Part shown: positions 1-64,000 of the stretch, piece after piece | How the letters are laid out: every line of letters starts with the position of its first letter | How positions within the stretch are numbered: position 1 is the stretch's first letter | Assembly (NCBI GenBank): GCA_964370965.1 | Contig: CAYJLW010000013.1 | Span: 5,696-69,695 of the forward strand | DNA length: 64,000 nt | DNA from: an uncultured Acidimicrobiia bacterium | Lineage (GTDB): Bacteria; Actinomycetota; Acidimicrobiia; UBA2766 | Direction of reading: 5' to 3' | Notes under the pieces: model-generated | Database searches by the model: none | Told to the model about the DNA's origin: nothing | What the model saw: the letters and a program-made list of their open reading frames with translations, nothing else | Program-made: the position numbers and the translations under genes

Positions 1-194
1 GCTCCCCGGAACGGGGGGCTCGCCACCGTAGTTGCGGAACGCCAGGAGGACGAGCACGAAGAAGCCGAAGACGAAGACGAGGAGGGTGGCCTGCACCCAG
101 CCCTTTGCGATGATGAGCGGGCGCCGTTCCCCCCCGGCGGACGCCGACTCCGCCCCGGCAGACACCTGCTCCGCTTTCGCCGCCATCTCGCCCT
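1..194 (-). CDS. N-terminal part of a membrane protein of unknown function (partial, runs off the window start)
   Basis: Minus-strand ATG at 194-192 opens MAAKAEQVSAGAES...RRPLIIAKGWVQATLLVFVFGFFVLVLLAF, a hydrophobic helix after a charged N-terminus. GC3-rich codon usage. No family recognised. Confidence 0.3.
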
Positions 195-233
195 CCAGTT
201 CGGCCACGGAGGGAGCCCAGCTCTCCCGGCGCG

Positions 234-1904
234 TCAGCCTAGGCCCGCCTGCGCCATCGCCAGCGTCACCGGTGAGCAGATCTTGGGGTCTATGACGGCG
301 TTGATGCAGGCGGGCAGCCCGGAGGCGAGGGCACGCTCGATCGCGGGGCGGAGCTCGGCGGGATCCTGGACCTCTTCCCCGTACCCCCCCAGGGCCTTCA
401 CCATCTCGTGATAGGGCCGGTGGCCCAGCTCGGTGGCGACGAGGTGGTCGTAGCCGAACTGGATCCCCTGGCCGTGACGGGACATGCCCCAGGAGCCGTC
501 GTTGCCCACGAGGCAGACGATCGGGATCTCGTGGCGGACGGCGGTGTCGAACTCCATGGCGTTGAAGCCGAAGCTGCCGTCCCCCTCCACGAGGATCACG
601 GGGTGCTCGGGGCGGGCGAGCTTGGCGGCCAGGGCGAAGGGGATCCCGACGCCGAGGCAGCCCAGGTACGTCCCGGTGGACATGAGGCGGCCGGGGCCGT
701 GCGCGGGGAACGCCAGGAGTGCCCACGTCATGATGTCGCCCCCGTCGGCCACGAGCGTGGCGTCAGGGCCGGCCACCTCGGCGGCGGCCCTGACCAACTC
801 CAGGGGATGGATCGGCTTCGCCGCCAGCTCCCCGACGGAGGACAGGAGGTTGCGGCGGTTGGCCTCCGCCGCCCCCCTGAGACGGTCGCCCCAGGCCGAT
901 CGGGCGGCGCTCACGCCGCCCTCCCATGCGTCCGCGAGTTGGCGGCAGACGACCTTGGTGTCCCCGACGAGGCGGTGGTCTCCGGGGCGGTTCCGGGCGG
1001 TCTCGGCAGCGTCGAGATCGACTCGGATGATCGTCTTGCCGGCAAAGAGGTTCCCGTTCAGGAGCGTGAAGCCCAGGCGCACCCCCAGGCAGAGGACGAC
1101 GTCCGCGGCCATCGCCTCCCCGAACGCCCCCCCGATGGGCATCGGGAGCCCGAAGGACCACGGGTGCGCGTCGGGCAGGACGCCGCGCCCGGCGTTCACG
1201 GAGAACACGGGGAGGCCGGCGGTCTCGGCGAGGCGGGCCAGGGCGTCGCCGGCTCGCGACCAGTGGGCGCCGCTGCCCACGAGCACGATGGGACGCTCGG
1301 CGGCGGAGAGGACGGCGGCCACCTCGGCCACGGCATCCGGGTCGGCCCCGGGCGGGACGGCAAAGGCGACCGCGGGGGCCGCGGCGTCCTCGGGGACGGG
1401 GGTGGCGAGCACGTCGAAGGGAACGTCGAGGTAGACCGGGCCGGGCCGGCCGCTGCGGGCCTCGGCGAGGGCCGTCGCCGTGTACTCCCCCGCTCGACGC
1501 GCCGTGGCGCAGGACCGCGCCCACTTCGTGACGGGGCGGACCATGTCGAGCTGCGCGAGGTCCTGTAGCGGCCACGTGTCGGCCTCCCGCAGGGGCCGGG
1601 CACCGGCCAGGCAGAGGACGGGGCTGGAAGACATCTGGGCGTTCGCGAGCCCCGTGACCGCGTCGGAGATCCCCGGCCCGGCGGTGACGGCGCAGACGCC
1701 GGTCTCACCCGTGGCGAGCGCCCAGCCCTCGGCCATGTGTGCGGCAGCCTGCTCGTGACGGGTGTCCACGATGCGGAGGCCCTCCCTCTGGCAGGCGTAG
1801 AGGATGGGGTCGATGTGCCCACCGTGGAGACAGAAGAGGTGGTCGACACCGGAGGCCGCCAGCGTGCGGCCGACGAGGCGTCCTGCGTCGTGACGGTCGT
1901 ACAT
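234..1904 (-). CDS. thiamine-pyrophosphate-dependent enzyme (acetolactate synthase / benzoylformate decarboxylase family)
   Basis: 556 aa from ATG at 1904 (MYDRHD..., SD-like GGGGGACGAG upstream). N-terminal PYR domain (GVDHLFCLHGG, VTAGPG) and C-terminal TPP motif GDGSFGFNAMEFDT...NDG. The ORF-track start at 1988 is an upstream extension. Confidence 0.8.
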   Translation of the reverse strand: MYDRHDAGRLVGRTLAASGVDHLFCLHGGHIDPILYACQREGLRIVDTRHEQAAAHMAEGWALATGETGVCAVTAGPGISDAVTGLANAQMSSSPVLCLAGARPLREADTWPLQDLAQLDMVRPVTKWARSCATARRAGEYTATALAEARSGRPGPVYLDVPFDVLATPVPEDAAAPAVAFAVPPGADPDAVAEVAAVLSAAERPIVLVGSGAHWSRAGDALARLAETAGLPVFSVNAGRGVLPDAHPWSFGLPMPIGGAFGEAMAADVVLCLGVRLGFTLLNGNLFAGKTIIRVDLDAAETARNRPGDHRLVGDTKVVCRQLADAWEGGVSAARSAWGDRLRGAAEANRRNLLSSVGELAAKPIHPLELVRAAAEVAGPDATLVADGGDIMTWALLAFPAHGPGRLMSTGTYLGCLGVGIPFALAAKLARPEHPVILVEGDGSFGFNAMEFDTAVRHEIPIVCLVGNDGSWGMSRHGQGIQFGYDHLVATELGHRPYHEMVKALGGYGEEVQDPAELRPAIERALASGLPACINAVIDPKICSPVTLAMAQAGLG

Positions 1905-2000
1905 CTCGTCCCCCTGTCCCCTTGGCTCCTTGCGGCATCCGGCACGTCGCCGTCCGCCAATACCAGCAGCGCTTCCCGCCGACGGCAAGACGGGGCGACC

Positions 2001-2915
2001 TCAGGTGCCCAGAGTCACCGCCCTCACAGCGGCCGGCGCCCCCACGACGGCCGGGGTGAACGTCTCGCCGGCGTCCCTGCTCATCAGGACCTCACCCGCG
2101 GACGTACCGGCGACGACAAGGTCTCCCGAGGCGGCGAGGGCCTGGCGCTCGACGTTGCCGGCGAAGCCCTCGTGGACGAGACGCCAGCGCACCGGCTCGG
2201 CGTCGGCGTCGGCGACGAAGATCGCCGCCTCGGGGCCGCCGGCGTCCCACATCGGGGGCGGCCCGGACGCCGCCGACATCACGAGGCGCCCCCCGGCGAG
2301 GGCGAGGCCCTGGGAGTAGCCGCGGTCCACGCCGTCGGCCTGCCAGGCCCAGGAGCGGCCTTCGTCGCGGCTGCGGTAGAAACCGCCTCCCGTGGTGGCG
2401 TAGAGGTTCGTACCGTCTGCGACGACGTGGTGGACGTCCTCGTAGAGCCCGTCGTTGCGCGCCTCCCAGGTCTCCCCGGCATCGCTGGAGACGGCGACCC
2501 CGCCCACCTCGACGCCCACGACGAGGCGGTCGCCGTCGACGACGATGCTGCAGAGGTCGGCGGGCCCCCAGGGCGACTCCCACGACTCATGGCCCGCCAC
2601 CTTCTCCAGGCCGGCGAGCCCCTCGGCGCCGGCCGGGGTGACCCGCCAGATCGCCGCCGGCTCGAGGCCCACGAAGGCGGTGCCGTCGTCCGTGCCGGCG
2701 ACGGTCCAGATCGTCTCCCCGGTGAGGCCGAGGTGCTCCCACGCTCCTCCCGCCGGGCGCCGGTGGGCTCCCCCGCCTTCGACGGCGGCAAAGGTCCAGT
2801 CCCCGGCGACGCTCACGGCCACGACGGACTCGCCGGGGAAGTCGACGCTCCGCTCCCCACCGGGATCCCTGAGCGTGACGAGCCCGTCCCCGGTTGCCAA
2901 CAGTATGTGCGCCAT
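2001..2915 (-). CDS. BNR/Asp-box repeat beta-propeller protein (Ycf48-like)
   Basis: 304 aa from ATG at 2915 (MAHILLATGDG). Repeated S-x-D-x-G-x-T-W/F motifs (SSDAGETW, SRDEGRSW, SRDAGETF). Confidence 0.7.
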   Translation of the reverse strand: MAHILLATGDGLVTLRDPGGERSVDFPGESVVAVSVAGDWTFAAVEGGGAHRRPAGGAWEHLGLTGETIWTVAGTDDGTAFVGLEPAAIWRVTPAGAEGLAGLEKVAGHESWESPWGPADLCSIVVDGDRLVVGVEVGGVAVSSDAGETWEARNDGLYEDVHHVVADGTNLYATTGGGFYRSRDEGRSWAWQADGVDRGYSQGLALAGGRLVMSAASGPPPMWDAGGPEAAIFVADADAEPVRWRLVHEGFAGNVERQALAASGDLVVAGTSAGEVLMSRDAGETFTPAVVGAPAAVRAVTLGT

Positions 2916-3033
2916 GGGCTCCCTTTCGAGCGTCGTCCGCGTCGAGAACGGTAGTGGCGTCTCCCTGGGTGGGTGCCACCGATCTCGGGAGCCGGGGTCC
3001 CCCGATCCGGGTCTGCGTTCCCGCAACCGTCCG

Positions 3034-4095
3034 TCAGGCCGGCAGGCCGGGTTCGATGACGATGCGCTGTACGTCGCCTCCGCCTGTGCGGAGCATCTCG
3101 AGTCCCTCGGCCGTCTTCTCCAGCGGGAAGCGGTGCGTGATGGAGCCCTCGATGTCGATCTTCCCCTCGGCCTCCATGCGGAGCACCTCCACGAGGTCCT
3201 CCTCGTGGGAGGCGAACGTGCCGATCACGGAGAGCTCGAAGACCGAGAACAACGCCTGGGGGAGGTCGATGCGGGGGGGCATCATGCCCACGCCCACGGT
3301 GAGGCAGCGACCCCCGCCCACGAGGGAGTTCACGGCTTGGGCGACCGTGTCGGGGACACCCACGCACTCGAGGACGACGTCGGCGCCCTCGCCGGTGGCG
3401 GCCCGGATGCCCCCGACGGGGTCGGCGCTGCCGGCGAGGACCACGTCGGTGGCCCCGAGACGCCGGGCCCGTTCCAGGGCGGCGGGGTTGGTGTCGACGG
3501 CGACGACCTGGCCGGCGCCGAGCACCCCGGCCAGGGCCACGGCCATGGAGCCGAGGCCGCCCACGCCGATGACGGCGACCTTCTCGCCCTCTCTCATTCC
3601 CGCCCGGCACTTGAGGGCGTGGTACGGGGTGGCGACGCAGTCCGTGGCCACCGCCGCCGCCGCCAGGGACACCTCGTCCGGGACGCGCACGAGCGCCGAA
3701 TGCGGCACCCGGACGGCTTCGGCGTAGGCGCCGTCGAAGTGCAGACCGACCGCGCCGAGGCGCGGGCAGGACATGGGGTGTCCTGTGGTGCAGGCCCGGC
3801 ACTGCCCGCAGCCGTCGCCGAGGTGCATCGCCACGCGGTCGCCCACCGCCCACCCGGTGACGCCCTCCCCCAGCGTCTCGACGACACCGGCGGGTTCGTG
3901 GCCGAGGATGAGCGGGAGCGGGCCCAGCACCGGCATACCTTCGAGGACGTGGACGTCGGAGTGGCACACCCCACATGCCGCCACGCGCACGACCACGTCG
4001 CCCGGCCCCGGTTCGGGGTAGGGCACCTCGTCGAGGACGAGCGGGGTCCCGGGGGCGTGCGTGCGCACGGCGCGCATCGTGGACGGGTTCGACAT
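3034..4095 (-). CDS. zinc-dependent alcohol dehydrogenase (MDR family)
   Basis: GHEPAGVV catalytic-zinc motif, CGQCRAC structural-zinc motif, GVGGLG Rossmann motif. AT-rich promoter region upstream with a CTAGC-N7-GCTAG palindrome at 4132-4148. Confidence 0.85.
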   Translation of the reverse strand: MSNPSTMRAVRTHAPGTPLVLDEVPYPEPGPGDVVVRVAACGVCHSDVHVLEGMPVLGPLPLILGHEPAGVVETLGEGVTGWAVGDRVAMHLGDGCGQCRACTTGHPMSCPRLGAVGLHFDGAYAEAVRVPHSALVRVPDEVSLAAAAVATDCVATPYHALKCRAGMREGEKVAVIGVGGLGSMAVALAGVLGAGQVVAVDTNPAALERARRLGATDVVLAGSADPVGGIRAATGEGADVVLECVGVPDTVAQAVNSLVGGGRCLTVGVGMMPPRIDLPQALFSVFELSVIGTFASHEEDLVEVLRMEAEGKIDIEGSITHRFPLEKTAEGLEMLRTGGGDVQRIVIEPGLPA

Positions 4096-4393
4096 GTTCC
4101 CTCTTCCGCCTGCGAAAGATGTTGCACTACACTAGCAATCATCGCTAGGAAAACAAGCTTTAGGACCCCGCGAGACTGCGCCCGGCCTGCTTCGGTCAGG
4201 GGGCCGCTCGGGCCCCCTGACGAGACCACCGAGATCACGCTCGGAAGCGAGCAAGTCGTCGACATCGGCGGGATGCCCTCAACAGGGGATACTCGGGTAG
4301 ACACGGGTGTGGGCGGCCTGTCGCGGCTTCGGGTGCGACACGCTCCAGCGCCCGAAAGAACCCGCTTGCCAGCTTCCAGGCCAGGAGGTCGCG

Positions 4394-5524
4394 TCAGCCC
4401 CGCGAGTCCTGATCATCCGAGGGTCCACCTACGGCCTGATGCAGCCACGCCGTCAGGAAGTCCTCGCCGTGCTCCGACGCCTCTTCCTCAAAGGCTCCTG
4501 CTATCTCGGCCACCACGCTCTGAAACTCGTAGCCGACCACCTCGGCCGCGGCTCTGAAAGCGCGCTGATACACCCGCAGGAGCAACTCGGGCCCGACCTT
4601 GCTCTGCGTTAGTTCGTTGAGAGCCGTGCGGCCAACCACGACAGCGGTTGCCGGGGAGGCTCGCAGGACTGCGCCCTTCGAGCGATGTCCCTTTAGGGTG
4701 TTGCCGACAATGGCGGCGTAGAAGGTCCGGGCGCCCCACACCTCCTCCAACGCACGTAGCTGGTCACCGAGCCGCTTACCGTCCCCGCCCTTGGCCGACC
4801 CGGTCTTGCTCTTGATCTGAAACAGACGAATGCGCTCAGGCTCCTCAAGACTCGGCACTTGGCCGACATCTGCGCCAGGAAACGGATTCATGACAGGATC
4901 CAAAGTCTCCTTGACACCACCCTTCCCCCGAGGCTCAGGAATCCGAAAGTTGCCTCGCATAGCGCCCAAGATCTCTTGGTGAAGATTTCCGACAAGGTCC
5001 TCAATCTTCATCAAAATCTTATGGGATGTCGTGCTCTCGATTGTACGACCAAGATCACGTCCGCTGAGCAATTCAAAATTAGCCGAAAGGATGAACGGAT
5101 CCAGCACATCGCCCGGGTTACTTCCGCGGCGCAAACTGTCTGCTGATGCAGGGAACTGGCGGACTACGTCAATAACGATGCGGGCAAGGAATGCAGTTGC
5201 GCGCTCCGGGTCTGAGAAGGCGCGGCAGAGCTGTATCTGATCGGCCAATGCCTCGGCCATGCCGGTACCGGCGGACAATTCCGAGGCCAGCGCACCCAAG
5301 AGGTCGCTGTGGGCCATGTTTCCGAGTTCCAGAGCGCTCCAGTCGCTCGAAAATGGAAACCGGATCGCCCTGGTCGAAATCTTCAGGTCCGTACACGCCT
5401 TATTGAATAAGTCCACGGCCGCAGCATTTCGCAGCCACTTCAGGTCATCGCTGGCTCGGCGAATCTCATCGACAAGATCCGGGGCGAGCCCCTCAAAAGC
5501 GCCGGTGAGCCAATCGGCATTCAA
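4394..5524 (-). CDS. putative type II restriction endonuclease (partner of the C5 methyltransferase)
   Basis: 376 aa. The start (TTG at 5524) overlaps the methyltransferase stop (TGA 5523-5521). Lies immediately downstream of the M gene inside the low-GC island. No recognised family motifs, so the call is inference from context. Confidence 0.45.
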   Translation of the reverse strand: MNADWLTGAFEGLAPDLVDEIRRASDDLKWLRNAAAVDLFNKACTDLKISTRAIRFPFSSDWSALELGNMAHSDLLGALASELSAGTGMAEALADQIQLCRAFSDPERATAFLARIVIDVVRQFPASADSLRRGSNPGDVLDPFILSANFELLSGRDLGRTIESTTSHKILMKIEDLVGNLHQEILGAMRGNFRIPEPRGKGGVKETLDPVMNPFPGADVGQVPSLEEPERIRLFQIKSKTGSAKGGDGKRLGDQLRALEEVWGARTFYAAIVGNTLKGHRSKGAVLRASPATAVVVGRTALNELTQSKVGPELLLRVYQRAFRAAAEVVGYEFQSVVAEIAGAFEEEASEHGEDFLTAWLHQAVGGPSDDQDSRG

Positions 5525-6816
5525 CGTACTCGACGGTTGCGCGCGGCTGCACGAACCTTCCGTACGGCGATGGCTAGCAGCCCATCCTCGTCCTGAGGAT
5601 GGGGCGCAGCAGGTCTAGCGCCTGACATGGCCTCGGCGACGCTCCGCCCAGCTGCCATTCCGAGCGCCATGGGGACTGCGTTGCCGATCTGGACATAGTG
5701 CTGGTTCATCGATCCCGAGAATCTCCAATCATCAGGAAAACCCTGCAGCCTCGCGCACTCTCGAACCGAGAGTGGTCGGGTGTCCTGCGGATGACAGAGC
5801 GCAGAGCCCTTCCGATTCGCTTTACCCGTGATTGTCGGCGCGGGCTCATCCCAACTCAGGCGACGAAAGAACCCCGTCTTCCCACCGCCAGCCGCGTAGC
5901 TTCGTTCTCCCATGGCACGCCGAGCAATATCCGTCGGCAGAGATCGCCAGTTGCCGCCAGGCGGTACTAGATCGAAGACCCGGGCCACGTTGGGGGTATA
6001 TTGCGACCCTGGTCCGGGGTCACTGATGAGGTCTGCAATCGCGTCCTTGAGGGTGACAAAGCCCAAGCTTGATCTTGGTCCATGCGTGACTTGGGGCAAA
6101 GCTGGCGCTCCCTCGTCCCGTGATCCAAGCATTAGGAATCGAAGTCGCTTTTGCGGTGCGCCCAATTCTGAGGAATCGAAGACTCCGAAGGTAACGGCAT
6201 AACCTAACCCGGCGACCGCTGTGTCCAGCAAGAAACGCATCGCTGATCCAGACAGCTCGTCTTCTGCCAAAGGATGTGCGCCTCCGACTTCAGCCGGAAA
6301 GAGGGACGCCTGATCACGGCCGTATCTGGAGAGGTTCCAATGCTTCCCGGGCCGCTCATCGATAGGACGATGTCGAAGCGCTGCAGTCACCAAGTTGGCG
6401 ACATTCTCTAGAATGAAGAATCGCGGGCGGACTTCAGATATGAGGCGAAGATATTCAAGGATTAGGTTTCCCCGAGGATCAGAGAGAGCGGCCCGCTTCC
6501 CACCCGGACAAAAGCTCTGGCATGGGGGGCCGCCCACCATCAGGTCAACCTCGCCCGTTCCGCGGCTAGCGGCCGCCAGGTCTCGGCCGGAGAGCGATGC
6601 AACGTCCGCCTGGAGAACACTCAGGTTGGGCCGGTTGCCACGGATGGTCTCAACGAAGACTGGCTCGATCTCGACAGCCAACTCCGGAGCGAGGCCTATC
6701 GCCTCCAAGCCCAGATCGAGGCCCATCGCACCTGTGAACAAGGACCAGACTCTCGACACCCTTGACCTCTGGCGTCCGTCGGGGCAAGTCGTGAGCGTAC
6801 AGCGCCGGGATCCCAC
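5521..6816 (-). CDS. DNA (cytosine-5)-methyltransferase
   Basis: Motif I LFTGAMGLDLG, motif IV GGPPCQSFCPGG, motif VI ENV, motif X QIGNAVP, and a variable target-recognition domain between them. GTG start at 6816. Confidence 0.9.
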   Translation of the reverse strand: MGSRRCTLTTCPDGRQRSRVSRVWSLFTGAMGLDLGLEAIGLAPELAVEIEPVFVETIRGNRPNLSVLQADVASLSGRDLAAASRGTGEVDLMVGGPPCQSFCPGGKRAALSDPRGNLILEYLRLISEVRPRFFILENVANLVTAALRHRPIDERPGKHWNLSRYGRDQASLFPAEVGGAHPLAEDELSGSAMRFLLDTAVAGLGYAVTFGVFDSSELGAPQKRLRFLMLGSRDEGAPALPQVTHGPRSSLGFVTLKDAIADLISDPGPGSQYTPNVARVFDLVPPGGNWRSLPTDIARRAMGERSYAAGGGKTGFFRRLSWDEPAPTITGKANRKGSALCHPQDTRPLSVRECARLQGFPDDWRFSGSMNQHYVQIGNAVPMALGMAAGRSVAEAMSGARPAAPHPQDEDGLLAIAVRKVRAAARNRRVR

Positions 6817-7014
6817 AACGGTGGATGGGGCGCCTCCCCCCTGGCTGTCATAAGGCTGACGTGAGACACGTGTTGTAGCCCGCTATCTGTCGGGGCGAGA
6901 CCAGGACAGCGTGGAGCCCCATGTCGCCCCTTCGCCACCGCAGGAAACGGGACCCAATCCCCTCGGCCGACAGACGGCCAGCCGCGTCATGTAGAGGGCG
7001 CTCTCGATCGGGCG

Positions 7015-7440
7015 TTACCCCCTGACCACGTCCACGGACACGCAGCGGTCGAAGCGGACGGGCTGCCACTCCATGGGGGCGTACTGGAGGTGGTCGTAGC
7101 CGTCGACGAGGTGGAGCCACTTCACCATCCCGACCTCGACCTCGTTGGGGCCCTTGCCCCCCGGGGATCATGTAGTCCTCGTAGCCGTTGGAGACCGTCA
7201 GGGCGCCCGGACGCCACGTCGGGCTCGTGTGCAGGTTCACCCGAAAGTCGCCCACGTCGTTCCAGACCCCCGCGGTGTCGTCGGCGATGTCGAGAGCGGC
7301 GGCGTCGTCGGGGTGGATGAGCTGCGGACGGTGTCGGGGTGCCCACCGGTCGCTCCGGCCACCCGCTCCGGGCGGCACTCGCTGTCGAGGAGCCGCCGCA
7401 CCCGGGCCAGGAGCGGCTCCACGGTGACCGTCGTGCCGTC
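7015..7440 (-). pseudogene. C-terminal remnant of a molybdopterin bis-MGD oxidoreductase, paralogous to the 3' end of the 27563-30508 gene
   Basis: The minus-strand translation LIHPDDAAALDIADDTAGVWNDVGDFRVNLHTSPTWRPGALTVSNGYEDYMIPGG / KGPNEVEVGMVKWLHLVDGYDHLQYAPMEWQPVRFDRCVSVDVVRG* aligns with VVVHPEDAAREGIADHQPVRVSNEAGSFVVRAKLSPTQRPGGVTVYSGWDGHQFPGW...PSLVKHLGLAAGYGHLRYGPMEWQPVPCDRPVAVDIEAVVEG of the full-length gene. A +1 frameshift at the C6 run 7157-7162 separates the two segments. There is no N-terminal 800 aa, because the region upstream is the crtI-like promoter. Confidence 0.55.
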
Positions 7441-7523
7441 GGCGGGGGCGTCGTCGGTGACACGGGCGTCACCGGTTGTGGCGGGGCCTAATCGCTGGAT
7501 ATATTGGCTATCAATACCCATGA

Positions 7524-9155
7524 GTGGGAACTCACTCTCCGGGGGGATGCACGTTGAGCACACTCACCTACGACGCCATCGTCATCGGGGCGGGACACAA
7601 CGGCCTGTGCCTCGCTGCCTACCTGCAACGGGCCGGCCTCAAGACCGTCGTCGTGGAACGGCGCCACGAGGAAGGAGGCGGCGCGAACACCGAAGAACCC
7701 GTGCTGACGGGCTTCCGTCACAACATGCACGCGCAGTACATGGAGTTCTTCGACGTCATGCCGATGGTCCGGGACTTCGGCCTGGAGGAGATCGGCCTGC
7801 GCACCGTCATGCCCGAGGCGCAGGCGGGCATCACGTTCGCCGACGGCCGACCCCCCGTCGTCCTCTACCGTCCCGACCTCAACGACCGCACGTACGAGTC
7901 CATCGCCCAGTATTCCAAGGCCGACGCCGAGCTCTACGTCGAGCTCAAAGCCCGGGCGATGAAGCTCGAGGCGCTCCTCGCCGCCGGCCTCTACAACCTG
8001 CCCTCGCCCCTGTCCGAGGACCAGGCGCCCATCGTGGAGATGGTCTTCGGGGACCTCGGCCTCACGAAGTACCACGCCACCAAGACCTGCAAGGTCCTCA
8101 TCGACGAGCTCTTCGAGACCTCCGAGCTGCGGGCGCTGCTGTACCGCACCTGCGTGGAGTGGGGCTTCCCCATCGACGACTGGGGCACCGCACCGGGCTG
8201 GCTCACGTTCATCATGTGGACCATGTCCAACTGGAAGCTCACCGTCGGGGGCACCCACACGCTGGCCAAGGCCATGATGCAGGCCTGCTACCGCGAGGGG
8301 GTCGACCTCATCGAGAACACCATGGTCGAGCGGGTCGTCGTGGAGGACGGCCGTGCCGGGGGGGTGGTCGCCCGGGGCCGTGAGATCCGGGCGACCAAGG
8401 TTGTGGCCTCCAACGCCGACCTGAAGCAGACCCTGCTCGACTTCGTGGGCGAGGACCACCTCTCGGAGCTGTGGGTGAAGAGGGCGAAGGCCTACCGCTA
8501 CGGCCCCAGCCACGTCCTGGGCACGCCGATGTTCTGCCTCTACGAAGCCCCCGAGTACAAGTCGGCGCGATGGAACCCAGACATCGACAAGACCTTCTAC
8601 ACGATGGTCGGCTTCGACGGCGCCGACGACACCGCCCGCTACATCCGCGACGCCTACAGCGGGACGATGCCCAAGCCGGCGGCCGGCATGTGGGTGAACA
8701 CCCTCTGGGACCCCCAGCAGGCCCCGGCCGGGCGACAGTCCGCCACCGGCTGGTACTTCCTCCCCCCGGCGAGCGCCCTGTCGAGCGAGGAATGGGCCGA
8801 CGTGCGGGCGACGTTCAACGAACGGTTCCTGTCGGTGTGGCGCCAACACGCCCCCAACATGACCCCGGCGAACGTGATCGCGCACAAGCTCTACACACCG
8901 GACCAGATGGAGCACAAGAACCTCATGCGCGAGGGGGACTTCTCCAACGGCGAGTTCGCCCCCGACCAGTTGGGTGCCAACAGGCCCTTCCCCGAGGCGT
9001 CCAACTACCGCACCGAGGTCGACGGCCTGTACCTGTGCGGCCCTTCGGCCTACCCGGGCGGCGGGGTCCACGCCGCCTGCGGCTACAACGCCTTCAAGGC
9101 GATCGCCGAGGACCTCGGGCTGCCCAGCCCCATCGTGGCCGAGAGGGGGTACTGA
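7524..9155 (+). CDS. CrtI/phytoene-desaturase-family FAD-dependent oxidoreductase (paralog A1)
   Basis: N-terminal dinucleotide-binding YDAIVIGAGHNGL...ERRHEEGGG. C-terminal family motif CGPSAYPGGGVHAACGYNA. Start is GTG at 7524, or TTG at 7554 behind a GGGGGGA SD-like run. Confidence 0.85.
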   Translation: MGTHSPGGCTLSTLTYDAIVIGAGHNGLCLAAYLQRAGLKTVVVERRHEEGGGANTEEPVLTGFRHNMHAQYMEFFDVMPMVRDFGLEEIGLRTVMPEAQAGITFADGRPPVVLYRPDLNDRTYESIAQYSKADAELYVELKARAMKLEALLAAGLYNLPSPLSEDQAPIVEMVFGDLGLTKYHATKTCKVLIDELFETSELRALLYRTCVEWGFPIDDWGTAPGWLTFIMWTMSNWKLTVGGTHTLAKAMMQACYREGVDLIENTMVERVVVEDGRAGGVVARGREIRATKVVASNADLKQTLLDFVGEDHLSELWVKRAKAYRYGPSHVLGTPMFCLYEAPEYKSARWNPDIDKTFYTMVGFDGADDTARYIRDAYSGTMPKPAAGMWVNTLWDPQQAPAGRQSATGWYFLPPASALSSEEWADVRATFNERFLSVWRQHAPNMTPANVIAHKLYTPDQMEHKNLMREGDFSNGEFAPDQLGANRPFPEASNYRTEVDGLYLCGPSAYPGGGVHAACGYNAFKAIAEDLGLPSPIVAERGY

Positions 9156-9156
9156 G

Positions 9157-9624
9157 ATGCCGGAGATCTACAGCGAGGGCTGGTACGAAGCCGTCGTCGA
9201 CACCATCAACACCAAGGTCGGGACCCTCTCGGAGAAGGACGTCCCCAAAGGCGTCTGGCACGCCGTCGTGGAGATCGTCGCCGACGGCAGGTCCCCGTAC
9301 GTGGCGGAGGGCGACACCCGTCGCTTCCTGATCCGCATCGACGGCGGCCGCTGCGCCTGGTACCGGGAGATCGACACCCCGAACCCCGAGGGCGTGGAGC
9401 TCGACTACCGCTTCGTGGGCCCCGCCGCCGCCTTCGACGGCATCGCCGCCGGCATCGTCGACCCCGTCGACGCCGCCCTCGACGGCACCGTGCGGGTGCG
9501 GGGCGACATGCGCTTCCTGATGCGCCAGGCGGAGCTCGTGAAGACGCTCCTTGAGGCCTACACGTCCGGGGTGGACACGGAATGGCCCGCCGGCCGCCCG
9601 CCCTACAACGGTGCCGCCGGCTGA
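9157..9624 (+). CDS. SCP2 sterol/lipid-carrier-domain protein
   Basis: 155 aa. The ATG lies 1 nt after the A1 stop. C-terminal GDMRFLMRQAELVKTL is an SCP2-like helix motif. Confidence 0.7.
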   Translation: MPEIYSEGWYEAVVDTINTKVGTLSEKDVPKGVWHAVVEIVADGRSPYVAEGDTRRFLIRIDGGRCAWYREIDTPNPEGVELDYRFVGPAAAFDGIAAGIVDPVDAALDGTVRVRGDMRFLMRQAELVKTLLEAYTSGVDTEWPAGRPPYNGAAG

Positions 9625-9676
9625 GCCCGGCTGCCCCCTGCATTGGCAGTTCCCGTGCGAGTGAAAGGTCCTGGGG

Positions 9677-11272
9677 ATGCGTGACAGCTACGACGTGATC
9701 ATCGTGGGGGCGGGTCACAACGGCCTCACCCTCGGCTGCTACCTGGCGCGGGCCGGTCTCGACGTCCTGGTGCTGGAGCGCCGCCACGAGGAAGGCGGCG
9801 GCCTCTGCACAGAGGAGGTCACCCAGCCGGGGTTCCTGCACAACATCCACGCCAACTACCACACCTTCGTCGACCTGGCACCGCCCGTGAACGATCTCGA
9901 GGTGCGCGCGCACGGCGCCGAGTACGTGCGGCCCGAGGTGCAGATGGCGTCCCTCTACCCGGACGGCACGGCGCTCACCATCCACACCGACATGGACAAG
10001 ACGCAGGCGTCCATGGCCCGCTTCTCGGAACGGGACGCCGAGACCTTCGGCCGCCTCCACCGGGAGGCACACGGCTACATCGACCTCCTCCTGGGCACCC
10101 TCATGTACCAGCCGCCCATGTCGGTCAAGGAGCTCACCAAGGCGCTGGCGTCCTTCGGCGTCGAGGACCGCTCGGAGTTCCTGTCCGTGAAGCTCCGCCG
10201 CGAGTCGATCAACCAGTTCCTCGACCGCCACTTCGAGAGCGACAAGGTCAAAGCGCACCTCGCCTTCCACGGGGCCGTGTGCTCGTACACCAACGACGTC
10301 CCGGGCCTGGCGATCGGCTACCCGCTCCTGATCGGCAAGATCAGCAACTGGCACGTGTGCGTGGGCGGCTCGCACCGTCTCGCCCACGCCCTCTGGCGGG
10401 ACCTCGCCCAGCACGGCGGCACGATGGTGTCCTGTGCCGAGGTGTCCCGGATCCTCGTCGACGGCGGCCGTGCCGTCGGGGTGCGCCTCGCCGACGGCAC
10501 GGAGATCGCCGCCCGTCAGGCCGTCGCCTCCACGGTGTCGGTGGAGCAGACGTTCCTGGAGTTCCTCAACGCCTCGGCGACCTCGGAGGAGTTCACGCAG
10601 AAGGTCAAGACGGAGGTGCAGCACAAGGACTGGACGCTGTTCTCGGTGCACCTCGCCATGAACCGCTTCCCCGAGTACACGGCGGCGGCCTTCGACGAGG
10701 ACGTGAACCGGGCATGGGTCGTGAACCTGGGCTACGACAGCCTCGACGCCCTGAACGCCGACTGGGCCGCGATACGGGCGGGCGGCCTGCCCGAGCCGAG
10801 GCCCAACGCCGCGGTGAACAGCCTCTACGACCCCACCGACGCCCCCGCCGGATGCGCCACCGGACTCCTGCGCCAGTTCGCCCCCTTCGCCCTCGCCGAC
10901 GGCGGCGAGGGCGCCTGGGAGAAGGCGGGGCGCTGGTACGGCCAGCGTTGCATCGAGGCCTGGCGGGAGTACGCCCCGAACCTCACCGACGACGCCTTCG
11001 TCGAGTGGGCCGTGGACACCCCCCTCGACATCACCCGCAAGCTCCCCAACATGCCCCGGGGGGACTGGATGATGGGCGAGATCAGCCTGGACAACATGCT
11101 GGACGAGCGGCCCCTCCCGGAGCTCGGCCAGTACAAGACACCCGTGGAGCGCCTCTACATGGCGGGTTCCACGCAGCATCCCCACGGCTTCATAACGTTC
11201 GGCCCGGGCTACAACGCCCTCCAGGTGATCGCCGACGACCTCGGCGTCGACAAGTGGTGGCGCAAGATCTGA
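9677..11272 (+). CDS. CrtI/phytoene-desaturase-family FAD-dependent oxidoreductase (paralog A2)
   Basis: YDVIIVGAGHNGL...ERRHEEGGG; C-terminal AGSTQHPHGFITFGPGYNA. Confidence 0.85.
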   Translation: MRDSYDVIIVGAGHNGLTLGCYLARAGLDVLVLERRHEEGGGLCTEEVTQPGFLHNIHANYHTFVDLAPPVNDLEVRAHGAEYVRPEVQMASLYPDGTALTIHTDMDKTQASMARFSERDAETFGRLHREAHGYIDLLLGTLMYQPPMSVKELTKALASFGVEDRSEFLSVKLRRESINQFLDRHFESDKVKAHLAFHGAVCSYTNDVPGLAIGYPLLIGKISNWHVCVGGSHRLAHALWRDLAQHGGTMVSCAEVSRILVDGGRAVGVRLADGTEIAARQAVASTVSVEQTFLEFLNASATSEEFTQKVKTEVQHKDWTLFSVHLAMNRFPEYTAAAFDEDVNRAWVVNLGYDSLDALNADWAAIRAGGLPEPRPNAAVNSLYDPTDAPAGCATGLLRQFAPFALADGGEGAWEKAGRWYGQRCIEAWREYAPNLTDDAFVEWAVDTPLDITRKLPNMPRGDWMMGEISLDNMLDERPLPELGQYKTPVERLYMAGSTQHPHGFITFGPGYNALQVIADDLGVDKWWRKI

Positions 11273-11300
11273 CGGCTCCCCAGAACGGGGACGGAGAGAG

Positions 11301-11828
11301 ATGACGTCTGCAGCGACAACGGCCCCCACGGTCCGCCTGGACGCCGGTGAGGAGGCGTCCGGGCTCGCCATGATCCTCGGCGACCTCATCGAGTCGAACC
11401 TGCGGGACTTCCCCGGCCGACGCCGGGTGGCATCCACGTCCCGGGGCGAGATCGTCCTGTCCGCGTCCGACCGGGACGTCTCGGTGACCCTCTCCTTCCG
11501 GGGAGACGAGATCGTCATCTCCGAGGGCGCCCTCGACACGGCCCCGGCCCTGCGCGGAGCCTGGCTCGAGATGGCCGCCGTCTGCAGCGGCCGCCTGAAC
11601 CCCCTGCGGGCGATGGCCCAGGGCAAGCTCAGCGTCGCCCTGCGCCGCAGCCCCGCCCTCGTCGCCGCCACCGGCTTCGTCCTCTCTGTGCCCGAGTCGT
11701 TCTACGAGGACGACGCGGAGACCGCCGCCCGGCGTCGTCGCCAGGCCCTTGTCGTCGGTGCGGGTGTGGCCGCCGCCGCGACCGGCGTGGGAGTCGCCGT
11801 CTACGCCCGACGCCGGAGCTCCCCATGA
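11301..11828 (+). CDS. SCP2-domain protein with C-terminal membrane anchor
   Basis: MILGDLIESNL...RGAWLEMAAVCSGRLNPLRAMAQGKLSV is an SCP2-like fold signature. C-terminal VVGAGVAAAATGVGVAVY is a hydrophobic helix. RBS GGAGAGAG. Confidence 0.6.
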   Translation: MTSAATTAPTVRLDAGEEASGLAMILGDLIESNLRDFPGRRRVASTSRGEIVLSASDRDVSVTLSFRGDEIVISEGALDTAPALRGAWLEMAAVCSGRLNPLRAMAQGKLSVALRRSPALVAATGFVLSVPESFYEDDAETAARRRRQALVVGAGVAAAATGVGVAVYARRRSSP

Positions 11829-12766
11829 GCGCACCCTCCCTTGTCGTGCTCTGCGGGGGCCTCGGCGGCGCCCGCCTCGCCCTGGCGCTCCAGAGCGCCG
11901 GGGCCGCCGACGAGACCCTGTTCGTGACGAACGTCGCCGACGACGTCGAGGTGGGCGGACTCCTCGTCTGCCCCGACACCGACGCCGTCATCTACGCCCT
12001 CGCCGGCCGCTTCGACGAGGAGCGGGGCTGGGGCGTGCGGGGCGACGCCTTCCCGGGGGCCCGCCCCGGGGAACCCCCCTGGTTCAACCTGGGCAAGGCC
12101 GACCGCGCCCACCACGAACGGCGCCGGGAGCTCCTCGCCTCGGGCCTCACCCTGGGGGCGGCCACGCAGGTGCTCGCCGGGGACCTCCGGGTGCGGGCCG
12201 CGGTGCGTCCCGCCACAGACCAGCCCGTGCGCACCCGGGTCCGCACGGACACGGGCTGGCTGGGCTTCCAGGAGTGGCTCGTACGGGAACGCGCGCAACC
12301 CCCCGCCCGCGACGTCGTCTACGCCGGCATCGAGGCGGCGAAGCCAGACCCGGACACCCTCGACGCCCTCGGCGACGCCGATCTCGTCGTCCTCGCCGCC
12401 TCCAGCCCGGTGGCGTCGCTGCGGCCCACCCTCGCCCTGCGGGGTGTGCGCCGGGCCCTCACCCGTCGCCGCCGGCCCACGGTGGCGATCAGCCCGGTCA
12501 CCGGCCGACCCCTCGTCACCGACCGCGACCGACGCCGCTCCCAGGCCCGCGCCGCTCTCCTCGCGGCCGTGGGTGTCGCCCACGACCCCGCCGCCGTCGC
12601 CGGCCTCTACCGGGGCCTCGCCGACCGCTTCCTCCTCGACCCCGCCGACGCCCACGCCGCCCGGGCGGTCGCCGACCTCGGCCTCCAGCCCGTCGTCGCC
12701 CCCACCGTGGCCGAGACCATCTGGGAGCGGGCGAGGCTCGCCGACGTCCTCCTTTCGATGGCTTAG
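11825..12766 (+). CDS. cofD: 2-phospho-L-lactate transferase (F420 biosynthesis, CofD/FbiA)
   Basis: VVLCGGLGGARLALAL, NVADDVEVGGLLVCPDTDAVIYALAG, WFNLGKADRAHHERR, GFQEWLV and DADLVVLAASSPVASL match CofD/FbiA hallmark blocks. The start overlaps the SCP2-TM stop by 4 bp. Confidence 0.8.
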   Translation: MSAPSLVVLCGGLGGARLALALQSAGAADETLFVTNVADDVEVGGLLVCPDTDAVIYALAGRFDEERGWGVRGDAFPGARPGEPPWFNLGKADRAHHERRRELLASGLTLGAATQVLAGDLRVRAAVRPATDQPVRTRVRTDTGWLGFQEWLVRERAQPPARDVVYAGIEAAKPDPDTLDALGDADLVVLAASSPVASLRPTLALRGVRRALTRRRRPTVAISPVTGRPLVTDRDRRRSQARAALLAAVGVAHDPAAVAGLYRGLADRFLLDPADAHAARAVADLGLQPVVAPTVAETIWERARLADVLLSMA

Positions 12767-12822
12767 GAGGCCGGTGTTCGAGCCGCCGAGGTCGCAGGCC
12801 GCGCCAAGGCGGGAGCACGGTC

Positions 12823-13379
12823 CTACACAACCGTGGATCGACCGCCTGGCGGCTCCCCGATGCCGAAGCGCGACTCCGTGACCGACACGTACTCCCGGCC
12901 CAGGTCCAGGCGGGCCGAGCCGAGCTCGGGACGGTTGGGCGTGTCGGGGAACATCTGGGGCTCCAACGACACCGAGCCGTGACGACGGAACGGCGCGCCA
13001 AGCCCGTTGCCTGTGTACACCTGATCGGCGCTCACGTGCATCCAGCGGCCGCTGGCGGGTGCGTCCAGCACCGCGGCCAGGCGGACGGTCCCCGCTTCTC
13101 CGGCGATCTCGTAGCAGTGGTCGAGTCCCGGCCCCGACGCCTCGCGTATCGCCCGATCGAAGCGCCCAGATGCGGGTTGCGTCCGTGGTCCTCGTACGCC
13201 GCGAGATCCGGCAGGCTGAGGTGGACGTCGGCGAGCTCACCCGACCTGTCCGGTGCTTCCAGCGAACGGATGGCCGCCCCCAGGGCGAGCAACCGCAACC
13301 GCAGCACGGGGCTCTCCAGACACACCTGCTCGACAGCGTGGCCGTCCTCGGTCACCCCCATCTGCTCCGCGAGCGCCAT
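12823..13379 (-). pseudogene. aldose 1-epimerase (mutarotase) N-terminal fragment, frameshifted
   Basis: The first frame gives ...LPDLAAYEDHGRNPHLGASIGRYARR (the mutarotase LGASIGRYANRI block). It then runs out of frame and resumes in another frame (RHGSVSLEPQMFPDTPN). Only about 180 codons remain before the cofD end. Confidence 0.45.
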
Positions 13380-13382
13380 GGG

Positions 13383-14195
13383 TCAGAGCCCCGGGCTGGA
13401 CTGGACCAAACCGCCGTCGACCGTCACCGTCGTGGCTGTCAGGTACGAGGCCCCCGGACCGGCCAGGAAGGCGACCACCTCCGCGATCTCCTCGGGCTGG
13501 GCCATGCGCCCCAGCGGGATCGCCGCATCCAGTACCGCCATCTTCCCCGGGTCCGCCATCGTCGCCGCGTTGATCGGGGTCGCCACCGCTCCCGGTCCCA
13601 CCCCGACCACGTTGATGCCGTGCGACGCCAGTTCCACCCCGGCAGTGCGGGTGAGCATCCGCATGGCGCCCTTCGAGAGGCAGTAGGGCGCGTTGCCGGG
13701 CATCGGCCAGTCCTCGTGCACGGAGGACATGTTGACGATCCGTCCACCGTCGCCCTGCGCGATCATCTGGCGTGCGGCGACCTGCGTTCCGAAGAAGGCC
13801 GATCGCAGGTTCACCGCCAGCACCTTGTCGTACTCCTCCTCGGTGGTGTCGAGCACCGACGTCCGGGTCTCCATCCCTGCGTTGTTGACCCAGACGTCCA
13901 GCCGGCCCCATTGCGCCGTGGCGGCGTCGACCAGTGCCTGCAGGTCGGACACCTTGGTCACGTCCGCGTCGACGCCGATGGCGTGCTCGCCGAGTGCGGC
14001 GATCCAGCGCTCCAGGGTCTCGGTGGCCTCCGGGTGACTGACGTAGTCGATGACCACCTCCGCTCCACGGGCTGCGAGAGCGAGGACGACAGCCTTGCCG
14101 ATGCCGCTGTTGCCGCCGGTGACCACGGCCACCTTGCCCGCCAAAGGCTGTTCGGGGGGGGTGTCAACGGCGTCTGACGGGGTCGTGGCGTTCAT
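13383..14195 (-). CDS. SDR-family oxidoreductase (3-oxoacyl-ACP reductase / glucose dehydrogenase-like)
   Basis: TGGNSGIG cofactor motif, NNAG, catalytic S...YCLSK. Start is ATG at 14195 behind GGAGG. The long upstream ORF extension is an artefact. Confidence 0.85.
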   Translation of the reverse strand: MNATTPSDAVDTPPEQPLAGKVAVVTGGNSGIGKAVVLALAARGAEVVIDYVSHPEATETLERWIAALGEHAIGVDADVTKVSDLQALVDAATAQWGRLDVWVNNAGMETRTSVLDTTEEEYDKVLAVNLRSAFFGTQVAARQMIAQGDGGRIVNMSSVHEDWPMPGNAPYCLSKGAMRMLTRTAGVELASHGINVVGVGPGAVATPINAATMADPGKMAVLDAAIPLGRMAQPEEIAEVVAFLAGPGASYLTATTVTVDGGLVQSSPGL

Positions 14196-14281
14196 GAGCT
14201 CCTCCGTTCGTGTCGTTCGCGGCCGCATCGATGCCGGCCGCTGGATGGACCGAAGACGACCCTGCCGGTGGCGCCCACCGG

Positions 14282-15760
14282 TCAGCCGGCGGATGCGCCG
14301 GCGGGCTGACCCGCTCCTCGAGTCCGGTCGTCGGGCAGGTGCCAACCGAGCGGCGCGCCCAGGTCGTCCACCGACGCCGGACCCCAAGTGCCGGACTCGT
14401 AGGTCTCCACCGGCCGCGGCGCGGCCAACAGCGGAGCCGCGACCTCCCACAGGCGCTCGATGCCCTCGGCGGTGTTGAACAGCGTGCGGTCCCCCAGCAT
14501 GGTGTCGTGCAGCAGACGCTCGTAGGCCTTGAGCTCGGCCCCCGGGTCGAAGCTCTGCCGGTACACGAAGTCCAGGTGCGCCCCGCCCAGCCTCATCGTC
14601 GCTCCGGGTTCCTTCGACCGGAAGTTCACGCGGATGCCGCCGGGCTCGGCGATCTCGAACACGAGCTCGTCCGGCGCCCGGGCGCCCGCGGCGGGGAACA
14701 TGTGCATTGGGGGCTCGCGCAGCGTCAGGGTGATGGCGCGCCGGCTCTCGGGCATGCGCTTGCCGGTGCGCAGGAGGACCGGGACGCCGGCCCAGCGGTC
14801 GTTGTCGATGTGGGCCTCCACCGCGACGAGGGTCTCGGTGTCCGAGTCGTCGGCCACGTCGGGCAGGTCCCGGTACCCGGCGTACTGCCCCCGGACCACG
14901 CGGGCTGGGTCCAAGGGCTGGATGTCGTCGAAGACCGCCTGTCGCCCTGCCCCGAGCGCCTCGGCCGTAAAGGACGCCGGCGACTCCATGGCGAGGAAAC
15001 CGAGCACTTGGAACAGGTGGGTGACCACCATGTCGCGGAAGGCGCCCGTCTCCTCGTAGAACTTGGCGCGATCCTCCACGCCCAGCGTCTCTGGGACGTC
15101 GATCTCCACCCGGGCGACGTGCTCCTTGCACCACACCGGCTCGAACAGCCGGTTGGCGAAGCGCACGGCCAGGATGTTCTGCACGTCCTCCTTGCCCAGG
15201 AAGTGGTCGATCCGGAAGATCTGCTCCTCGGCGAACACACTGCGGAGCACCGCGTTGAGCGCCTTGGCGGAATCGACGTCGGTGCCGAACGGCTTCTCCA
15301 GCACGACCCTCGCCCGCTCGCCGTTGAGCCCCGCCGTCCCCAAGCCGCCGACGATGCCGGGAACGGCCACAGGCGGGATCGACAGATACAGCAACGAGCG
15401 CGCGGAGGGGCCGAGGGCCGTTTCGCCGGCGCCCACGGCGGCCGCCAGCGCCGACATGTCGGTGGCGTCGCTCGGCACGTACGACAGGCGTGACAGGTAC
15501 GTGTCCCTTTCGGGGCCGTGGGTGGGCACGCGACCGAACTCGTCGACCATGTCCGCGGCGTGGCTCCGGAACTCGTCGTCGGTGCCGGACTGGGGCGACG
15601 TGCCGATCAGGCGGAAGTCCGCGGGCATCAGCCCGGCGGAATGCAGGTGGAAGAACCCCGGCAGCAACTTGCGGGCGGCCAGGTCCCCGGTGGCGCCGAA
15701 GAGCACGATCACGTGAGGATCGGCCACGGCGGAGTTCGTCGGGGCGTCGGTGGGATCCAC
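14282..15760 (-). CDS. zwf: glucose-6-phosphate 1-dehydrogenase
   Basis: N-terminal LFGATGDLA NADP motif and the G6PD active-site signature DHFLGKE. Confidence 0.9.
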   Translation of the reverse strand: MDPTDAPTNSAVADPHVIVLFGATGDLAARKLLPGFFHLHSAGLMPADFRLIGTSPQSGTDDEFRSHAADMVDEFGRVPTHGPERDTYLSRLSYVPSDATDMSALAAAVGAGETALGPSARSLLYLSIPPVAVPGIVGGLGTAGLNGERARVVLEKPFGTDVDSAKALNAVLRSVFAEEQIFRIDHFLGKEDVQNILAVRFANRLFEPVWCKEHVARVEIDVPETLGVEDRAKFYEETGAFRDMVVTHLFQVLGFLAMESPASFTAEALGAGRQAVFDDIQPLDPARVVRGQYAGYRDLPDVADDSDTETLVAVEAHIDNDRWAGVPVLLRTGKRMPESRRAITLTLREPPMHMFPAAGARAPDELVFEIAEPGGIRVNFRSKEPGATMRLGGAHLDFVYRQSFDPGAELKAYERLLHDTMLGDRTLFNTAEGIERLWEVAAPLLAAPRPVETYESGTWGPASVDDLGAPLGWHLPDDRTRGAGQPAGASAG

Positions 15761-15894
15761 GTTGTCAGCCTCCTGGGCGGCGGTCGGTCGGTCGGGACGG
15801 ACGGCTCGGATCCGGCGCCACTGGCTTGGACGGCGGGCGCGACGGCGGCGGCGCTGCGGCCCCTTCGGCGGGAGCGCTCTTGTCGTCCTGGCGC

Positions 15895-16584
15895 TCAGGC
15901 GTCACGGCGTGCCTCCGCGGCAGGTCCTGCCGCGGCGGCGTCGGCCAGGACCAGCGATGCCGCCGCCTCCACCCGACCGGCGGGGATGGAGCGGTCACCG
16001 GCCAGGAGCGAGGCCAGCGGCGTGCGCTTCTCCTCGCCGGTGACGAGCCAGAGGAGTTGGCCGGCGCGGGCGAGGGCCGGAAAGGTGAGAGTCATCCGGT
16101 GCCGGCCCTGGTACGTGGCGCCGGTGGGGGCGACGAGCCGGTCGGCCACCTCCAGGACGGGGTCGCCGGGGACCAGGGACGCGGTGTGCCCGTCGGGGCC
16201 GAGGCCGAGGTGGACGAGGTCGAAGCGGTCGGGAAGCTCCGTACCGTAGCGGGATGAGGCCGCTGCCAGGTCTTCCTCCTCGACGGGCATCGGATGGACG
16301 TGGGCCGGCGCGTCGCCGAGCGCGGAGCGGAGGCGCGCCAGGTTGCGGTCCGGGTCGTCCGCCGGGGCCACGCGCTCGTCGACCTGGTAGACGTCGACCC
16401 GGTCCCACGCCACGTCGAGAGCGGCCAGGCGGGCGAACATGACCCACGGCGTCCGGCCGCCGCTCACGGCGAACGTGAACCGGCCGCGCTCGGCCACGCC
16501 GACCCGGACCCATTCGGCGACCAGGGCAGCAGCCGCGGTGGCGACGGCCTCGGCGTCGGACCGGACGACGAGCTCGTGGTCCAC
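15895..16584 (-). CDS. pgl: 6-phosphogluconolactonase
   Basis: LGLGPDGHTASL signature. GTG start at 16584 forms a GTGA overlap with the gnd stop. Confidence 0.8.
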   Translation of the reverse strand: MDHELVVRSDAEAVATAAAALVAEWVRVGVAERGRFTFAVSGGRTPWVMFARLAALDVAWDRVDVYQVDERVAPADDPDRNLARLRSALGDAPAHVHPMPVEEEDLAAASSRYGTELPDRFDLVHLGLGPDGHTASLVPGDPVLEVADRLVAPTGATYQGRHRMTLTFPALARAGQLLWLVTGEEKRTPLASLLAGDRSIPAGRVEAAASLVLADAAAAGPAAEARRDA

Positions 16585-16586
16585 GC

Positions 16587-17618
16587 TCAGGCCTGCTTCT
16601 CGGCGTGGCCGCCGAACTCGCCGCGCATGGCGGAGAGGACCTTGGCGGTGAACAGGCCGAGATCGCGGGACTCGAACCTCTCGTTGAGGGCGGCGCTGAT
16701 GACGGGAGCGGGGACGCCCTCCTCGATGCCGGCGACGACCGTCCAACGACCCTCACCGGAGTCCGACACGCGACCGGCGTACTCGTCGAGCTCGGGGGAG
16801 CGGGCCAGCGCATCGGCGGTGAGGTCCACGAGCCACGAGCCGACGACTGAGCCACGCCGCCACACCTCGGCGACCTCGGCGACGTCGATCTCGTACCGGT
16901 AGTACTGCGGGTCCCGCAACGGCGTGGTCTCGGCGTCCACCTCCTGCCGGCGGAGGCCGGCGTCGGCGCCCTTGATGATGGAGAGGCCTTCGGCGATGGC
17001 GGCCATCATCCCGTACTCGATCCCGTTGTGGACCATCTTCACGAAATGCCCGGCGCCGTTCGGCCCGCAGTGCAGGTATCCCTTCTGGGCCGTGCCGTCG
17101 GTGCGCGTGCGGCCCGGCGTCGGGTCCACGTCGCCCTCACCGGGAGCGATGGTCGTCCAGATCGGGTCCAGGTGCGCCACAGGGGCGTCCTCCCCGCCGA
17201 TCATCAGGCAGTAGCCGCGATCGAGGCCCCAGACGCCCCCGCTGGTCCCGCAGTCTACGTAGTGGATCCCCAGTTCCTTGAGCTGGGCGGCCCGGGCGAT
17301 GTCGTCGCGGTAGTACGAGTTGCCTCCGTCGACGACCACGTCGCCGGCGTCGAGCAACTCCGCGAGCTGGTCGACGGTGCCCTGCACGAACCCGGCCGGG
17401 ACCATGATCCACACCGCCCGGGGGGACTCCAGCTTCGACACGAAGTCGGCCAACGACTCGGCGCCGGTGGCGCCCGCGTCGGCCAGCGCCGCGACCGTCG
17501 GGGCGCTCACGTCGTAGACCACGCAACGGTGGCCGTCGGCCGTCAACCGGCGGACGATGCTCGCGCCCATGCGGCCCAGGCCGATCATGCCCAACTGCAT
17601 CGGGTTCTTGGTCGTCAT
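16587..17618 (-). CDS. gnd: 6-phosphogluconate dehydrogenase (decarboxylating), short form
   Basis: LGMIGLGRMGASIV Rossmann motif; CGTSGGVWG; GHFVKMVHNGIEYGMM signature; about 343 aa. Confidence 0.85.
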   Translation of the reverse strand: MTTKNPMQLGMIGLGRMGASIVRRLTADGHRCVVYDVSAPTVAALADAGATGAESLADFVSKLESPRAVWIMVPAGFVQGTVDQLAELLDAGDVVVDGGNSYYRDDIARAAQLKELGIHYVDCGTSGGVWGLDRGYCLMIGGEDAPVAHLDPIWTTIAPGEGDVDPTPGRTRTDGTAQKGYLHCGPNGAGHFVKMVHNGIEYGMMAAIAEGLSIIKGADAGLRRQEVDAETTPLRDPQYYRYEIDVAEVAEVWRRGSVVGSWLVDLTADALARSPELDEYAGRVSDSGEGRWTVVAGIEEGVPAPVISAALNERFESRDLGLFTAKVLSAMRGEFGGHAEKQA

Positions 17619-17630
17619 CGTGGTGCCTCC

Positions 17631-19269
17631 TCAGGCGTGCTTCAGGTGCCGGTAGGTGCGGATGAGCGCATTGGTGGACGAGTCGAAGTTCAGGTCGGGA
17701 TCGTCGGCGGCGGTGAGCTTGGGGATGATGGCCAGCGCCAGCACCTTGCCCAGCTCCACGCCCCACTGGTCGAAGGAGTCGACGTCCCAGATCGTGCCCT
17801 GGGTGAACACGCTGTGCTCGTACAGGGCGACGAGCGTACCCAGCCGGTACGGCGTGAGGACGTCGGCGAGGATGACGTTGGTGGGCCGGTTCCCCTCCAT
17901 CACGCGGTGGGGGACGACGTCCTCCGCGGTGCCTTCGGCCCGGACCTCGTCCTCGGTCTTGCCGAAGGCCAGCGCCTGGGCCTGGGCGAACACGTTCGAC
18001 GACAGGATGTCGTGGTGGTCGCCCAGCGGGTTGAGAGTCTTGGCGAACCCGATCAGGTCGCACGGGATCGTCGTCGTGCCCTGGTGGATCAGTTGGTAGA
18101 AGCTGTGCTGGCCGTTGGTGCCCGGCTCACCCCAGTACACGGCGCCGGTGTCGGCGGTGACATGCCCACCGGCCAGCGTGACGTGTTTGCCGTTCGACTC
18201 CATCGTGAGCTGCTGCAGGTAGGCCGGAAAGCGCTTGAGGTACTGCTCGTAGGGCAGCACCGCCACGGTCTGGGTGCCCAAGAAGTTGCGGTACCAGACC
18301 GCGAGCAGACCCATCAGCACCGGGAGGTTGGATTCGAAAGGAGCCGTGCGGAAGTGCTCGTCCATGTCGTGGAACCCGCTGAGCATCTCCCGGAACCGGT
18401 CAGGGCCCACCGCCAGCATCGTCGAGAGCCCGATCGCCGAGTCCATCGAATACCGGCCGCCGACCCAGTCCCAGAACCCGAACATGTTCGCCGTGTCGAT
18501 CCCGAACTCCCGCACCCGCCCGGCGTCGGTCGACACCGCCACGAAGTGCTTCGCCACCGCAGCGTCGTCGCCCAGCGCGGCGAGACACCACTCGCGTGCG
18601 GAGCGGGCGTTGGTCATCGTCTCGAGCGTCCCGAACGTCTTCGAGGCGATGACGAACAGGGTCTCGGCCGGATCCAGGTCACGGGTGGCCTCGACGAAGT
18701 CGGTCGAGTCCACGTTCGACACGAACCGGAACGTCATGTCCCGCTCCGCGTAGAACCGCAGCGCCTCGTACGCCATGACCGGCCCCAGGTCCGACCCGCC
18801 GATGCCGACGTTGACGACGTTGCGGATGCGCTTGGCGGTGTGTCCCACCCACTCGCCGGAGCGCACCCGCTCGGAGAAGGCCGCCATGGCGTCGAGCACG
18901 TCGTTGACCTCGGCCACCACGTCCACGCCGTCCACCACCAGCGACTCGCCCCTGGGCATCCGCAACGCCACGTGCAGCACCGAACGGTCCTCGCTCACGT
19001 TGATCCGGTCCCCCCGGAACATCGCATCGATGTGCTCGCGCAGGCCCGACTCCCGGGCCAGCTGCACCAGCAGCCCCATCGTCCGGTCCGTCACCCTGTT
19101 CTTCGAGTAGTCCAGGTACAGGCCGCATGCCTCGGCCGTGAGACGATCACCGCGCCCCGGATCCTCCGCGAACAGGTCCCGCAGGTGCCGGGACTCGATG
19201 TCGTCGCGGTGCGCGGCCAGTGCCGCCCAGGCCGGATGCTCGCTCAGGTGCACGCGGTAGCTCATCGTC
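17631..19269 (-). CDS. pgi: glucose-6-phosphate isomerase
   Basis: SIS-domain PGI blocks ([36 protein letters not shown]). ATG at 19269 behind GGAGG. Confidence 0.9.
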
Positions 19270-20362
19270 GTCTTCCTCCGCTCTCTCGGCTCACGGCCTC
19301 GGCCTGAGACTCGACATGTTCCATCAGGTCCTTCCACGCCGCGACGAAGGAGGACGCTCCGTCGCTCTGGAGCTGAGCGGCGGTGGCGGCCAAGTCGACG
19401 CCCGCGTCCGTGAAGAGCGCCAGCACGTCGTCGCAGTCGCCCCCGTCGGCAGGAAGGACGTCCCCGACCTCTCCGTGGTCCGCGAAGTCCTCCAGGGTCG
19501 CGTCGGGCATGGTGTTCACCGTGAAGGGGGCCGCGAGCCCCGCCACGTAGAGCGTGTCCGGGGCGGCCGGGTCCTTGGTCGACGTGCTGGCCCACAGGAG
19601 CCGCTGCAGGCGGGCCCCCTCGCCGGCGAGGCGCTGCCATCGATCAGAGTCCTCAAGTCGGCGGTAGGCGCGGTAGGTGTCTCGGCCTACGGCCAGAGCC
19701 AGCCGGTCGCGCAGGTCCGCGGGCACCCGCTCGGCCACGGCCTTGTCCCAGCGCGACATGAACACCGACGCCACCGATCCCACCGCCGGGTCCAGGCCGG
19801 CCCGGACCCGCCGTTCCACGCCGCGCAGGTGGGCGTCGGCCGCGTTGCGGTAGTGGTTGGCGTCGAAGAGCAACGTCACGTTGACGGGGATGCCGGCGGC
19901 GACGCACTCCTCGATCGCCGGCAGGCCTTCGGGGGTGCCGGGGATCTTGATAAACAGGTTGTCCCGGCCGGCCCGCTCGTGGAGCGCGCTGGCCGCGGCC
20001 ACCGTGGACGCCGTGTCGTAGGCGAGCTCCGGGGACACCTCGAGGGAGACCCAACCGTCCACCCCGTCGGTGCGCTCGTGGATCCCGAGGAACAGGTCGG
20101 CAGCCCGTTGCAGATCCTCGATGGCCAGGTCGAAGAACAGTTCTTCGCCCGAGCGTCCGGCAGCCGCGCCCGCGCGGATGGCGTCGTCGTAGGCGCCGGA
20201 GGCGATGGCATGGTCGAAGATGGACGGGTTGGACGTCAGGCCCGTCACCGACTTCTCGTCGATGTAGCGCTGGATCGTGCCGTCGTCCAGCATCGTCCGG
20301 GTGATGTTGTCGAGCCAGAGGCTCTGACCCCGCTCGTGGAGGGCGTCCGTCGATTCGGTCAT
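19262..20362 (-). CDS. tal: transaldolase
   Basis: [10 protein letters not shown]...TSNPSIF...FIKIPGT transaldolase blocks. ATG at 20362 behind GGAG. Overlaps the pgi start by 8 nt. Confidence 0.9.
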
Positions 20363-20408
20363 GTCCGGCTCCTGTTCGTCTCGCTCTCGTGCCGCGGACT
20401 CGTCCGGC

Positions 20409-22481
20409 TCATGCGCGGGACCGGGCCGTGGTGAGAACCTCCCGCGCCACCTCCGTGACCCGGTCCGGCGTGAACCCGAACCGGACGAGCAAGTTCTTGA
20501 GCGGCGCGGAGGCACCGAAGGTGTTCATGCCGACCACGGCGCCACCGTCACCGACCCAGCGGTCCCACCCCAGAGTCGAGGCCTGCTCGATCCCCACCCG
20601 GGCCGCGACCCCCGGGGGAAGGACCTCGTCGCGGTACTCGACGGGCTGACGGTCGAACAGCTCCCAGCACGGCATGCTCACCACGCGGGCACCGATGCCT
20701 TCGGCCGCGAGCTCGTCCCGGGCGGACATGGCCAACTGCACCTCGGATCCCGTGGCCAGCAGGATCACGTCCGGAGCACCGCCGGGCGCATCGGCCAGCA
20801 CGTAGGCGCCCCGGGACACCCCGTCGGCGGCGCCGAGCCCGGTGCGGTCAAAGGTGGGAAGGGCCTGGCGGCTGAGGATCAGCGCCGCCGGCTCCCGGTG
20901 CAACCCCATGACCACGCGCCAGGTCTCGGCCACCTCGTTGGCATCCCCCGGCCGGAACACCAGGAGGCCGGGCATGGCCCGCAGCGAGGCCACCTGCTCC
21001 ACGGGCTGGTGGGTCGGGCCGTCCTGGCCGACGCCGATGGAGTCGTGGGTGAACACGTGGATCACTGGGATCTCCATGAGCGCGGAGAGCCGGATGGCGC
21101 CCCGGGCATAGTCGGAGAAGATGAGGAAGCCCGACCAGAAGGGTCGGACCTTGGTGAGCGCCATGCCGTTGACAATGGCGGCGGTGGCGTGCTCGCGGAT
21201 GCCGAAGTGGACGTTGCGGCCGCCCGGCGACGCGGGCTGCAGGTCGCCGGCGTCCGCGGCCGTGATCCTGGTCCTGGTCGACGGTGTCAGGTCGGCGGAC
21301 CCGCCGAGGAGCCAGGGGACCCGGCCGGCCACGGCGTCGAGGACCTGGCCGGACGACACCCGGGTCCCGACGCCTGTGGGGTCCGGGTCGAAGGTCGGGA
21401 CGTCCGCCTCCCACCCCTCGGGGAGCTCGCGGCGCGCCATGCGCTCGATCTGATCGGCGAGCTCGGGGAACCGAGCGCGGTACGACTCGAATTGCTGCTC
21501 CCAGTCCCGGCGGGCCGAGCGGCCCCGCTCGCCCATCCCAGTGGCGAAGTGCTCCCGGACGCCTTCGGGCACCCAGAAGTCCCGGTCCGGGGGCATGCCG
21601 AGGAACTCCTTGGTCGATCGGACGTCGGGCCCGAACGGCTCACCGTGGGCCTTGGGGGAGTCCTCGACCGGCGAGCCGTAGCCGATGTGGCTGTGCACCA
21701 GCATCAGGGTCGGCCGCTCCGTCTCGGCCCGGAACGAGTGCAGCGCCCGCTCGACGGCATCGAGGTCGTTGACGTCGGCCACGGTGGTGACGTTCCATCC
21801 GTAGGCCAGGAAGCGGGCTGCCACGTCCTCGGTGAAGGTGATGTCGGTGTGGCCCTCGATGGTCACCCGGTTCGAGTCGTAGATCCAACACAGGTTCGAC
21901 ATGCGCTGGTGCCCGGCCAGCGACGCCGCCTCCGACGAGATGCCCTCCATCATGCAGCCGTCGCCGGCCAGGGCGTAGACGTCGAAGTCGAAGAGCTCGA
22001 ACGCGTCGCGGTTGTAGCGGTCGGCCAGCCAGCGACCGGCCAAGGCCATGCCCACGGACGTGGCCACGCCCTGTCCGAGCGGGCCGGTGGTGGTCTCGAC
22101 GCCGCTGGTCCAGCGGTACTCAGGGTGTCCTGGGCAGTGCGAGTCGAGCTCGCGGAACGACTTGATGTCGGCCATGGTGACCGCCAGGTCGCGGCCGACC
22201 TCGTAGTCCTCGTCGACGGCATGCACGCCCGTGAGGTGCAGGAGCGACCACAGCAGCGCGGAGGCGTGGCCCTCAGACAGCACGAACCGGTCGCGATTCG
22301 GCCAGATCGGATCCGTGGGGTCGAATCGCAGCACCCGGTTCCACAGCGTGTAGGCGACCGGGGCGACGCCCATCGGGGTGCCCGGATGGCCCGACTCCGC
22401 CCGCTGGATCATGTCCATGCAGAGACCGCGGACGGTGTTCACGGACATCTGGTCCAGGTCGGTCGTGACGGCGTCGCTCAT
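20409..22481 (-). CDS. tkt: transketolase
   Basis: 690 aa from ATG at 22481 (MSDAVTTDLDQMSVNTVRG). SEGHASALLWS TPP-binding region and GDGCMMEGIS motif. The 993-aa ORF-track call is an upstream read-through. Confidence 0.9.
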   Translation of the reverse strand: MSDAVTTDLDQMSVNTVRGLCMDMIQRAESGHPGTPMGVAPVAYTLWNRVLRFDPTDPIWPNRDRFVLSEGHASALLWSLLHLTGVHAVDEDYEVGRDLAVTMADIKSFRELDSHCPGHPEYRWTSGVETTTGPLGQGVATSVGMALAGRWLADRYNRDAFELFDFDVYALAGDGCMMEGISSEAASLAGHQRMSNLCWIYDSNRVTIEGHTDITFTEDVAARFLAYGWNVTTVADVNDLDAVERALHSFRAETERPTLMLVHSHIGYGSPVEDSPKAHGEPFGPDVRSTKEFLGMPPDRDFWVPEGVREHFATGMGERGRSARRDWEQQFESYRARFPELADQIERMARRELPEGWEADVPTFDPDPTGVGTRVSSGQVLDAVAGRVPWLLGGSADLTPSTRTRITAADAGDLQPASPGGRNVHFGIREHATAAIVNGMALTKVRPFWSGFLIFSDYARGAIRLSALMEIPVIHVFTHDSIGVGQDGPTHQPVEQVASLRAMPGLLVFRPGDANEVAETWRVVMGLHREPAALILSRQALPTFDRTGLGAADGVSRGAYVLADAPGGAPDVILLATGSEVQLAMSARDELAAEGIGARVVSMPCWELFDRQPVEYRDEVLPPGVAARVGIEQASTLGWDRWVGDGGAVVGMNTFGASAPLKNLLVRFGFTPDRVTEVAREVLTTARSRA

Positions 22482-22489
22482 CTCTCTCC

Positions 22490-23335
22490 TCAAGGGGTCG
22501 AGCCGTTGCCCAGGGTCGGCAGGACATAGCGCTCCACGGCGTGGGCGAAGCCGTCCTCGGCGTTGGACGCGGTCACATGGCGGGCCGCTCGCTGGACCTC
22601 GCGGTCGGCGTTGCCCATGGCGATGCTCATCCCGGAGCGGGCGAACATGAGGATGTCGTTGGGCATGTCCCCGAGCGTGCAGACCGCCTCCGCCGCTATG
22701 CCGAGCGTCTCGCACAGGTGGCCCGCCACTACTCCCTTGTTGGCGAGGGGGTGGGTGACGTCGAGGTAGTAGGGCTGGGAGCGGGCGGCCGACACGTGGT
22801 GGCCGACGAGTTCCCGCGCCTCGCCCTCCACGCGGGCCACGAGGTCGTGGTCGTCGCTGACTCCGACGATCTTGGCCAGGCCGGCGCCGTCGGCCGCGGC
22901 GGCGACCACGTCGTCGAAGTCGCTCACGACCGTGGGCTCGAACTGCACCGTGAAGGCCTCCCGGCCCACGTGGGGCGCGTCGGCGTCGCGGACCAACCAC
23001 TCGGCGCCGCGGTAGATCCAGGCGTCCAGCCCCCGGGATTCGATCAGTTCGAGCACCGGGCGGACGGCCACCTCGGGCAGAGTCCGCTGATCGAGCACCT
23101 GCATGGTGGCATCGACGTAGACACCGCCGTTGAAGGCGGCGATGGGCGCGGTGAGGGCCAGGGGATCGACGAGCATGGCCATGCCGCGGGGCGGGCGGCC
23201 GCTCGTCACCGCGAAGGCGATGCCGGCGTCGTGAAGCCGGTGCACGGCCTCCACCGCTGCGTCGGTCAGCACCTTGTCGGGCGTCACGAGCGTGCCGTCG
23301 ACGTCGGTGAGGACGAGGTGGACCGCCGTCGTCAC
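22490..23335 (-). CDS. HAD-IIB (Cof-type) phosphatase
   Basis: DVDGTL motif I, TSGRP motif II, GDMPNDILM motif IV. GTG start at 23335. Confidence 0.8.
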   Translation of the reverse strand: MTTAVHLVLTDVDGTLVTPDKVLTDAAVEAVHRLHDAGIAFAVTSGRPPRGMAMLVDPLALTAPIAAFNGGVYVDATMQVLDQRTLPEVAVRPVLELIESRGLDAWIYRGAEWLVRDADAPHVGREAFTVQFEPTVVSDFDDVVAAAADGAGLAKIVGVSDDHDLVARVEGEARELVGHHVSAARSQPYYLDVTHPLANKGVVAGHLCETLGIAAEAVCTLGDMPNDILMFARSGMSIAMGNADREVQRAARHVTASNAEDGFAHAVERYVLPTLGNGSTP

Positions 23336-23646
23336 GTCGTTCCCGTCTCGTCGACGTCGCCCACCACGGGACCTTCCTCGGCCTCGTCACCCCAGTCGAT
23401 GAGCCGGTCCACGAGGGTCACACGAACGTGGGCCTCGGCCAGGGCGACGGCGCAGCCCACCCCGGCGAACCCGCCCCCCGCGACCACGACGTGAGTGCCC
23501 GACCGGCGCTCCTCGGCGGCGCCACGGTGGGACTTCACGGCACATCTCCGCCGGCAAGACCGGCCCGACAGGGGCTCATCCGCTCGGTCTCCTCCAGAGT
23601 GCGGCCGCTGGTCTCCGCCGAGATCCGCAGGATCCACACGAGGCAT
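23332..23646 (-). pseudogene. N-terminal fragment of an FAD/NAD(P)-binding oxidoreductase (about 50 aa of Rossmann fold, then a stop)
   Basis: THVVVAGGGFAGVGCAVALAEAHVRVTLVDR is a classic GxGxxG beta-alpha-beta motif, followed only by LIDWGDEAEEGPVVGDVDETGTT*. Its stop forms a GTGA overlap with the HAD start. Confidence 0.35.
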
Positions 23647-23821
23647 GAGGAGTACATGCGGCGAGGACTCGGTACTTCACCGCCTCGCCGGCGGCTCCTT
23701 CGCGAACTGTACCCCGCCCCCGAGGGGCGCCGGACCACTCTCCCGACGGGCCCGGGAGACCGTCGCCCGGCACCCCGCCCATGCGGCCGGCATCCCAGGC
23801 CGACCGTTCCTGGCGCGCTCG

Positions 23822-25627
23822 TCAGATGGGCATCCGATAACCGAAGAACTCCTGGTCCTCGTTGTACCCGCCCTGTCCGGCACCGAGGCGGTCGAAGCTT
23901 TCCACGAGCTCGATGGCCTCGATCCACTTGACCTGCTTGAAGCCGAGCTCGACCTCGTCGCGCAGCCGGAGTGGCGCGCCGTAGGACTCCCCGAGGGGCT
24001 CGCCGTTCATCTCGTAGGCGAGGATGGTGAGCTCGTGGTACATGTTCTCGATCTTGTGGCAGTCGTAGTAGCGCCCGGTGCCGGGGGTCTCGGGGCCTTC
24101 GGCGAAGGAGTAGAAGACGACCCAGCGGGCGCCGGGGAGCGGCTCGGCGAGGGCGAGGACGTCCGACATCGCGACGCCGCCCCACTTGGCGATCCCGGAC
24201 CAGCCCTGGATGCAGTAGTGCTGGGTGACCTGTTCCCGCTTGGGCATGGCCAGCAACTCGGAGTAGGAGAGCCTGATCGGGTTGGCCACCAGGCCCTCGA
24301 TCTTGAGCGTGTAGTCGGCCCAGCCGCCGGCCCGGAGGCGCCTGTACTCCTCGGAGTCGGGAAGGTGCCCGTTGGGCCAGAAGAAGGCCGAGACGTCCTT
24401 CTCGGAATAGGTGGCCCTGGGGTCCCACCACTCCATCAGCCCCTTGATCCAGCCCACCGTCGCGGCGCCGACCTTCTGCACGGTCCGGGGCCTGCGGATG
24501 GTGAACGGGGACGCCGCCGCCCCCCAGGCGGCGCCGACGGGCAACCCCCCCCCGTAGACGGCCAGCGCCCACCCCGAGTCCGTGTTCGTGCCGAGCGTGA
24601 TGTGGTTGAGGTTCCCGACCAGGCCGGTGGCAAAGACCATCACGGTGTGCATGACGACGAAGAACACCATCCATGCCAGCACGCCGAAGTGGATCGTGCG
24701 GGCCACTTGACGATTCAGCAGTCCGGCGCCGAAGCCGAACTTCCCGGCGATCGAAGGCGCCTGCAGGAGCCCCGTGACGAATGCCAACGGCGCCGCGACG
24801 AAGATCGTCAGGAAGTACGCGAGGATCTGCAACCCGTTGAAGCGGGTGAACCCGGTGTTGGCCGGGAAGTCCAGCGACGCGTACTGGATCGCCGCGGACA
24901 GGGCGTTGGGAAACACGTCAAGTGACCGAGGGACCAGCCGTTCCCACTGGCCGCCGGCGAACAGCAACACGAAGAAGATCACGCCGTTGACGAGCCACAA
25001 CAGGTCGAAGCTGAAGTGCCACCAGCGGGCCAGGCCGACGGAGTGGCGAAACCCGGGGATACCCAGCCACCTCGGCAACGCCACCGAGTCGTCCTTTGCC
25101 GTCCACACCTGGGTCGCCTCGGCCGGGTCCTGGCGATCGGCCGGGACAGGGCCCCGGATGCGCAACCATTCACGGCCCGGTCTGCTCCCCGAGTCCAGGC
25201 TCAGGCGGGGGTGGTCGGCCAGGATCTGCAACCCGGCCCGGATGATGAACATCATGAACAACAGGTTGAAGAAGTGCTGCCAGCGCAGCCACCACGGGAA
25301 CCCTCCGTCGACCTCCGGCACGTAGGACCCCGACGTGCCCGGGTACCGGCGGATGAAGTCCCGCATCCAGTCGTAGTGACGCAGCTGCTGGGCCACGGCG
25401 ATCGACAGCACCAACCCCACCGCGACCAACGGGACCAACCACAACGAACTGAGCCACCGCCGACCCACCCGCACGAACGGCACCGTGGCCTTCTGGTCCT
25501 CCATGCCCCCCGCCCAGTCCTCCACCACGATGCGCCCGTCTAACACGCCCTGACGTTCGTGCGGATCGAGCAGCCCCTCCAGACGCGCGGCCTCGGTCTC
25601 CGGATCCGGCTCGGGTGTACCCGTCAT
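23822..25627 (-). CDS. molybdopterin-dependent oxidoreductase (sulfite-oxidase/YedY-like catalytic domain) fused to an N-terminal polytopic membrane domain
   Basis: The N-terminal 400 aa have at least 6 hydrophobic helices. The C-terminal domain has the Moco-oxidoreductase block HYCIQGWSGIAKWGGV...GAPLRL. Confidence 0.75.
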   Translation of the reverse strand: MTGTPEPDPETEAARLEGLLDPHERQGVLDGRIVVEDWAGGMEDQKATVPFVRVGRRWLSSLWLVPLVAVGLVLSIAVAQQLRHYDWMRDFIRRYPGTSGSYVPEVDGGFPWWLRWQHFFNLLFMMFIIRAGLQILADHPRLSLDSGSRPGREWLRIRGPVPADRQDPAEATQVWTAKDDSVALPRWLGIPGFRHSVGLARWWHFSFDLLWLVNGVIFFVLLFAGGQWERLVPRSLDVFPNALSAAIQYASLDFPANTGFTRFNGLQILAYFLTIFVAAPLAFVTGLLQAPSIAGKFGFGAGLLNRQVARTIHFGVLAWMVFFVVMHTVMVFATGLVGNLNHITLGTNTDSGWALAVYGGGLPVGAAWGAAASPFTIRRPRTVQKVGAATVGWIKGLMEWWDPRATYSEKDVSAFFWPNGHLPDSEEYRRLRAGGWADYTLKIEGLVANPIRLSYSELLAMPKREQVTQHYCIQGWSGIAKWGGVAMSDVLALAEPLPGARWVVFYSFAEGPETPGTGRYYDCHKIENMYHELTILAYEMNGEPLGESYGAPLRLRDEVELGFKQVKWIEAIELVESFDRLGAGQGGYNEDQEFFGYRMPI

Positions 25628-25840
25628 GGCGTCCTCCTGGCCAGGCGACCCGAACGGCCCTTCGACGACCTCACCGATCGAGCACCCGGTCTGGGTCGCG
25701 CGCCCTCACCGTCGGCAGACCCGCCCCTCGGTGCGGATCGTCGCTCGCACAGAGCGGCATCCTATCTTCGCCGGTTCCCGCCCGGCCGACACTGCCGAGG
25801 ACCCGTGCCGCCGCCGCCGCCGAAGCCGGGTCCCGCCCGG

Positions 25841-26704
25841 TCAGGCTGGGGACGGCGGCCCCTGCAAAAGAGCCGCCGGCATCGCCGGGGCCCGGCCCTC
25901 GGCGGCGGCCTGCATGCGCTCCACGGCAGCGGTGGCGAGCTCGGAATGGGGGAAGACCCAGAAGCGACCGGAGCGCACGGCGTCGAGGACCTGGGTCGCG
26001 ACGTCTCCGGGTTCGAGGCCGGCGGCGACGACCTGGCTGAGGGTTTCCCGCATCGCCTGGGTGGACCGCCCGTAGGTGGGAGCGGGGCCGAGACGGTCGG
26101 GCCAGTTGCGCTCGGCGTCGGGGAGCCCGGTGTTCACCCAGCTCGGGCACACCACCGAGACACGCACCGGTGACCCCATCAGGGCAAGGTCGTGGTGGAG
26201 GGACTCCGAGAGTCCCACGACGGCGTGCTTGCTCGCCACGTAGGGGCCGAACACCGGCGCGGCCACGACACCGAGGACCGAGGCCGTGTTCACGACGTGG
26301 CCCTCGCCCTGGGCGACGAGACGGGGCACGAAGGCGCTGATCCCGTGGACGACGCCGTAGAGGTTCACGCCCAGCACCCACTCCCAGACGGAAGCGGGGA
26401 CCTTCCAGCTCAGGCCGCCGCCGGCGACACCGGCGTTGTTGCAGAGCACGTGTACGGCGCCGTGGCGCTCGAAGGCGGCGTCCGCCAGCGCCTCCACGGC
26501 GGCGAGCGAGGCGACGTCGGTGGGGACGGCGAGGACGTCGGTCCCGCGGCGGCGGAGCTTTTCGGCGGCCACCGCCAGTTGGGCCTCTTCCACGTCGGCG
26601 AGCACGACCGCCATGCCCTCGGCGCCGAAGCGTTCCGCCAGGGCGTAGCCGATGCCGCTCGCCCCGCCGGTGACCACGGCGACCTTTCCGCTGAGCTCGT
26701 CCAT
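25841..26704 (-). CDS. SDR-family oxidoreductase
   Basis: VTGGASGIG, NNAG and S...YVASK motifs. ATG at 26704 behind GAGGAG. Confidence 0.85.
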   Translation of the reverse strand: MDELSGKVAVVTGGASGIGYALAERFGAEGMAVVLADVEEAQLAVAAEKLRRRGTDVLAVPTDVASLAAVEALADAAFERHGAVHVLCNNAGVAGGGLSWKVPASVWEWVLGVNLYGVVHGISAFVPRLVAQGEGHVVNTASVLGVVAAPVFGPYVASKHAVVGLSESLHHDLALMGSPVRVSVVCPSWVNTGLPDAERNWPDRLGPAPTYGRSTQAMRETLSQVVAAGLEPGDVATQVLDAVRSGRFWVFPHSELATAAVERMQAAAEGRAPAMPAALLQGPPSPA

Positions 26705-26756
26705 CGCTGACTCCTCGTGTGCGGGGGGCCTTGCGTTCCCCGCCGTTCCGTGTGAT

Positions 26757-26770
26757 AGTACTGCAATACT
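26757..26770. promoter_or_regulatory. imperfect palindrome AGTACTGCAATACT in an AT-rich divergent promoter region
   Basis: 12 of 14 positions are self-complementary around a TGCA core. Sits between the divergent SDR (25841-26704, minus) and the ADC-like/molybdoenzyme operon (plus). Local GC is far below the genome average. Confidence 0.4.
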
Positions 26771-26800
26771 GAACATGGATTCATTTTTCGGAGGCACCCC

Positions 26801-27523
26801 GTGACCGACATCTTCGCCATGCCACAGCCAGGGGAGATGATGTGGATCGGCGCCCGCATCCTCGTCGTCGACGTCGAGGTGCACGCCGAGGCGGCCCGCC
26901 GCCTCCTGCCCCCCACCCTGGAGCTGTCCGAGCCGGCGGCAGCCACCCTCTTCGTCGCCGAGTACCCCGAGACTGCCTTCGGCTCCGTCTACAACGAGGC
27001 CGCCGTCATCCTCCACGGCACCGACGGCAAGGGCGAGATCGGCCACTGCCCCTGGATGGTCGTGGACGAGGACACCGCCCTCATCCTCGGCCGGGAGACG
27101 CTCGGTTTCCCGAAGAAGCTCGCCGACATCAGCCTCCAGCTCGACGGCGACCGCGCCGTGGGCACCGTCGTGCGCCGCGGCGAGGAGGTCCTGCGCCTCG
27201 AGGCTCACCTGGGTGGCGTCGAGACCGACCCCGAGCCCATCCTGGCCCGCCGGGGCGTGAACCTCTTCGGCTCGATCATCGGGGGCATGCGCCTCATCGA
27301 GCTCCCTCCTCCCAACCAGGAGATACACGAATCCCGCAGCGCGGAGGCCAAGGTCGTCCTGGGGCGCACCGACCGCGACCCCCTGGGCGACCTCCGGGCC
27401 GGGACGGTCCGCGGGGCCCGCTACGTCCACCTGGACTTCGGCTCCGGCACCGACATGCCCAAGCTCCTGGGCAAGGTCGACTTCGCCTGGAGCCTCCCCC
27501 GGTTCCTCGCCAACGCCCTCTGA
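26801..27523 (+). CDS. acetoacetate decarboxylase (ADC) superfamily protein
   Basis: About 240 aa of a beta-rich protein. Blocks typical of ADC-like family proteins (AAVILHGTDGKGEIGHCPWMVVDED, RETLGFPKK). Called by pattern memory. Confidence 0.65.
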   Translation: MTDIFAMPQPGEMMWIGARILVVDVEVHAEAARRLLPPTLELSEPAAATLFVAEYPETAFGSVYNEAAVILHGTDGKGEIGHCPWMVVDEDTALILGRETLGFPKKLADISLQLDGDRAVGTVVRRGEEVLRLEAHLGGVETDPEPILARRGVNLFGSIIGGMRLIELPPPNQEIHESRSAEAKVVLGRTDRDPLGDLRAGTVRGARYVHLDFGSGTDMPKLLGKVDFAWSLPRFLANAL

Positions 27524-27562
27524 GCGCACCGAGCCACGCTCCCTTCCCCACGAGGCACTGAC

Positions 27563-30508
27563 GTGAGCGCACCAGACCCCTCCCGCCCCGGCGAAGCCCG
27601 CCACCGCTCCCGCTGGACATGGGACAGCGTGGCGTGGGGCAGCCACTGCGTGGACTGCTACCCGGGCAACTGCAGCTACCGCCTGTACGTGCGCGACGGC
27701 AAGGTCGTGCGCGAGGAGGTCGCCGGCGCGGGCGAGCCCTCCTCGGGCTCCCTCCCTGACGGCCTCCCCCTGGGATGCAACAAGGGGGCGGCCTGGAGCG
27801 CCCAGATCGAGGGCCCCGACCGCGTACGCTGGCCGATGCGCCGGGTGGGAGAGCGGGGCTCGGGCGCGTGGGAACGCCTGAGCTGGGACGACGCCCTCGA
27901 CGCCGTCGCCGACGTCCTCGTCGACACGATCGAGGCCGACGGACCCGGCGCCATCCTCCGGGAGGGGACACCCCAGGTCGGCGTCGGTCTCGCCCCGGAT
28001 CGTTTCGTACACCTCCTCGGCGGCACCGTCACTGACCTGAACGGGGCGATCAACGACTTCGCCAACGGCCTGCACATCACGTTCGGGAAGTCCAACCCGG
28101 TCTACTCGCCCCGCAGCGTCTTCGAAGCCGACGTCCTCCTCCTCTGGCACATCAACCCCGCCTACACGCTGATTCCCGTCTACCACTGGATGACCGAGGC
28201 CCGCTACCGGGGCGCCGAGGTCGTCCTCTTCTCCCCCGACGTGAACCCCACCCACAGCCACGTCGACTACGCGGTGCCCGTACGCTGGGGCGCCGACGCC
28301 GCGGTCGTCCTCGCCATGTGCCAGGTGGTCGTCGCCGAAGGCCTCGTCGACGAAGGCTTCGTCGCGACCCAGACCGACCTCTCGCTGCTCGTGCGCACCG
28401 ACACGGAGCGGTTCCTGCGCGAGAGCGACGTCGTCGCCGGCGGCCACGAGGAGCAGTTCTTCCACCTCGACCCCGGGCGGGGCGTCGTCCCCGCCGACCG
28501 CGCCAACCTCCTGTGCGACTACGAACCCGCTCTCCGGGGCCGGACGACGGTCACCCTCGCCGACGGCGGCGAGGTCGTCGTGGCGCCCCTGTTCGAGCGG
28601 GTGGCGTCCCTCCTCGCCGACTACACGCCCGAGGCCGCCGCCGAGGTGGCCGGCACGCACCCGGAGACGATCCGCACCGTCGCCCGCAAGGTGGCCGCCG
28701 GACGCACGTATGCCGCCATCGGAGGGGGCGCCGAGAAGCTCTACCACGGCGACCTCTTCCAGCGCTCCGCCCACCTCCTCCTCGGCCTCACCGGGAACTG
28801 GGGTCGCCCCGGTGCCGGGACGACGTCGTGGTCGGTGCCTCATGGCGACGGCTCGCTCCTCACGTCCGCGAAACGGACCCCCGGCCCCGAGGGCGCCGAA
28901 GTCGTCCTCGCCCTCCTCGAGAGCCTCGCCGCCGCCGTGAAGGCGTCGGACCCCACGATGTCCGACGAGCTCGCCGCCTTCGCCCTGCACCGGGGACCCC
29001 TCGCCGACAAGGCCATGGTGCCCCCGTTCTTCTTCTGGTATTGGCACGCCGGGTTCGCGGAGCGGCTCAACAACACCGCCTGGGGCGACCCCACGATGAA
29101 ACGCACCTATGACGAGTACGTCCAGGAGGCCCTCGACGAGGGCTGGTGGGCCGGCTTCGACCGCCCCGGCCCCGACGACACCCCCCGGGTCCTGATCGAG
29201 TGTGGAGGCAACATCCTGCGCCGCACCCGGGGCGGTGGTCGGCTCCTCCTCGAACACCTCTGGCCGAAGCTCGAGCTGATCGTCACCATCGACTTCCGCA
29301 TGTCCCTCACCGCCCTGCACTCCGACGTCGTCCTGCCCGCCGCCCAGCCCTACGAGAAGGTGGGCACGCACATGCCCTCCATGGAACTCACCCTCTCGGA
29401 CAGCGCCGTGGAACCCGTCGACGACGCGCTCCCCGAGTGGGAGATCTTCGCCGGTCTCTGCCGGGCCGTCGAGCGCCGCGCCGCCGCGCGGGGCCTCGAG
29501 CACTTCCGCCACTCGGGCGGCGCCCGGCGCCGCTACGACAAGCTCTGGGCGGCCTTCACCCTTAAAGGCGTCCTACGCACGACCGAGCACGTCGTGGACG
29601 AGACCATCCGGGACGCCGCCTACGCCGGGATCCTTCCCGAGGGCACGACGCTGGAGTCCCTGCGGGAGTCCGGGCGCATGAACTTCACCGGCTGGGGCGT
29701 GACCGCCTTCGGCCAGAGCCAGGCAGCGGACTGGCAGGACGACGTCCGGACCGTCGTCCCCTGGAGCAACCACGTCGAGAAGGGCGACCCCTACCCCACC
29801 CTCACCCGCCGGGCGCAGTTCCTCGTCGAGCACCCCTGGTTCGTGGAAGCGGGCGAGGACCTCCCCTGCCACAAGGAGCCCCCGCAGATGGGCGGCCCCG
29901 GCCGCTACTGGATGACCACCGGGCACAACCGCTGGTCGATCCACGCCATGAACATGGCGAACCCGTGGCTCATCCAGACCCACCGGGGCGAGCCCCACGT
30001 CGTCGTCCACCCCGAGGACGCCGCCCGCGAAGGCATCGCCGACCACCAGCCGGTGCGGGTCTCCAACGAGGCGGGCTCCTTCGTCGTGCGGGCGAAGCTC
30101 TCCCCCACCCAGCGCCCCGGCGGCGTCACCGTCTACTCGGGCTGGGACGGCCACCAGTTCCCGGGCTGGAACCCGCCCAGCGACGTCGAGCCCAGCCTCG
30201 TCAAGCACCTCGGACTCGCCGCCGGCTACGGCCACCTCCGCTACGGACCCATGGAGTGGCAGCCCGTCCCCTGCGACCGCCCCGTCGCCGTCGACATCGA
30301 GGCCGTCGTGGAGGGGGTGGGGGGGGGGGTGGCGCCCCCCCCCCCCCCCCGGGCCGGGGGGCCCGCGGCCCCCCCCCCCCCCCCCCCCCGCTCGCCCGGG
30401 GGCGCCGGCGGCACCACACCACCACACGACCGGGATGGCGGTGGCGCCGGAGACGAAGGTCCTTGCTCACGAGCGGCCAACCGTGTTCCACCGCCGTGGC
30501 ATAGATGA
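27563..30508 (+). CDS. molybdopterin bis-MGD oxidoreductase (DMSO-reductase superfamily) with N-terminal Cys-cluster motif; 3' end unresolved
   Basis: The N-terminal HCVDCYPGNCSYRLYVRDGKV...LGCNKG is an FeS-type Cys motif with atypical spacing. Size (about 920 aa) and the C-terminal molybdopterin-dinucleotide-binding domain fit the family. There is no twin-arginine signal. The reading frame continues through G/C homopolymer tracts at 30313-30400 as poly-Gly/Pro. The truncated paralog at 7015-7440 suggests the true stop lies near 30315. Confidence 0.75.
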   Translation: MSAPDPSRPGEARHRSRWTWDSVAWGSHCVDCYPGNCSYRLYVRDGKVVREEVAGAGEPSSGSLPDGLPLGCNKGAAWSAQIEGPDRVRWPMRRVGERGSGAWERLSWDDALDAVADVLVDTIEADGPGAILREGTPQVGVGLAPDRFVHLLGGTVTDLNGAINDFANGLHITFGKSNPVYSPRSVFEADVLLLWHINPAYTLIPVYHWMTEARYRGAEVVLFSPDVNPTHSHVDYAVPVRWGADAAVVLAMCQVVVAEGLVDEGFVATQTDLSLLVRTDTERFLRESDVVAGGHEEQFFHLDPGRGVVPADRANLLCDYEPALRGRTTVTLADGGEVVVAPLFERVASLLADYTPEAAAEVAGTHPETIRTVARKVAAGRTYAAIGGGAEKLYHGDLFQRSAHLLLGLTGNWGRPGAGTTSWSVPHGDGSLLTSAKRTPGPEGAEVVLALLESLAAAVKASDPTMSDELAAFALHRGPLADKAMVPPFFFWYWHAGFAERLNNTAWGDPTMKRTYDEYVQEALDEGWWAGFDRPGPDDTPRVLIECGGNILRRTRGGGRLLLEHLWPKLELIVTIDFRMSLTALHSDVVLPAAQPYEKVGTHMPSMELTLSDSAVEPVDDALPEWEIFAGLCRAVERRAAARGLEHFRHSGGARRRYDKLWAAFTLKGVLRTTEHVVDETIRDAAYAGILPEGTTLESLRESGRMNFTGWGVTAFGQSQAADWQDDVRTVVPWSNHVEKGDPYPTLTRRAQFLVEHPWFVEAGEDLPCHKEPPQMGGPGRYWMTTGHNRWSIHAMNMANPWLIQTHRGEPHVVVHPEDAAREGIADHQPVRVSNEAGSFVVRAKLSPTQRPGGVTVYSGWDGHQFPGWNPPSDVEPSLVKHLGLAAGYGHLRYGPMEWQPVPCDRPVAVDIEAVVEGVGGGVAPPPPPRAGGPAAPPPPPPRSPGGAGGTTPPHDRDGGGAGDEGPCSRAANRVPPPWHR
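30313..30400. repeat. G/C homopolymer tract cluster (G11, C16, C24 runs) at convergent gene ends
   Basis: Directly visible: gggggtgggggggggggtggcg, then C16, then gggccgggggg, then C about 24. Both flanking genes lack proper stop codons here. Confidence 0.8.
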
Positions 30509-30803
30509 GCCGGTCCGCCGGGTCGCCGGGGAACGAAGCCGGCAGGGCCGCGGCGATGTCCGCCACGGCCGGCGAGACCGCCACAGTGCGGATCTGCACC
30601 GCCAGGGACTCCAGCCAGGAGCGCACCGGAACCGACACGCGGATCCTGTCGTGGCGCGCCAACCACGCCAACTCGAACCACGTGATCCCACTCACAGCCA
30701 GCTCGTCGGCGCCGGCGACCGTCTCGGTGGCGGTCCGACTCAACCGCTCCGGCTCAGCAGACCACCACTGCACCACGTGCGTGTCGAGCAGGACGGTCGT
30801 CAC
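30440..30803 (-). CDS. vapC: PIN-domain toxin VapC (C-terminus runs into the homopolymer tract; end uncertain)
   Basis: GTG at 30803 forms a GTGA overlap with the antitoxin stop. VTTVLLDTHVVQWW gives the PIN motif with its N-terminal Asp. ...IYATAVEHGWPLVSKDLRLRR is the usual C-terminal block. Confidence 0.6.
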
Positions 30804-31027
30804 TGGAGTTCCCAATCGGCGCCGGTCGAGAAGAGGTCGTCCTCCTCCGCTGCGCTCACGGCCACTCCGGAGAGCCGTCCTCTGAGACCCGCGGGCCCTC
30901 CTGCCGGGACGAGGCGGGCGACCGGGCGTCCCCTCTTGGTGATGAGCACCTCCTCGCCGGCGGCCACCTCGTCGAGCAGGGCGAGGATGCGGGCCTTCAC
31001 CTCGGTGGCGGTCATCTGACGGGTCAT
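30800..31027 (-). CDS. Phd/YefM-family antitoxin
   Basis: MTATEVKARILALLDEVAAGEEVLITKRGRPVARLVP is the Phd/YefM signature. Confidence 0.75.
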   Translation of the reverse strand: MTRQMTATEVKARILALLDEVAAGEEVLITKRGRPVARLVPAGGPAGLRGRLSGVAVSAAEEDDLFSTGADWELQ

Positions 31028-31078
31028 GTGGTCATGTTAGTGGCCGCCACACATTCCAAGCCGCCGGACCGGCTGCGC

Positions 31079-31510
31079 CTACTCGTCGAGGGGGTGGGCC
31101 CAGCGCAGACCGGGGAACCGGGCGAAGCCCCGGTCGGCCGACACCCAGGTGCTGCCCTGCTCGACCGCGATCGCCGCCAGGTAGGCGTCCGGGACGACGT
31201 TGCCCTTCGCGCCGACCCGCCGGCAGAGGTCCGAGAAGATGCCCCAGTGCCGGTCGCCCGGCGCCACGGTCGTCGTGGCCGGGGAGGCACGGAGCGCATC
31301 CACGAAGTCCAGGGCGACACCGAGGGGGGTGGGCTCACGGAAGACGCGAGGATGGGTCACGACCCGAAGGAAGCCACTCGCCACGACGTCACTGAGCCCC
31401 AGCGGTTCGGGAGAGCGACGAGCCGCATCGAGCCACCCGCGGTAGGCCTCGTGGCCGAGCGACTCCGGCCGGTGGGCGAACACGAGGACGTTGACGTCAA
31501 CGCAACGCAT
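31079..31510 (-). CDS. vapC: PIN-domain toxin VapC
   Basis: MRCVDVNVLV (Asp5), VPDAYLAAIAV and WVSADRGF are PIN catalytic acidic positions. 143 aa. Confidence 0.8.
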   Translation of the reverse strand: MRCVDVNVLVFAHRPESLGHEAYRGWLDAARRSPEPLGLSDVVASGFLRVVTHPRVFREPTPLGVALDFVDALRASPATTTVAPGDRHWGIFSDLCRRVGAKGNVVPDAYLAAIAVEQGSTWVSADRGFARFPGLRWAHPLDE

Positions 31511-31754
31511 CGCCAGGCGTGCTCTCGTCCATCACGTCTGCGAGGGCGGCGTTGCTCGTGAGGTCGACGCCGGCCAGGACGCCGCTCCCCCCGAAGACGG
31601 GCAGGGGCGCCACCCCTTGTTCCGGTGCCCGCCGGGGCCGCAGGGCCTCCCGGACGGCGTCTTCGATGACCTCGCCGACGGTGCGACCGGTCTGGGCGGC
31701 GCGGGCCTTCACCCGCCGGTAGAGCTGGTCCTCGATCCGGATCGTGGTCCGCAT
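31497..31754 (-). CDS. vapB: ribbon-helix-helix (CopG/VapB-type) antitoxin
   Basis: MRTTIRIEDQLYRRVKARAAQTGRTVGEVIEDAVREAL is the RHH fold signature. Overlaps the vapC start by 14 nt. Confidence 0.7.
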   Translation of the reverse strand: MRTTIRIEDQLYRRVKARAAQTGRTVGEVIEDAVREALRPRRAPEQGVAPLPVFGGSGVLAGVDLTSNAALADVMDESTPGDALR

Positions 31755-31772
31755 GGTGCATCTTAGCACCAT
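31753..31772. promoter_or_regulatory. inverted repeat ATGGTGC-N6-GCACCAT overlapping the vapB start codon (likely autoregulatory operator)
   Basis: Perfect 7-bp arms, seen directly in the sequence. Confidence 0.45.
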
Positions 31773-32146
31773 ACGGAAGCACCAAGATGCCGGGGCGGAG
31801 GCCCCCCTCCCCGCGACCCCCGCTCGCGCACGGTCGCTGGTCCCGGCCTGGGGCGCCTGTCGCCGACGAGTAGCCTCCGGGGAGTGAGACGCTCGAAGGG
31901 CTTTTGTCTCACCGAGGGGGGCGGTGAACTCGCAGGCGAGAGGTCCGAGATCCGCCCCCCGCCCGCAATGTCCTGCTCAGCGGGGACATGACGCACCCGT
32001 CACAGACCATTGCGCTCATGCTGCAAACTCTTGTATCGTTCGTCAGGAAAGCGAGGATTTCTCCTCGTTACCGCACGTAACTCAGAATCAAGAGACAGCG
32101 CAACGCCAACCGGGCCGTTCCGGCCGACCACCACGGGGGGTTAACC

Positions 32147-33847
32147 ATGGAGGAGCGCTTCGACTTCGTCATCGTCGGGGGCGGCCACAACGGCACCACG
32201 ATGGCGGCCTACCTGGCCAAGTCAGGGGCGTCGGTCTGCGTCGTGGAGGCGAGACCGGAGTGCGCCGGGGGCCAGGAGAACACCGAGCCCGTCCCCGGCT
32301 TCCGCATCGACCCGCACGCCACGTACCTGTACGGCGGCGCCGCCCCCGGCTTCGAGCAACTCGAGCTCGCCAAGTACGGGTTCCGTTTCGTCCCCTACCG
32401 CTCCATGTTCGGCTTCGTCACCTCCGACGGCGCCGCCGTCAACTCCGGGAGCCGCTGGGACCAGAACATCGGCATGGAGTCCCTCACCGCCGTCGCCGGC
32501 GCCGAGGTCGCCCAGCGCCGTTTCATGATGGACAACATGCCCATCGAGGTCATGCGCGACTTCCTGCGGGCCATGTTCTGGACGGCGCCCTACCCCGCCG
32601 AGATGGAGTTCGAGGCCATCGACCTCCCCTGGGCGCAGTACCTGAAGAAGGCCCTCAACGGCGCCTTCTCGGAACGCTGGCTCGAGATGTCCCTCATCGA
32701 GTTCATGGACGAGGCCTACGGCTACGAACCCATGAAGGTCGCCCAGGCGATGGCCTCCTGGTACTCCGGCGCCCACCCCACCTGGGAAGGCCAGGCGCTC
32801 CCCTCACTGGGGGGCGCCATGCTCGCCGGCTACGCGTCCGGCTCCCCGCGGGGCGGCATGCACGCCTACGCCCACGCGATCATCCGCTGCGCGCTCGCCC
32901 ACGGCGCCCGCATCATCACGAACTCCGAGGTCGAGGAGATCGTCGTCCAGAACGGCCGCGCCGTGGGCGTCCGCCTGGGCGAGGACTCCGCCTTCCCCGA
33001 GAAGGTCATCTGGGCGGACAAGGGCGTCATCTCCGGCGTCGACGTCAACCAGACGTTCCTGCGCCTCATCGGCAAGAGGCACGTCGACGCCGGCTTCTAC
33101 CAGCGGGTGAGCGACGTGAACTTCAAGGGCGGGAGCCTCTACGTGCTCTCCGTCGCCTGCCGGGAGCTCCCCCGCTACCACGGCAACCCCGACTACTTCC
33201 GCGACGAGGTCTACCCCTCCTGCGTGGTCTGGCCCTCGGACTCCTACGAGAACCTCTACGCCCAGACCGAGGACGTCTACAGCCGCAAGGTCGTGCCGGA
33301 GCTCACCAAGGAGCACCTCACGATGATGGTCATCACCCACGACCCCTACGACCCCACGCGCACACCCGAAGGCCACCACCTCCTCTCCCCCATCTACCTC
33401 CAGATCCCCCCCACGCACTACGACGTCGCGGGGCCCGAGGGCCTGAACAAGGTCAAGGACCAGGTCACCAAGGCCGTCCTCGACCTCCTGGAAGAGGGCG
33501 CCCCGAACATGACCTCGGACAACATCGAGCACATCTGGGTGAACACCCCGTACGACTCGGAGTTCCGCAACGCCGGCATGGTGGCGGGGAACTGGTACGG
33601 CGCCCGCCAGTCCGCCGACCAGTGGTTCCACACCCGACCGCTCCCGGAGCTCTCCCGCTACCGGACGCCCATCGAGAGCCTCTACCTGTGCAACCACACC
33701 TCCCACCCCGGTGGCCTCTGCCTCATGGCGGTGCCGTACAACCTCATGCACATCCTCATCGAGGACGACCTCGTGGCGCCCGGCTCGTGGTGGTACCCGT
33801 CGCCGTGGCACGTGACCGAAAACGGCAAGCAGCTCCAGGAGGCGTGA
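32147..33847 (+). CDS. CrtI/phytoene-desaturase-family FAD-dependent oxidoreductase (paralog B1)
   Basis: FDFVIVGGGHNGT...C-terminal CNHTSHPGGLCLMAVPYN. Preceded by a leader of about 390 nt that is relatively AT-rich. Confidence 0.85.
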   Translation: MEERFDFVIVGGGHNGTTMAAYLAKSGASVCVVEARPECAGGQENTEPVPGFRIDPHATYLYGGAAPGFEQLELAKYGFRFVPYRSMFGFVTSDGAAVNSGSRWDQNIGMESLTAVAGAEVAQRRFMMDNMPIEVMRDFLRAMFWTAPYPAEMEFEAIDLPWAQYLKKALNGAFSERWLEMSLIEFMDEAYGYEPMKVAQAMASWYSGAHPTWEGQALPSLGGAMLAGYASGSPRGGMHAYAHAIIRCALAHGARIITNSEVEEIVVQNGRAVGVRLGEDSAFPEKVIWADKGVISGVDVNQTFLRLIGKRHVDAGFYQRVSDVNFKGGSLYVLSVACRELPRYHGNPDYFRDEVYPSCVVWPSDSYENLYAQTEDVYSRKVVPELTKEHLTMMVITHDPYDPTRTPEGHHLLSPIYLQIPPTHYDVAGPEGLNKVKDQVTKAVLDLLEEGAPNMTSDNIEHIWVNTPYDSEFRNAGMVAGNWYGARQSADQWFHTRPLPELSRYRTPIESLYLCNHTSHPGGLCLMAVPYNLMHILIEDDLVAPGSWWYPSPWHVTENGKQLQEA

Positions 33848-33851
33848 GACC

Positions 33852-35567
33852 GTGACCCGTCAGACCTACGAAGTGCAGGTTCCTCCCGAAGAGCGCATCC
33901 TCGACGAGTTCCCGGAGCGCTCCGAGTTCGACGTAGTCGTCGTGGGTGGGGGCCCGAACGGCCTCATGACCGCCGCCTACCTCGCCCGTGCCGGACTGCG
34001 CACCGTCGTCGTGGAGCGCCGCCACGAGATCGGCGGCGGCCTCGCCACGGAAGAGGTCCTCTTCCCCGGCTACTACACCAACGTCCACGCCGTCTATCAC
34101 ATGATGACGGACTTCATGCCCCTGTTCCGGGACTTCGACTTCGCCAAGCACGGCCTCACGTTCGTGAAGCCCAACGCCCAGACGGCGGCGGTCTTCCCCG
34201 ACGGCAAGAGCCTGCTCCTCTGCAACCAGCTCGAGGACACCAAGGACTCCATCGCGAAGTTCTCCCGCCAGGACGCCATCAACTTCGGCAAGGTCATGCG
34301 CACCTGGCGCAAGGTCGTCGACGAAGTCGTGGGGCCCGCCACCTACGTGCCGCCCGTGGCCCCGATAGACATGATCGAGGCGTTCGAGCGCACCGAAACC
34401 GGCCGTGAGACGCTGCGCCTCACGGAGATGTCCCCCGTCGAGATCATCGACGAGATCTTCACCGACGACCGCGTGAAGATGACGATGCTGTACGCCGCCT
34501 GCATGTGGGGCCTGGACCCGACCGACACCGGCCTCGGGTTCATGGTGCCCCTGCTCATCGACCGCACGATGAACAAGGCGATCGCCTATGGCGGCTCCCA
34601 CAAGCTCGCCGGAGCCCTCTCCCGCGAGATCCACAAGGCCGGCGGCCTCGTCGTCGACAACGCCGAGGTCACCCGGATCATCGTCGAGGGCGGCGCCGCC
34701 GTCGGCGTGGAGACGTTCGACGGGCGCGAGATCCGGGCGAAGGCCGTGGTCTCCAGCCTCGACCCGCAGACCAACTTCCTCCGCCTCCTCGAGCGCGACC
34801 AGGTGCCCGCCGACCTCGTCACCCGCGCCGAGGGTTGGGAGTGGGACAAGTGGTCCTTCTTCACGGTCTCCCTCGCCATGACCGAGGCGCCCAAGTACGT
34901 CACCGACGACCCCTGGGTGAACAAGGCGTTCATGACGATCCTGGGCTTCGACTCCACCGAGGCTCTCCTGGCGCACTGGGACGGCGTCCTGAACAACCGC
35001 CTCGGCCCCGGTCTCGGCGGTCACGCCACCACCGAGACCCTCTACGACCCCACCCTGTCGCGGGTGCAGAGCGGGTCGCCGCACCCGTGGGCCGAGGAAC
35101 CGCCGGCAGCCAAGGGGCCCCGCCACCACGTGGCGTTCCTGCAGATGCACGCCCCCTACGACCTCGAGGGGGGCTGGAAGCAGCGTCACGACGCCCTCGT
35201 CGAGGAGACCATCGAGACCTGGGGGCGCTACGCCCCGAACGTCAAGGCCGAGAACATCCTCATCCGCTCCGGCGAGTCGCCCCTCGACATCGAGCGGCGC
35301 ATGCCGAACATGGTGCGGGGTTCCATCAAGCACGGCGACTACAACTCGCTGCAGATGGGCGTGTTCCGTCCCGACGACTCCTGCGTGGGCGGCCGCAGCC
35401 CGATCCAGGGCCTCTACCTCTGCGGCGCCTCCAACTACCCGGGCGGCCTCGTCATCGGGGGGTCCGGCTACATCGCCGCCAACACCGTGGCCGAGGACCT
35501 CGGCGTCGAGAAGTGGTGGACCCCGCCCCGGCACGTGGCCCGCTTCGAGGAGACGTACATGTCATGA
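33852..35567 (+). CDS. CrtI/phytoene-desaturase-family FAD-dependent oxidoreductase (paralog B2)
   Basis: FDVVVVGGGPNGL...ERRHEIGGG; C-terminal CGASNYPGGLVIGGSGYIAAN. GTG start 4 nt after the B1 stop. Confidence 0.85.
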   Translation: MTRQTYEVQVPPEERILDEFPERSEFDVVVVGGGPNGLMTAAYLARAGLRTVVVERRHEIGGGLATEEVLFPGYYTNVHAVYHMMTDFMPLFRDFDFAKHGLTFVKPNAQTAAVFPDGKSLLLCNQLEDTKDSIAKFSRQDAINFGKVMRTWRKVVDEVVGPATYVPPVAPIDMIEAFERTETGRETLRLTEMSPVEIIDEIFTDDRVKMTMLYAACMWGLDPTDTGLGFMVPLLIDRTMNKAIAYGGSHKLAGALSREIHKAGGLVVDNAEVTRIIVEGGAAVGVETFDGREIRAKAVVSSLDPQTNFLRLLERDQVPADLVTRAEGWEWDKWSFFTVSLAMTEAPKYVTDDPWVNKAFMTILGFDSTEALLAHWDGVLNNRLGPGLGGHATTETLYDPTLSRVQSGSPHPWAEEPPAAKGPRHHVAFLQMHAPYDLEGGWKQRHDALVEETIETWGRYAPNVKAENILIRSGESPLDIERRMPNMVRGSIKHGDYNSLQMGVFRPDDSCVGGRSPIQGLYLCGASNYPGGLVIGGSGYIAANTVAEDLGVEKWWTPPRHVARFEETYMS

Positions 35568-36076
35568 GGCTCAAGTCCCGCGGCCTGGGCCGCAAAGAGC
35601 TCGTGATGGACTTCCGCGAATACGACGTCGTCGCCGACGGCGACGAGATCGTGATCATGGGCACCATCCACGAGCCCGTCCACTGGGATTTCTCGATCCG
35701 GGTCTGCGAGGACGACCTCGCCGGGATCATCAACGTGGCCCTGAAGAAGTCGACGCGGCGTTTCGCCCTGCGGGCGATCTTCCGGCGCGACAAGCGCCAC
35801 CACTGGAACACCGACCGCGCCCGGCGAGTCGTCCTCGCCCGCGAGCACAGCCTGGACCTCGCCCGCAAGGAGGCGAAGGCCGCGCTCCCCGAGGGCGTCG
35901 AGGCCGACGCTGCCGAGGCCGCGATCGAGAACGACAAGGGCGTCCGCAAAGCGAGGAAGAGAGCCGAGAAGGCCCAGCGGAAGTACTCTGCCCAGGAGGA
36001 GACCGCCGCGACGGTCGTCGCCCCGGCCCCCGGTGACGCCGAGAGCCTCTCGGACGTCGGTTCGGGAGCCGCGTGA
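35566..36076 (+). CDS. hypothetical protein (compact N-terminal domain plus Lys/Arg/Ala/Glu-rich tail)
   Basis: ATG forms an ATGA overlap with the B2 stop. Codon usage is consistent with coding. No family recognised. Confidence 0.45.
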
Positions 36077-36271
36077 CGGTGTCGGGCCGTCGTCCCGGCC
36101 CCGCCCAGAACCGGCCCCGCTCCCGGGCGGGCCAGGTGAGCGTGGTGGCGGTGAAGTTGTCGGTGCCCGGGGCGAATCCCTGCGTCTGATACCCGTCGGG
36201 ATCCCCCCCAAAACGCCCCGGGCTCCGGCTTCGGGGGGGGAGTTCCGCTCCCCCCCCGGACTCTCACGCCG

Positions 36272-36933
36272 CTACTCGGCGTCCTGGCGTCTCAGACGGA
36301 GGACGCAGCCTGCGCGCCTCGGGTCCCGCACTTCGAGGTCGACGACGGTGACGCCTCCGCCGAGGGCCTCGAGGATGCCCTCGGCCAGGCCGCGGTGGAG
36401 AGCGCAGACAGTCTGCGGGTCCTGTGTGGCGGCGCTGGAGAACGCGCAGCGCTCCAAGACCAGCTCCACCGTGGCGTCCTCACACACCCGGCGACTGGGG
36501 GCGAAACCCTGCCGGGCGATCTCGCGTTCCAGGACGTCCACCGCGTCCCCTGCGGGCCCCCCGGCCCCCGTCGGGCCCGCCGCCCCGGCAGAGCGACCAA
36601 CCCTGCGGGGGTCCTCTCCCGTGCGGATGATCTCGAGCAGCCAGCCGGCGAGGCGTTCGTAGGCGTCCGGCCCGCCCCACTGCGCTGCGAGGTCCGGAAC
36701 AGGCCGGTAGCGCAGGGGAGGCCGGCCCGGCCGGCCGCCGGACTCGGTCTCCTCGACCAGGAGGTCCGCGGCCACGAGACAGGCCAGGTGCTGGCGCACG
36801 GCGTTGTGGTTGAGGCCCACGAGCTCGGTGAGGGCGGCGACCCCGACCGGCTCGGGCGACTCGAGAATGTGACGGTAGATGAGGTGACGCGTGGGATTGC
36901 CGAGCGCCCGGGCCTGCTCCTGCAGCGTGCTCA
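36272..36933 (-). CDS. ArsR-family HTH transcriptional regulator with extended C-terminal domain
   Basis: GTG at 36933. ALGNPTRHLIYRHI...GLNHNAVRQHL is a winged-helix HTH of the ArsR type. An additional C-terminal domain of about 100 aa contains Cys residues. Confidence 0.65.
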
Positions 36934-38160
36934 CGGCGCCTCCCCCGCCGGCACCCCGCGAGCGGGCACCCGCTCCCCCCGGCCGGCCAAGAGAAGGCCG
37001 AGCCGGACTCCCGTGTCTGCCACCCACAGCCCCGTCACGACCCACGCCGCCACGCCGGCGCCCGCGGCCCATGCCACAGCAGCCACGTTCGCCGCCGCGA
37101 GGCCCGGCCAGCTCCGGGTGAGGCGGAATCCGGCCCCCAGCCGCTCGTGGCCCCCGCCCCGCAGCACGGGCCCCAGGTAGGCGAGGGCGCCCGCCAGGAT
37201 CTGGCCGTAGCCCCCGACGAGGAGACATCCCAAGATCCTCGGGTCCGCTACCGGTCGCCCCGCCCCTGCGCGGGCCCCCGCCCACACGACAGCGCCCGCC
37301 CACCACGCCGTCCCGGCGAGGATCTGCACCAAGCGGGGTCCTGCCCAGCGGATCTGCTTCCCGCCCAGGCGGGGGAGGATCCCCGCCGTGGCGACCACGC
37401 CGGCGCCATAGGCGAACAGCCCGGCCGCCGCGAGGCCGCCGTTCCCGGCCAGGGCGCCCCCGGCCGCCAGGGCGCCGCCGGCGGCGAGGGTGCCGAGGAG
37501 AGCGCCCCGGTTCCGGGGAGTGGCCCGGGGACTGGGCTTCACGCGCGCCTCCGTAGCCGTGAAGAACGGCAGCGTGCCCGCCACCACAAGGCCCACGAGG
37601 CCGAGCAGGTTGAGGATGAGGTGGCCGTCACGGACGGCGTCGGTGCCCCGGACCGCCCCTGTCGCCACGAGGATCCCGACCGCGCAACCCGCGACCCCGA
37701 AGAGGACCGCTGTCTCATAGAACAGGGCCGACGGGCGGAAGCGGTCCGCCACGCCGTTCGCCACCGTCCAGCGCACCATTCCCGCCCAGAGGACGAGAGC
37801 GCCGACGACCAGGGCCCCCGAGACACCCGCGAGCGCCGGCAAGCGGAGCTCCCGGGCGAGGAGGAGACCGCCGGCGCCGCCGGCGAGCAGCCAGCGCTGC
37901 GTGGCCGCCAGGGCGCCGGGGGGAGCGGGGCCCGCCGACCAGGTGACCGCAAAGAGGAGGCCGGCACCGGATATCGCCAGCAGGAGCGCCCCCACGCCAA
38001 AGACGTGCACCGGTGCCCAGGGACCGGTGCGATGAGGGACCGCGGCAACGACGGGAGTGGCCGCCACGAAGGCGACGGCGACGAGCAGGGTGGCGCGGGC
38101 CTGACCCTGGGCGCGCACGACGCGACCGGCGTCGGCGCCATCCCGTCGGTCGCCGGCCAC
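36931..38160 (-). CDS. polytopic integral membrane protein, unknown function
   Basis: 409 aa, about 10 hydrophobic segments. Stop overlaps the regulator start. Confidence 0.5.
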   Translation of the reverse strand: MAGDRRDGADAGRVVRAQGQARATLLVAVAFVAATPVVAAVPHRTGPWAPVHVFGVGALLLAISGAGLLFAVTWSAGPAPPGALAATQRWLLAGGAGGLLLARELRLPALAGVSGALVVGALVLWAGMVRWTVANGVADRFRPSALFYETAVLFGVAGCAVGILVATGAVRGTDAVRDGHLILNLLGLVGLVVAGTLPFFTATEARVKPSPRATPRNRGALLGTLAAGGALAAGGALAGNGGLAAAGLFAYGAGVVATAGILPRLGGKQIRWAGPRLVQILAGTAWWAGAVVWAGARAGAGRPVADPRILGCLLVGGYGQILAGALAYLGPVLRGGGHERLGAGFRLTRSWPGLAAANVAAVAWAAGAGVAAWVVTGLWVADTGVRLGLLLAGRGERVPARGVPAGEAP

Positions 38161-38168
38161 AGCCGACC

Positions 38169-38489
38169 CTACCGGCGGAATCCGAGCGTGGCGGCGGCCT
38201 CTTCCTCCATGCGCTCGGGGGTCCAGGGTGGGTCCCAGACGACGTTCATCTCGACGCCCCCGGGCGCGGCGTCACCGAGGGACTGCGTGACCACGGCCTT
38301 GGCCTGCTCGGGCAGGCTGTCGGCGATCGGACACCCCGGCGTGGTCAGGGTCATGTCGATCACGACCTTGTCGTCTTCGGCGCGAATGTCGTAGACGAGA
38401 CCCAGAGCGACGACGTCGAGGCCGAGCTCCGGGTCGTAGACGAGGCGGAGCGCCTCTCGGGCGCGCTCGACGAGGTCGGGCGTGGTGCT
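38169..38489 (-). CDS. DUF59/MIP18-family FeS-assembly protein (SufT-like)
   Basis: LVYDPELGLDVVALGLVYDI...MTLTTPGCPIADSL is the hallmark block. ATG at 38489 behind AGGAGGAACG. Confidence 0.75.
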   Translation of the reverse strand, partial: STTPDLVERAREALRLVYDPELGLDVVALGLVYDIRAEDDKVVIDMTLTTPGCPIADSLPEQAKAVVTQSLGDAAPGGVEMNVVWDPPWTPERMEEEAAATLGFRR

Positions 38490-39871
38490 CATCGTTCCTC
38501 CTGGGCGGTCACGGGTGTCGCAAGGGCGGGTATGTCGAGGACTGTGGCGCTGCGGCCTGCCCGGCGGGGGCCGAATCCCAGGTTGGAGAGGGCGAGGACC
38601 CCTGTGAGCGAGAGCAGGAGGCCGCCCGCCGCAAACGCCCAGGAGGTCGCCGCGGCCGCCCCCGCGAGCAGGAACCCCACTCCGAGCGTCATGGACGCGA
38701 GTGTGAGGCGGGCCACCCGGCCGTCGAAGAGATCGGCGAAGAGGAGGGGCTTTCCGTCGGGACGCATGAGGAAGCCCCTTTCCCGGAGCTTCGTCCAAGA
38801 GATGAACGGGACGATCTTGTGGGCGTGGCCGACGACGGCGAGGCCGAGCCAGCCGAAGAGGCCCAGCACCTCCACGGTGAGGAGGCGCTGGCGGGCGGTG
38901 ACGGTGACGGGGGCGAGGGCGCCCACGACCCCTGCCGCCACGGCGACGAGCAGGGAGAGGGCCGAGGCGAAGATGAAGGCGTGGAGGAGCTCCAGGGGCC
39001 GGCGGCGGTTGCGCACGTACGCCGCGAGGGCGCCGAGATGACATGCCAGACCCGCGGCCACCCCCAGGCCACCGAGGACGCAGAGCCACCGCCACTGCAA
39101 GAGGAGTCCGCCCACCAACAGGGTGACGCCGGTAGCGGCCAGCCAGATCCCCCACCGCGCCGGGCTCCTCTCGACATGGGCGAGAAGGAACATCGGCCAG
39201 AGCTTCTCGGCCACGGCCATGTAGGTGATCCCCAGCCAGCCGAGGAGGCCGAGGTGGGCGTGGGCGAGGATGCGCACCGGGAGCAGGGAGAACCAGCCGG
39301 TGTCGAGGTCGAGGGCGTAGACGACGCCGAAGCCGGCAGTTGTCACGAGGAACGCGAGGGAGAGGCGGATCCCGACGATCGGGGTTCCCTTGCCCCGGCC
39401 CGCCAGAGGTCGCGAGAGGTTCCAGACCATGAGGAGGATCGCCGTCCAGGCCAGCGCCCCGGCCGTGGCCGCCAGCCAGAGGACACCCCACTCCAGCGAG
39501 CCGGCGAGAACCCAGACGGACGGGACGAAGAGCGCCGCCGAGACCCCGGCGACACGGACCGACCGCAGGGGTGCCATGCCGATGACGGGTGAGAACTGGT
39601 GGAGTGCTCCCAGCACGGAGGTCGTGAGGAAGGCGAGCATGCTCAGGTGGAAGACGCCCGCCACCCGCATCGACGTGGGTGCGGTCACGGCCCGGGAGGC
39701 GACCTCGGCGAGGCCGATCCCCCCCACGACGAGGCCCACAGCGCCCGCGGCCAGGAATGTGAGGGGGACGCGGGCGGGGGGGATCGCAGGGGACGCGCCC
39801 GGGCCGGCCGGCACCCCGGGGGGTGAGGGCGTACCGGCCGGCGGGGCGAGGGACGGATCGGGTTCGCTCAT
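38489..39871 (-). CDS. polytopic integral membrane protein, unknown function
   Basis: 460 aa, more than 10 hydrophobic helices. Translationally coupled on both sides. Confidence 0.5.
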   Translation of the reverse strand: MSEPDPSLAPPAGTPSPPGVPAGPGASPAIPPARVPLTFLAAGAVGLVVGGIGLAEVASRAVTAPTSMRVAGVFHLSMLAFLTTSVLGALHQFSPVIGMAPLRSVRVAGVSAALFVPSVWVLAGSLEWGVLWLAATAGALAWTAILLMVWNLSRPLAGRGKGTPIVGIRLSLAFLVTTAGFGVVYALDLDTGWFSLLPVRILAHAHLGLLGWLGITYMAVAEKLWPMFLLAHVERSPARWGIWLAATGVTLLVGGLLLQWRWLCVLGGLGVAAGLACHLGALAAYVRNRRRPLELLHAFIFASALSLLVAVAAGVVGALAPVTVTARQRLLTVEVLGLFGWLGLAVVGHAHKIVPFISWTKLRERGFLMRPDGKPLLFADLFDGRVARLTLASMTLGVGFLLAGAAAATSWAFAAGGLLLSLTGVLALSNLGFGPRRAGRSATVLDIPALATPVTAQEER

Positions 39872-40224
39872 CCGGGGGTCAGGGCCAGGAAGCGCCGCGT
39901 GCGGCGGGCGTCTTGCAGGCCTCGGGTCACCTCCTCCAGGGTGCGGCCCAGAGGCACGTGCTCGAGCAGCCTGCCGAGGGCCTCGTCGTCGACTTCGTCA
40001 GAGGCTACTTCTCGTGCGGCGGCCTGGAATCGGGCGGCGAAGCCGTGGCCGCCGATCTCCCCGATGGTGACCTCGACGCGCTCGCCGTCGGCCACGCCGG
40101 CGAGGCGTTCGTCACCGAGGCAGATGAGGCGGTCACCCTGGGCGGCGTAGCGGGCACTGGCACTGTGGCCGTTGACCCGCAGCGACACGGTGTAGCGGCC
40201 CTTCACTTCACTCGGCAACGCCAT
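39868..40224 (-). CDS. hypothetical protein (first gene of a three-gene operon)
   Basis: 118 aa. Its stop overlaps the downstream membrane-protein start. A perfect palindrome lies 20-45 bp upstream. Confidence 0.45.
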   Translation of the reverse strand: MALPSEVKGRYTVSLRVNGHSASARYAAQGDRLICLGDERLAGVADGERVEVTIGEIGGHGFAARFQAAAREVASDEVDDEALGRLLEHVPLGRTLEEVTRGLQDARRTRRFLALTPG

Positions 40225-40242
40225 CGTGGGCTCCTGTCGTGC

Positions 40243-40270
40243 GGTATTTCTAGTAACTAGTAGAAATACC
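40243..40270. promoter_or_regulatory. perfect inverted repeat GGTATTTCTA-gtaactag-TAGAAATACC (candidate operator)
   Basis: 10-bp perfect arms with an 8-bp spacer, AT-rich in a 70% GC genome, immediately upstream of the 39868-40224 operon start. Confidence 0.55.
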
Positions 40271-40348
40271 TCACGAGGTCAAGGGCGGCCGGCTCAGCGG
40301 CGCCGGGCACTGCGGCCCGCGTCGTGCACACGAGACGACGTGTGAGGC

Positions 40349-41542
40349 TCACCCGAGCGGCCGGGGCTGACCGAGGTGCACGCAGCGGACGCCGCCCACC
40401 TCCATCTCGGCCACACAGAGGTTGCAGGGAACGCAACGGGACGCCGTCGCCCCGCCCGTCTCCATGCGGGACACGAGGTCGGGTTCGGCGATGAGCGCCC
40501 GACCCATGGCGACGAACTCGAAACCGTCCTCCATCGCCTGCGTAACGCCGGCGAGGCTCTTGACGCCTCCCAGAAGGACCACGGGGACCTCCACGGCATC
40601 CTTGACCTGCCGGGCGCCCTGCAGGAAGAAGAGCTCCGTGAAAGGGATCTCCTTCACGACGAATCGCCCGAAGAGGCCGAGGCCGACGCGGGCGAGGGGC
40701 TTGGTCTCGTGCGCGACCATCTCTTTGACCGGCACGTTGCCCCGGAGCATGTAGAACGGCGTCCGGCTCGTGAAACCGCCGCTGGGGACTATGGCGTGCA
40801 CCCCGGCACCCTCGAGGGCCCGGGCCACGGCGACGGACTCCTCCAGGGTGAGGCCGCCCCGGAAGCCGTCGGTGAGGTTGAGCTTGGCCAGGACCGCTGC
40901 CCGCTCTCCCACCTCCTCGACCACACGTCGGACGGTGCCCACGGGCATCCGCATCCGGTTCTCCAGGCTCCCGCCCCAGCGGTCCCGGCGCCTGTTCGTG
41001 TACGGGCTCAGGAACTGGCTGAGGAGGTAGCCGTGGCCCACGTGGACCTCGACGGCGTCGAAGCCCGCTTCCACGGCGAGATGCGCCGCCCGGCCGTAGT
41101 CGTCCACGAGCGCATCGATCTCGGCCTCGCCGAGGGGGCGCGAGAAGCTCATGCCGTAGGCGTTGAAGACCCGCGACGGAGCCACCGGCGTCGCCCCGAT
41201 CGTCTTGCGGTCGGCGAAGTACCCGGCGTGGCCGAGTTGCAGGGCGGCCGCCGCCCCCTCGGCGTGCACGGCGTCGGTGACCTCGCGGAGGTGCGCAACG
41301 AGCTCAGGGCGCATGTGCATCTGATCGGCGAACGTGAGACCGAGGGGCGACACCGAGCAGTAGGCGACCGTGGTCATCCCGGCTCCCCCCGCCGCTATCG
41401 CCCGGTGGTGCGCGACGAGGGCTGCGCCAGGCACGCCACCGGGCGACATCCCCTCGAAGGTGGCCGCCTTCACGAAGCGGTTGCGCAACTGCACAGGACC
41501 GATCCGCCCCGGAGTGAAGGCCTTGTGTACCGCCGTCGCCAT
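40349..41542 (-). CDS. Old-Yellow-Enzyme-family NADH:flavin oxidoreductase (2,4-dienoyl-CoA-reductase-like N-terminal module)
   Basis: TIM-barrel OYE blocks (HGAHGYLLSQFLSP-like HVGHGYLLSQFLSPYTNRR) and a C-terminal CVPCNLC...C cysteine cluster. ATG at 41542. Confidence 0.8.
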   Translation of the reverse strand: MATAVHKAFTPGRIGPVQLRNRFVKAATFEGMSPGGVPGAALVAHHRAIAAGGAGMTTVAYCSVSPLGLTFADQMHMRPELVAHLREVTDAVHAEGAAAALQLGHAGYFADRKTIGATPVAPSRVFNAYGMSFSRPLGEAEIDALVDDYGRAAHLAVEAGFDAVEVHVGHGYLLSQFLSPYTNRRRDRWGGSLENRMRMPVGTVRRVVEEVGERAAVLAKLNLTDGFRGGLTLEESVAVARALEGAGVHAIVPSGGFTSRTPFYMLRGNVPVKEMVAHETKPLARVGLGLFGRFVVKEIPFTELFFLQGARQVKDAVEVPVVLLGGVKSLAGVTQAMEDGFEFVAMGRALIAEPDLVSRMETGGATASRCVPCNLCVAEMEVGGVRCVHLGQPRPLG

Positions 41543-41631
41543 GCCTGCCCCCTTGTCCAGGAGAGGGATAGCCGACGGGGCCGCCGGGCGCCATCCGGCT
41601 GCCACGGGACGACGCGCCGTACCCTGGTTCC

Positions 41632-42711
41632 ATGCGCACCGGCCACGCGGACCTCCCCCTCCATGGGGGACGTGCACCCCGCTGGCTGTTCGAACGCATG
41701 ACGGCGCTCGCCCGTGAGATGTCCCTCGTGATCGTGGCCGACCAGGGGCCCGCCGGCCTCCTGCGACGGATCTCGGACCCGGTGTGGTTCCAGGCCTTCG
41801 GCTGTGTCCTGGGCTTCGACTGGCACTCCAGCGGCGTCACCACCACCGTCTGCGGAGCCCTCAAGGAGGCCCTGACCGGCCTCACCGCGGACACCGGCGT
41901 CGTCGTGGCCGGCGGGAAGGGGAGGGCCTCGCGCCGCACCCCGGCGGAGATCCAGGCCGCCTGCGAGGCCTCCGGAAGAGACCCGAACCCCCTCGTGCGC
42001 GCCAGCCGCCTCTCGGCCAAGGTCGACTCCGCTGCCGTACAGGACGGCTTCCAGCTCTACCACCACACGTTCCTGTTCACCACCGACGGCAACTGGGCCG
42101 TCGTGCAGCAGGGCATGCAGGACTCCTCCGGGATGGCCCGCCGCTACCACTGGCTCACGCAGGCCCGCTTCGACTCGGACCCCCACGCCGCCGTCGCCGG
42201 GGTCCGCTGCGGCGACATCCTGAACCTCGTGGCCGCCGAGGCCGGAGGCAACCGGGACACGTCGGCGGCCTTGTCCCGCGAGGGTCCGCGTGTGGTCCTG
42301 CGCGAGATCGGCCGCATGCGCGAGCTCTCCCTTCCCCGCCGCCACGCCGTCCGCCTCGGCGACGTCCACCCCGACCGCCTGGAACGGGTTCTCCTCGCCG
42401 CCTACGCAGCCCAGCCCGCCGACTTCACCGGCCTCCTCGCCACCCCCGGCGTAGGCGCCGCCGGCCTCCGGGCCCTCGCCCTCGTCGCCGAGCTCACCTA
42501 CGGCGAACCCACGTCGGTACGGGACCCGGTCTCGTTCTCCTTCGCCCACGGCGGCAAGGACGCCACCCCGTTCCCCGTCGACCGCACCACCTATGACGCC
42601 ACCATCGAGTCCCTCCGGAGCACGATGCGGGAGACGAGGACCGGCCGCACGGACAAGGCCGACGCCCTCAGACGCCTCGCCCGCCTGCAGGCAGGGGCAC
42701 CCTCCGGGTAG
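41632..42711 (+). CDS. DUF763-family protein
   Basis: N-terminal MRTGHADLPLHGGRAPRWLFERM resembles the conserved DUF763 start. 359 aa. Called by pattern memory. Confidence 0.5.
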   Translation: MRTGHADLPLHGGRAPRWLFERMTALAREMSLVIVADQGPAGLLRRISDPVWFQAFGCVLGFDWHSSGVTTTVCGALKEALTGLTADTGVVVAGGKGRASRRTPAEIQAACEASGRDPNPLVRASRLSAKVDSAAVQDGFQLYHHTFLFTTDGNWAVVQQGMQDSSGMARRYHWLTQARFDSDPHAAVAGVRCGDILNLVAAEAGGNRDTSAALSREGPRVVLREIGRMRELSLPRRHAVRLGDVHPDRLERVLLAAYAAQPADFTGLLATPGVGAAGLRALALVAELTYGEPTSVRDPVSFSFAHGGKDATPFPVDRTTYDATIESLRSTMRETRTGRTDKADALRRLARLQAGAPSG

Positions 42712-42776
42712 GTGTCGCCCGGGCGGCCCGGGCAGGTTACGCTCGAAGAACCGCCGAGCACCGCGAGGGAAGACCG

Positions 42777-44180
42777 ATGGCCGAAGTCGTCGACGTCCAC
42801 ATGCGCCAGAGCGACGCCTTCGCCTGGTACATGGAGGACGACCCGCTGTTGCGCTCCACGATCGTCGCCGTGGCGACGCTCGACCGGGCCCCCGACAGGG
42901 ACAGGTTCATGGAGGCGATGGAACGGGCGAGCCGCATGATCCCCGCCTTCCGCCAGAAGGTCGTGACCCCTCCGATGCGCCTCGCCACTCCCCGCTGGAC
43001 CTACGACCCCGACTTCGACCTCTCCTGGCACGTCCGGCGGGTCGAGGCCCCCGCCCCCAAGACGTTCGACACCGTCCTCCAGTTCGCCCGCAACACCGGC
43101 ATGACCGGCTTCGACCGCGCGCGGCCCCTGTGGGAATTCACCGTCGTCGAGGGCCTCGAGGACGCCCGGGCGGCGATCGTGATGAAGGTCCACCACTCCC
43201 TCACCGACGGCATCGGCGGCATGCAGCTCGCCATGCAGATCATCGACTTCGACCGCCAGGGCACCGATCGCGGGCCCCTGCCCGACGCCCCCGAAGGGGA
43301 GGACGTGGGCGCCGTCGACCTCATCCGCGACGCGATCGCCTACGACTGGGGCAGGGTGTACGAGGCCGCCCGTCACAGCGCCGGCGCCGCCCTTCCCACC
43401 GCGGTGGCGGCCGCCCGTCACCCGTTCCAGACAGCGTCGGAGGTCCTGCGCACGGTGCGCTCGGTGGCCCGCTTCGCCAGGCCCGTGAGCGAGACCCTCT
43501 CCCCCGTGATGACCGAGCGCCGCCTCGCCTGGCACTACGAGGTCCTGGACATCCCCTTCGACCGCCTCAAGGCGGCGGCCCGCGCCGGCGACTGCACGCT
43601 CAACGACGCCTTCATGGCCGGGGTACTGGGGGGGATGCGCCGCTACCACGAGCACCACGGCGCCCCCGCCGACGAGCTCCGCGTGACGATGCCGATCAGC
43701 CTTCGCAAGGCGGACGACCCCGCCGGGGGCAACCGCATCACGCTGGTCCGCTTCCAGGTTCCCGTCACCCTCACCGACCCCATCGCCCGCATGCAGGCGA
43801 TCGACTCCATCACGAAAGCCTGGCGCAACGAGCCCGCGATCCCCCTCTCCAACATCGTGGCCGGGGCGCTCAACCTTCTGCCCACGGGCTACACGGGCGG
43901 GATGCTCAAGCACGTGGACTTCCTCGCCAGCAACGTCCCCGGGGTGCCCATCCCCGTGTTCGTCGCCGGCGCGCAACTGGAGCGCTACTACGCTTTCGGC
44001 CCCACCATCGGGGCGTCCGTGAACATCACGCTCATCTCCTACTGCGGCGTCTGCTGCATCGGCGTGAACACGGACACGGGCGCCGTGGCCGACCACGAGG
44101 TCTTCCTGGACTGCCTCCGCGAGGGCTTCGAGGAGGTCACGTCCCTGGCCGATGACGTCCCCGCCGCCGGGCGCACGTGA
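42777..44180 (+). CDS. wax ester synthase / diacylglycerol acyltransferase (WS/DGAT)
   Basis: Catalytic HHSLTDGIGG (HHxxxDG) motif. About 467 aa, typical family size. Confidence 0.8.
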   Translation: MAEVVDVHMRQSDAFAWYMEDDPLLRSTIVAVATLDRAPDRDRFMEAMERASRMIPAFRQKVVTPPMRLATPRWTYDPDFDLSWHVRRVEAPAPKTFDTVLQFARNTGMTGFDRARPLWEFTVVEGLEDARAAIVMKVHHSLTDGIGGMQLAMQIIDFDRQGTDRGPLPDAPEGEDVGAVDLIRDAIAYDWGRVYEAARHSAGAALPTAVAAARHPFQTASEVLRTVRSVARFARPVSETLSPVMTERRLAWHYEVLDIPFDRLKAAARAGDCTLNDAFMAGVLGGMRRYHEHHGAPADELRVTMPISLRKADDPAGGNRITLVRFQVPVTLTDPIARMQAIDSITKAWRNEPAIPLSNIVAGALNLLPTGYTGGMLKHVDFLASNVPGVPIPVFVAGAQLERYYAFGPTIGASVNITLISYCGVCCIGVNTDTGAVADHEVFLDCLREGFEEVTSLADDVPAAGRT

Positions 44181-46506
44181 CAGCCCAACCGGTCGCCCGG
44201 CCGTGACCGAACCGCTTCGGCGGCGCTTCGTCGTGCGGGGCGTCGTACAGGGCGTCGGCTTCCGGCCCTTCGTGCACCGCCTCGCCGAGGATCTCGGCCT
44301 CTGCGGTTTCGTGGGCAACGACACCACGAGCGTCTTCGTGGAGGTCGAGGGCCTCGGGGGAGCCCTGGTGGACTTCGCCTCCAGACTCCGCTCGGAGGCC
44401 CCCGCCCTCGCCCGCATCGAGGACGTGAGGGCGGAGGACGTGCCCGCGCTGGGCGAGCCGGGCTTCGCGATCGTGCCCAGCCGCCACGAGCCCGGGACCG
44501 TCACACTCGTCCCCCCGGACGTGGCCACGTGCCCGGACTGCCTGGCGGAGCTTCGCGACCCGGCGGACCGCCGCTACCGGTACCCGTTCGTGAACTGCAC
44601 GAGATGCGGGCCCCGCTTCACGATCATCCGGGCCCTGCCCTACGACCGCTCCCGGACGACCATGGCGGCCTTCGCGCTCTGCCCCGACTGCGCCACGGAG
44701 TACGGGGACCCCAGGGACCGCCGCCACCACGCCGAGCCCGTCGCCTGCCCCGCCTGCGGACCCCGCCTCGAATTCCTCCCGGGGGCGGGGACGCCCGGTC
44801 ACCGCTCCGCTCGCGGAGCTCCGGCGCTGGAGGCCGCCCGCGACGTCCTCGCCGCCGGGGGGGTCCTGGCTGTGAAGGGTCTCGGCGGCTACCACCTGGC
44901 GTGCGACGCCGCCGACCCGGCGGCCGTGGCCCGTCTCCGGGAACGCAAGCGCCGGGAGGCCAAGCCCCTCGCCGTGATGGTCCGGGACCTCGCCGCCGCC
45001 CGGGCCCTCGCCGGCGTGGACGCCGCCGCCGCCGCCGTCCTCACGAGCCCGGCGCACCCCGTCGTCCTCCTCCGCAAACGGCACCGTCACGGCCCCGCCG
45101 AGCTCGCCGCTCCCGGCAACCCCGACGTCGGGATCATGCTCCCGTACACGCCCCTCCACCACCTCCTCCTGGAACCGGTCGCCGGTGCGCCCGCCGTCCT
45201 CGTCATGACGTCCGGGAACCTCTCGGACGAGCCCATCGCGTACGACGACACCGACGCCCGGAAGCGGCTCGCCCCCCTCGCCGACGCCTGGCTCGTCCAC
45301 GACCGGCCGATCCACGTGCCCTGCGACGACTCCGTGGTTCGGGTCCTCGACGGCGAGGTGTCTCCGATCCGACGCTCCCGGGGCTATGCCCCCTACCCCG
45401 TGGGCCTCCCGTTCGACGCCCCACCCACCCTCGCCGTGGGTGGGGAGGTCAAGAACACGTTCTGCCTCGCGGCGGGGAGGCACGCCTGGATGAGCCAGCA
45501 CATCGGGGACATGGCGGACCTCGAGACCCTCCACGCCTTCGAGCACTCCGTCGCCCGGCTCACGGACCTGTTCCGCGTGACGCCCGGGCGCGTGGCCGGG
45601 GACAGGCATCCCGGCTACCTGTCCGCCCGCTGGGCGCGGGAACGGGCGGCAGCCTCAGGGGTCCCTCTCGTCACCGTCCAGCACCACCACGCCCATCTCG
45701 CCGCCCTCCTCGCCGAGCACGGCCGGCCCCCCGGGGAACCCGCCATCGGGATCGTCTTCGACGGCGCCGGATACGGTGACGACGCCACGGTCTGGGGGGG
45801 CGAGGTCCTCGTGGGCGACTACGCGGGGTTCCGCCGTTTCGCCCACCTCGCGCCCGTCCCCCTGCCCGGCGGGGACGCCGCCGTGCGCCTCCCCCGCCGC
45901 ATGGCCCTCTCCCACCTCTGGGCGGCCGGAGTGCCGTGGGACGCCGACCTCCCCCCGTTCGCCGCGGCGGGCGCCGCGGAAAGCCGCGTGCTCGCCCGCC
46001 AACTCGAGACCGGATTCGCCACCACGCCCACGTCGAGCATGGGTCGCCTCTTCGACGCCGTCGCCTCCCTGGCCGGCCTCCGCCACGAGACCACGTTCGA
46101 GGCCCAGGCAGCCGTCGACCTCGAAGCCGCCGCGGCCGGTCGGGTCGAGGACGGCTACCGCTTCTACGTCCCCGCCGGAGGTGGGCCGGTGACGCCGACC
46201 CCGGTGGTGCGGGCCGTCGCCGGCGACGTCCGTGCCGGGACGGACCCTTCACTGGTCGCCGCGAGGTTCCACGGGGCCGTCGCCGACCTGGTCCTCCAGG
46301 CGGCGCGGCGCGCCCGGGACGCCACAGGCGTCCACGCAGTCGGCCTCACGGGCGGCGTGTTCCAGAACGGCCTCCTCGCCCGCAGCGCGGCCGCACTCCT
46401 CGCCGGCGACGGTTTCAAGGTCCTGGTCCACAAGGAGGTCCCCCCCAACGACGGGGGCATCGCCCTCGGCCAGGCGGCGGTGGCGGCGTTCACGCCCCTG
46501 GTGTGA
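44152..46506 (+). CDS. hypF: [NiFe]-hydrogenase maturation carbamoyltransferase HypF
   Basis: Acylphosphatase domain VRGVVQGVGFRPFV. Two Zn-finger pairs (CPDC...CTRCGPR, CPDC...CPACGPR). YrdC block AVKGLGGYHLACDA. Kae1-like C-terminal GGVFQN. Start is ATG at 44152, overlapping the WS/DGAT end, or GTG at 44213. Confidence 0.85.
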   Translation: MTSPPPGARDSPTGRPAVTEPLRRRFVVRGVVQGVGFRPFVHRLAEDLGLCGFVGNDTTSVFVEVEGLGGALVDFASRLRSEAPALARIEDVRAEDVPALGEPGFAIVPSRHEPGTVTLVPPDVATCPDCLAELRDPADRRYRYPFVNCTRCGPRFTIIRALPYDRSRTTMAAFALCPDCATEYGDPRDRRHHAEPVACPACGPRLEFLPGAGTPGHRSARGAPALEAARDVLAAGGVLAVKGLGGYHLACDAADPAAVARLRERKRREAKPLAVMVRDLAAARALAGVDAAAAAVLTSPAHPVVLLRKRHRHGPAELAAPGNPDVGIMLPYTPLHHLLLEPVAGAPAVLVMTSGNLSDEPIAYDDTDARKRLAPLADAWLVHDRPIHVPCDDSVVRVLDGEVSPIRRSRGYAPYPVGLPFDAPPTLAVGGEVKNTFCLAAGRHAWMSQHIGDMADLETLHAFEHSVARLTDLFRVTPGRVAGDRHPGYLSARWARERAAASGVPLVTVQHHHAHLAALLAEHGRPPGEPAIGIVFDGAGYGDDATVWGGEVLVGDYAGFRRFAHLAPVPLPGGDAAVRLPRRMALSHLWAAGVPWDADLPPFAAAGAAESRVLARQLETGFATTPTSSMGRLFDAVASLAGLRHETTFEAQAAVDLEAAAAGRVEDGYRFYVPAGGGPVTPTPVVRAVAGDVRAGTDPSLVAARFHGAVADLVLQAARRARDATGVHAVGLTGGVFQNGLLARSAAALLAGDGFKVLVHKEVPPNDGGIALGQAAVAAFTPLV

Positions 46507-46543
46507 AAGGATTCCCCGTGTCGCCGTCCAGCCCGAGCCTGCC

Positions 46544-47650
46544 GTGACCCCCGACACCGTACGGGCGATGGTGCTGGAGGCCCCCCGGCGCCTCGTCGCG
46601 CGGGACTTCCCGGTGCCCTCCCTCGGTGACGACGACGGCCTCCTGCGGGTCGAGGCGTGTGGCCTCTGCGGCACGGACCATGAGCAGTACACGGGGGCCC
46701 TCGCCGTCGGGTTCGCGTTCGTGCCCGGCCACGAGACGGTGGGAGTCCTGGTCGCGGCCGGCCCCGCGGCAGCACGGCGATGGGGCGTCGAGGTCGGAGA
46801 CCGGGTCGCCGTGGAGGTGTTCCAGTCCTGCCGTGCGTGCGAGCGGTGCCAGATCGGCGAGTACAACCGCTGCCCGGCGCACGGCCTCGCCGACATGTAC
46901 GGATTCGTCGACGCCGCTCGGGCGCCGGGCCTCTGGGGCGGCTACGCGCAGTACCAGTACCTCGCCCCGGACACGATGCTGCACAGGGTGCCCGACGGCC
47001 TCGACCCGGCCCTCGCCACGCTCTTCAACCCGTTGGGGGCCGGGATCCGTTGGGGTGTCACGCTGCCCGCCACGAGGCCCGGCGACGTCGTCGCCGTGCT
47101 CGGCCCGGGCGTTCGCGGCCTCTCTGTCGTGGCCGCCGTGCGAGAGGCCGGAGCCGGCTTCGTCGTCGTAACCGGCAGTGGCGAGCCTGACCGGCCCCGC
47201 CTCGGGCAGGCCGGCGCTTTCGGCGCCGACCTCACCCTCGACGTGGCGACGACCGACCCCGTCCGGGCCCTGAAGGACGCCTCTGGCGGCCTCGCCGACG
47301 TGGTGGTCGACGTGACCGCCAACGCGCCCGATGCCTTCGCCCAGGGCGTCGCTCTCACGCGCCCGGGCGGCACGTTCGTCGTCGCCGGCACCCGTGGGGC
47401 CCGCGGCGCTCCGGGCTTTCAGCCGGACACGGTGGTCCGCAGGGAGATCCGCATCCTGGGAGCGCTCGGCGTCGACGCCCCGGCGTACAGGGACGCTCTC
47501 GGAGTACTCGCCGGCGGCAGGTACCCCTTCGCCCAGTTGCCGCGGACAGTCGTTGGTCTCGACGGCGTCGCCGGGCTCCTGCGCGACATGGCCGGCGAGG
47601 GCAGCGGCGCCCCGCCGCTGCACGGGGTCGTGGCACCCCAACCGCCGTGA
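46544..47650 (+). CDS. zinc-dependent alcohol dehydrogenase (MDR family)
   Basis: CGLCGTDHE and GHETVG catalytic-zinc blocks, CRACERC structural-zinc block, GPGVRG Rossmann motif. Start is GTG at 46544 or ATG at 46568. Confidence 0.8.
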   Translation: MTPDTVRAMVLEAPRRLVARDFPVPSLGDDDGLLRVEACGLCGTDHEQYTGALAVGFAFVPGHETVGVLVAAGPAAARRWGVEVGDRVAVEVFQSCRACERCQIGEYNRCPAHGLADMYGFVDAARAPGLWGGYAQYQYLAPDTMLHRVPDGLDPALATLFNPLGAGIRWGVTLPATRPGDVVAVLGPGVRGLSVVAAVREAGAGFVVVTGSGEPDRPRLGQAGAFGADLTLDVATTDPVRALKDASGGLADVVVDVTANAPDAFAQGVALTRPGGTFVVAGTRGARGAPGFQPDTVVRREIRILGALGVDAPAYRDALGVLAGGRYPFAQLPRTVVGLDGVAGLLRDMAGEGSGAPPLHGVVAPQPP

Positions 47651-47662
47651 GTTGCCCGTGGT

Positions 47663-48331
47663 TCAGCCGATCGCCGGGCTCGCGCCGGTGGTGCCGGTGA
47701 GGCCCGCCGGGCAGGCCACGCCGGTACCGCCGGCCCCGCAGTGGCCCGCGGGGTTCTTCGCCAGGTACTGCTGGTGTGAGGCCTCCGCGTAGAAGAACGG
47801 GGGTGCCGCACGGATCTCGGTGGTGATCTCCCCGAATCCCGCGGCCGCGAGCACTCCCTGGTAGGCCTCCCGCGACGCCTCCGCTTCGAGGAGTTGGCCC
47901 TGGGACGTGCAGTACACGGCGCTGCGGTACTGCGTGCCGACGTCGTTTCCCTGGCGCATCCCCTGCGTGGGGTCGTGGGCCTCCCAGAAGAGGCGGAGCA
48001 GGTCTCCGTAGCCGGTGGCCGCCGGGTCGTACACGACGAGGACGACCTCCGCGTGGCCGCTGAGGCCGGTGCAGACCTCGTCGTAGTCCGGGTTCAGCGT
48101 GTACCCGCCGGCGTAGCCCACGGCCGTCGTGTAGACCCCCGGCGCCTCCCAGAAGAGACGCTCGGCGCCCCAGAAGCACCCCATCCCGAACACGGCGACC
48201 TCGGTGCCTTCCGGGAACGGGGGAAGCATCGGGTGGCCGTTCACATGGTGCTCGGGGGGCACCGGCATCGGCGCGGCCCGCCCCGGGGGGGCTTCGCTAA
48301 CCGATGGCATCCTCGTGTAGCGCCTGTTCAC
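47663..48331 (-). CDS. msrA: peptide methionine sulfoxide reductase MsrA
   Basis: GCFWG active-site motif. GTG at 48331 behind GGGAGGG. Confidence 0.85.
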
Positions 48332-48567
48332 GGAATCGTGTCCCTCCCGCGCGTGCGCGTTCCCCAGAATCTACGGCGATGAGACCACGTCGTGGCGGCA
48401 GTCCTCCCGGCGCATGAACCCGGCGATCCCGTTCATGACGTAGTGGTGTGTGGGCTCAGGCGGGGACGGCACGACACGGCGGTCGACGAAGAACGTGTTC
48501 GCTCCCGGGCCGCCGCCCGCCTTCTCATCGGCACCTCGGGCCGGACTGAACCCGGGCGGCTCAACCG

Positions 48568-48588
48568 ACATGGCAATCCTGTATTCGG
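48568..48588. promoter_or_regulatory. AT-rich repeat CTGTATTCGGTTGTATTACAG (TGTATT direct repeat within a CTGTA/TACAG inverted repeat) upstream of the BrnTA-like module
   Basis: Seen directly in the sequence. Lies in the low-GC leader 20 bp upstream of the toxin-gene start. Confidence 0.35.
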
Positions 48589-48606
48589 TTGTATTACAGT
48601 GGCAAG

Positions 48607-48913
48607 GTGGCTGAGCGGTTCGAACTCGAGGCGTTGGACGACGACGACCCGTTCGAGATCGATCGACAGTACGACACACCTGTTCAAGCATGCGGGCCTC
48701 GGCATTGACGACGTCTACGACGTGTGGCAATCCGACCCTCTCTTCTACCCGGCAAAGCCGCCGGCGCACTGGCTCATGGTGAGCGACGTCGCGGGCGACA
48801 TTCTCGTCGTGCCACTCGCCCCGTCCGATACCGCCCACCCAGCCAAGTGCCGTCCAATCGGGTGCTATGTCGCATCGGCGCACCTCGCCGCCCTCTACCG
48901 GAAGGACCAATGA
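48607..48913 (+). pseudogene. BrnT-like (DUF497) toxin, frameshifted
   Basis: Frame 1 from GTG at 48607 gives VAERFELEALDDDDPFEIDRQYDTPVQACGPRH*, an FEWD-like N-terminus. Frame 2 continues HLFKHAGLGIDDVYDVWQSDPLFYP...ILVVPL...CRPIGCYVASAHLAALY, which parallels BrnT N..KHGVSFEEA..VF.DP ... IRIISAR.A. Stop forms an ATGA overlap with the antitoxin start. Confidence 0.45.
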
Positions 48914-49143
48914 AGGATCACATGTCTCGCGAAGAGGAATACGAGTTCTACGCCCGGCCGGAGAACCAAGAGCCCCAGGGGCCCGCCCGCCGCCGGAAGC
49001 CGAAGCTGACCGAGATGGTGCCGGTGCGCTTCCCAACAGACACCCTCGAAGAAGTCCGACGGCGAGCCGGCGACGACGACCGGTCGGTCTCGAGCTGGAT
49101 CCGGCGTGCCGTCGAGGAAGCGCTGCACCGCCAAGCAGGGTGA
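48910..49143 (+). CDS. BrnA-like RHH/CopG-family antitoxin
   Basis: MKDHMSREEEYEFYARPENQEP...LTEMVPVRFPTDTLEEVRRRAGDDDRSVSSWIRRAVEEAL has a C-terminal RHH signature. Confidence 0.55.
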   Translation: MKDHMSREEEYEFYARPENQEPQGPARRRKPKLTEMVPVRFPTDTLEEVRRRAGDDDRSVSSWIRRAVEEALHRQAG

Positions 49144-49342
49144 CACACCCCTCGCTGGTCTTCACACGGATGTTCCTCACACCCGATCCGGTCGCGTGGC
49201 CGCGACCCGTTGCAGGAGCTCCGCCTGCCCCCGCGGGAGCCGAACGGTGTTCGCGTGCAGGACGTAACGTCTGCGTTCCATCCTGCACGCGATCAGCCCC
49301 CAACCTGACCCGGATGCCAGCGGGATCAACCCTGACGAGCTG

Positions 49343-49750
49343 TTGATCGGCTTGCCCGAGGTCAACGTCCGAGGGGTGCACGACGAGCCCGGCGGGCCGC
49401 TGCGGGTCCATGTTGAGTCCCGGCTCGATCAGGGCTGGTGCCGCGAGTGCGGGGCCCGCGCTGCGATCAAGGACCGGTCGGCGGTCGAGTTCGTAGACTT
49501 GCCGCGCTTCGGGCGGCCGACCCGGCTGGTGTGGCACAAGCAGCGGTGGCGCTGCCGCGAACCGGCGTGTCCGGCGGGGTCCTGGACGATCCTCGACGAG
49601 CGGATCGCCGGGGCGCGGGCCGCGTTGACGAACCGGGCCGGGCGGTGGGCGACGGTCCAAGTCGGCCGGTTGGGCCGCTCGGTGAACGAGGTCGCCGGCG
49701 AGCTGAGCTGTGACTGGCACACCGTGAACGACGCGGTGATCGCCTCATCA
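49343..49750 (+). mobile_element. ISL3-family transposase N-terminal fragment (IS remnant)
   Basis: zf-ISL3 region CRECGARAAIKDRSAVEFVDLPRFGRPTRLVWHKQRWRCREPACP followed by an HTH block (GRSVNEVAGELSCDWHTVNDAV). Sense breaks after about 135 aa, with no DDE domain. An 11-bp-stem inverted repeat lies at 49252-49291 upstream. Confidence 0.6.
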
Positions 49751-51373
49751 GGCGTCTTCCCAGCGCATCCGCTCGGCCGCCTCCACGGCGGCGAGCACGC
49801 CGCGGGCCTTGTTGCGGGTCTCCTTGTACTCGAGCTCCGGCACCGAGTCCGCCACCACACCGCCGGCGGCCTGGACGTGTGCGACGCCGTCCTTGATGAC
49901 AGCCGTCCGCAACGTGATCGCGAGGTCCATGCTCCCGGAGAAGTCCACGTAGCCCATCACGCCGGCATACGGGCCCCGCTGCGTGGGTTCGAGCTCGTCG
50001 ATGATCTCCATGGCGCGCACCTTGGGGGCGCCCGTCACCGTGCCGGCGGGGAACGTCGCGCGGAACACGTCCACGGGCCTGACGCCGGGGCGGGTCCGGC
50101 AGTCGACGGACGACACGATGTGCATCACGTGGCTGTAGCGCTCGACCACCATGAGCTCCCCGACATGCACGGTGCCGAAGGCCCCGACGCGCCCGAGGTC
50201 GTTGCGGGCGAGGTCGACGAGCATGACGTGCTCGGCCCGCTCCTTCGGGTCCCCGAGGAGCTCGCCTGCCAGGGCGGCGTCCTCCTCGTCCGTGCGCCCC
50301 CGCCGTCGCGTACCGGCCAGGGGCCGCGCGTGGACACGGCCGTCCGAGAAGCGCACGAGCTCCTCGGGCGACGCCGACACGATCGTGACCTCAGGGTGGC
50401 GGATGAAGCTCATGTACGGCGACGGGCTCACAAGGCGCAGCGCCCGGTGCACGGCGAAGGGATCGACGGTGAGCGGGCGACTGAAGCGCTGGCTCACCTG
50501 CACCTGGAAGACGTCCCCCGCCAGGATGTACTCCTTGGCCGCCTCCACCGCCGCGCAGAAGTCCGACTTCGTGCGGTTCGACCGGGCGTCGGGCACTTCC
50601 GCAGGGAAGTGCGGCGCCACGGGCGGGTAGACGGCGGGCACCCGCAGCTCCGCCCGGAGACGCTCGAGCTCGTCGAGGCCGTCGTTGTAGCGGCGCCTGA
50701 GCTCGCCCACGTCCCCCCGGCCGTCGAGGTCGTCGAGGTAGACGTTGCGGATGAGGACGAGGCGCTGGCGGAAGTGGTCGAAAGCCACCACCGTGCCCGT
50801 GGCCGCCAGGAGCACGTCGGGCACCCCGAGGTGGTCCGGGTTCGAGACCGGCACACGGGGCTCGATGAAACGCACGGTCTCGTATCCCCAGTAGCCCACG
50901 AGACCCGAATGCAGCGGCGGGAGACCGTCGAGACGGGGCGCACGGTAGCGCTCCAGGAGGGATTCGATCATCACCAGCGGGTCGCCGCCGACGGTTCCCG
51001 CGGGCGCCTCGCCCTCCCAAGTCACCGTGTCCCCTTTGGACTTCATGACGAGGTGCGGGTCTCGCCCGAGGAACGAGAACCGGCCCCAGCGCTCGCCCCG
51101 GATCACGGACTCCAGGAGGAAGCTCCGCTCGTCGCCGAGCTTCAGGAAGGCGGAGACGGGCGTCTCCACGTCGGCGAGCACCTCGCACCACACGGGCACG
51201 ACCGTGTAGTCCGCGGCCAGGCTGGCGAACGTGCCGAAATCCGGCAGGACGACGGTTCCGGCGGGGTCCTCGGCCTCGGGACCGGGGCCCACGCCCGTGA
51301 GCTCGCTCACGGCACGGCCGGAGCGGGGCTGGGCGACTGCCCCGTGCCGCTGCCGAAGCGCCGGTAGAAGCAC
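49748..51373 (-). CDS. trpE: anthranilate synthase component I
   Basis: Chorismate-binding C-terminal blocks ([32 protein letters not shown]). Start is ATG at 51373 or GTG at 51320; both overlap the hisI end. Confidence 0.75.
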
Positions 51374-51687
51374 GACCGCTCCCCGGTGTGGCAGGCGGCC
51401 CCGTGCTGGCGCACGACCACGAGCAGGCAGTCGACGTCGCAGTCGTAGCGCACCTCCACCACCTCCTGGTAGTTCCCGGACGTGGCGCCCTTCACCCAGT
51501 ACTCCTGGCGGCTCCGGCTCCAGTAGCAGGTGCGTCCGGAGTCGAGAGTGCGCGCCAAGGCCTCCGCGTCCATGTAGGCGACCATGAGAACCTCGAGGGT
51601 GTCGACGTCCTGCACGACCGCGGTGACAAGGCCGGCGCCGTCGAAGCGGACGGCGGCGATCTCTTCGGCAACGACCGGGATGCTCAT
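51307..51687 (-). CDS. hisI: phosphoribosyl-AMP cyclohydrolase
   Basis: 126 aa. HisI zinc-binding C...C region ([10 protein letters not shown]). Confidence 0.85.
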
Positions 51688-51735
51688 CGGCCGGTCATGG
51701 TAGGCGCTGCGTAACTCGCTCCCCCCGGAAATCCC

Positions 51736-52509
51736 TCAGGCCCGGGGGAGGCGCACGGTGACACCCGCGGCGGCGAGGGCCTCCTTGGCCTCGCGGATCG
51801 TGTGTTGGCCGTAGTGGAAGACGGAGGCCGCGAGGACGGCGTCCGCGCGACCCGCCACGACGCCCTCCACGAGGTGATCAAGGGCGCCGACCCCGCCGGA
51901 CGCCACGATGGGAACGTCGACCGCCCGCCGCACGGCCCGCAGGAGACCGATGTCGTAGCCGTCCCTCGTGCCGTCCCGGTCCATCGACGTGAGAAGGATC
52001 TCCCCCGCCCCGAGCTCCACGACGGTCTCGGCCCACACCGCCACGTCCAGACCGGTGGGGGTGCGCCCCCCGTGCGTCCAGACCCGCCAGGAGTCCCCCG
52101 CCCGGCGGGCGTCGACGGCGACGACGACGCACTGCGCCCCGAAGGCGTCGGAGGCCTCCGCGACAAGGCGGGGGCTCTCGACGGCGGCGGTGTTGATCGA
52201 CACCTTGTCCGCCCCCGCCCGCAAGAGGCGCCGGACGTCGTCGACGGAGCGCACCCCGCCGCCCACGGTGAGGGGGATGAACACCTCGCCCGCCGTCTCC
52301 TCGACGACGTGGTAGAGCGTCTCGCGCTCCTCGTGGCTCGCCGTGATGTCGAGGAAGACGAGCTCGTCGGCGCCCTCGGCGTCGTAACGGGCGGCGAGCT
52401 CCACGGGATCCCCCGCGTCGCGGATCTCGACGAACTGCACGCCCTTGACGACGCGGCCGGCGTCGACGTCCAGGCAGGGGATGACACGGGTGGCCAGGGA
52501 CGACTTCAC
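51736..52509 (-). CDS. hisF: imidazole glycerol phosphate synthase cyclase subunit
   Basis: [16 protein letters not shown]...SGGVG (beta/alpha)8 HisF blocks. GTG start forms a GTGA overlap with the hisA stop. Confidence 0.9.
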
Positions 52510-53267
52510 GCCGCACCCGCCCCGGCGCCGTCCGGGGCGCCCCCGATGGCAGCGAGCGCCTCGCCCACCCCGAACCGGTCCTCGTAGATCGCCTTGCCCA
52601 CGACGGCGCCCCCGAGACGCCGCCCGGCGACCTCCAGGCGGGCCAGCACCCGGAGATCCTCCAGGCAGGACACCCCGCCGGACGCGAGCACGGGCACGTC
52701 CACCCGGGCGAGAAGGCGGGCGAGGCCGGCGTGGTCAGGGCCGGCGAGCATGCCGTCCCGGCCGACCTCCGTGGCCAGCAGGGCGGCCACCCCGAGGCCG
52801 GCGAGGCGTCCGGCGAGCTCCTCCGGGGTCACGTCACCCGCCCGCCGCCAACCGTCGACGGCCACCTGGCCCTCACGGGCGTCCACGGCGGCGGCGACAC
52901 GCCCCGGGTGACGGCCGGCGAGGCGCTCCACGAGGCCGGGGTCGGCCACAGCCGCCGTTCCCAGGACGACCCGCGCACAGCCGGCGGCGAGAGCGGCCTC
53001 GGCGCTCGCTTCGTCCCGGAGGCCACCCCCGGTCTGCACGCTCACGTCAACGGTGGAGGCGATCGCCGCCACGACGTCGTGGTTGTCCCGCCCGGTCCCC
53101 AGGGCGCCGTCGAGGTCGACGACATGGATCCAGCGGGCGCCCGCTGCCGCGAAGCGTTCCGCCCGACCGACCGGGTCGTAGTCGTAAACCGTGACGTCGT
53201 CGGGGTTGCCCTGCAGGAGACGCACGCAACGGCCCCCCAACAGATCGATCGCCGGATACAGGTCCAT
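52506..53267 (-). CDS. hisA: phosphoribosyl isomerase HisA/PriA
   Basis: [15 protein letters not shown]...SGGV blocks. In Actinobacteria this enzyme is usually the bifunctional PriA. Confidence 0.85.
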
Positions 53268-53269
53268 GC

Positions 53270-53947
53270 TCAAGCCTCCCCCGCCTCACGCTCCGCACGG
53301 GCGCCGAGGCAGAGACCGAGGAAGTTCTCCCAGATCCGCAGGCCGTCGCCGGAGGACTTCTCGGGGTGGAACTGCACCGCCCACGTCCTGCCCTGTTCCA
53401 GAGCGCCCACGAAGACCGGCCCGTACTCCGCCAGCGCCTCCTCGGCCCCGGTGCCGGGAACGACCCCGTAGGAGTGGCAGAAGTAGAAGCGGGTGGACGG
53501 ATGGACGCCGGCGAAGAGCCTGCCACCGGTCTTCCAGGTGAGCTGATCCCAGCCCATGTGGGGAACCGACAGGCCGCCCCCTCCGACCTTCACACAGTTC
53601 CCGGCCACGATGCCGAGACCGATTGCCCCCCCCTCGTCGGAGCTCTCGGCAAGGATCTGCATCCCCACGCAGATACCGAGGAAGGGCCGGTCCCGCTGGC
53701 ACCACTCCATCACGACGTGGTCCAGCTCGGCCTCACGGAGGTTCTCCACACAGCGGTCGAAGTGCCCCTGGCCGGGGAGGACGAGGCCGTCGAAGGCCTG
53801 CGGGTCGAAGCCGTCGCCGTGGGAGACGAGGGCAGTGACCGCGCCCGCCTTCTCCGCGGCCCGCGACACCGAACGCAGGTTGCCCATCCCGTAGTCGCAG
53901 ATCGCCAAACGGGCGGGGCGCTGTTCCCCGCGCGGAGGGCCGTTCAC
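53270..53947 (-). CDS. hisH: imidazole glycerol phosphate synthase glutamine amidotransferase subunit
   Basis: ICDYGMGNL N-terminus, catalytic GICVGMQ, and C-terminal HPEKS. Confidence 0.9.
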   Translation of the reverse strand: MNGPPRGEQRPARLAICDYGMGNLRSVSRAAEKAGAVTALVSHGDGFDPQAFDGLVLPGQGHFDRCVENLREAELDHVVMEWCQRDRPFLGICVGMQILAESSDEGGAIGLGIVAGNCVKVGGGGLSVPHMGWDQLTWKTGGRLFAGVHPSTRFYFCHSYGVVPGTGAEEALAEYGPVFVGALEQGRTWAVQFHPEKSSGDGLRIWENFLGLCLGARAEREAGEA

Positions 53948-54534
53948 GCCAGCATGCCCTTCGTCGACGGCACTGCGCCCCCCCGGCGGGGATCCGGGGT
54001 GAGGGCGTCAGAGAGCGCCCGGGCGATGCCCTTGAACGCCACCTCGCAGACGTGGTGCGGGTTGCGGCCCGTCTCGGAACGTACGTGCAGCGTGATCCCG
54101 GCGTCGGTCACGAAGGCGCGCAGGAACTCCTCGAGGAGCTGCGGGTCGAACTCGAGGATGCGTTCGCCGCCGGTGTCCACCTCGTAAAGGAGGTAAGGCC
54201 GCCCCGAGAGGTCGAGCGCCACCGTGGCCCGGGCCTCGTCGAGGACCGTGGTGGCCCAGCCGAAGCGGCGCAGCCCACCACGGTCGCCCACGGCCGCCCG
54301 GAAGGCCCGCCCCAGGGTGATGCCCACGTCCTCCACCGTGTGGTGGTGGTCGACATCGAGGTCGCCGGTGGCCGCCACGGCGAGACCGAGGCCGCCGTGG
54401 CGCCCGAGCTGGGCGAGCATGTGGTCGAAGAAGGGCATCCCGGTCTCCACGGTGACCTCGCCCCCGTCGAGGTCGAGCTCGACGGCGACATCGGTCTCGC
54501 CCGTGGTGCGCCGCTCGGACGACTTCCGGCTCAC
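53944..54534 (-). CDS. hisB: imidazoleglycerol-phosphate dehydratase
   Basis: RTTGETDV...FFDHMLAQLGRHG...DVDHHHTVEDVGI motifs. GTG start forms a GTGA overlap with the hisC stop. Confidence 0.85.
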   Translation of the reverse strand: MSRKSSERRTTGETDVAVELDLDGGEVTVETGMPFFDHMLAQLGRHGGLGLAVAATGDLDVDHHHTVEDVGITLGRAFRAAVGDRGGLRRFGWATTVLDEARATVALDLSGRPYLLYEVDTGGERILEFDPQLLEEFLRAFVTDAGITLHVRSETGRNPHHVCEVAFKGIARALSDALTPDPRRGGAVPSTKGMLA

Positions 54535-55604
54535 GTGCCCACGTCCGCCAGGGCTGCCGCGAGGGCGTCGAGGAACATCTCGTTCTCCTCCGGGGTGCCG
54601 ACATTCACCCGGAGGCAGTTCGGTGTCTCCGGGTTCCCGGCGAAGTCTCGCACGAGGACGCCGCGATCGAGGAGACCCTGCCACACGACCTCGGCGTCGC
54701 CGGCGGGGCGGAAGAGCACGAAGTTCGCCTCCGACGGCCAGGCCCGCACGCCGGGCAGTGCGGCGAGGCCCTCCTCGATGCGGCGGCGGCCGGCGACGAG
54801 CGCGTCCACCCGGGCCCGCATCTCGTCCGGGTAGCGCAGGGCGAGGACGCCCGCCGCCTGCGCCACGGCGTCGACGTGGTAGGGCAGGTGCGCCGGCTCG
54901 AGGAGGTCGACGATCCCGGGTGCGGCCACCACGTAGCCGATGCGGAGGCCGGCGAGGGACCATGCCTTGGAGAGGGTGCGCACGACGGCGAGGTTGGCGC
55001 GCCGGCCCACCCAGCCCACGACGCTCTCTCCGGCGAACTCGGCGTAGGCCTCGTCGACGACCACGAGGGCGTCGGGGGCGGCATCGAGGGCCGCCGCCAC
55101 GGCGTCGAAGCGCTCGGCGTTCCCGGTGGGGTTGTTCGGGTGGCAGAAGAACACGACGTCAGGACGGTGCGCGGCGAGGGCGTCGCTCACGTCTCCGGGA
55201 CCGACACGGAAGTCGGCGTCACGCGGAGCGCGCACGACCGTCGTGCCCGTCATCTCTGCGATGTGCGTGTGGAGCGCGTACGTGGGCGTGAAGACCAATG
55301 CCCGGCGTCCGGGGCCCCCGAAGGCGAGCAAGAGCGTGAGGAGCACCTCGTTGGACCCGTGCCCGGCGAAGACCGCCCCGGCGTCCACCCCGCAGTACCC
55401 GGCGAGCTCCTCGCGCAGCGCCGCCGCCGCCCGGTCGGGGTAGCGGTTGAGGGGCAGCTTCTCCACGGCCGCGGCGAGCTCGACCATGAACCCGGGGGGC
55501 GGCGGGTAGGGGCTCTCGTTGGTGTTAAGGCGTGCGGCGACGTCCACTTGCGGGGAGTGGTAGCCCGCCATGACGGCGAGGTCGGCGCGGAGTCGCGGGG
55601 GCAT
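54531..55604 (-). CDS. hisC: histidinol-phosphate aminotransferase
   Basis: Class-II aminotransferase with a PLP-lysine block TLSKAWSLAGLRIGY. ATGA overlap with the hisD stop. Confidence 0.85.
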   Translation of the reverse strand: MPPRLRADLAVMAGYHSPQVDVAARLNTNESPYPPPPGFMVELAAAVEKLPLNRYPDRAAAALREELAGYCGVDAGAVFAGHGSNEVLLTLLLAFGGPGRRALVFTPTYALHTHIAEMTGTTVVRAPRDADFRVGPGDVSDALAAHRPDVVFFCHPNNPTGNAERFDAVAAALDAAPDALVVVDEAYAEFAGESVVGWVGRRANLAVVRTLSKAWSLAGLRIGYVVAAPGIVDLLEPAHLPYHVDAVAQAAGVLALRYPDEMRARVDALVAGRRRIEEGLAALPGVRAWPSEANFVLFRPAGDAEVVWQGLLDRGVLVRDFAGNPETPNCLRVNVGTPEENEMFLDALAAALADVGT

Positions 55605-56905
55605 CAGGCTCCACCCCCCGGGTCTCCGAGTCGCGCTCGGACCGCCTCGGCGTGCGCGGGGAGGCCCTCGGCGTCGGCGAGCGCCGCCGCCGTGGCGCCG
55701 AGGTCCGCGAGGGCGGCGGGGCCGGGGCAGGTCACGACGTGGATCGACTTGCGGAAGTCCGCCACCCGGAGAGCGGAGGCGAAGCGTGCCGTGCCCCCCG
55801 TGGGGAGGACGTGGGACGGCCCCGCCACGTAGTCACCGAGGGTCACGGGGGTCCAGTACCCGCAGAAGACGGCACCGGCGTTGCGCACTCCGGCCAGGAG
55901 GGCGCCGGGGTCCGCGACCATGAGCTGCAGGTGTTCGGCGGCGGCGGCGTTGGCCACCTCCAAGGCCTGCTCGGGCCCCTCGCAGAGGACGAGCCGGCCG
56001 CCGGCCCGGAGGCTCTCCGCGATGAGGCCACCCCTGGGCGCAGCGGCCACGACGAGCTCCAGCTCCGCCTGGACGGCGGCGGCGAGGTCGTCGGACCACG
56101 TGACGAGGAGGGTGAAGCCGCCGGGGCCGTGCTCGGCCTGGGCGACGAGGTCGAGGGCGAGGGGACGCACGGGGGCGCCGGCGTCGGCGACGACCACGCA
56201 CTCGCTGGGCCCGGCCAGGGACTCCACCCCCACGTCACGGGACACCTCGGCCTTGGCGAGGGCGACGTACACGTTTCCGGGCCCGCAGACGACGTCCACG
56301 GGCCGGATCGTCGCCGTGCCGTAGGCGAGAGCGGCGATCGCCTGGGCGCCCCCGACCCGGTAGACCTCGGTGAGGCCGAGCATGTAGGCGGCGGCCGCGC
56401 TCACCTGCGGGATCGACCCGTCGGGACCTGCCGGGGTGGCGAGGACGACCTCGGCGACCCCGGCGACCTGGGCGGGGACGGCGGTCATGAGGATCGTGGA
56501 CGGGTACGCTGCCCGGCCGCCGGGCACGTACACGCCCGCCCGGGCGACGGGAACGTCGATCTCGTTCACGGTGATGCCGTCGGCTTCGAAGACCCGCGGG
56601 CAGTCGGGGGATTCGTGGTACGCGCGGACGCGGGCGGCGGCACGTTCGAGGGCGAGACGGAGCGCTGGATCCGTGGCCTCCCATGCCCCCGCGAGTTCGT
56701 CGGCGGTCACGCGGAGCTGCCCCGGTGTGAGGGCGACGCCGTCGAAACGCTCGGTGAGCTCGCAGAGGGCGACGTCGCCTCGGGCCCTGACGTCGCCGAC
56801 GATGGCGCGCACCGCCTCGAGCGGCCGGTCCCCCGCCGGGGACGGTCGGGCGACGGCCGCGGCGAAACCACCGGGGTCCGTGCGGAGATCGGTCAGGGCG
56901 AGCAT
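55604..56905 (-). CDS. hisD: histidinol dehydrogenase
   Basis: 433 aa from ATG at 56905. HisD blocks (AGPSECVVVAD, QAEHGPGG). Confidence 0.9.
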   Translation of the reverse strand: MLALTDLRTDPGGFAAAVARPSPAGDRPLEAVRAIVGDVRARGDVALCELTERFDGVALTPGQLRVTADELAGAWEATDPALRLALERAAARVRAYHESPDCPRVFEADGITVNEIDVPVARAGVYVPGGRAAYPSTILMTAVPAQVAGVAEVVLATPAGPDGSIPQVSAAAAYMLGLTEVYRVGGAQAIAALAYGTATIRPVDVVCGPGNVYVALAKAEVSRDVGVESLAGPSECVVVADAGAPVRPLALDLVAQAEHGPGGFTLLVTWSDDLAAAVQAELELVVAAAPRGGLIAESLRAGGRLVLCEGPEQALEVANAAAAEHLQLMVADPGALLAGVRNAGAVFCGYWTPVTLGDYVAGPSHVLPTGGTARFASALRVADFRKSIHVVTCPGPAALADLGATAAALADAEGLPAHAEAVRARLGDPGGGA

Positions 56906-57054
56906 GGAGCCCTGTAGCCTACGTGAGCCCACCGGCACCGCCGTTCCCGGTTTCCACCCGCCGGTGGCCGCAGGACCGCCGCTTGCGCCGGTGGGGGCCG
57001 TCGGCCAGACTGCCCTCCTGATTCCAGGCGGCTGCAGCAGACACAGGGGTTGCC

Positions 57055-58014
57055 GTGGCACTGCAGGGCACGTTCGAGACGGTTCGTTCCTTCGACGGAA
57101 CCAGGCTGGCCTACGCCGTCTGGGGACCTGCCGTTCCTCCCGGGGAGCAGGCGCCCACCGTCATCCTCGCCAACGGCATCGCCTGCACCGACACGTACTG
57201 GGGCGCTCTCGTGCCCTTCCTCGTCGAGCACGGCCACAGGGTCGTGTTCTTCGACTACCGGGGCCACGGCCGCTCCGGGGCGCCGAGGAACCCGAACGAG
57301 ATCGGCGTCCCGTCCCACGCCCGGGACCTCTGGCGGGTCGCCGACGAGACCGGGTCCGGCCCCGCCGTCCTCGTGGGCCACTCGATGGGTTCCCAGACGA
57401 TCCTGGAGGCCTACCGCCAGCAGCCCGCACGGGTGGCCGGACTCGTCCCGGTGGCGGGCCCCTACGAGCATCCTCTGGACACGTTCATGGGCTCTCCCGC
57501 CATGCACTACATGTTCCCGTTCTTGCAGTTCGGCATGGAGCCCGTGCCGTGGCTGACGCGGGCGCTGTGGCGGGCGGCAGGCAGCAACACGACCTGGCCG
57601 TACGTGGTGGGCCGGGCGAGCCGCATGATCGGACCAAACGCCGGGCGGGACCTCATGGACGAGTACTTCCGCCACCTCGCCCGCCTCGACCCGATCCTCC
57701 TCATGCGCATGGCGCGCGAGATGCAGGCCCACAGCGCCCGCGACCTCCTCGCCGACGTCGAAGTCCCGGTCGTCGTCGTCGCCGGCAAGCACGACGTCAT
57801 GACCCCGCCCCGCGTCGCCAGGGAGATGGTCGCCGTGATCCCTGACGCCTCCCTGGATCTGTTCCAGGACTCCGGCCACACCCTCCCCGCCGACGAACCC
57901 GACCACCTCAACGACGTCGTGCTGGGCTTTCTCCGGGAACGCGCCGGGTTCGTCCCCCTCCCTGCGCGCAAGGCCCGCATCACCCCCCAACGGTCCGGCA
58001 CCCAGCCGGGCTGA
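57055..58014 (+). CDS. alpha/beta-fold hydrolase
   Basis: GHSMGS nucleophile elbow and HGRSG oxyanion region. GTG start at 57055. Confidence 0.75.
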   Translation: MALQGTFETVRSFDGTRLAYAVWGPAVPPGEQAPTVILANGIACTDTYWGALVPFLVEHGHRVVFFDYRGHGRSGAPRNPNEIGVPSHARDLWRVADETGSGPAVLVGHSMGSQTILEAYRQQPARVAGLVPVAGPYEHPLDTFMGSPAMHYMFPFLQFGMEPVPWLTRALWRAAGSNTTWPYVVGRASRMIGPNAGRDLMDEYFRHLARLDPILLMRMAREMQAHSARDLLADVEVPVVVVAGKHDVMTPPRVAREMVAVIPDASLDLFQDSGHTLPADEPDHLNDVVLGFLRERAGFVPLPARKARITPQRSGTQPG

Positions 58015-58036
58015 GCGCCCGCGGAATCAGACCCTC

Positions 58037-58681
58037 TCAGCCCCGGGTGTAGGACGAGGGGCAGAAGTCCTGCAGCACGCACACGTCGCAGCGGGGCTTC
58101 CGGGCGGTGCACACGCCCCGGCCGTGGAGGATGAGGCGGAGGCCGAAGTCCGTCCACTCCGACTCCGGGAGGAGACCGCAGAGGTCGCGCTCGATCTTCA
58201 CCGCCTCGGTGTGCTCGGTGAGGCCGAGGCGGCGGGCAAGACGGGCGACGTGGGTGTCCACGGCGATCCCGGGCAGGCCGAACGCCACGCCCCTGATGAC
58301 GTTCGCGGTCTTGCGACCCACGCCCGGGATCGTCACGAGATCTTCCATGTCGCGGGGAACCTCGCCCCCGAAGCGTTCCACAACGGCGGTGGCGGCGCCC
58401 TTGATCGAGCGGGTCTTGTTCCGGAAGAAGCCCGTGGGCCGCACGGCGTCCTCGACGTCCTCCGGTGCGGCGGCGACGAACGCCTCCGGGTCCGGGCACG
58501 CGGCGAAGAGCGCCGGCGTGACCCGGTTCACCCGCTCGTCCGTGCACTGGGCGGACAGGATCGTGGCCACCAGCAGCTCCCACGGTGAGGCGAACACCAG
58601 GGCGCACTCCGCCGGGTAGTCGGCGGCGAGGCGGGCGGCGGCCTCACGGGCACGGCCTTTCGGCGAGCGGGGGCGACCCAT
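58037..58681 (-). CDS. nth: endonuclease III
   Basis: HhH-GPD block LVTIPGVGRKTANV and a C-terminal 4Fe-4S motif C-X6-C-X2-C-X5-C. ATG at 58681. Confidence 0.85.
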   Translation of the reverse strand: MGRPRSPKGRAREAAARLAADYPAECALVFASPWELLVATILSAQCTDERVNRVTPALFAACPDPEAFVAAAPEDVEDAVRPTGFFRNKTRSIKGAATAVVERFGGEVPRDMEDLVTIPGVGRKTANVIRGVAFGLPGIAVDTHVARLARRLGLTEHTEAVKIERDLCGLLPESEWTDFGLRLILHGRGVCTARKPRCDVCVLQDFCPSSYTRG

Positions 58682-58813
58682 GCCGGCGAGGCTAACGGGG
58701 CGGCCCCGGTGGCGTCGCACCGGAGGGAGCCGGCATCCCGACGTCGAAGAAGACCGCAGAAGACCACAGCGCACGTCACCCCGGTCCTTCGTCGCGAGAC
58801 CCCTCGGAGCCCC

Positions 58814-59440
58814 ATGCAGCAGATCACGAAGCTTTTCGAGCGCCTGTTCACCTGGGCGATCGACCATCTCCCCATGCCCGCCGGCCTCCGGCGCACCCTC
58901 TCGGGCCGGCGCGACGTCGTCGAGGAGATGGCGAAGTTCCTCTTCACCGGCGGCGTCGCCACCCTGGTGTTCTCGGTCGCGTTCAACGGCGGATGGTGGA
59001 TCCTGGAGCGTGCCGGTGTGTCCGCCGAGATCCTCGACAAGACGTGCTTTCTCCTCGGCCAGTTCGTCGCGGTTCTCGTGGCCTACTTCATGTCGTTCAA
59101 GTTCGTGTTCACCAACGACAGCGGCCGCAAACGCTTCACGGAGGCCGTCCTCTTCTTCGGGCTGGCGGCGGTGGCGATCGCATGGGGCATGGGCGCCCTC
59201 GCCCTCTTCGAGGCGATCGTGGGCCACCACCTCGGCCAGCTCGAGGCGTTCCTGGTGAGCGCGGTGGCGATCGTGACGTCCTGGGGCCTACGCTTCTTCC
59301 TCGCCCGCAACTTCGTGTTCCGGGCGCACCTCGACCGTCCCGCCGTGAGCGTCGTCACCGAGCTCGCCCACGTCTCCGAGGAGGCCCACGAGGGCGACTC
59401 CTCCGGCAACGAGCCCGCCGAGCGCGCCGGTCGGCAATAG
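58814..59440 (+). CDS. GtrA-family membrane protein (polysaccharide-synthesis associated)
   Basis: Four hydrophobic helices with the GtrA-like pattern (KFLFTGGVATLV...FVFRAH). Confidence 0.6.
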   Translation: MQQITKLFERLFTWAIDHLPMPAGLRRTLSGRRDVVEEMAKFLFTGGVATLVFSVAFNGGWWILERAGVSAEILDKTCFLLGQFVAVLVAYFMSFKFVFTNDSGRKRFTEAVLFFGLAAVAIAWGMGALALFEAIVGHHLGQLEAFLVSAVAIVTSWGLRFFLARNFVFRAHLDRPAVSVVTELAHVSEEAHEGDSSGNEPAERAGRQ

Positions 59441-59584
59441 GCCGGCCCATGCGAAGCGCACCGGCGTCTGCGGCTCCTGACGCACGTGCCTCGCGTGGCA
59501 CCCCCCGGCCGCGACCGGCGCTCCCCGACCCCCCGCCGAACGGGAGTGCGGACCCCCCGGGAGTCCGCGCTACAGTCCGAAACG

Positions 59585-60109
59585 ATGGAGTTGCTCCTCG
59601 TCCGCCACGCCAAGGCGCTCCCCCGCCACCGCTGGGACGGCCGTGACGTCGACCGGCCGCTGAACGACAAGGGCGTGGCCCAGGCCGCCGAGCTGGCCCG
59701 CCGCCACGCCGGCCGACGCGTCGCCGCCGTCTACTCCAGCCCGTCGGTGAGATGCGTCGACACCGTCGCTCCCCTCGCCGAGACCTGCGGCCTCGGCGTG
59801 AAGGAGGAACCGCTCCTGGGCGACCTCGCCTCCGCCGATCCGCCCGCGCAAGCCCTCCGCGATTCCGAGAGCGCCCTCGGCTGGCTCGGCGAAAGGGGTC
59901 TCCGCTTCTGCCGGCAGGCCGCCGCCGCCCACGCCGGCGAGGTCGTCGTGGCCTGCTCCCACGGCGACCTCATCCCCGTCACGCTCGACCTCCTCTTCAC
60001 ACACGACGGCGTCGAGGTGGACGGCTCCGGCATCGAGAAGGGCTCGGTGTGGACGCTGCGGTTCGAGGGCGGCGTCTGCACCGGCGGCCAGTACGCGCCG
60101 GCGCCGTAG
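59585..60109 (+). CDS. histidine-phosphatase-superfamily protein (SixA/PGAM-like)
   Basis: LLLVRHAKA phosphohistidine motif and C-terminal ACSHGD. Confidence 0.7.
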   Translation: MELLLVRHAKALPRHRWDGRDVDRPLNDKGVAQAAELARRHAGRRVAAVYSSPSVRCVDTVAPLAETCGLGVKEEPLLGDLASADPPAQALRDSESALGWLGERGLRFCRQAAAAHAGEVVVACSHGDLIPVTLDLLFTHDGVEVDGSGIEKGSVWTLRFEGGVCTGGQYAPAP

Positions 60110-60112
60110 GCC

Positions 60113-61165
60113 GTGCCCCCGACGCTTCTGGAACTCGCCGACGACGCTCTCGCCGCTCTCGTCGGTCCCCCCGCCTACCGCCTCGGTCAGGTCAAGCACT
60201 GGATCTACCGCAAGGCGGTCGGCAGCGTGGACGAGATGACCGACCTGCCCAGGGCGCTTCGCGAACGCCTCGCCCCCGCCGGTGTCGACCCGCTGCGCCC
60301 CCTCGCCGTGCGCAGCGCCGACGGCGACATGACCGTGAAGTGGCTCCTCGACGCGGGCGGCGCCGAGATCGAGACCGTCCTCCTGCGCTACTCCCGGCGG
60401 GCCACCGTGTGCGTCTCCTCGCAGGCGGGCTGTGCCATGGGCTGCCCGTTCTGCGCCACGGGCCGGGACGGCTTCCAGCGGCATCTCAACGCCGGAGAGA
60501 TCGTCGCCCAGGTCCTCGTCGCCCAGCGCCACCTGCGCGCGGCTGACGACCGCGGCCCCGACCACGTCACCAACGTCGTGTTCATGGGCATGGGGGAACC
60601 CCTCGCCAACTACGACAACGTGCTCTCGGCGATCCACCGCCTCACCGCGGACGTCGGCCTCTCCGCCCGCTCGATCACCGTCTCCACGATCGGGATCCCC
60701 GACGCCATCCGCCGCCTGGCGACGGACGCGCCCCCGGTCACGCTCGCCCTCAGCCTGCACGCCCCCGACGACGCCCTCCGCGACGAGCTCGTGCCCCCGA
60801 ACCGCCGCTGGCCCGTCGCCGCCGTGCTCGACGCCGTGCGCGACTACCGGGCGGCCGGAGGACGACGCGTGACGGTGGAGTACACGCTCATACGTGACGT
60901 GAACGACTCGCCCGCACAGGCGGCGGCTCTCGCCGGACTCCTGCGTCCCCTGCGGGTACACGTGAACTGCATCCCCATGAACCCCACGGGCGACCCCCGC
61001 CACCGCCCGCCCGACCGGGCCCGGGTGGCGGCGTTCGCCTCCGCCGTGCGCGCCGCCGGCGTGAACACGACCGTGCGCCAGAACCGGGGCCGCGAGGTCG
61101 ACGGCGCCTGCGGGCAACTCCGGCGCCGCCCCTCCCTGGACGCCACAGCGGAGGTCGCCCACTAA
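60113..61165 (+). CDS. rlmN: 23S rRNA m2A2503 / tRNA methyltransferase RlmN (radical SAM)
   Basis: CAMGCPFC radical-SAM cluster motif, GMGEP, and C-terminal conserved ACGQL. Confidence 0.85.
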   Translation: MPPTLLELADDALAALVGPPAYRLGQVKHWIYRKAVGSVDEMTDLPRALRERLAPAGVDPLRPLAVRSADGDMTVKWLLDAGGAEIETVLLRYSRRATVCVSSQAGCAMGCPFCATGRDGFQRHLNAGEIVAQVLVAQRHLRAADDRGPDHVTNVVFMGMGEPLANYDNVLSAIHRLTADVGLSARSITVSTIGIPDAIRRLATDAPPVTLALSLHAPDDALRDELVPPNRRWPVAAVLDAVRDYRAAGGRRVTVEYTLIRDVNDSPAQAAALAGLLRPLRVHVNCIPMNPTGDPRHRPPDRARVAAFASAVRAAGVNTTVRQNRGREVDGACGQLRRRPSLDATAEVAH

Positions 61166-61175
61166 CCTGGGCGCC

Positions 61176-61541
61176 GTGAACGACTTCCGATGGTTCAACC
61201 AGGGCCAACCCCAGACCCTGCAGATCGCCACGTTCCTGTGCTACTTCAACGGGGTCTTCGGCCTGCTCTTCGGCATCGGCCTCGGCCTCTGGGCCCTCGT
61301 GGGCGTCCTGTTCGCGCTGGGCTGGATCGCCTCCGCCCTGGGGATCGCGAACGACAAGCGTCCCGGCTACTACCTGGGTGTCGTCCTCGCCACCCTGACG
61401 CTCGGGTTCAGCCTCTTCAGCCTCTTCACGGGGGGCGCCGTGATCTTCGCCCTCATCCTGAACCTCATCTTCGAGATCGCCCTCTTCGCCGCTCTCATCC
61501 ACCCGCAGTCCCGGGAGTACCAGAAGGTCTGGTTCCACTAG
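61176..61541 (+). CDS. small integral membrane protein (3-4 TM helices), unknown function
   Basis: 121 aa, strongly hydrophobic with GC3-rich codon usage. GTG start. Confidence 0.45.
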   Translation: MNDFRWFNQGQPQTLQIATFLCYFNGVFGLLFGIGLGLWALVGVLFALGWIASALGIANDKRPGYYLGVVLATLTLGFSLFSLFTGGAVIFALILNLIFEIALFAALIHPQSREYQKVWFH

Positions 61542-61597
61542 ACCCTCGCAGTCCCCCGGTCCCCGGCTCGCGATGCCCCCGTTCCGTACGCCCCCTC

Positions 61598-61637
61598 CCG
61601 GGGAGCGCGAGCACGGGTGCCCGGCTGCGCTCCCCGG
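61598..61637. terminator. bidirectional hairpin (11-bp stem CCGGGGAGCGC / GCGCTCCCCGG, 18-nt loop) between convergent genes
   Basis: Seen directly in the sequence. No U-tract, which is typical of high-GC intrinsic terminators. Confidence 0.4.
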
Positions 61638-61652
61638 CCGGGACGGCCGCCT

Positions 61653-62897
61653 CTACCAGGGAGGCAGCGGGTATGTGAGGGGCGTCTTCGCGTCGCTCTC
61701 GGGGAACTCCACTGCGGTCTCGCCGTCCTTCGTCCACTGCAGGACCACGAGCTTGAGTGGGGCGGCGTGGTCCTTGTCGAACTTCACGCTCCCGCTCACG
61801 TACTCGCCGTCTGTCTTGGAGAGCTCGTCGCCGATCGCCTTCGGCTCGGTGCTGCCTGCCTTGGAGATGGCATCCATGAGGACCTGGGCGATCGTGTAGG
61901 CGTCCGTGACCTGGCCGATCTCGACGTTGCCCTTGGCCTCCTTGGCGAACGTCTTCTCCACGAAGGCGGTGTCCGGGTAGCCGAGCTCGGGCGCCCACCA
62001 GCCCGTCGCCATCGTGCCCGTGGCGTCGGTCTCCAGACCGGCCCACCAGGCGCCGCTGTTCGCGGCCTTCTCCACGAACGCCGCCTTGGGCTTCCAGTCC
62101 AGCGCCTTCATCTGCTTCCAGAGTGCGATGGCGTCCGGGGGAATCATCTGGGCGATCATGATGTCCGCCCCGGACTGCTGCGCCTTGCGGATGAAGTCGC
62201 CGTAGTCGGTCGTGCCCACCGGGAACGTGGCGTGGTAGGCGATCGTGTAGCCGTTCTTGGCGGCGTTGTCGGTCCAGAGCTTGCCCATGACCTCGCCGTC
62301 CTGCTCCTGGTCCGTGAAGAGGGCGACCCTCTTGTTGGACTCCACGCGGTCCATGGTCTTGTAGGCGAGCTGGGTCATCTCGGGCTCGTCGAAGAACATG
62401 ACGTAGGACCACTTGTAGCCGCCCTTGGGCGCCGCGGACAGGAACGCCCGGATCGGCGTCCCGGTGACCACGAGGGGGATGCCCCGGGCCTCGGCCACCT
62501 GGGCGACGGGGATGTTCTGTGGCGGCGTGACGGAGCCCAGGAGGGCCACGGCCTTGTCCTTCAGGATGAGCTCGTTGGCGTTCTCCGACGCCTTCTTCGG
62601 GTCGCTCTGGTCGTCGAGGATCTTCAGCTCCACGGGACGCTTCCCGCTCCCCACCTTCAGGCCGCCGGCGTCGTTCACCTTCTTCACGGCCGTCTCGTAG
62701 CCCAGCTTCGTGAGGACGCCGAAGCGCTCGAACGCGCCCGTCATGGGCAGGCTGGCCCCGATGACGACGGGGTCGCCTTTCGCCCCGCTCCCTCCCCCGC
62801 TCTTGTCCGTGCTCTCACATGCGCCCACGCTCAGGGCGAGGGTCGCCACGACGAGGGTCAGGATCGCGACCCTGCTCCGCCGGTACCTGGTGGTCAT
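61653..62897 (-). CDS. ABC transporter substrate-binding lipoprotein (Liv/branched-chain amino-acid type)
   Basis: ATG at 62897 behind AGGAGG. Lipobox LSVGAC after a signal peptide. Periplasmic-binding-protein type I fold blocks. Confidence 0.8.
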   Translation of the reverse strand: MTTRYRRSRVAILTLVVATLALSVGACESTDKSGGGSGAKGDPVVIGASLPMTGAFERFGVLTKLGYETAVKKVNDAGGLKVGSGKRPVELKILDDQSDPKKASENANELILKDKAVALLGSVTPPQNIPVAQVAEARGIPLVVTGTPIRAFLSAAPKGGYKWSYVMFFDEPEMTQLAYKTMDRVESNKRVALFTDQEQDGEVMGKLWTDNAAKNGYTIAYHATFPVGTTDYGDFIRKAQQSGADIMIAQMIPPDAIALWKQMKALDWKPKAAFVEKAANSGAWWAGLETDATGTMATGWWAPELGYPDTAFVEKTFAKEAKGNVEIGQVTDAYTIAQVLMDAISKAGSTEPKAIGDELSKTDGEYVSGSVKFDKDHAAPLKLVVLQWTKDGETAVEFPESDAKTPLTYPLPPW

Positions 62898-62951
62898 GCA
62901 GCCTCCTATTCCGTGCTGTCTCCGCTGCTGGCCGAACAACTCACACTCGCG

Positions 62952-64000
62952 TCACGCCCTGTCGCCACCTCCCGCGTCCGACGGAAGATCGCCGGGCTCC
63001 GGCGGCCGCACGCCGCCGGTCGCGCGGACGTAGATCTCGGCGAGCTCGTCCTTGCTGCCCCGGATGTGGCGGGCTGTGTCGCGGAAGACCACGTTCCCCC
63101 GCTCCATGACGTAGGCCTCCTCGGCGATCTCCAGGGCCTCCCCGACGTGCTGCTCCACGACGACGAGGGTGAGGCCCCGGGCGAGCATGAGGCGGAGGCT
63201 GTCGTAGATGCGCATCGCCACCTGGGGGGTGAGGCCGAGGGAGAGCTCGTCGACTACGAGCAGGCGGGGGTCCGCCATGAGGGAGCGCCCGATGCCGAGC
63301 ATCTGCTGCTGGCCGCCGGAGAGGGTCCCCGCCTGTTGGCGGGTGCGCTCGGCGAGCTCCGGGAAGAGCGCCAGGACGGAGTCGAGGCGCTCCTCCCTGG
63401 CGCGCCTCCCGGCGGCCACGGCGCCGAGCTCCAGGTTCTCCACCACGCTCTGGTCCGCGAAGACGTGACGGCCCTCGGGGCACAGCGCCATGCGGGCCTC
63501 CCGCACACGGCGCTCCGTCGCCCAGGTCGTGACGTCCTCGCCGTCCACGAGCACCGACCCGCCCGCCGGGCGCACCAGCCCCATGAGCGCCCGGCACAGG
63601 GTGCTCTTGCCGGCGCCGTTGGGCCCGAGCACCGCCACGGCCTCCCCCTCGCGGACGGAGAGGCTGACGCCGTTGAGTGCCCGCACCTTGGCGTAGCTCA
63701 CGTGCAGGTCCCGGACCTCGACCAGGGCTCGCGGGGGGCCGTCGCTGTTGCGCCCGGGAGCGGCGGCGGCGGGGACCGCAGCGGACGCCATGACGGCCGT
63801 CTCGGCACCGTCGGACCCCGCCGCCTTCCCGGCTGCCGGCGGGGCGGCGGCCGCCGGTTCCCTGTCTACGCCGAGGTACGCGTCGATGACGACCGGGTCG
63901 CGGGCAACCTCCTCAGGCGTCCCGGATGCCCTGACGTGGCCCATGTCCATGACGACGACGCGGTCGGCGACCTCCATGATGAAGTCGATCACGTGCTCGA
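62952..64000 (-). CDS. ABC transporter ATP-binding protein, LivF-like, in-frame with a LivG-like C-terminus upstream (possible LivG-LivF fusion; partial at window end)
   Basis: Walker A GPNGAGKST, signature LSGGQQQML, Walker B LLVVDE, and H-loop. The upstream in-frame segment ...DPVVIDAYLG resembles a LivG C-terminus with no intervening stop. An internal ATG at 63791 could start a separate LivF. Confidence 0.7.
   Translation of the reverse strand, partial: EHVIDFIMEVADRVVVMDMGHVRASGTPEEVARDPVVIDAYLGVDREPAAAAPPAAGKAAGSDGAETAVMASAAVPAAAAPGRNSDGPPRALVEVRDLHVSYAKVRALNGVSLSVREGEAVAVLGPNGAGKSTLCRALMGLVRPAGGSVLVDGEDVTTWATERRVREARMALCPEGRHVFADQSVVENLELGAVAAGRRAREERLDSVLALFPELAERTRQQAGTLSGGQQQMLGIGRSLMADPRLLVVDELSLGLTPQVAMRIYDSLRLMLARGLTLVVVEQHVGEALEIAEEAYVMERGNVVFRDTARHIRGSKDELAEIYVRATGGVRPPEPGDLPSDAGGGDRA

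Follow-up and report, generated by a model that had tools for sequence, protein, structure and literature searches.

The question raised by this locus is what a gene of the CofD/FbiA phosphotransferase family does at the end of a lipid-related gene cluster. The window, i.e. the whole 64,000-nucleotide stretch of an uncultured Acidimicrobiia genome that was analysed, was checked for ORFs, and five plus-strand ORFs were present between positions 7524 and 12766:

7554..9155 (alternative start at 7524), + strand: A1, 533 aa (543 aa from 7524), predicted alpha-type flavoenzyme subunit
9157..9624, + strand: P2, 155 aa, predicted soluble SCP2-fold lipid-binding protein
9677..11272, + strand: A2, 531 aa, predicted beta-type subunit of the same flavoenzyme family as A1
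11301..11828, + strand: P4, 175 aa, predicted SCP2-fold domain plus C-terminal transmembrane anchor
11825..12766, + strand: CofD-like, 313 aa, distinct clade of the CofD/FbiA phosphotransferase family

All five have GC3 values of 0.87-0.95, a bias typical of real genes (the genome is 71% GC), and a purine-rich ribosome-binding site precedes every start. For A1, the TTG at 7554 is more likely to be the start than the GTG at 7524, because it has a GGGGGGA ribosome-binding site, because metagenome gene callers picked it and because the N-terminal register then matches that of A2. The tight coupling described in the first-pass annotation was reproduced in full: the successive intergenic gaps are 1, 52, 28 and -4 nt, P2 starting 1 nt past the A1 stop codon and P4 and the CofD-like gene sharing a 4-bp start/stop overlap (ATGA). 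The same five-gene unit was found again on independent metagenome contigs. The overlap is kept in L058 (ATGA) and L079 (GTGA), whose CofD-like proteins share 52 and 64% identity with the window copy, respectively; together with the window, these represent three lineages, and the comparison suggests conservation beyond chance. Spacing and conservation are thus the basis on which the five genes may be regarded as an operon.

A1 contains an N-terminal GxGxxG dinucleotide-binding fold and matches the Pfam families DAO, NAD_binding_8 and Amino_oxidase, and A2, which is 34% identical to A1, gave the same Pfam and NCBIfam outcome. The description of the two as CrtI-like proved imprecise. A role as CrtI carotenoid desaturases was rejected, as the scores against TIGR02734 were 82 and 73 bits vs a cut-off of 238; both also fall far under the CrtO cut-off, and A1 is related only distantly to the CrtI structure 4DGK. 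Enzymes of the CtmAB (limonene dehydrogenase)/delta-24-steroid-desaturase type carry their flavin covalently on a histidine, and the A1 motif (GFRHNMHA) agrees with the consensus for this attachment in CtmAB and delta-24 desaturase, the latter having close homologues in Acidimicrobiales (PMC11061730). The A2 motif is GFLHNIHA, and G-F-[LR]-x-N-x-H-A is kept in orthologues over 14 loci. Assigned through this published motif, A1 and A2 appear to make up a two-subunit flavoenzyme belonging to the CtmAB/delta-24-steroid-desaturase family. A1 orthologues (75-79% identity) adjoin a CofD-like gene in L011, L023, L058, L060 and L064, and A2 orthologues (77-79% identity) are present in L011, L058 and L079.

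The proposal of two SCP2 proteins, the second membrane-anchored, was borne out by predicted folds. P2 scored 17.8 bits against Pfam SCP2, under the threshold of 21.3; many of its 230 relatives have a precomputed PF02036 match or are named 'SCP2 sterol-binding'. In a Foldseek search of the PDB with its AlphaFold2 model (pLDDT 87.5), the best 30 matches were all SCP2 folds (top match 1WFR, E=9e-8; TM 0.70-0.77). P4 matched no Pfam or NCBIfam family, SCP2 included, and its family comprises 31 Acidimicrobiia proteins, each annotated as 'hypothetical'. The best 20 PDB matches of its model (pLDDT 84) were all SCP2 or UbiJ-SCP2 folds, with E-values from 1.7e-4. The SCP2-fold domain of P4 spans approximately residues 10-135 and is followed by a transmembrane anchor at approximately 149-167 (Kyte-Doolittle peak 2.07), which is flanked by arginine clusters and kept in the family alignment. 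Both proteins are thus predicted to be SCP2-fold, the evidence for P4 being structural. The P4 fold resembles UbiJ-SCP2 of ubiquinone synthesis, which presents isoprenoid lipids to enzymes.

The CofD-like protein matches Pfam CofD (129 bits) and the structures of FbiA (6UVX, E=1e-38) and CofD (3C3D, E=7e-35), and shares approximately 40% identity with characterised FbiA and CofD, as estimated by eye from alignments. Against TIGR01819, the NCBI CofD equivalog (cut-off 257.45 bits), it scored 203.3 bits, and all 14 clade members tested were below the cut-off (170-232 bits), vs 271-291 bits for five standard CofD proteins from other phyla, 366 bits for Mycobacterium smegmatis FbiA and 449 bits for Methanosarcina mazei CofD. 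The split between the clade and standard CofD from Actinomycetota (M. smegmatis), Chloroflexota/Dormibacterota, Proteobacteria and Archaea had a bootstrap value of 98/100. With a clade profile, just seven of the 767 family clusters (50% identity) scored 400-467 bits, the next being at 330 bits or less. The protein is therefore very likely a divergent member of a small monophyletic paralogue clade that is accessory to the neighbouring cassette described below. An apparently frameshifted homologue was seen in L046 (Ilumatobacteraceae).

Alignment to FbiA, which the first-pass annotation had proposed as a check on substrate-binding residues, gave a divided picture: most pocket residues are kept, but the donor site is changed and there is one deletion at the deazaflavin-pocket edge. 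Catalytic residues are invariant throughout the clade, and 46 positions are common to the clade and standard CofD, including both metal-binding aspartates (D39/D51, equivalent to FbiA D45/D57) as well as FQEWLVR, a segment within the subdomain (FbiA 145-189) from which the deazaflavin pocket is built. Clade-specific changes are mostly around the nucleotide/donor site and include the replacement of PSNP by A/S-SSP and an arginine-rich insertion of eight residues in the GDP-covering loop (FbiA 239-254); donor choice is known to rest with CofD homologues. A further change, the loss of approximately five residues from the segment equivalent to FbiA 83-96, falls on the margin of the deazaflavin pocket and means that the acceptor, too, may be a different one.

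The absence of a cofE/fbiB neighbour, noted for the window, is a property of the whole clade: neither CofC nor CofE was found at any of approximately 40 clade loci within the flanking sequence examined, whereas at standard CofD loci cofE is adjacent in almost all cases (wherever the flank is long enough) and cofC usually is as well. F420 synthesis in Thermomicrobia is completed by stand-alone nitroreductases; the clade-associated nitroreductase does not specifically resemble the FbiB C-terminal domain in sequence. The clade gene lies at the 3' end of either of two lipid modules, one being the flavoenzyme/SCP2 cassette and the other encoding an acyl-CoA dehydrogenase, nitroreductase, thiolase and acyl-CoA ligase. 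Approximately 12 loci tie it to CtmAB-like genes and more than 20 to nitroreductase, thiolase, ligase, SurE-like or TetR genes. The complete A1-P2-A2-P4 cassette is also found in L099, L101, L102 and L103 (partially in L100), and the two modules also occur together without the clade gene. The view of cofD as part of a lipid-desaturase operon thus holds in that the gene sits in a lipid cluster, but not in that it belongs to the core: what is conserved is the cassette of four genes, to which the CofD-like gene is an accessory add-on, because the cassette often stands without any cofD. In L101, L102 and L105 the cassette has the nitroreductase/thiolase module as its neighbour, and L099 and L102 have molybdenum-hydroxylase genes beside it: alpha, beta, gamma and delta in L099, and beta and delta, at the end of the locus, in L102.

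Probable pathway partners of the cassette are located 15-23 kb downstream of the five-gene cluster in the window:

27563..30508, + strand: molybdenum hydroxylase alpha subunit, 981 aa (PDB 2IVF chain A, E=9e-197)
32147..33847, + strand: B1, same flavoenzyme family as A1/A2 (Pfam; motif GFRIDPHA)
33852..35567, + strand: B2, same flavoenzyme family as A1/A2 (Pfam; motif GYYTNVHA)

Ethylbenzene dehydrogenase and steroid C25 dehydrogenase are relatives of the alpha subunit, a homologue of which (46% identity) is found with MobB downstream of the CofD-like gene in L020, L023, L026, L058 and L064. B1-B2 would represent a second flavoenzyme pair; in L013, L016 and L089, orthologues (64-68% identity) have both a CofD-like gene and the nitroreductase/thiolase module as neighbours, and like-sized pairs of the family are found near the cassette or the clade gene in L099 and L105.

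Several functions can be considered for the CofD-like protein. It is unlikely to be no more than the FbiA of this organism, an enzyme converting FO and the CofC product into F420-0 or dehydro-F420-0, with its apparent divergence reflecting under-representation of Acidimicrobiia and relatives in the TIGR01819 seed and its position reflecting the F420 demand of nearby reductases or mere synteny. The intact catalytic aspartates, the retention of most family-conserved residues and the identity to characterised FbiA/CofD would fit this, as would the housekeeping neighbourhood of the clade gene in L020 and L026 (Rho, ribosomal protein L31, DUF1385 and methionine biosynthesis), a standard FbiC gene approximately 5 kb from it in Nocardioides soli and the reported production of F420 by Ca. 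Actinomarinales, which are other Acidimicrobiia. In L099, a sister genome, an F420H2_quin_red-family gene (F420H2-quinone reductase) follows P4, in the slot of the CofD-like gene. Against it stand the monophyly of the clade apart from the standard CofD of the four groups compared, the uniformly sub-threshold equivalog scores, the lack of cofE, fbiB and cofC near clade loci and the indels conserved at both substrate sites. Nocardia and Nocardioides are established F420 producers, and the clade gene, sporadic there (one and three species, respectively), should therefore be an extra copy; it is also carried by Ca. Nanopelagicales, which have been reported to lack F420 synthesis and in which FO may therefore be absent. 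The first-pass annotation had left a choice between F420-linked chemistry and a paralogue with a different acceptor, and had itself counted clear divergence of this copy, next to a canonical fbiA-fbiB pair elsewhere, among its grounds for refutation. As the clade is clearly divergent, the plain-F420 branch is weakened and a paralogue of altered specificity is favoured, while L099 indicates that some F420 link may exist.

An acceptor other than a deazaflavin is a somewhat better prospect, if still a doubtful one. The CofD-like protein, held at the membrane with P4, would phospho-activate the hydroxyl of a pathway lipid intermediate, such as an allylic or tertiary alcohol from the CtmAB-like enzyme or a molybdenum hydroxylase. 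As CofC is never nearby, the donor would probably be a common metabolite. In this model it would be a widespread nucleotide: from GTP, an alkyl diphosphate and GMP would form, and from another NDP-X a phosphodiester, resulting in a good leaving group for elimination or in an isoprenoid diphosphate. This would match the function of the ATP-dependent 25-hydroxysteroid kinase step in Sterolibacterium, and the known O2-independent sterol pathway requires a phosphorylated alcohol intermediate, the lyase for which is still unidentified (PMC11061730). The conserved 4-bp coupling to a membrane-anchored protein with a UbiJ-SCP2-like fold, the lipid or CoA-thioester genes that always surround the clade gene, the occurrence in Nanopelagicales and the arginine-rich insertion, which could hold an extra phosphate, all point in this direction. 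However, nearly all conserved residues of both FbiA deazaflavin-pocket segments are kept, FQEWLVR being near-identical to that of bona fide CofDs; a non-flavin acceptor is known for no CofD-family member; and many genomes have the cassette without a CofD-like gene. Very improbable is the absence of any functional link, with the protein a passenger at lipid-operon ends or catalytically dead or regulatory. The neighbours of the clade gene differ between lineages, the gene is often missing from both the cassette and the nitroreductase module, and the L046 homologue appears disrupted, but the same two modules accompany it over several phylum-level lineages (47-65% protein identity), and the conserved ATGA/GTGA overlap, invariant catalytic residues and strong coding GC3 signal also argue against this.

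The favoured reading, put forward tentatively, is a (deaza)flavin acceptor with a new donor; it ranks above a lipid hydroxyl, and both above plain F420 synthesis. It draws on the largely kept acceptor pocket and altered donor site, on the donor selection by CofD homologues and the stand-alone nitroreductases of Thermomicrobia as precedents, and on the F420-related genes in L099 and N. soli as hints. Coupling to the membrane-anchored P4 suits a lipid acceptor at least equally well, and in several genomes the two modules manage with no CofD-like gene linked to them. The possible lack of FO in Nanopelagicales and the deletion in the FbiA 83-96 segment also weigh against a (deaza)flavin, and no candidate donor-making gene was found.

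Taken as a whole, A1-P2-A2-P4 is very probably a conserved catabolic cassette of a CtmAB-type flavoenzyme and SCP2 carriers. A1/A2 would oxidise an allylic C-H of a hydrophobic, presumably isoprenoid or steroid-like, substrate independently of O2, while soluble P2 and membrane-tethered P4, by analogy with UbiJ-SCP2, may extract the greasy substrate and present it to the flavoenzyme. The cassette would act alongside the acyl-CoA dehydrogenase/nitroreductase/thiolase/acyl-CoA ligase module and ethylbenzene dehydrogenase-type molybdenum hydroxylases, as seen in other genomes. For the small, unstudied CofD-like clade, sequence and context suggest a catalytically intact accessory phosphotransferase that is translationally coupled to P4. 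A hydroxyl, under the favoured (deaza)flavin reading the ribityl hydroxyl of FO or flavin, would attack the beta-phosphate of a nucleoside-diphospho donor not made by CofC, releasing a nucleoside monophosphate. The phosphodiester formed would be a (deaza)flavin derivative that lacks glutamylation and is dedicated to this pathway, whose reductases may use it.

The cluster under study consists of five consecutive genes of the window, designated A1, P2, A2, P4, and CofD-like, of which the first four are referred to as the cassette. Their organization is as follows.

7524 or 7554..9155, + strand: A1, ORF of 543 or 533 aa
9157..9624, + strand: P2, ORF of 155 aa
9677..11272, + strand: A2, ORF of 531 aa
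11301..11828, + strand: P4, ORF of 175 aa
11825..12766, + strand: CofD-like, ORF of 313 aa

The intergenic gaps are, in order, 1, 52, and 28 nt, the last two genes, P4 and CofD-like, share 4 bp (ATGA) of start and stop codon, and a purine-rich ribosome-binding site precedes each of the five starts. The GC content of the window is ~71%, and the GC3 values of all five ORFs (7524-12766) lie between 0.87 and 0.95, which is the bias of real genes. The first-pass annotation had read the cluster as an operon of CrtI-like flavoproteins, SCP2 carriers, and cofD. This interpretation is partly supported: the five-gene arrangement, with its ORFs, gaps, and 4-bp overlap, is exactly as described there, and the label given to the flavoproteins is not (see below). 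For A1, the TTG codon at 7554 is more likely to be the start than the GTG codon at 7524 because of its ribosome-binding site, the register matching that of A2, and the choice made by gene callers. A short AT-rich stretch (aatcgctggatatattggctatcaataccca, 7488..7520) is located in GC-rich surroundings just upstream of A1 and may be a promoter or operator. A scan of the 6800-13400 region for consensus promoters and terminators yielded nothing above the shuffle expectation. In two comparison loci from other genomes and metagenomes (L099 and L103), a TetR gene is located just upstream of the cassette, in divergent orientation in L103. Exact matches to the window proteins were found in metagenome contigs only, and their nearest named relatives are Acidimicrobiia MAGs.

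The cluster is preceded by a low-GC island (4300..7400; 62-65% vs 71%), which is probably a restriction-modification insertion and contains the following ORFs.

4394..5524, - strand: unassigned ORF of 376 aa
5521..6816, - strand: C-5 cytosine DNA methylase

Beside this island, a 176-aa ORF (6848..7378, - strand) matches a Molydop_binding fragment only and, lying just before A1, appears to be what is left of a truncated gene for a molybdenum enzyme. The genes downstream of the cluster are convergent. Two overlapping ORFs of 82 and 115 aa (12823..13379, - strand), both of which match the aldose 1-epimerase family on matching metagenome contigs, probably stem from a single gene, frameshifted or split, that directly follows CofD-like. 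A complete pentose-phosphate block (14282..22400, - strand) is also found just downstream of the cluster and includes genes for G6PD, 6-phosphogluconolactonase, 6PGDH, PGI, transaldolase, and transketolase; its G6PD is of the NADP type (G6PD_N/C), not of the F420-dependent Fgd type.

A1 and A2 (533 and 531 aa) share 34% identity, are separated by P2 alone, and both contain an N-terminal dinucleotide-binding fold according to Pfam. The previous label 'CrtI-like' must be abandoned for these proteins, as both are far below the cut-offs for CrtI (TIGR02734, 238.1 bits; 81.8 bits for A1 and 72.8 bits for A2) and CrtO ketolase (NF045689, 1000 bits; 162.9 and 241.1 bits, respectively) and contain the motif of CtmAB and the delta-24 desaturase instead. 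The CrtI structure 4DGK was matched at an E value of ~1e-9 only. The delta-24 steroid desaturase of Sterolibacterium, described in 2024, is heteromeric, with two paralogous subunits (~60 kDa each), and is related to the limonene dehydrogenase CtmAB; in both subunits, an FMN is covalently attached to the histidine of the consensus G-F-L/R-X-N/S-T/L-H-A. Close uncharacterised homologues are present in Acidimicrobiales (PMC11061730). At the same N-terminal position, A1 and A2 contain GFRHNMHA and GFLHNIHA, respectively. Seven of the eight positions, the histidine among them, agree with this consensus (six of seven if only the specified positions are counted); the exception is the T/L position, which is occupied by M or I. 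The flavin-histidine motif is also kept in the A1/A2 orthologues of 14 other loci. Judged against the published consensus, the motif, together with the architecture and the pairing of the genes, points to A1 and A2 being members of the CtmAB/delta-24 desaturase family. Enzymes of this type oxidise allylic positions of isoprenoid chains in an oxygen-independent manner.

Like CtmAB and the delta-24 desaturase, A1 and A2 appear as two paralogous adjacent subunits of ~530-570 aa with an N-terminal dinucleotide-binding fold, and molybdenum hydroxylases of the ethylbenzene dehydrogenase/steroid C25 dehydrogenase family are found in the same neighbourhoods. Unlike CtmAB of Castellaniella defragrans and the delta-24 desaturase of Sterolibacterium denitrificans, A1 and A2 are hosted by an actinobacterium (Acidimicrobiia), and their genes are interleaved with two predicted SCP2-fold genes; 'sterol carrier' as a term is absent from the delta-24 desaturase paper (PMC11061730).

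P2 scored 17.8 bits against the Pfam SCP2 family (PF02036; cut-off, 21.3 bits). The P2 family, comprising 230 members, is widely annotated as SCP2, and many orthologues have a precomputed PF02036 match. AlphaFold2 models were obtained with pLDDT values of 87.5 (P2) and 84 (P4). In Foldseek searches of the PDB with these models, the top 30 matches of P2 (E=9e-8; TM 0.70-0.77) and the top 20 matches of P4 (E=1.7e-4) were all SCP2 folds, including 1WFR, 2CX7, and UbiJ-SCP2. P4 has no Pfam or NCBIfam family match, and its family consists of 31 'hypothetical' members found in Acidimicrobiia only. The profile of this family showed no SCP2 link in the PDB (best match, 4UEI at E=1.8), and no kinship of P2 and P4 was detected by profile comparison (probability, 1.3%). 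Attempts at a sequence-level proof of P4 as an SCP2 protein failed, its fold being seen in the predicted structure alone. According to the models, both P2 and P4 are predicted to adopt the SCP2 fold. P4 also contains a C-terminal hydrophobic helix (Kyte-Doolittle value of 2.07 at residues 149-167) with arginine clusters on either side, and this anchor helix is conserved across the P4 family. The predicted folds and the helix agree with the earlier reading that both small proteins are of the SCP2 type and that the second is membrane-anchored. The predicted alpha/beta fold is that of UbiJ-SCP2 of the ubiquinone biosynthesis metabolon (PDB 6H6O), and, by analogy, P2 and P4 plausibly share with it the function of holding an isoprenoid lipid for flavin-dependent enzymes. 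P4 departs from SCP2 and UbiJ-SCP2 in that its C terminus carries a transmembrane anchor and its sequence shows no detectable similarity to Pfam SCP2.

The CofD-like protein is a full-length homologue of FbiA of M. smegmatis (E=1e-38; structures, PDB 6UVX-6UW7) and CofD of M. mazei (E=7e-35; 3C3D) and matches the Pfam CofD family (PF01933) with 129 bits over residues 7-274 (gathering threshold, 30). YvcK, a CofD-related UDP-GlcNAc-binding protein, belongs to the same Pfam superfamily; assignment to YvcK was rejected (TIGR01826, 26.4 bits; cut-off, 196), and sequence comparison clearly places the protein on the CofD side of PF01933 and not on the YvcK side. Its score against the equivalog model for 2-phospho-L-lactate transferase (TIGR01819) was 203.3 bits, under the cut-off of 257.45. 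The scores of other sequences against this model are listed below, where standard CofD refers to the usual F420 enzymes (FbiA/CofD), by which FO receives the phospholactyl or enolpyruvyl phosphate group of LPPG or EPPG.

Scores of CofD family sequences against TIGR01819
Thirteen relatives of the window CofD-like protein (Acidimicrobiia, Binatia-like MAGs, Nocardia, Nocardioides, freshwater actinobacteria): 170-232 bits
Five standard CofD sequences (Dormibacterota, Chloroflexota, Proteobacteria): 271-291 bits
FbiA of M. smegmatis, 267-aa fragment: 366 bits
CofD of M. mazei: 449 bits

In a neighbour-joining tree, the branch containing the window protein (hereafter, the clade) stood apart from every standard sequence, with a bootstrap support of 98/100. 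A search of 1.84 billion representatives with the clade profile yielded seven clusters at 400-467 bits, the next scoring 330 or less; as 767 family clusters were found at E<=1e-30, the clade accounts for ~1% of the family.

The metal-binding aspartates (D39 and D51, corresponding to D45 and D57 of FbiA) are invariant across the clade, and the CofD-like protein also retains the GGxGxAR motif at the N terminus and the FQEW segment. In total, 46 positions are common to the clade and the standard enzymes, including the FQEWLVR segment, which falls in the subdomain of FbiA (residues 145-189) forming the deazaflavin pocket (PMC7253369; the FbiA segment boundaries used here were taken from the same paper). 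The clade differs in the loss of ~5 residues from FbiA segment 83-96, in the replacement of PSNP by A/S-SSP and of E80 by D, and in an arginine-rich insertion of eight residues (RDRRRxxAR) in which D235, R238, and R242 are invariant. This insertion maps to the loop with which FbiA encloses GDP (PMC7253369), and most of the clade-specific changes surround the nucleotide/donor site. Because the fold, the aspartates, and the GGxGxAR and FQEW motifs are shared with FbiA/CofD, the protein, a member of the same family, probably performs the same phosphoryl transfer with release of a nucleoside monophosphate. In an Ilumatobacteraceae MAG (L046, 10001..10923), the CofD-like homologue is found in three pieces (72, 40, and 39% identity) in at least two different frames, owing either to a frameshift in a pseudogene or to an error in the assembly.

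The gene contexts of the clade were compared using 40 genome and 50 metagenome loci fetched with clade-derived peptide patterns, in which neighbouring genes were scored by tblastn; the comparison loci span ~20 kb each and number about 100 in all. In every standard CofD locus with enough flanking sequence, cofE adjoins the gene, as does cofC in most (Pfam-confirmed). Unlike FbiA/CofD, the clade gene never adjoins cofC, cofE, or fbiB and always resides among lipid-catabolic genes. Neither cofC nor cofE was found near the clade gene in any of the ~20-kb clade loci, and the absence of cofE/fbiB remarked upon in the first-pass annotation thus extends to all of them. One module (M2), which encodes an acyl-CoA dehydrogenase, a nitroreductase, an Ltp-type thiolase, an acyl-CoA ligase, and often a TetR protein, precedes or adjoins the clade gene in Binatia-like MAGs, Nocardia, Nocardioides, Nanopelagicales, and other Actinomycetota; the versions in Nocardioides and Nanopelagicales contain an extra SurE-like gene and two uncharacterised genes. 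In Acidimicrobiia, the clade gene comes after parts of the flavoenzyme/SCP2 cassette (M1).

Parts of M1 preceding the clade gene in Acidimicrobiia
Window: A1-P2-A2-P4
L011: A1-P2-A2
L058: A1-A2-P4
L079: A2-P4
L023, L060, L064: A1 alone
L020, L026: P4 alone

The 4-bp overlap of P4 and CofD-like is kept in L058 (ATGA) and L079 (GTGA). In L013, L016, L089, and L105, both M2 and CtmAB-like genes are found with the clade gene. The four-gene cassette is present without a CofD-like gene in L099, L101, L102 (where it is flanked by two copies of M2), and L103, and partially so in L100. In L099, which is from a sister Acidimicrobiia genome, the cassette adjoins a complete operon for an ethylbenzene dehydrogenase-type molybdenum hydroxylase, and the slot held by CofD-like in the window is filled by a gene located after P4 (8571..9332, + strand) that encodes a fusion of F420H2_quin_red (Ddn-like, PF04075) and a TMEM254-like membrane domain. 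According to this survey, M1 and M2 make up the core of a single metabolic system, with the CofD-like gene recurring as an accessory at the 3' end of one or the other.

An operon with the order thiolase, nitroreductase, 120-aa protein, 262-aa protein, SurE-like, TetR, and CofD-like is conserved in Nanopelagicales (L018, L019, L024, L056, L057, and L065) and, split over two strands, in Nocardioides (L014, L021, and L025). The 120-aa and 262-aa proteins received no family assignment, the latter having a weak EthD match, and searches did not support either as a relative of SCP2 or CofC. As another lipid link, a WS/DGAT gene is located directly upstream of the clade gene in L105 (8356..9837); the window also contains a wax-ester synthase/DGAT gene (42777..44180, + strand).

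Further downstream in the window, the following genes related to the same systems were identified.

27563..30508, + strand: molybdenum hydroxylase alpha subunit of the ethylbenzene dehydrogenase type, 981 aa (2IVF, E=9e-197)
32147..35567, + strand: B1/B2, a second flavoprotein pair (CtmAB-like, 566 and 571 aa) with the variant histidine motifs GFRIDPHA and GYYTNVHA

These genes, located ~15-23 kb downstream of the cluster, are probable pathway partners; in L013, L016, and L089, the clade gene has B1/B2 orthologues beside it. The alpha subunit gene is preceded by an acetoacetate-decarboxylase-like gene (26801..30508, + strand, for the two), and no beta, gamma, or delta subunit genes were found near it. 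A full alpha-beta-gamma-delta set is present in L099, and a lone alpha gene is located beside MobB in L020, L023, and L058. Genes for a PIN-domain toxin and a ribbon-helix-helix antitoxin (31079..31772, - strand) lie between the hydroxylase gene and B1/B2. A 601-aa protein (23822..25627, - strand) consists of a cytochrome b561-like membrane domain fused to a sulfite-oxidase-type molybdopterin-binding domain (Oxidored_molyb).

As in the F420 pathway of Thermomicrobia, in which a stand-alone nitroreductase reduces dehydro-F420-0 and completes F420 synthesis, a stand-alone nitroreductase-family gene recurs beside the clade gene and overlaps it in the Nocardia locus. Unlike the Thermomicrobia system, this nitroreductase also travels with the thiolase, ligase, and acyl-CoA dehydrogenase without a CofD-like gene; no nitroreductase gene was found near the window cluster. 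[quoted passage not shown] Among the window ORFs scanned, no F420 biosynthetic genes or F420-dependent enzyme families were detected. The clade gene occurs in Nanopelagicales, which are reported as non-makers of F420, and sporadically in Nocardia and Nocardioides. Because the latter two genera are F420 producers, the clade gene there should be an extra copy.

In the mechanism proposed here, A1 and A2 would form a heteromeric covalent-flavin enzyme for the oxidation of an allylic C-H in a hydrophobic substrate, isoprenoid or steroid-like in nature. Delivery of this substrate would be the task of P2 and the membrane-tethered P4, by analogy with UbiJ-SCP2, and the products may enter CoA-dependent side-chain degradation of the M2 type. 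In the reaction of the CofD-like protein, a hydroxyl would attack the beta-phosphate of an NDP-X donor, with a nucleoside monophosphate leaving. The acceptor is tentatively suggested to be a ribityl (deaza)flavin, with a donor that is not supplied by CofC. This acceptor is favoured by the largely kept acceptor-pocket residues and the remodelled donor loop, by the facts that the choice of donor is made by CofD homologues and that Thermomicrobia nitroreductases complete F420 synthesis, and by the F420H2-dependent reductase family gene occupying the CofD-like slot in L099. A lipid hydroxyl presented by P4 is the main alternative acceptor, less likely than the (deaza)flavin; it would fit the translational coupling of P4 and CofD-like, the missing cofC, the arginine-rich insertion, and the presence of the clade in Nanopelagicales; a phosphorylated alcohol intermediate in oxygen-independent sterol degradation provides a precedent. 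Plain F420 synthesis is disfavoured and the least probable of the three, since the clade is separated from standard CofD, its gene context differs, and it is sporadic in Nocardia and Nocardioides.

Taken more broadly, the chances appear evenly balanced that the clade represents phosphotransferases with an undescribed donor/acceptor pair, which would either produce a (deaza)flavin phosphodiester cofactor for oxygen-independent isoprenoid/steroid catabolism or, while bound to a membrane-anchored SCP2 protein, carry out the phospho- or pyrophospho-activation of a lipid alcohol. Such an alcohol would be made by the CtmAB-like enzymes or molybdenum hydroxylases. Under either alternative, a common nucleotide donor would be used and CofC would not be needed.

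The cluster is a new, SCP2-equipped variant of the CtmAB/delta-24 system combined with a member of an unrecognised CofD sub-family. A literature search of incomplete coverage, by which absence is not proven, found no earlier account of the CofD paralogue clade or of a phytoene-dehydrogenase/SCP2 cassette. To our knowledge, the CtmAB/delta-24 class of covalent-flavin allylic oxidases has so far come from two Betaproteobacteria. This class is now extended to Acidimicrobiia, where the cassette is widespread and has SCP2 carriers of its own; these suggest how enzymes of this type reach water-insoluble substrates, and the neighbouring genes are candidates for the electron acceptor and the missing steps of oxygen-independent sterol/terpene degradation. 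CofD/FbiA is used as a single-function F420 marker in genome surveys and in drug-resistance work. Because the sub-family has parted from the other F420 genes and, in several phyla, is tied to operons of lipid catabolism instead, some genes annotated as 'cofD' may not report F420 synthesis, and the sub-family could lead to a new deazaflavin/flavin derivative or a new lipid-alcohol activation.

Follow-up and report, generated by a model that had tools for sequence, protein, structure and literature searches.

Where two convergent genes, for a molybdopterin oxidoreductase and a VapC toxin, meet at their 3' ends lies a block of long G and C runs. It is in our estimate (a probability of about 0.93) a sequencing and assembly artefact that has replaced a short, stable, GC-rich hairpin between the genes. 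The block lies in a 64-kb stretch of DNA from an uncultured Acidimicrobiia bacterium, hereafter the window, by which we mean the whole of that stretch. Other assemblies of the same locus hold a clean alternative sequence, vary from one to the next at this place and break there, and in the clean version both genes have their natural ends. A first-pass annotation of the window had proposed either an assembly or low-quality-consensus artefact or phase variation by strand slippage in a tract that affects both genes. The former is borne out by ten assemblies that carry ten inserts between identical flanks, two of these inserts being hairpins that leave both genes with natural stops.

Results

Three homopolymer runs of exceptional length

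The runs of G11, C16 and C21 (Table 1) are unlike anything else in the window, where no other run exceeds 9. The first-pass annotation had the first two lengths right and miscounted the third as C24. Runs of C6, C7, C8 and C9 occur 37, 8, 2 and 1 times in the 64 kb, a drop of about 3-fold per extra base, and extrapolation of this decay gives a chance expectation well below 1e-3 for a run of C16 or C21. By comparison with the clean assemblies described below, a 66-nt tract occupies the place of a true 23 nt, CGAGGGGCGGTAGCGCCCCTCGA, with the outer ends of the two hairpin arms surviving on either side. Folding of the window tract itself against shuffled sequence gave no excess of stability (z -0.6 and +0.1) and no structure signal.

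Table 1. Features around the junction of the two convergent genes (positions in the 64-kb window)
Feature	Position	Strand	Remarks
Molybdopterin-oxidoreductase CDS, reliable part	27563..30318	+	Pfam PF00384, PF01568
Left hairpin arm, surviving start GGGGGT	30313..30318		window aligned with L025 and L001
Spurious G/C tract, 66 nt	30319..30384		G11, C16, G6 and the first 16 bases of C21; by comparison with clean assemblies
G11 run	30319-30329
C16 run	30335-30350
C21 run	30369-30389
Right hairpin arm, surviving end CCCCC	30385..30389		alignment with clean assemblies
Base error	30395		C in the window; T in 8/10 aligned assemblies and in L003
VapC natural TGA stop	30411..30413	-	on the + strand, TCA in 10/10 assemblies and GCA in the window
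VapC (PIN-domain toxin) CDS, 130 aa	30414..30803	-	PF01850; gene calls in L001 and L024-L033; P0016
Base error	30423		C in the window; G in 10/10 assemblies
Phd/YefM-type antitoxin, 75 aa	30800..31027	-	PF02604; 4-nt overlap with VapC

Ten assemblies, ten different junctions

Other copies of the locus were collected by exact-protein look-up, anchored on the 75-aa Phd/YefM antitoxin, with a second look-up that used the 130-aa VapC. The antitoxin was present on at least 23 contigs, and the VapC, ending ...VVVW, on 19. The contigs, assembled independently of each other, come from a series of SPAdes assemblies of metagenomes (ENA ERZ136929xx and ERZ1369304x-305x) and from one Logan assembly. Within this evidence base, made up of assemblies from one sample series and one assembler, the junction is spanned by ten assemblies from ten samples retrieved with the VapC look-up. 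Their flanks agree at 100% identity among themselves and with the window over 263-343 nt on the left and 779 nt on the right, and between these flanks they carry ten different sequences. Scans of JGI metagenome contigs with either flank as query returned no independent copy of the locus, and a full-text literature search by accession (run, study and assembly) yielded no paper.

Measured between the anchors GACATCGAGGCCGTCGTG and CACGACCGGGATGGCGGTGG, the clean version of the junction is 71 nt long, as against 114 nt in the window. The clean length is found in L025 (32x) and in L029 (20x), the left hairpin arm of the latter having a single A>C. The eight other assemblies, at 3.9x to 26.7x, have 76-151 nt between the anchors, with the G and C runs arranged differently in each. 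Block patterns of the corrupted versions include G21-CCG-C20, G21-CGCCG-C21, G11..C16..G6..C21 and G22-C17-G8-G7-C18-G17-C19. L030 (ERZ13692939, 9.5x) has exactly the tract of the window; the other nine assemblies have something else at this position. Coverage is an imperfect predictor of which version is found, since assemblies at 26.7x and 16.8x are corrupted and one at 20x is clean.

Counting the window with the eight assemblies, a G run adjoins the left flank in 9/9 corrupted versions and a C run adjoins the right flank in 7/9; at the right flank L024 has a stretch of N10 inside its insert and L027 is garbled. Other contigs stop at the junction or close to it. L003 and L005 terminate there in poly-C/poly-G junk, with more than 100 nt of G/C at several contig ends, and the Logan contig L007 halts 35 nt before it. 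Over 20757-41027 of the window, the 76.7-kb contig L001 (32x) differs at two spots only, the tract and a second site at 24523-24549.

Natural ends of the two genes

The natural molybdoenzyme is a protein of 922 aa that ends ...AVVEGVEGR* and occurs on 4 contigs. In the window its last 4 codons and its TAG have been overwritten by the tract, so that the ORF (27563-30508, 981 aa) continues through the tract. The NCBI sequence P0008, from a 76,432-bp contig, is this 981-aa ORF, so that the window derives from that deposited contig; an exact look-up of the 981-aa protein returned no record. In the cluster at 90% identity to which the molybdoenzyme belongs there are 15 distinct sequences, which are all identical through residue 916 (...AVDIEAVV) and past it carry differing Gly/Pro tails, with all three frames represented.

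In orthologues at 38-66% identity the protein ends, like the 922-aa form, 8-14 residues past a conserved CDRP motif (WQPVPCDRP) and has no Gly/Pro tail. In a scan of a genome collection of species representatives, the closest were Microthrixaceae/Acidimicrobiia genomes recovered from metagenomes, at 63-66% identity; the same species was absent from that scan, and the relatives, at 66% identity or less, were used only to place the C-terminus. Within the window, a paralogue fragment on the minus strand (7027-7267) matches residues 833-912 of the molybdoenzyme and has its own stop at about 7015-7017, about 12 residues after the WQPVPCDRP motif and with no Gly/Pro tail. The first-pass annotation had argued from this truncated paralogue that the molybdoenzyme should end near the start of the tract. 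The fragment is real and the argument holds, with the true end 4 codons past 30316, as in the orthologues.

Both ORFs run through the tract in the window, as that annotation had also noted, the molybdoenzyme to 30508 and VapC to 30201. The further claim that the tract swallows both 3' ends stands for the molybdoenzyme, which loses 4 codons and its TAG, but not for VapC. The VapC coding sequence is intact. Its stop is missing through an independent point error 21 nt outside the tract, at 30411, where T>G turns the TGA into TGC. When compared with the ten assemblies this loss of the stop is seen in the window only, and the same is true of the whole set of substitutions at 30395 (T>C), 30411 (T>G) and 30423 (G>C), which are found in 0/10 assemblies. 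The codon affected at 30423 is that of the first Val of ...VVVW, with a Gly-to-Val context only in the plus-strand read-through frame; the substitution does not imply that ...GRVVVW becomes ...GGVVVW. The 204-aa read-through VapC, looked up as an exact protein, returned no record.

A stable hairpin in the clean version

The clean junction is a 15-bp GC-rich hairpin, GGGGGTCGAGGGGCG-GTAG-CGCCCCTCGACCCCC, which is perfect in L025 and has one mismatch in L029. The junction of L001 reads GAGGGGGTCGAGGGGCGGTAGCGCCCCTCGACCCCCGCTCGTCC and likewise forms a perfect 15-bp hairpin with the loop GTAG. The structure is 34 nt long, with 13 G-C pairs in its stem, and its longest homopolymer seeds are G5 and C5. 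Folded as DNA it reaches -22.1 kcal/mol (z = -7.5, with 0/200 shuffles as stable), and when either strand is folded as RNA the hairpin is the core of the minimum-energy structure. The TAG of the molybdoenzyme lies inside the loop, and the TGA of VapC lies 21 nt past the right arm.

This position, a GC-rich stem-loop at a stop codon, is one expected of an intrinsic terminator. Intrinsic terminators carry a U/T tract, whereas neither strand has a T run here: beyond the stem come GCTCGTCC on the plus strand and TCCACGAC on the minus strand, and no T-tailed terminator-like site was found in L001 9000-12000. No sigma-70-like promoter was found around the junction in L001. Neither is the hairpin a member of a family repeated in the window, where its arm has 3 matches at 2 mismatches against 2.9 expected. 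Terminators of mycobacteria that lack a U tract, termed 'I-shaped', have been described in high-GC Actinobacteria. Like them, the hairpin is a GC-rich stem-loop, here of 15 bp, that overlaps one stop, lies 21 nt from the other and folds on both strands. The hairpin is most likely a putative bidirectional transcript-end stem-loop without a U tract.

A second site of G/C-ward errors

The other spot at which the window departs from L001, 24523-24549, falls in a gene for a 601-aa fusion of cytochrome b and molybdo-oxidoreductase. Seven substitutions in the window, five of them A>C, turn VWMAVVAALW, in a transmembrane segment, into GGLPVGAAWG. The former peptide is present on 10 contigs and the latter on the window's own contig only; an exact look-up of the 601-aa variant returned no record. 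The cluster of this fusion protein has 16 variants, several of them truncated into Gly/Pro junk, and contig L002 ends at the site. The minus strand here reads GGCGGCGGCG, with GGC repeats, and there is a 7-bp inverted repeat. The deposited consensus therefore has G/C-ward errors in more than one place.

Discussion

How the artefact may have arisen

We propose that short-read sequencing fails reproducibly when it enters the hairpin, from either side. Base calls would then decay to G on the read strand, which would place G runs at the left flank and C runs at the right flank. Forward reads should turn to G after ...GAGGGGGT, and reverse reads after the complement of GCTCG. Faced with such reads, the SPAdes de Bruijn assembler would either break the contig or bridge the gap via poly-G and poly-C k-mers, with no fixed length. 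The contig of the window would carry one such bridge, in which the true 23 nt give way to 66 spurious nt, and in the low-quality flank three further miscalls, among them the one that deletes the VapC stop codon.

The lengths of the runs are consistent with this scheme. In bridged contigs the commonest length of a spurious run is 21 (6/27) and the maximum is 23. The default k series of SPAdes is 21, 33 and 55, and the peak at 21 fits a single pass through a homopolymer node at the smallest default k.

The hairpin is also the kind of sequence at which Illumina errors have been documented. Inverted repeats and GGC motifs trigger consecutive miscalls, gaps and assembly branching, and conversions of A/T to G/C are favoured (PMC3141275). 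An inverted repeat or GGC motif upstream of the miscalls is present at both sites, and gaps or contig ends of the kind described there are seen at or near the junction in L003, L005, L007 and L024. The junction shares with the cases of Nakamura et al. 2011 (PMC3141275) a high-GC setting, a strong inverted repeat as the trigger, consecutive miscalls from a fixed start, contig ends, and a predominance of A/T to G/C conversions. Those authors described read mismatches, whereas here we see homopolymer insertions in a consensus that exceed the true sequence in length.

Poly-G is a familiar product of two-colour chemistry, since an absent signal is read as G on NextSeq and NovaSeq instruments (PMC6129281). 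The junction resembles the poly-G tails handled by fastp (PMC6129281) in having G on the read strand and contig ends of more than 100 nt of G/C, and the orientation, G after the left flank and C before the right, is that of two-colour poly-G, with other error modes also present. Poly-G is usually found at read tails and is unanchored; here its position is fixed by the hairpin. Not every change is accounted for by dark cycles alone, since some miscalls near the junction are A>C or T>C instead of a change to G on the strand that is read. At the level of the instrument, two-colour dark-cycle poly-G and hairpin-induced dephasing are both candidate causes, and either or both would fit the pattern.

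Could the tract be real?

The first-pass annotation had allowed for a slipped-strand phase-variation tract. Such a real, hypermutable G/C tract would differ in length between samples and switch the C-termini of the molybdoenzyme and VapC. As at contingency loci, the homopolymers are long, consist of G or C, lie within coding sequence or beside it and vary in length between data sets. Tract length and frame differ from sample to sample here, tails occur in each of the three frames, G5 and C5 at the two ends of the hairpin stem could serve as seeds, and a real hairpin with G8/C8 arms exists at 36233-36257 of the window. We nevertheless consider this reading very improbable. At a contingency locus a single repeat varies in copy number alone, whereas the variants seen here are not length forms of one run: a unique sequence of 23 nt is replaced by blocks of differing architecture, one variant includes N10, and several contigs run out into G/C junk of more than 100 nt. 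No stable homopolymer allele is found, and the clean allele goes no further than G5 and C5. With flanks that are 100% identical, about 8 independent complex events at one spot would be needed in a clonal population. The run lengths, moreover, cluster at an assembler k of 21. Contingency tracts sit in promoters or at 5' or internal coding positions; this one sits at 3' gene ends, past the last conserved residues of both proteins and beyond the VapC stop, so that neither gene would be switched off. The VapC stop is lost in the window only, by a point change outside the tract.

Alternatively, the strain in the window could carry a real, fixed, G/C-rich insertion of 43 nt at the hairpin, with L001 representing another strain and with the window and L030 each correct for their own. 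That two records share the tract, the window at NCBI and L030 at ENA (ERZ13692939), speaks for such an insertion. The two contigs (76,432 bp for the window and 75,582 for L030) are probably built from the same sample's reads, with tracts that are identical and flanks that differ at three bases. The tract recurs in no other sample, and all remaining corrupted assemblies have something different in its place. There are no linked SNPs in more than 1 kb of flank, nor over 20 kb against L001. What the window adds instead are unique miscalls in the flank and a second site at which 10 contigs disagree with it. These observations make a fixed insertion highly improbable.

A related possibility is that the hairpin is a true hotspot of replication slippage or template switching, and that the population really contains many alleles of the G/C tract. 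The C-terminus of the molybdoenzyme would in that case be extended by variable Gly/Pro tails, and the assemblies would sample heterogeneity and not noise. We give this even less credence than the two preceding explanations. Least probable of all is a chimeric join of unrelated contigs via shared poly-G k-mers, which we reject: poly-G ends can mis-join contigs and several contigs do end at the junction, but the molybdoenzyme and vapC are adjacent in all ten spanning assemblies, the clean ones included, and composition is continuous across the tract.

Consequences for annotation

On the reading that we favour, failed sequencing and assembly of a hairpin, the consequences fall on the annotation. 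The deposited contig misannotates at least three genes, those for the molybdoenzyme, VapC and the fusion of cytochrome b and molybdo-oxidoreductase, and gives the molybdoenzyme a false Gly/Pro tail of 59 residues. The artefact has also seeded the protein database with spurious C-terminal variants of a single enzyme, 15 by our tally. In high-GC genomes recovered from metagenomes, runs of about 21 nt of G or C next to where a terminator hairpin is expected can usefully warn of this kind of artefact. The tract itself is not a biological feature of the organism and brings no new biology; its relevance is one of quality control only.

Genuine hairpins and errors towards G/C

The short hairpin at 36233-36257 has the same sequence in the window and in L001 and L002, two separately assembled metagenome contigs carrying the same locus, and its stem is identical in a third, L003, a low-coverage contig with three small differences nearby (at 36210, 36264 and 36324). 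Short hairpins whose arms are G and C runs are therefore genuine features of this genome, and assembly renders them correctly.

A second hotspot of errors towards G/C lies at 24523-24549, within the minus-strand fusion gene. Seven substitutions are found there in the window only; five are A>C, and these produce the C9 run at 24545-24553. Together, the seven changes convert the hydrophobic segment VWMAVVAALW of the fusion protein, the version common to ten other contigs, into GGLPVGAAWG. The true sequence contains GGC repeats as well as an inverted repeat of 7 bp, and in several assemblies the gene is truncated or broken at this site.

Features of the window and their coordinates
Position	Strand	Feature	Details
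7015-7267	minus	C-terminal fragment of paralogous molybdoenzyme	matches residues 833-912
23822-25627	minus	cytochrome-b/molybdo-oxidoreductase fusion gene	601-aa product
30414-31027	minus	Phd/YefM antitoxin + PIN toxin module	
31079-31772	minus	RHH antitoxin + PIN toxin module	
36233-36257		hairpin GGGGGGGGAG-TTCCG-CTCCCCCCCC	DNA dG -12.6 kcal/mol
40237-40276		near-perfect AT-rich palindrome	TCGTGCGGTATTTCTAGTA / TAGTAGAAATACCTCACGA

Other features of the locus

The paralogue fragment shares 41-57% identity with the matching molybdoenzyme residues and has its own stop codon. G+C in the stretch that holds it is 0.61-0.65 over about 4-8 kb, lower than the overall 0.71, and the fragment is possibly a relic within a segment that was acquired or rearranged. 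The two toxin-antitoxin modules form a tandem pair (30414-31772). The palindrome, uncommon for 71% G+C DNA, has 19-nt arms that are 89% complementary and a 2-nt spacer, and looks like a candidate operator site.

Run lengths at the junction

In those of the assemblies L024-L033 that bridge the hairpin between the convergent molybdoenzyme and vapC genes, the spurious G/C runs tallied over the region equivalent to window 30311-30424 peak at a length of 21, with none above 23. This pattern may be a signature left by the smallest k-mer size of the assembler, and might help to flag the same artefact in other places.

Follow-up and report, generated by a model that had tools for sequence, protein, structure and literature searches.

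Two tandem VapBC-type toxin-antitoxin operons, probably functional, on a contig of an uncultured Acidimicrobiia bacterium

Four small genes lie together on the minus strand of contig CAYJLW010000013.1 from an uncultured Acidimicrobiia bacterium and form two consecutive gene pairs of the VapBC type, each with the antitoxin gene first (Table 1; all coordinates are positions in the 64,000-nt stretch that was analysed, here called the window). The genes around them (ADC, molybdoenzyme, CrtI1, CrtI2 and p170) share the plus strand, and the four toxin-antitoxin genes are the only ones between these on the minus strand. No type II toxin-antitoxin system is more common than VapBC, and in Actinobacteria modules are routinely found in tandem or in clusters. 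The original prediction had described two such modules, one with a Phd/YefM antitoxin and the other with a ribbon-helix-helix (RHH) antitoxin, and this description was upheld. Searches with the PIN, PhdYefM and RHH_1 models that it had proposed identified a PIN domain in both toxins and the respective family in each antitoxin, all above the curated cut-offs, and the genes of both antitoxins and of toxin 2 were found exactly where it had placed them.

Table 1. Features identified at the toxin-antitoxin locus (positions in the window).
Feature	Position	Strand	Remarks
G/C homopolymer block	30310..30395	.	G11, C16, C21; read as an assembly artefact
VapC toxin, module 1	30411..30803	-	PIN domain, 130 aa, GTG start at 30803
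Phd/YefM-fold antitoxin, module 1	30800..31027	-	75 aa
Promoter and operator candidate, module 1	31028..31059	-	Read from the sequence; function putative
VapC toxin, module 2	31079..31510	-	PIN domain, 143 aa, VapC43-like
Ribbon-helix-helix antitoxin, module 2	31497..31754	-	85 aa, ATG start at 31754
Promoter and operator candidate, module 2	31750..31795	-	Read from the sequence; function putative

The antitoxin of module 1 belongs to the Phd/YefM family by its N-terminal fold domain, with scores of 38.6 bits against the Pfam model PhdYeFM_antitox (PF02604; cut-off 29.8, E 9.1e-10) and 41.7 bits against the NCBIfam model TIGR01552 (cut-off 20.8, E 5.2e-11), these profile matches covering residues 5–42 only. 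Its TGA stop codon and the GTG start codon of toxin 1 share the 4 nt GTGA (30800–30803), an overlap that had been predicted and can be read directly from the sequence. Toxin 1 matches the PIN model (PF01850) at 65.1 bits (cut-off 23.6, E 1.2e-17), and none of its acidic residues D7, E44, D97 and D115 varies among 30 family members. Among the best-scoring matches listed, nearly all VapC1 homologues are 130 aa long. Homologues of antitoxin 1 at 72–74% identity are always followed by a VapC1 homologue, with the same 4-nt overlap. An Rfam match to guanidine-II inside the Phd gene was sub-threshold (18.7 bits against 32, E 0.95) and was rejected as chance.

In module 2, the two genes overlap by 14 nt (31497–31510). 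The antitoxin was identified by RHH_1 (33.7 bits, cut-off 20.5, E 3.2e-8), and its homologues begin with M/V-R-T-T and keep the 14-nt overlap; a 91-aa form starting from the ATG at 31772 was rejected, given this homologue start and an extension that is not conserved. Toxin 2 matches the PIN model at 47.0 bits (cut-off 23.6, E 4.7e-12) and is also a member of the VapC43-like subfamily TIGR00028 (Mtu_PIN_fam), scoring 144.3 bits (cut-off 73.6, E 2.8e-42) over profile positions 2–142 of 143. Residues D5, E117 and D126 are invariant among 34 members, with D108 and E35 conserved in at least 90%. Both toxins are therefore PIN proteins with conserved acidic active-site residues, and directly upstream of each, in the same operon and overlapping it, is a small gene for a DNA-binding antitoxin. 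The modules are new members of known families and ordinary VapBC types, and Mycobacterium tuberculosis already provides examples of both antitoxin-toxin pairings. The region is best explained as two independent, probably functional, chromosomal type II VapBC operons.

Each operon is predicted to have its own promoter. Upstream of antitoxin 1, a -10-like TAACAT (31039–31034) is found 6 nt before the ATG, flanked by GACCAC/GGCCAC repeats (31033–31028 and 31045–31040), and a palindrome, GTGGC-G-GCCAC, occupies 31050–31040. All three independent homologous modules compared have a TANNNT hexamer whose distance to the downstream ATG is exactly 6 nt, with GACCA(C/G) on its flanks; these modules are few and related by descent, as are the six compared for module 2. 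There, 5 nt separate the -10-like TAAGAT (31765–31760) from the ATG, a spacing towards the lower limit of what is usual, and the hexamer is accompanied by GATGC at 31762–31758 and GCATC at 31790–31786. The comparison of TAAGAT and GATGC covered environmental homologues only, not Rv2871, and in these TAAGAT was found 5–7 nt upstream of the start codon in five of the six independent modules, with two to three GATGC/GCATC 5-mers in each at approximately -38, -29, -18 and -9 (0.16 expected).

With a TANNNT hexamer 5–6 nt from the start codon here (5–7 nt in homologues) and no Shine-Dalgarno sequence before either antitoxin start, the mRNAs of both modules are probably leaderless. Leaderless mRNAs are common in Actinobacteria. 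In mycobacteria, about a quarter of transcripts are leaderless and an ANNNT -10 motif is located between -13 and -6 relative to the transcription start (PMC6448022). A sigma-70 consensus scan of 30100–32300, which needs an E. coli-like -35 element, found no promoter; mycobacterial promoters do without this element (PMC6448022), and such a scan is uninformative for an actinobacterium. The likely antitoxin binding sites are the repeats at the -10 elements, namely GACCAC/GGCCAC in module 1 and GATGC/GCATC together with a palindrome in module 2. As they flank or overlap the hexamer, antitoxin binding would occlude RNA polymerase.

The palindrome of module 2, ATGGTGC-N6-GCACCAT, had been put forward as a possible autoregulatory operator. 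It is present as described, perfect and with 7-bp arms, at 31753–31772, where it contains the start ATG (31754–31752) and lies over the likely promoter. By itself it is not significant, because perfect inverted repeats of this arm length with spacers of 0–12 nt occur 3.4 times per kb in the window and turn up in 11% of shuffled versions of the 111-bp promoter region (P ~0.11), and its weight comes from its position and partial conservation. The notion that it is a chance inverted repeat, with module 2 regulated via other sites or not autoregulated, is doubtful, though far from negligible: besides the frequency of such repeats in this GC-rich DNA, the dyad degenerates among homologues (6/7, 5/7, 4/7 and 2/7 complementary arm positions), and the conserved GATGC/GCATC and TAAGAT elements account for its left arm and part of the right. 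However, the midpoint of the dyad falls exactly on the conserved -10 hexamer and the repeat covers the start codon, which is where antitoxin operators are classically found, and the two best-conserved dyads (6/7 and 5/7) are from independent homologues. We favour the phased GATGC/GCATC repeats as the conserved operator candidate of module 2, with the window palindrome as a local variant; conserved repeats and palindrome overlap the conserved -10-like hexamer, where they may serve autoregulation. A wider proposal, the prospects of which we put somewhat below even, is that the abundant VapBC43-like family of environmental Actinobacteria and their relatives would share a fixed cassette in which a leaderless promoter has its TAAGAT within four helically phased GATGC/GCATC sub-sites (at the four positions given above), read by the RHH antitoxin as a cooperative array and not as a single palindrome, and that the entity passing from genome to genome would be this unit of ~0.7 kb, its promoter being part of it.

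With regard to genomic position, the original prediction had the modules inserted into a functional cluster made up of the molybdoenzyme and its CrtI-like "partner genes", which was not borne out by related loci. A CrtI-like pair was directly downstream of molybdoenzyme relatives (38–66% identity) in none of 16 loci, and a molybdoenzyme was directly upstream of CrtI-like relatives (23–69% identity) in none of 27. Given this lack of contiguity, the modules lie at the boundary of two separately conserved units, ADC with the molybdoenzyme on one side and CrtI1-CrtI2-p170 on the other. A recent insertion of the toxin-antitoxin block into a once-contiguous operon, whose molybdoenzyme and CrtI-like oxidoreductases worked together, is unlikely. 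Such an event would suit the common orientation of the five flanking genes, the lower GC3 of the toxin-antitoxin genes and their close homologues in unrelated contexts (see below), and also three other loci (L002, L029 and L030) in which relatives of both enzyme types are at most 10 kb apart. In those loci, however, 7–10 kb lie between the two, their strands are opposite, and the molybdoenzyme near the CrtI-like pair has an identity of only 41%. Furthermore, CrtI1-CrtI2-p170 form a unit with an upstream region of its own, where the closest CrtI-like loci carry a divergent Rrf2-like regulator (no remnant of this was found at the junction with the CrtI-like pair), and a strong hairpin terminates the molybdoenzyme gene in the clean assembly. 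No relative with the enzyme genes contiguous and the site empty of modules was found, the nearest being only 66–69% identical. It is most likely that the modules have no functional tie to either flanking metabolic unit.

Acquisition of the modules specific to this lineage is likely, since the 43 loci that carry relatives of the flanking genes contained no homologue of the module proteins. Pairs of cognate antitoxin and toxin that keep the respective overlap, at 63–76% identity, were identified in seven unrelated contexts for module 2 and in two for module 1, one of these contexts adjoining an ISL3 transposase. In the homologous loci examined, modules 1 and 2 were never adjacent, each occurring alone with its own promoter, at 69–76% identity and in surroundings unrelated to those here. 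The GC3 of the four genes is 0.84–0.88, compared with 0.924 +/- 0.025 in a set of 33 long window genes. Together, these comparisons indicate that the modules are most likely portable units which this lineage acquired separately. A plasmid collection gave only distant relatives (33–54% identity) and no sign of a plasmid origin, and three scans of viral contigs, using single proteins and a family alignment, gave no relatives and no sign of phage carriage.

The downstream end of toxin 1 differs from that originally predicted. The gene and its PIN fold stood, while the proposed end at 30440 did not, as there is no stop codon there and the resulting 364 nt are not divisible by 3. The frame in the window is open from 30815 to 30201 (a 204-aa ORF) and has no stop at the expected place, reading TGC at 30413–30411. 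Other assemblies of the same population read TGA at this position, which sets the end of the 130-aa protein at 30411, and this intact protein (P0121) is encoded, identical, on 23 contigs of the same population. The stop loss, if real, would give toxin 1 a 74-aa low-complexity tail.

Beside this position is the G/C homopolymer block, which the original prediction had not recognised as an artefact and where a 32x contig reads GGGGGTCGAGGGGCG-GTAG-CGCCCCTCGACCCCC, a clean hairpin with a 15-bp stem and the molybdoenzyme stop codon TAG in its loop. In that assembly the hairpin separates the molybdoenzyme and VapC1 genes, which are convergent; for the 76 nt that include it, the folding energy is -52.9 kcal/mol (z -3.8). 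The block replaces the hairpin and removes the molybdoenzyme stop codon. At this place, six assemblies of the same population with identical flanks have 126, 136, 168, 169, 204 or 264 nt. Over 13.4 kb, the window differs from the 32x contig by three substitutions, all within 30 nt beside the block; these are further base errors (30395, 30411 and 30423), and VapC1 owes the loss of its stop to that at 30411. Over 21.7 kb, all differences from L017 are at 24523–24549 and 30319–30423, nearly every one of them a change or insertion that yields G or C. On these comparisons, the block reads as an error made by assembly at a strong GC hairpin and not as biology. Real hypervariability in the form of phase-variable G/C tracts was considered and rejected: a unique hairpin sequence has been replaced and there is no repeat expansion, the tracts differ in every assembly between identical flanks, and the remaining differences between window and 32x contig likewise form clusters directed to G/C. 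Decay of one or both modules, with toxin 1 a pseudogene or fused to a Gly/Pro/Arg-rich tail through loss of its stop, would explain the open frame in the window but is highly improbable in view of the intact protein on the 23 contigs, the clustering of the only three substitutions in 13.4 kb by a block of assembly-dependent length, and the intact catalytic residues of toxin 1. For annotation, toxin 1 should be taken as 130 aa and the molybdoenzyme as 922 aa; the 981-aa and 204-aa ORFs, which end in Gly/Pro-rich tails, are spurious.

By analogy with known VapBC systems, the C-terminal part of each antitoxin would bind and block its toxin, and the DNA-binding domain at the N-terminus would repress the promoter of its own operon. 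On degradation of the labile antitoxin, the PIN toxin would be free to cleave RNA, typically a tRNA or rRNA loop, leading to translation arrest. Antitoxin 1 would be translationally coupled through the GTGA overlap to a predicted 130-aa PIN ribonuclease, and antitoxin 2 through the 14-nt overlap to a predicted PIN ribonuclease of 143 aa that belongs to the family of M. tuberculosis VapC43. What the sequence itself shows of this scheme is which domains the proteins contain, the order and overlaps of the genes, and the conservation of the acidic active-site residues. Overall, we consider with good confidence that the locus is best explained by two independent, probably functional and separately acquired VapBC operons without a tie to their flanks, together with G/C errors of assembly. 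The biological weight of this is small, these being common systems with known pairings, and its practical value is in annotation.

Among known systems, module 1 resembles VapBC46 of M. tuberculosis (6JQY) and 3DBO in pairing a Phd/YefM-fold N-terminal domain with a PIN toxin. VapB46 (E 0.004) and 3DBO (E 0.007) are the nearest solved chains to antitoxin 1, both being weak matches over residues 5–42, and its toxin has no sequence-detectable solved relative. Autorepression from an operator that covers the -10 element is described for type II operons, E. coli yefM-yoeB among them (PMC4803016). Both modules share with yefM-yoeB the antitoxin-first order and palindromic or repeated sites overlapping the -10 region, but differ in having PIN-domain toxins and not the RelE/YoeB fold, in their repeats (GACCAC and GATGC as against TGTACA) and in their probably leaderless mRNAs. 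The closest known system to module 2 is VapBC43 of M. tuberculosis (Rv2871/Rv2872, PDB 7VWO; Eun et al., 2022, ref. 60 in PMC13273310). Toxin 2 is 56% identical to its VapC43 chain (7VWO_A, E 1.2e-45) over the full length without gaps and falls in the same TIGR00028 subfamily. An RHH-type antitoxin is likewise encoded upstream, its C-terminal segment weakly matching the VapB43 peptide and its N-terminal part weakly matching VapB26. Unlike VapBC43, module 2 belongs to an uncultured Acidimicrobiia-like actinobacterium. To the VapBC43-like family it adds a small refinement, its conserved promoter elements suggesting leaderless expression and a repeat-array operator.

The window has a G+C content of 71%. 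Searched against a species-level genome collection, it finds its closest relatives among MAGs of Microthrixaceae and Acidimicrobiia, with at most 66% protein identity. Four minus-strand ORFs were found between a plus-strand molybdopterin oxidoreductase gene (the molybdoenzyme) and two plus-strand FAD oxidoreductase genes (CrtI1 and CrtI2). Family assignments were judged against curated cut-offs, which all four ORFs exceeded, the PIN profile matching both toxins and PhdYefM and RHH_1 each matching its respective antitoxin. These scores, together with the antitoxin/toxin overlaps read in the sequence (GTGA at 30800–30803 in module 1, 14 nt at 31497–31510 in module 2), confirmed the original prediction of two tandem VapBC modules with Phd/YefM and RHH antitoxins. 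Among VapBC types, both the RHH-VapC and the Phd/YefM-VapC pairing are established. The acidic PIN residues D7, E44, D97, and D115 are invariant among 30 members of the toxin 1 family, as are D5, E117, and D126 among 34 members of the toxin 2 family, in which D108 and E35 are at least 90% conserved. Both toxin families are very large (>7,900 matches at E <= 1e-10 and 4,794 at E <= 1e-8, respectively), with many matches 70–78% identical. Both modules are ordinary VapBC systems, new members of known families, and they are probably functional and autoregulated.

Features of the toxin-antitoxin modules and of their surroundings, with profile scores and curated cut-offs for the module genes
Feature	Coordinates	Strand	Profile	Score (bits)	Cut-off (bits)
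Toxin 1	30803 downwards	-	PIN	65.1	23.6
Module 1 antitoxin	30800–31027	-	PhdYeFM_antitox; TIGR01552	38.6; 41.7	29.8; 20.8
Toxin 2	31079–31510	-	PIN; TIGR00028	47.0; 144.3	23.6; 73.6
Module 2 antitoxin	31497–31754	-	RHH_1	33.7	20.5
Module 1 palindrome	31050–31040				
Module 2 palindrome	31753–31772				
Molybdoenzyme	27563–30301	+			
CrtI1	32147–33847	+			
CrtI2	33852–35567	+			
Three-gene FAD oxidoreductase unit	32147–36076				
G/C homopolymer block	30310–30395				
Cytochrome b561/Oxidored_molyb gene	23822–25627				
Substitution cluster	24523–24549				
G8...C8 inverted pair	36203–36257				
Aldose 1-epimerase-like ORFs	12823–13379	-			

Toxin 1 does not end at 30440, as had been proposed; this position holds no stop codon, and in the window the frame remains open as far as 30201 and encodes 204 aa. 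The convergent molybdoenzyme frame continues to 30508 (981 aa). A homopolymer block (G11, C16, and C21) that is unique in the window is traversed by both. Exact-protein look-ups identified many assemblies of the same population within one ENA sample series. The stretch between anchors that are identical across these assemblies is shortest, at 126 nt, in a contig of 32x coverage; its other lengths are 136, 168, 169 (the window), 204, and 264 nt, the extra sequence of the longer assemblies consisting entirely of G/C runs. In the 32x contig the sequence at this place is GGGGGTCGAGGGGCG-GTAG-CGCCCCTCGACCCCC, a hairpin of 15 bp whose loop contains TAG, the stop codon of the molybdoenzyme, and the 76-nt stretch around the hairpin has a folding energy of -52.9 kcal/mol (z -3.8). 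In that contig the molybdoenzyme gene encodes 922 aa and the toxin 1 gene 130 aa, the latter terminating in ...VVVW-TGA. The window and this contig, compared over 21.7 kb, differ only at 24523–24549 and 30319–30423, and nearly all differences are changes or insertions to G or C; they include single-base differences at 30395, 30411, and 30423, of which the one at 30411 is a T-to-G change that converts the toxin 1 TGA to TGC at 30411–30413. Nearly all of the best-scoring toxin 1 homologs are 130 aa. We conclude that errors of assembly or sequencing, made across a very stable GC hairpin, account for the block and the two missing stop codons. Lying between convergent genes, this hairpin probably acts as a terminator in both directions. 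The chief use of the analysis lies in this correction of the local annotation, with its artefactual homopolymers and two lost stop codons.

The substitution cluster comprises seven changes relative to the 32x contig, mostly A to C and producing a C9 run, within the 601-aa cytochrome b561/Oxidored_molyb gene, which other assemblies break or split there; a further sequencing artefact with G/C bias is the probable cause. The gap that follows the gene for a 170-aa protein (p170) contains the G8...C8 inverted homopolymer pair, and one other assembly (L018) is ~160 nt longer there; the pair is probably another badly assembling GC hairpin or terminator. The two short overlapping ORFs (82 and 115 aa) resemble aldose 1-epimerase at its C-terminal and N-terminal ends only (Pfam PF01263, profile positions 231–297 and 3–61), and represent either a truncated or frameshifted gene or a further assembly error.

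The proposal that the modules split a molybdoenzyme–CrtI cluster was not borne out, the two sides being contiguous in no locus compared: a CrtI-like pair was absent downstream of the molybdoenzyme in all 16 molybdoenzyme loci, as was a molybdoenzyme upstream of the CrtI-like genes in all 27 CrtI-like loci, the nearest relatives available for comparison of the empty site being only 66–69% identical. Relatives of the two enzyme types occur within 10 kb of each other in three loci (L002, L029, and L030), but 7–10 kb apart on opposite strands. The recurrent neighbor of the molybdoenzyme in the 16 loci is an ADC-like gene, and CrtI1-CrtI2-p170 is a conserved unit in its own right, with a divergent Rrf2-like regulator upstream in the closest relatives. 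The modules are thus located at the boundary of two metabolic gene units and not inside an operon.

As to their origin, the modules are most likely two portable units that were separately acquired, which fits their unrelated contexts, their absence from loci with relatives of the flanking genes and their lower GC3. Homologs of module 2 (69–76% identity) were looked up in seven unrelated contexts, with neighbors including PDH E1, glutamate synthase and thiolase, NAD synthase, and a VapB-PemK module; wherever the antitoxin was called, its gene encodes 84–88 aa and overlaps the toxin by 14 nt. Module 1 homologs (72–74% identity) pair a 75-aa antitoxin with a 130-aa toxin through a 4-nt overlap, one beside an ISL3 transposase and another between groES and a TPP enzyme. 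Among the homologous loci looked up, the two modules never adjoin each other outside the window, and tblastn, even at E < 0.05, found no homologs of the four module proteins in 43 loci with flanking-gene relatives. GC3 is 0.84–0.88 in the module genes against 0.924 ± 0.025 in 33 long genes of the window. At loci L057–L059 a 75%-identical module 2 homolog is followed ~110–160 nt downstream by another toxin-antitoxin pair, a VapB-like antitoxin with a PemK/MazF toxin; tandem stacks of unrelated modules are therefore a recurring arrangement in module 2 family contexts.

Upstream of the RHH gene the minus strand reads GCATC-TTGGTGCTTCCGT-ATGGTGC-TAAGAT-GCACC-ATG. In five of six independent homologous modules the M/V-R-T-T start codon is preceded at 5–7 nt by TAAGAT (CATTAT in the sixth), and no Shine-Dalgarno sequence was found upstream of the module 2 antitoxin. 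Mycobacterial promoters have their -10 motif, (T)ANNNT, between -13 and -6 relative to the transcription start and show no -35 consensus, and ~25% of mycobacterial transcripts are leaderless (PMC6448022). The TAAGAT spacing, the absent Shine-Dalgarno sequence, and the mycobacterial -10 placement lead us to infer leaderless mRNAs that would begin at the start codon.

The perfect palindrome ATGGTGC-N6-GCACCAT, previously put forward as a candidate autoregulatory operator, was read directly in the sequence and lies inside a conserved operator-like region, but is not significant alone, since 11% of shuffles also contain such a palindrome. GATGC/GCATC 5-mers number 2–3 per 63 nt in every homologous promoter, against 0.16 expected from the window background, and recur near -38, -29, -18, and -9, with a spacing of roughly one helical turn. 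The left palindrome arm, ATGGTGC, takes the place of a conserved (G/A)TGATGC site in the homologs, the right arm starts with the GC of a TAA-GATGC site, and dyad complementarity is 7/7 in the window and 6/7, 5/7, 4/7, and 2/7 in homologs. We consider the repeat array a better-supported operator candidate than the palindrome, which we regard as a local variant of it. For module 1 the promoter layout is analogous: in all three independent modules the ATG is preceded, at a distance of exactly 6 nt, by TAACAT, TAGAAT, or TATACT, bordered by GACCA(C/G) repeats, and the window also carries the palindrome GTGGC-G-GCCAC. Operators overlapping the -10 element are the norm in type II systems (review PMC4803016).

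Of the flanking enzymes, the CrtI-like proteins score so far under the CrtO (157–187 bits, cut-off 1000) and crtI_fam (49–94 bits, cut-off 238) thresholds that any part in carotenoid metabolism is hypothetical; FAD oxidoreductases, within that superfamily, is the better description for them. The two paralogs (~28% mutual identity) and p170, which has no Pfam match, form a conserved three-gene unit (loci L028–L050) present in many metagenome contigs, and up to five or six paralogs occur consecutively in L041, L042, and L045. Two short inverted repeats, GTGAGAC-N15-GTCTCAC (near 31884–31912) and ATGTCC-N9-GGACAT (near 31969–31989), lie in the 374 bp that separate the RHH gene from CrtI1 and could be regulator sites of the CrtI-like operon; 31880–31990 has no Rfam match. 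The molybdoenzyme is type II DMSO-reductase/ethylbenzene-dehydrogenase-alpha-like (TIGR03479 766 bits, EbdA 688 bits, both under their cut-offs), and seemingly lacks an N-terminal signal region because the profile match begins at position 45–68. No beta or gamma subunit genes adjoin it. Its relatives (including L002, L004–L006, and L010) occur as several paralogs per genome in Acidimicrobiia and Chloroflexota MAGs, where they often adjoin an acetoacetate-decarboxylase-like (ADC) gene.

Among solved systems, toxin 1 has no relative detectable by sequence, and the nearest to its antitoxin are VapB46 (6JQY) and a 3DBO chain, both across the Phd/YefM-fold N-terminal domain. The module 2 antitoxin gives weak matches to the RHH region of VapB26 and to the VapB43 peptide, and toxin 2 aligns without gaps to M. 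tuberculosis VapC43 (PDB 7VWO) at 56% identity.

Follow-up and report, generated by a model that had tools for sequence, protein, structure and literature searches.

The paired runs of G and C in this window (the whole stretch of DNA that was analysed, 64,000 nucleotides of an Acidimicrobiia-like actinobacterial metagenome contig with 71% GC) very probably do not form one class of genetic element. The poly-G/poly-C "hairpins" are best read as an artefact of short-read sequencing and assembly at ordinary GC-rich stem-loops. We are equally confident that the three sites that had been flagged differ in kind: site A is an artefact, site C probably a real hairpin and site B an inverted repeat at chance level. 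The practical consequence is a quality warning on the deposited contig.

Site A, 30313-30389: apparently corrupted tract of 77 nt, with G11, C16, G6 and C21 within 30319-30389
Site B, 31916-31960: inverted repeat, GGGGGGCGG at 31916-31924 and CCGCCCCCC at 31952-31960, 27-nt loop
Site C, 36232-36258: hairpin, CGGGGGGGGAG-TTCCG-CTCCCCCCCCG, perfect 11-bp stem and 5-nt loop
Runs at site C in the window: C7 at 36203-36209 (upstream of the hairpin), G8 at 36233-36240 and C8 at 36250-36257 (in its stem)

Comparison of independent assemblies

The same, essentially clonal population is represented in more than 20 independent SPAdes assemblies. The window was compared with L041 (32x coverage), L043 (7x), L044 (46x) and L046 (12x), and also with L042 and L047-L049. 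Positions 44531-64000 of the window are 100% identical to a 46x contig (19.5 kb), and elsewhere the window differs from the other assemblies only at 8359-8360, 8784, 8822, 24523-24549 and 30313-30423. The sequence of the hot spots varies between assemblies of the same clone and the flanks are identical, which is the behaviour of an artefact. The runs are irreproducible between assemblies, and a clean palindrome lies beneath site A.

Site A and the end of the molybdopterin oxidoreductase gene

27563-30508, plus strand: ORF of a molybdopterin oxidoreductase (Pfam PF00384, PF01568), which the window gives as 981 aa
30390-30423: substitutions beside site A that occur in the window only (30395 T>C, 30411 T>G, 30423 G>C)

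In L041 (32x) site A is clean and consists of a perfect 15-bp hairpin, GGGGGTCGAGGGGCG-GTAG-CGCCCCTCGACCCCC (34 nt, positions 6505-6538 of L041), that folds at -44.8 kcal/mol (z -5.1) and holds the TAG stop codon of the molybdopterin oxidoreductase gene inside its loop. L042 and L043 (7x) have G/C junk at this place, each different from that of the window. In the window the left arm is as long as in the clean form but differs from it by C>G, A>G, C>G, T>G and A>T; it was altered by substitution and not by slippage. Judged from these comparisons, the whole tract appears to be corrupted, a genuine 34-nt hairpin having been overwritten. The sequences quoted in the first-pass annotation are all present in the window, but the 30313-30389 tract among them is irreproducible and its recurring version is homopolymer-free.

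The encoded proteins point the same way. Across about 18 contigs, the molybdopterin oxidoreductase cluster contains 15 distinct sequences, all of which agree over the first 905 aa (0 mismatches). Thirteen of the 15 end in differing Gly/Pro-rich tails, in which all three downstream frames are represented; the remaining two, of 922 aa, are clean and occur in 4 of the approximately 18 contigs (three identical, one with a single A>C). The longest run in this recurring allele of site A is G5. By contrast, the neighbouring ArsR-like protein is the same in 23 contigs and the hypothetical one in 24. Homology of relatives to the oxidoreductase ends at residue 912-915, and homologues terminate about 10 aa past the VDI motif, as does the clean form. 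The true length of the protein is 922 aa, and the last ~59 Gly/Pro-rich residues in the window are a spurious readthrough of junk.

The junk seems to lengthen both convergent genes falsely. On the minus strand, 30411 T>G removes the TGA stop codon of a PIN gene that occupies 6560-6952 in L041 (30411-30803 in the window), and the window's PIN ORF continues to 30201. Throughout 30390-30423, L041 and L043 agree with each other, against the window. By coordinate arithmetic, a 46x contig, NODE_2008, should stop at about 30338 of the window, that is, at site A.

Further hot spots within genes and an intergenic hairpin

4195-4221: genuine hairpin between two minus-strand genes, 11 bp, GTCAGGGGGCC-GCTCG-GGCCCCCTGAC, with a G5/C5 stem
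8358-8397: 8.3-kb hot spot inside a crtI-like gene, with G7 (8358-8364) at the foot of an 11-bp hairpin (8365-8397)
24520-24553: 24.5-kb hot spot inside an Oxidored_molyb/cytochrome b gene, with C6 and C9 runs

Both L047 and L049 have TC at 8359-8360, and the G7 of the window is an error for GTCGGGG. At the same place substitutions towards G/C are clustered, 14 of them in L048 and 20 in L049, and L049 enters poly-G junk with a duplication. At 24520-24553 the window has seven substitutions, mostly A>C, where L041 has CCCACAAGGCGGCGACGACGGCCATCCACACCCC; long G/C junk stands there in both L042 and L043, whose gene is broken, and L042 has an N gap as well. The C6 and C9 runs are corrupted coding sequence. 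In all likelihood, the G7 and the C6/C9 runs are smaller products of the error mode of site A.

A systematic sequencing error had been offered by the first-pass annotation as the alternative to a hairpin family. It holds for 30313-30389, for the G7 at 8358-8364, for the C6/C9 at 24520-24553 and, in other assemblies, for the hot spot at site C. The window's own site C is probably real, and site B is real sequence. The smaller G5/C5 stem reported at 4197-4219 is likewise present (4195-4221); it is identical in the window, L047, L048 and L049, with fold z-scores of -3.05 and -2.65.

Error spectrum and hairpin strength

Transversions make up 89% of the differences between assemblies. Among 82 events, counted after removal of the L041 positions at which the clean copy had been outvoted by three corrupted ones, T>G occurs 19 times, A>C 18, C>G 15 and G>C 8, and transitions contribute 9 (11%). 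Rich in T>G, A>C and changes to G/C and poor in transitions, the spectrum is consistent with a loss of signal in two-colour Illumina chemistry and with errors set off by inverted repeats. When 50-nt DNA folds were ranked by stability over 21.7 kb, true site A came first and site C second, and two of the hot spots lie on these strongest hairpins. The 8.3-kb hot spot also coincides with an 11-bp hairpin. The 24.5-kb hot spot has a weak 7-bp stem only, and the strongest hairpin of the first 21 kb (~10462) is error-free in the assemblies compared, so hairpins are neither the sole nor a sufficient trigger. Coverage alone is no predictor of clean sequence either: next to site C, T>G and A>C errors stand in a 46x contig. 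A rule of G runs on the left flank and C runs on the right is true for the outermost runs of site A and fails at 24.5 kb and in the ArsR variant P0018. The junk versions show signs of misassembly, namely 10-N runs, duplication and 62 nt that match no other compared sequence.

T>G together with A>C has been reported as an artefact of two-colour NovaSeq sequencing (PMC13218037). In two-colour imaging G is unlabelled and is overcalled as poly-G stretches (PMC8002175), and inverted repeats and GGC motifs set off runs of miscalls and hamper assembly (Nakamura et al. 2011, PMC3141275). The present sites resemble these cases in their consecutive runs of miscalls, which at some of the hot spots lie on GC-rich inverted repeats, in gaps and breaks of the assembly, in the T>G, A>C and to-G/C spectrum and in irreproducibility across assemblies. 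Unlike the read-level miscalls and low-frequency false variants of the cited papers, the errors described here are fixed in consensus contigs, one of them deposited at NCBI, and the homopolymers reach 21-22 nt. For this sample we infer both two-colour Illumina chemistry as the platform and the mechanism at read level.

We propose the following chain of events. The genome of this uncultured organism of 71% GC, assembled from short reads in more than 20 samples, would bear ordinary, mutually unrelated GC-rich stem-loops, two of which would lie at convergent gene ends (15 bp at the end of the molybdopterin oxidoreductase gene and 11 bp between the hypothetical and ArsR-like genes). Sequencing-by-synthesis of short reads would break down at or near such hairpins, with miscalls going towards G, seen as C from reads of the opposite strand (chiefly T>G, A>C, C>G and G>C). 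Degraded reads would then be joined by the assembler over the coverage gap, and G and C runs of arbitrary length would come to mimic complementary arms.

Sites C and B and the terminator question

Site C is placed between two convergent genes, one encoding a hypothetical protein (stop codon ending at 36076) and the other an ArsR/HTH_20-like protein (minus strand, stop codon at 36272-36274). Four of the seven sequences that cover it are identical, i.e. the window, L041 (32x), L044 (46x) and L046 (12x). L043 has one T>C, and L042 has poly-G/poly-C, a 10-N gap and 62 nt absent from all other compared sequences. When the C7 run at 36203-36209 was compared (L044 and L046 against the window, L041 and L043), it read C8 in one assembly and its flank had A/T>G/C substitutions in two others. 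The hairpin is probably genuine and was probably read correctly in the window; in other assemblies the site is also an error hot spot. Its G8 and C8 could be slightly inflated through an error common to all assemblies. The G8/C8 stem previously described within 36195-36262 is borne out as to its C7, G8 and C8 runs, but the stem is longer than was described, with 11 bp and a 5-nt loop.

Site B lies in a divergent region, between vapB (minus strand, start at 31754) and crtI-like gene 1 (plus strand, start at 32147). No gene terminates there and the repeat is not downstream of a stop codon; being located between divergent gene starts, it cannot terminate a gene. It shows zero differences across the window, L041, L042 and L043, its fold z-scores are -0.44 (plus strand) and -2.1 (minus strand), and no Rfam family matched it. 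A Markov model predicts about 8 perfect hairpins per 64 kb (stem of at least 9 bp, loop of 3-12 nt). Site B is real sequence, an inverted repeat of chance level that has a divergent promoter on either side. The repeat with a 27-nt loop noted earlier at 31921-31971 exists, but its coordinates were slightly off (31916-31960) and it does not rise above chance.

The intrinsic terminators of high-GC Actinobacteria include a debated type that has no U-tract. True site A (15 bp) and site C (11 bp) resemble the Rho-independent terminators of these bacteria in their perfect GC-rich stems with 4-5-nt loops and in their location between convergent genes, about 20 nt or less from a stop codon. At true site A one stop codon is in the loop and that of the PIN gene is 21 nt away, and at site C the stop codon of the ArsR-like gene is 13 nt away. 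They differ from such terminators in that no T-run follows either stem on either strand, as site B differs in lying between gene starts. A scan for the terminator consensus reported none of the sites as terminator-like. The proposal of terminators in the first-pass annotation stands as far as position and stability are concerned (convergent ends, top two folds in 21.7 kb) but neither hairpin has the U-tract. Both convergent-end stems would most likely be U-tract-less terminators or stabilisers of RNA 3' ends, site C being a candidate for termination in both directions. A rule throughout this Acidimicrobiia lineage, by which convergent gene pairs are split by very strong U-tract-less bidirectional terminators with a G-rich 5' arm (G8AG/CTC8, 36232-36258) and the homopolymer arms of site C are genuine, seems unlikely to us.

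Structural variation, contingency loci and a hairpin family

Real structural variation at the hairpins (insertions, strain heterogeneity or cruciform recombination) that was badly assembled, instead of base-calling errors, is very improbable. It would account for the 62-nt segment of L042 at site C, which is non-homopolymeric and unmatched among the compared sequences, and for the expected end of NODE_2008 (46x) at ~30338. However, poly-G/C and a 10-N scaffold gap enclose the insert of L042, after which the same flank recurs in corrupted form, a layout typical of a chimeric join via all-G/all-C k-mers. No site has a recurring second clean allele, and nearby substitutions obey the T>G, A>C, C>G spectrum.

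Long G/C runs undergo slipped-strand mispairing, and the length of site A differs in nearly every assembly, as would be expected if 30313-30389 and the site C junk of L042 were hypermutable, slippage-prone contingency loci that vary by sample or cell. Phase-variable homopolymer tracts share with these sites the change in G/C run length from sample to sample. The variation seen here, however, is chaotic and consists of many substitutions that make runs from mixed sequence, not of unit-length indels in a run already present, and the only recurring version, which is tract-free, has no run above G5. The affected places are gene 3' ends and conserved coding sequence, the latter at 8.3 kb and 24.5 kb, with broken genes, N gaps and a duplication. 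Elsewhere the samples agree in 100% of the genome, and the spectrum is 89% transversions. We give contingency loci hardly any credence.

No more credible is a genome-encoded family of hairpins with homopolymer G/C arms that serve as terminators or recombination sites, the "GC-clamp" family of the first-pass annotation. Several observations do accord with it: site C and true site A are located where convergent genes end and have very stable folds, the plus-strand left arms are G-rich at true site A, site C and 4195, and G/C runs of at least 6 are about five times commoner here than in the closest relatives of equal GC. Against it, the longest member, the 30313-30400 tract, is missing from the reproducible assembly, site B is away from gene ends, and U-tracts are absent. 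The sites have no loop length or flank in common, and pairwise sequence matches between them are only 7-9-mers (E ≥ 0.14). A scan of the kind suggested earlier for the whole genome, GGGGGGN{5,30}CCCCCC, gave, in the window, 10 overlapping matches at two loci only (expected 2.26 ± 2.42), which is not above chance. After replacement of the corrupted stretches, three loci have opposite G6+/C6+ runs 3-40 nt apart, against 1.3-3.7 expected (P(≥3) = 0.13-0.73, by null model). G-run/C-run pairs are not enriched after cleaning.

A REP/MITE-like family of repeated palindromes was also considered, as such elements too are short GC-rich intergenic palindromes, and was rejected: the sites are unalike, and the 64-kb window has no additional copies of them, save one 16-nt match (56170-56185, E 0.001). 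Unrelated genomes (L024, L027-L029) do contain a true repeated element whose arms are G-runs and C-runs.

The excess of runs stems at least partly from codon bias. CCC makes up 70% of proline codons here and 39-44% in relatives, and the background of C-runs follows from this bias. Four G6/C6-7 runs within two crtI-like genes encode Gly-Gly or Pro-Pro; at three of the four, orthologues (73-80% identical) have the same residue pair at that position, and at the run at 32809-32814 Gly-Gly occurs in only one of three orthologues. These runs inside genes represent real codons.

Results

Independent assemblies of one clone

Exact-protein look-up found at least 24 metaSPAdes-style contigs, taken from different ENA samples, that encode the second crtI-like protein; these contigs and the window are essentially one clone. 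For the proteins of this population, ENA, NCBI and Logan are the only sources listed. Over 44531-64000 the window matches a 46x contig at 100% identity; it shows four mismatches to a 12x contig over 1-21272, and differs from a 32x assembly (L041) over 23809-45567 only at 24523-24549 and 30313-30423. The nearest species-representative genomes are Acidimicrobiia MAGs with about 80% protein identity; as their gene order is also different, intergenic comparison with them is impossible. The genes around the G-run/C-run sites are as follows.

Genes around the sites
26801-27523, plus strand: acetoacetate decarboxylase-like gene
27563 onward, plus strand: molybdopterin oxidoreductase gene
30411-30803, minus strand: PIN toxin gene
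30800-31027, minus strand: Phd antitoxin gene
31079-31510, minus strand: VapC gene
31497-31754, minus strand: VapB gene
32147-33847, plus strand: crtI-like flavoprotein 1 gene
33852-35567, plus strand: crtI-like flavoprotein 2 gene
35564-36076, plus strand: hypothetical protein gene
36272-36934, minus strand: ArsR/HTH_20-like regulator gene

Two tandem toxin-antitoxin pairs on the minus strand (30411-31754; PIN with Phd/YefM, and the PIN protein VapC with the RHH protein VapB) are flanked by the oxidoreductase gene on one side and the crtI-like operon on the other. In one of the closest relatives (L002) a vapBC pair is placed after the crtI-like genes instead.

The tract at the end of the oxidoreductase gene is an artefact

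The first-pass annotation had proposed either a genome-specific family of GC-clamp hairpins or a systematic sequencing error. All the G/C-run sequences it quoted are present in the window, and the most conspicuous of them, site A (30313-30389), is an artefact. The window reads runs of G11, C16, G6 and C21 within 30319-30389, 77 nt of G/C runs against 34 nt in the clean form of L041, which is GGGGGTCGAGGGGCG-GTAG-CGCCCCTCGACCCCC, a perfect 15-bp palindrome that carries the TAG stop of the oxidoreductase gene in its loop and folds with -44.8 kcal/mol (z -5.1). The left arm in the window keeps the clean length with C>G, A>G, C>G, T>G and A>T changes, and the right arm is changed towards C. Two 7x assemblies differ again, one reading for example G22-C17-G13...C16. 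Substitutions at 30395, 30411 and 30423 are unique to the window, and through the one at 30411 the PIN gene loses its TGA stop.

The protein cluster of the oxidoreductase holds 15 distinct sequences from about 18 contigs, with no mismatch over the first 905 residues. Thirteen of the 15 end in Gly/Pro-rich tails that are all different and represent all three downstream frames, and the remaining two, found on four contigs, are the clean 922-aa forms. The neighbours are invariant (ArsR-like protein identical in 23 contigs, hypothetical protein in 24). The 981-aa form of the window is on record in the cluster table (NCBI source, 76,432-bp contig); exact look-up in the contig index returned no match for it. 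Homologues cannot be aligned beyond residue 912-915; their ends, like that of the clean form, lie about 10 residues past the VDI motif, and they lend support to the clean length of 922 aa.

By coordinate arithmetic, the 41.8-kb contig ERZ13693047 NODE_2008 (46x) ends at about 30338, at site A, and the hairpin would therefore break assemblies besides corrupting them. Low coverage as the sole cause was dropped, as a 46x contig still has errors beside site C and, by the same arithmetic, ends at site A.

Errors at other runs and their spectrum

Several other runs are also explained by sequencing error. Where the window has a G7 run (8358-8364), next to the base of an 11-bp hairpin (8365-8397), two other assemblies read GTCGGGG. 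Around it, two assemblies carry 14 and 20 substitutions, and one of them continues into poly-G with a duplication. At 24520-24553, where the window has C6 and C9 runs, L041 reads CCCACAAGG...CCATCCACACCCC; in two low-coverage assemblies this place is taken up by long junk, with an N run in one, and the gene is broken in both.

Events were scored against the majority base per position. Positions at site A with the clean copy in the minority against three corrupted ones were dropped, leaving 82 events.

Error spectrum, number of events by substitution class
T>G: 19
A>C: 18
C>G: 15
G>C: 8
All transitions: 9

Transitions would be abundant if these differences were real strain variation. The spectrum agrees with error modes in the literature: two-colour NovaSeq chemistry is reported to give T>G and A>C artefacts (PMC13218037), in two-colour imaging G is unlabelled and is overcalled into poly-G stretches (PMC8002175), and inverted repeats and GGC motifs set off series of miscalls, a loss of coverage and gaps in assemblies (PMC3141275). 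We infer that two-colour chemistry lies behind the errors in these samples. A strict rule of G in left flanks and C in right flanks is valid only in part. At 8784 and 8822 the window has A where two other assemblies read C and G; as both run against the error mode, they may represent the sole true strain variation seen in about 60 kb.

The hairpin at site C is probably genuine

Near site C (36232-36258) the window contains C7 (36203-36209), G8 (36233-36240) and C8 (36250-36257). The perfect G8/C8 stem reported at 36195-36262 is present and is longer than described: CGGGGGGGGAG-TTCCG-CTCCCCCCCCG forms 11 bp with a 5-nt loop. Because this stem-loop is identical in four sequences and a fifth differs by one T>C in the loop, the G8/C8 runs are probably genuine; a systematic error common to all assemblies is a possible alternative. 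Errors affect its surroundings, with T>G and A>C changes in one 46x and one 12x assembly. At site C itself, one 7x assembly (L042) has poly-G/poly-C, a 10-N gap and 62 nt that match nothing else among the sequences compared, and the flank is present there a second time in corrupted form. An ArsR variant ending in PPPPP in place of LRRQD is a further case of the error mode.

In the clean 21.7-kb reference the true site A is the most stable 50-nt DNA fold (-23.7 kcal/mol) and site C the second (-21.7; mean -8.4, sd 3.1). The link from hairpins to errors is incomplete: the 24.5-kb hot spot has a weak stem only, and the strongest hairpin of the first 21 kb, near 10462, shows no errors in the assemblies compared.

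The true hairpin of site A and that of site C are each no more than about 20 nt away from stop codons of convergent genes. Judged from this position and from their stability, the two hairpins most likely act as bidirectional transcription terminators or 3'-end stabilisers. No T-run follows either stem, and a consensus terminator scan of 26000-40000 gave three hits, equal to the shuffle expectation, with none at the sites; neither stem is therefore an intrinsic terminator in the classical sense. A known RNA family was excluded as an explanation by the absence of Rfam matches at gathering thresholds in the whole window. The regions downstream of distant homologues of the hypothetical gene (L004, L005) contain no corresponding hairpin, and this comparison is uninformative.

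The remaining sites are not a family

The true site A, site B, site C and a G5/C5 stem at 4195-4221 have only 7-9-mers in common, and no further copies of any of them were found in the window. The pattern GGGGGGN{5,30}CCCCCC occurs at two loci only, in 10 overlapping registers against 2.26 +/- 2.42 expected. Once the corrupted stretches are replaced, opposite runs of at least 6 within 3-40 nt remain at three loci, with 1.3-3.7 expected. Perfect stems of at least 9 bp with loops of 3-12 nt number about 15 (8.4 +/- 3.0 expected). The remaining sites are no family, and the proposal of one is unsupported. Overall, the first-pass observation holds in part, and its alternative of a systematic sequencing error is correct for site A and several more runs.

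G/C runs of at least 6 are frequent, 1.25-1.3 per kb in the window as compared to 0.22 per kb in the loci of the closest relatives (L001, L002) at equal GC (71% in the window). At least part of the C-run background is due to a preference for the proline codon CCC (70%, against 39-44% in the relatives). All four in-gene runs checked code for Gly-Gly or Pro-Pro, three of them at positions with the same pair in all three orthologues. With this background, the genome may be unusually prone to the error mode.

Unrelated 'MAG: bacterium' genomes of 56-63% GC, two of them chromosome-level records, contain a genuine repeat in intergenic DNA whose inverted ends are G and C runs, AACCCCCCCTACCCCCCCTTGTCAGGGGGG ... 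about 50 nt ... CCCCCCTGACAAGGGGGGGTAGGGGGGGTT. It shows 2-6 core matches per locus of about 21 kb, has no Rfam family and resembles a MITE or REP element. The first-pass annotation had imagined a family of this type, but the element is absent from the organism of the window.

Positions of the element in four loci
L024: 9041-9150, 13691-13800, 18886-18996
L027: 3981-4008, 4401-4428, 5301-5328, 5513-5540, 9245-9282
L028: 19119-19226
L029: 9729-9837, 12451-12549

The biological interest is small: what is real here are ordinary GC-rich stem-loops at the ends of genes. In practice, the result serves mainly as a quality warning on a deposited public contig, in which invented sequence adds about 59 false residues to the Mo-oxidoreductase, costs the PIN gene its stop and alters two more coding regions. 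Such poly-G/poly-C tracts can be confused with phase-variable tracts, G-quadruplex/i-motif sites, Pro/Gly-rich tails or new repeat families, and are quickly exposed by comparing independent assemblies of one population.

Site B and other runs

Sequencing error does not extend to site B, which is unchanged in four assemblies. Here, where two genes start in divergent directions, GGGGGGCGG (31916-31924) pairs with CCGCCCCCC (31952-31960) over a loop of 27 nt, and the fold is no better than shuffles (z -0.44, plus strand). A CGAGGA-TTTC-TCCTCG inverted repeat (32040-32075) in AT-richer surroundings precedes the start of crtI-like gene 1 by about 85 nt. Similar TCCTCG/CGAGGA repeats are found upstream of the orthologue in L001, at about 1370-1420, and the repeat may serve the crtI-like operon as a conserved operator.

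The hairpin at 4195-4221 is located at the edge of a stretch (4001-8000) with 62-65% GC, below the window level, which contains a DNA methylase gene and several small ORFs and may be a horizontally acquired island. The remaining runs of 8, one G8 and one C8 (14154-14161 and 53626-53633), are identical in other assemblies of the population (L047 and L050), and both appear real; the G8 run is coding sequence for the N-terminus of a short-chain dehydrogenase (Thr-Pro-Pro-Glu on the minus strand).
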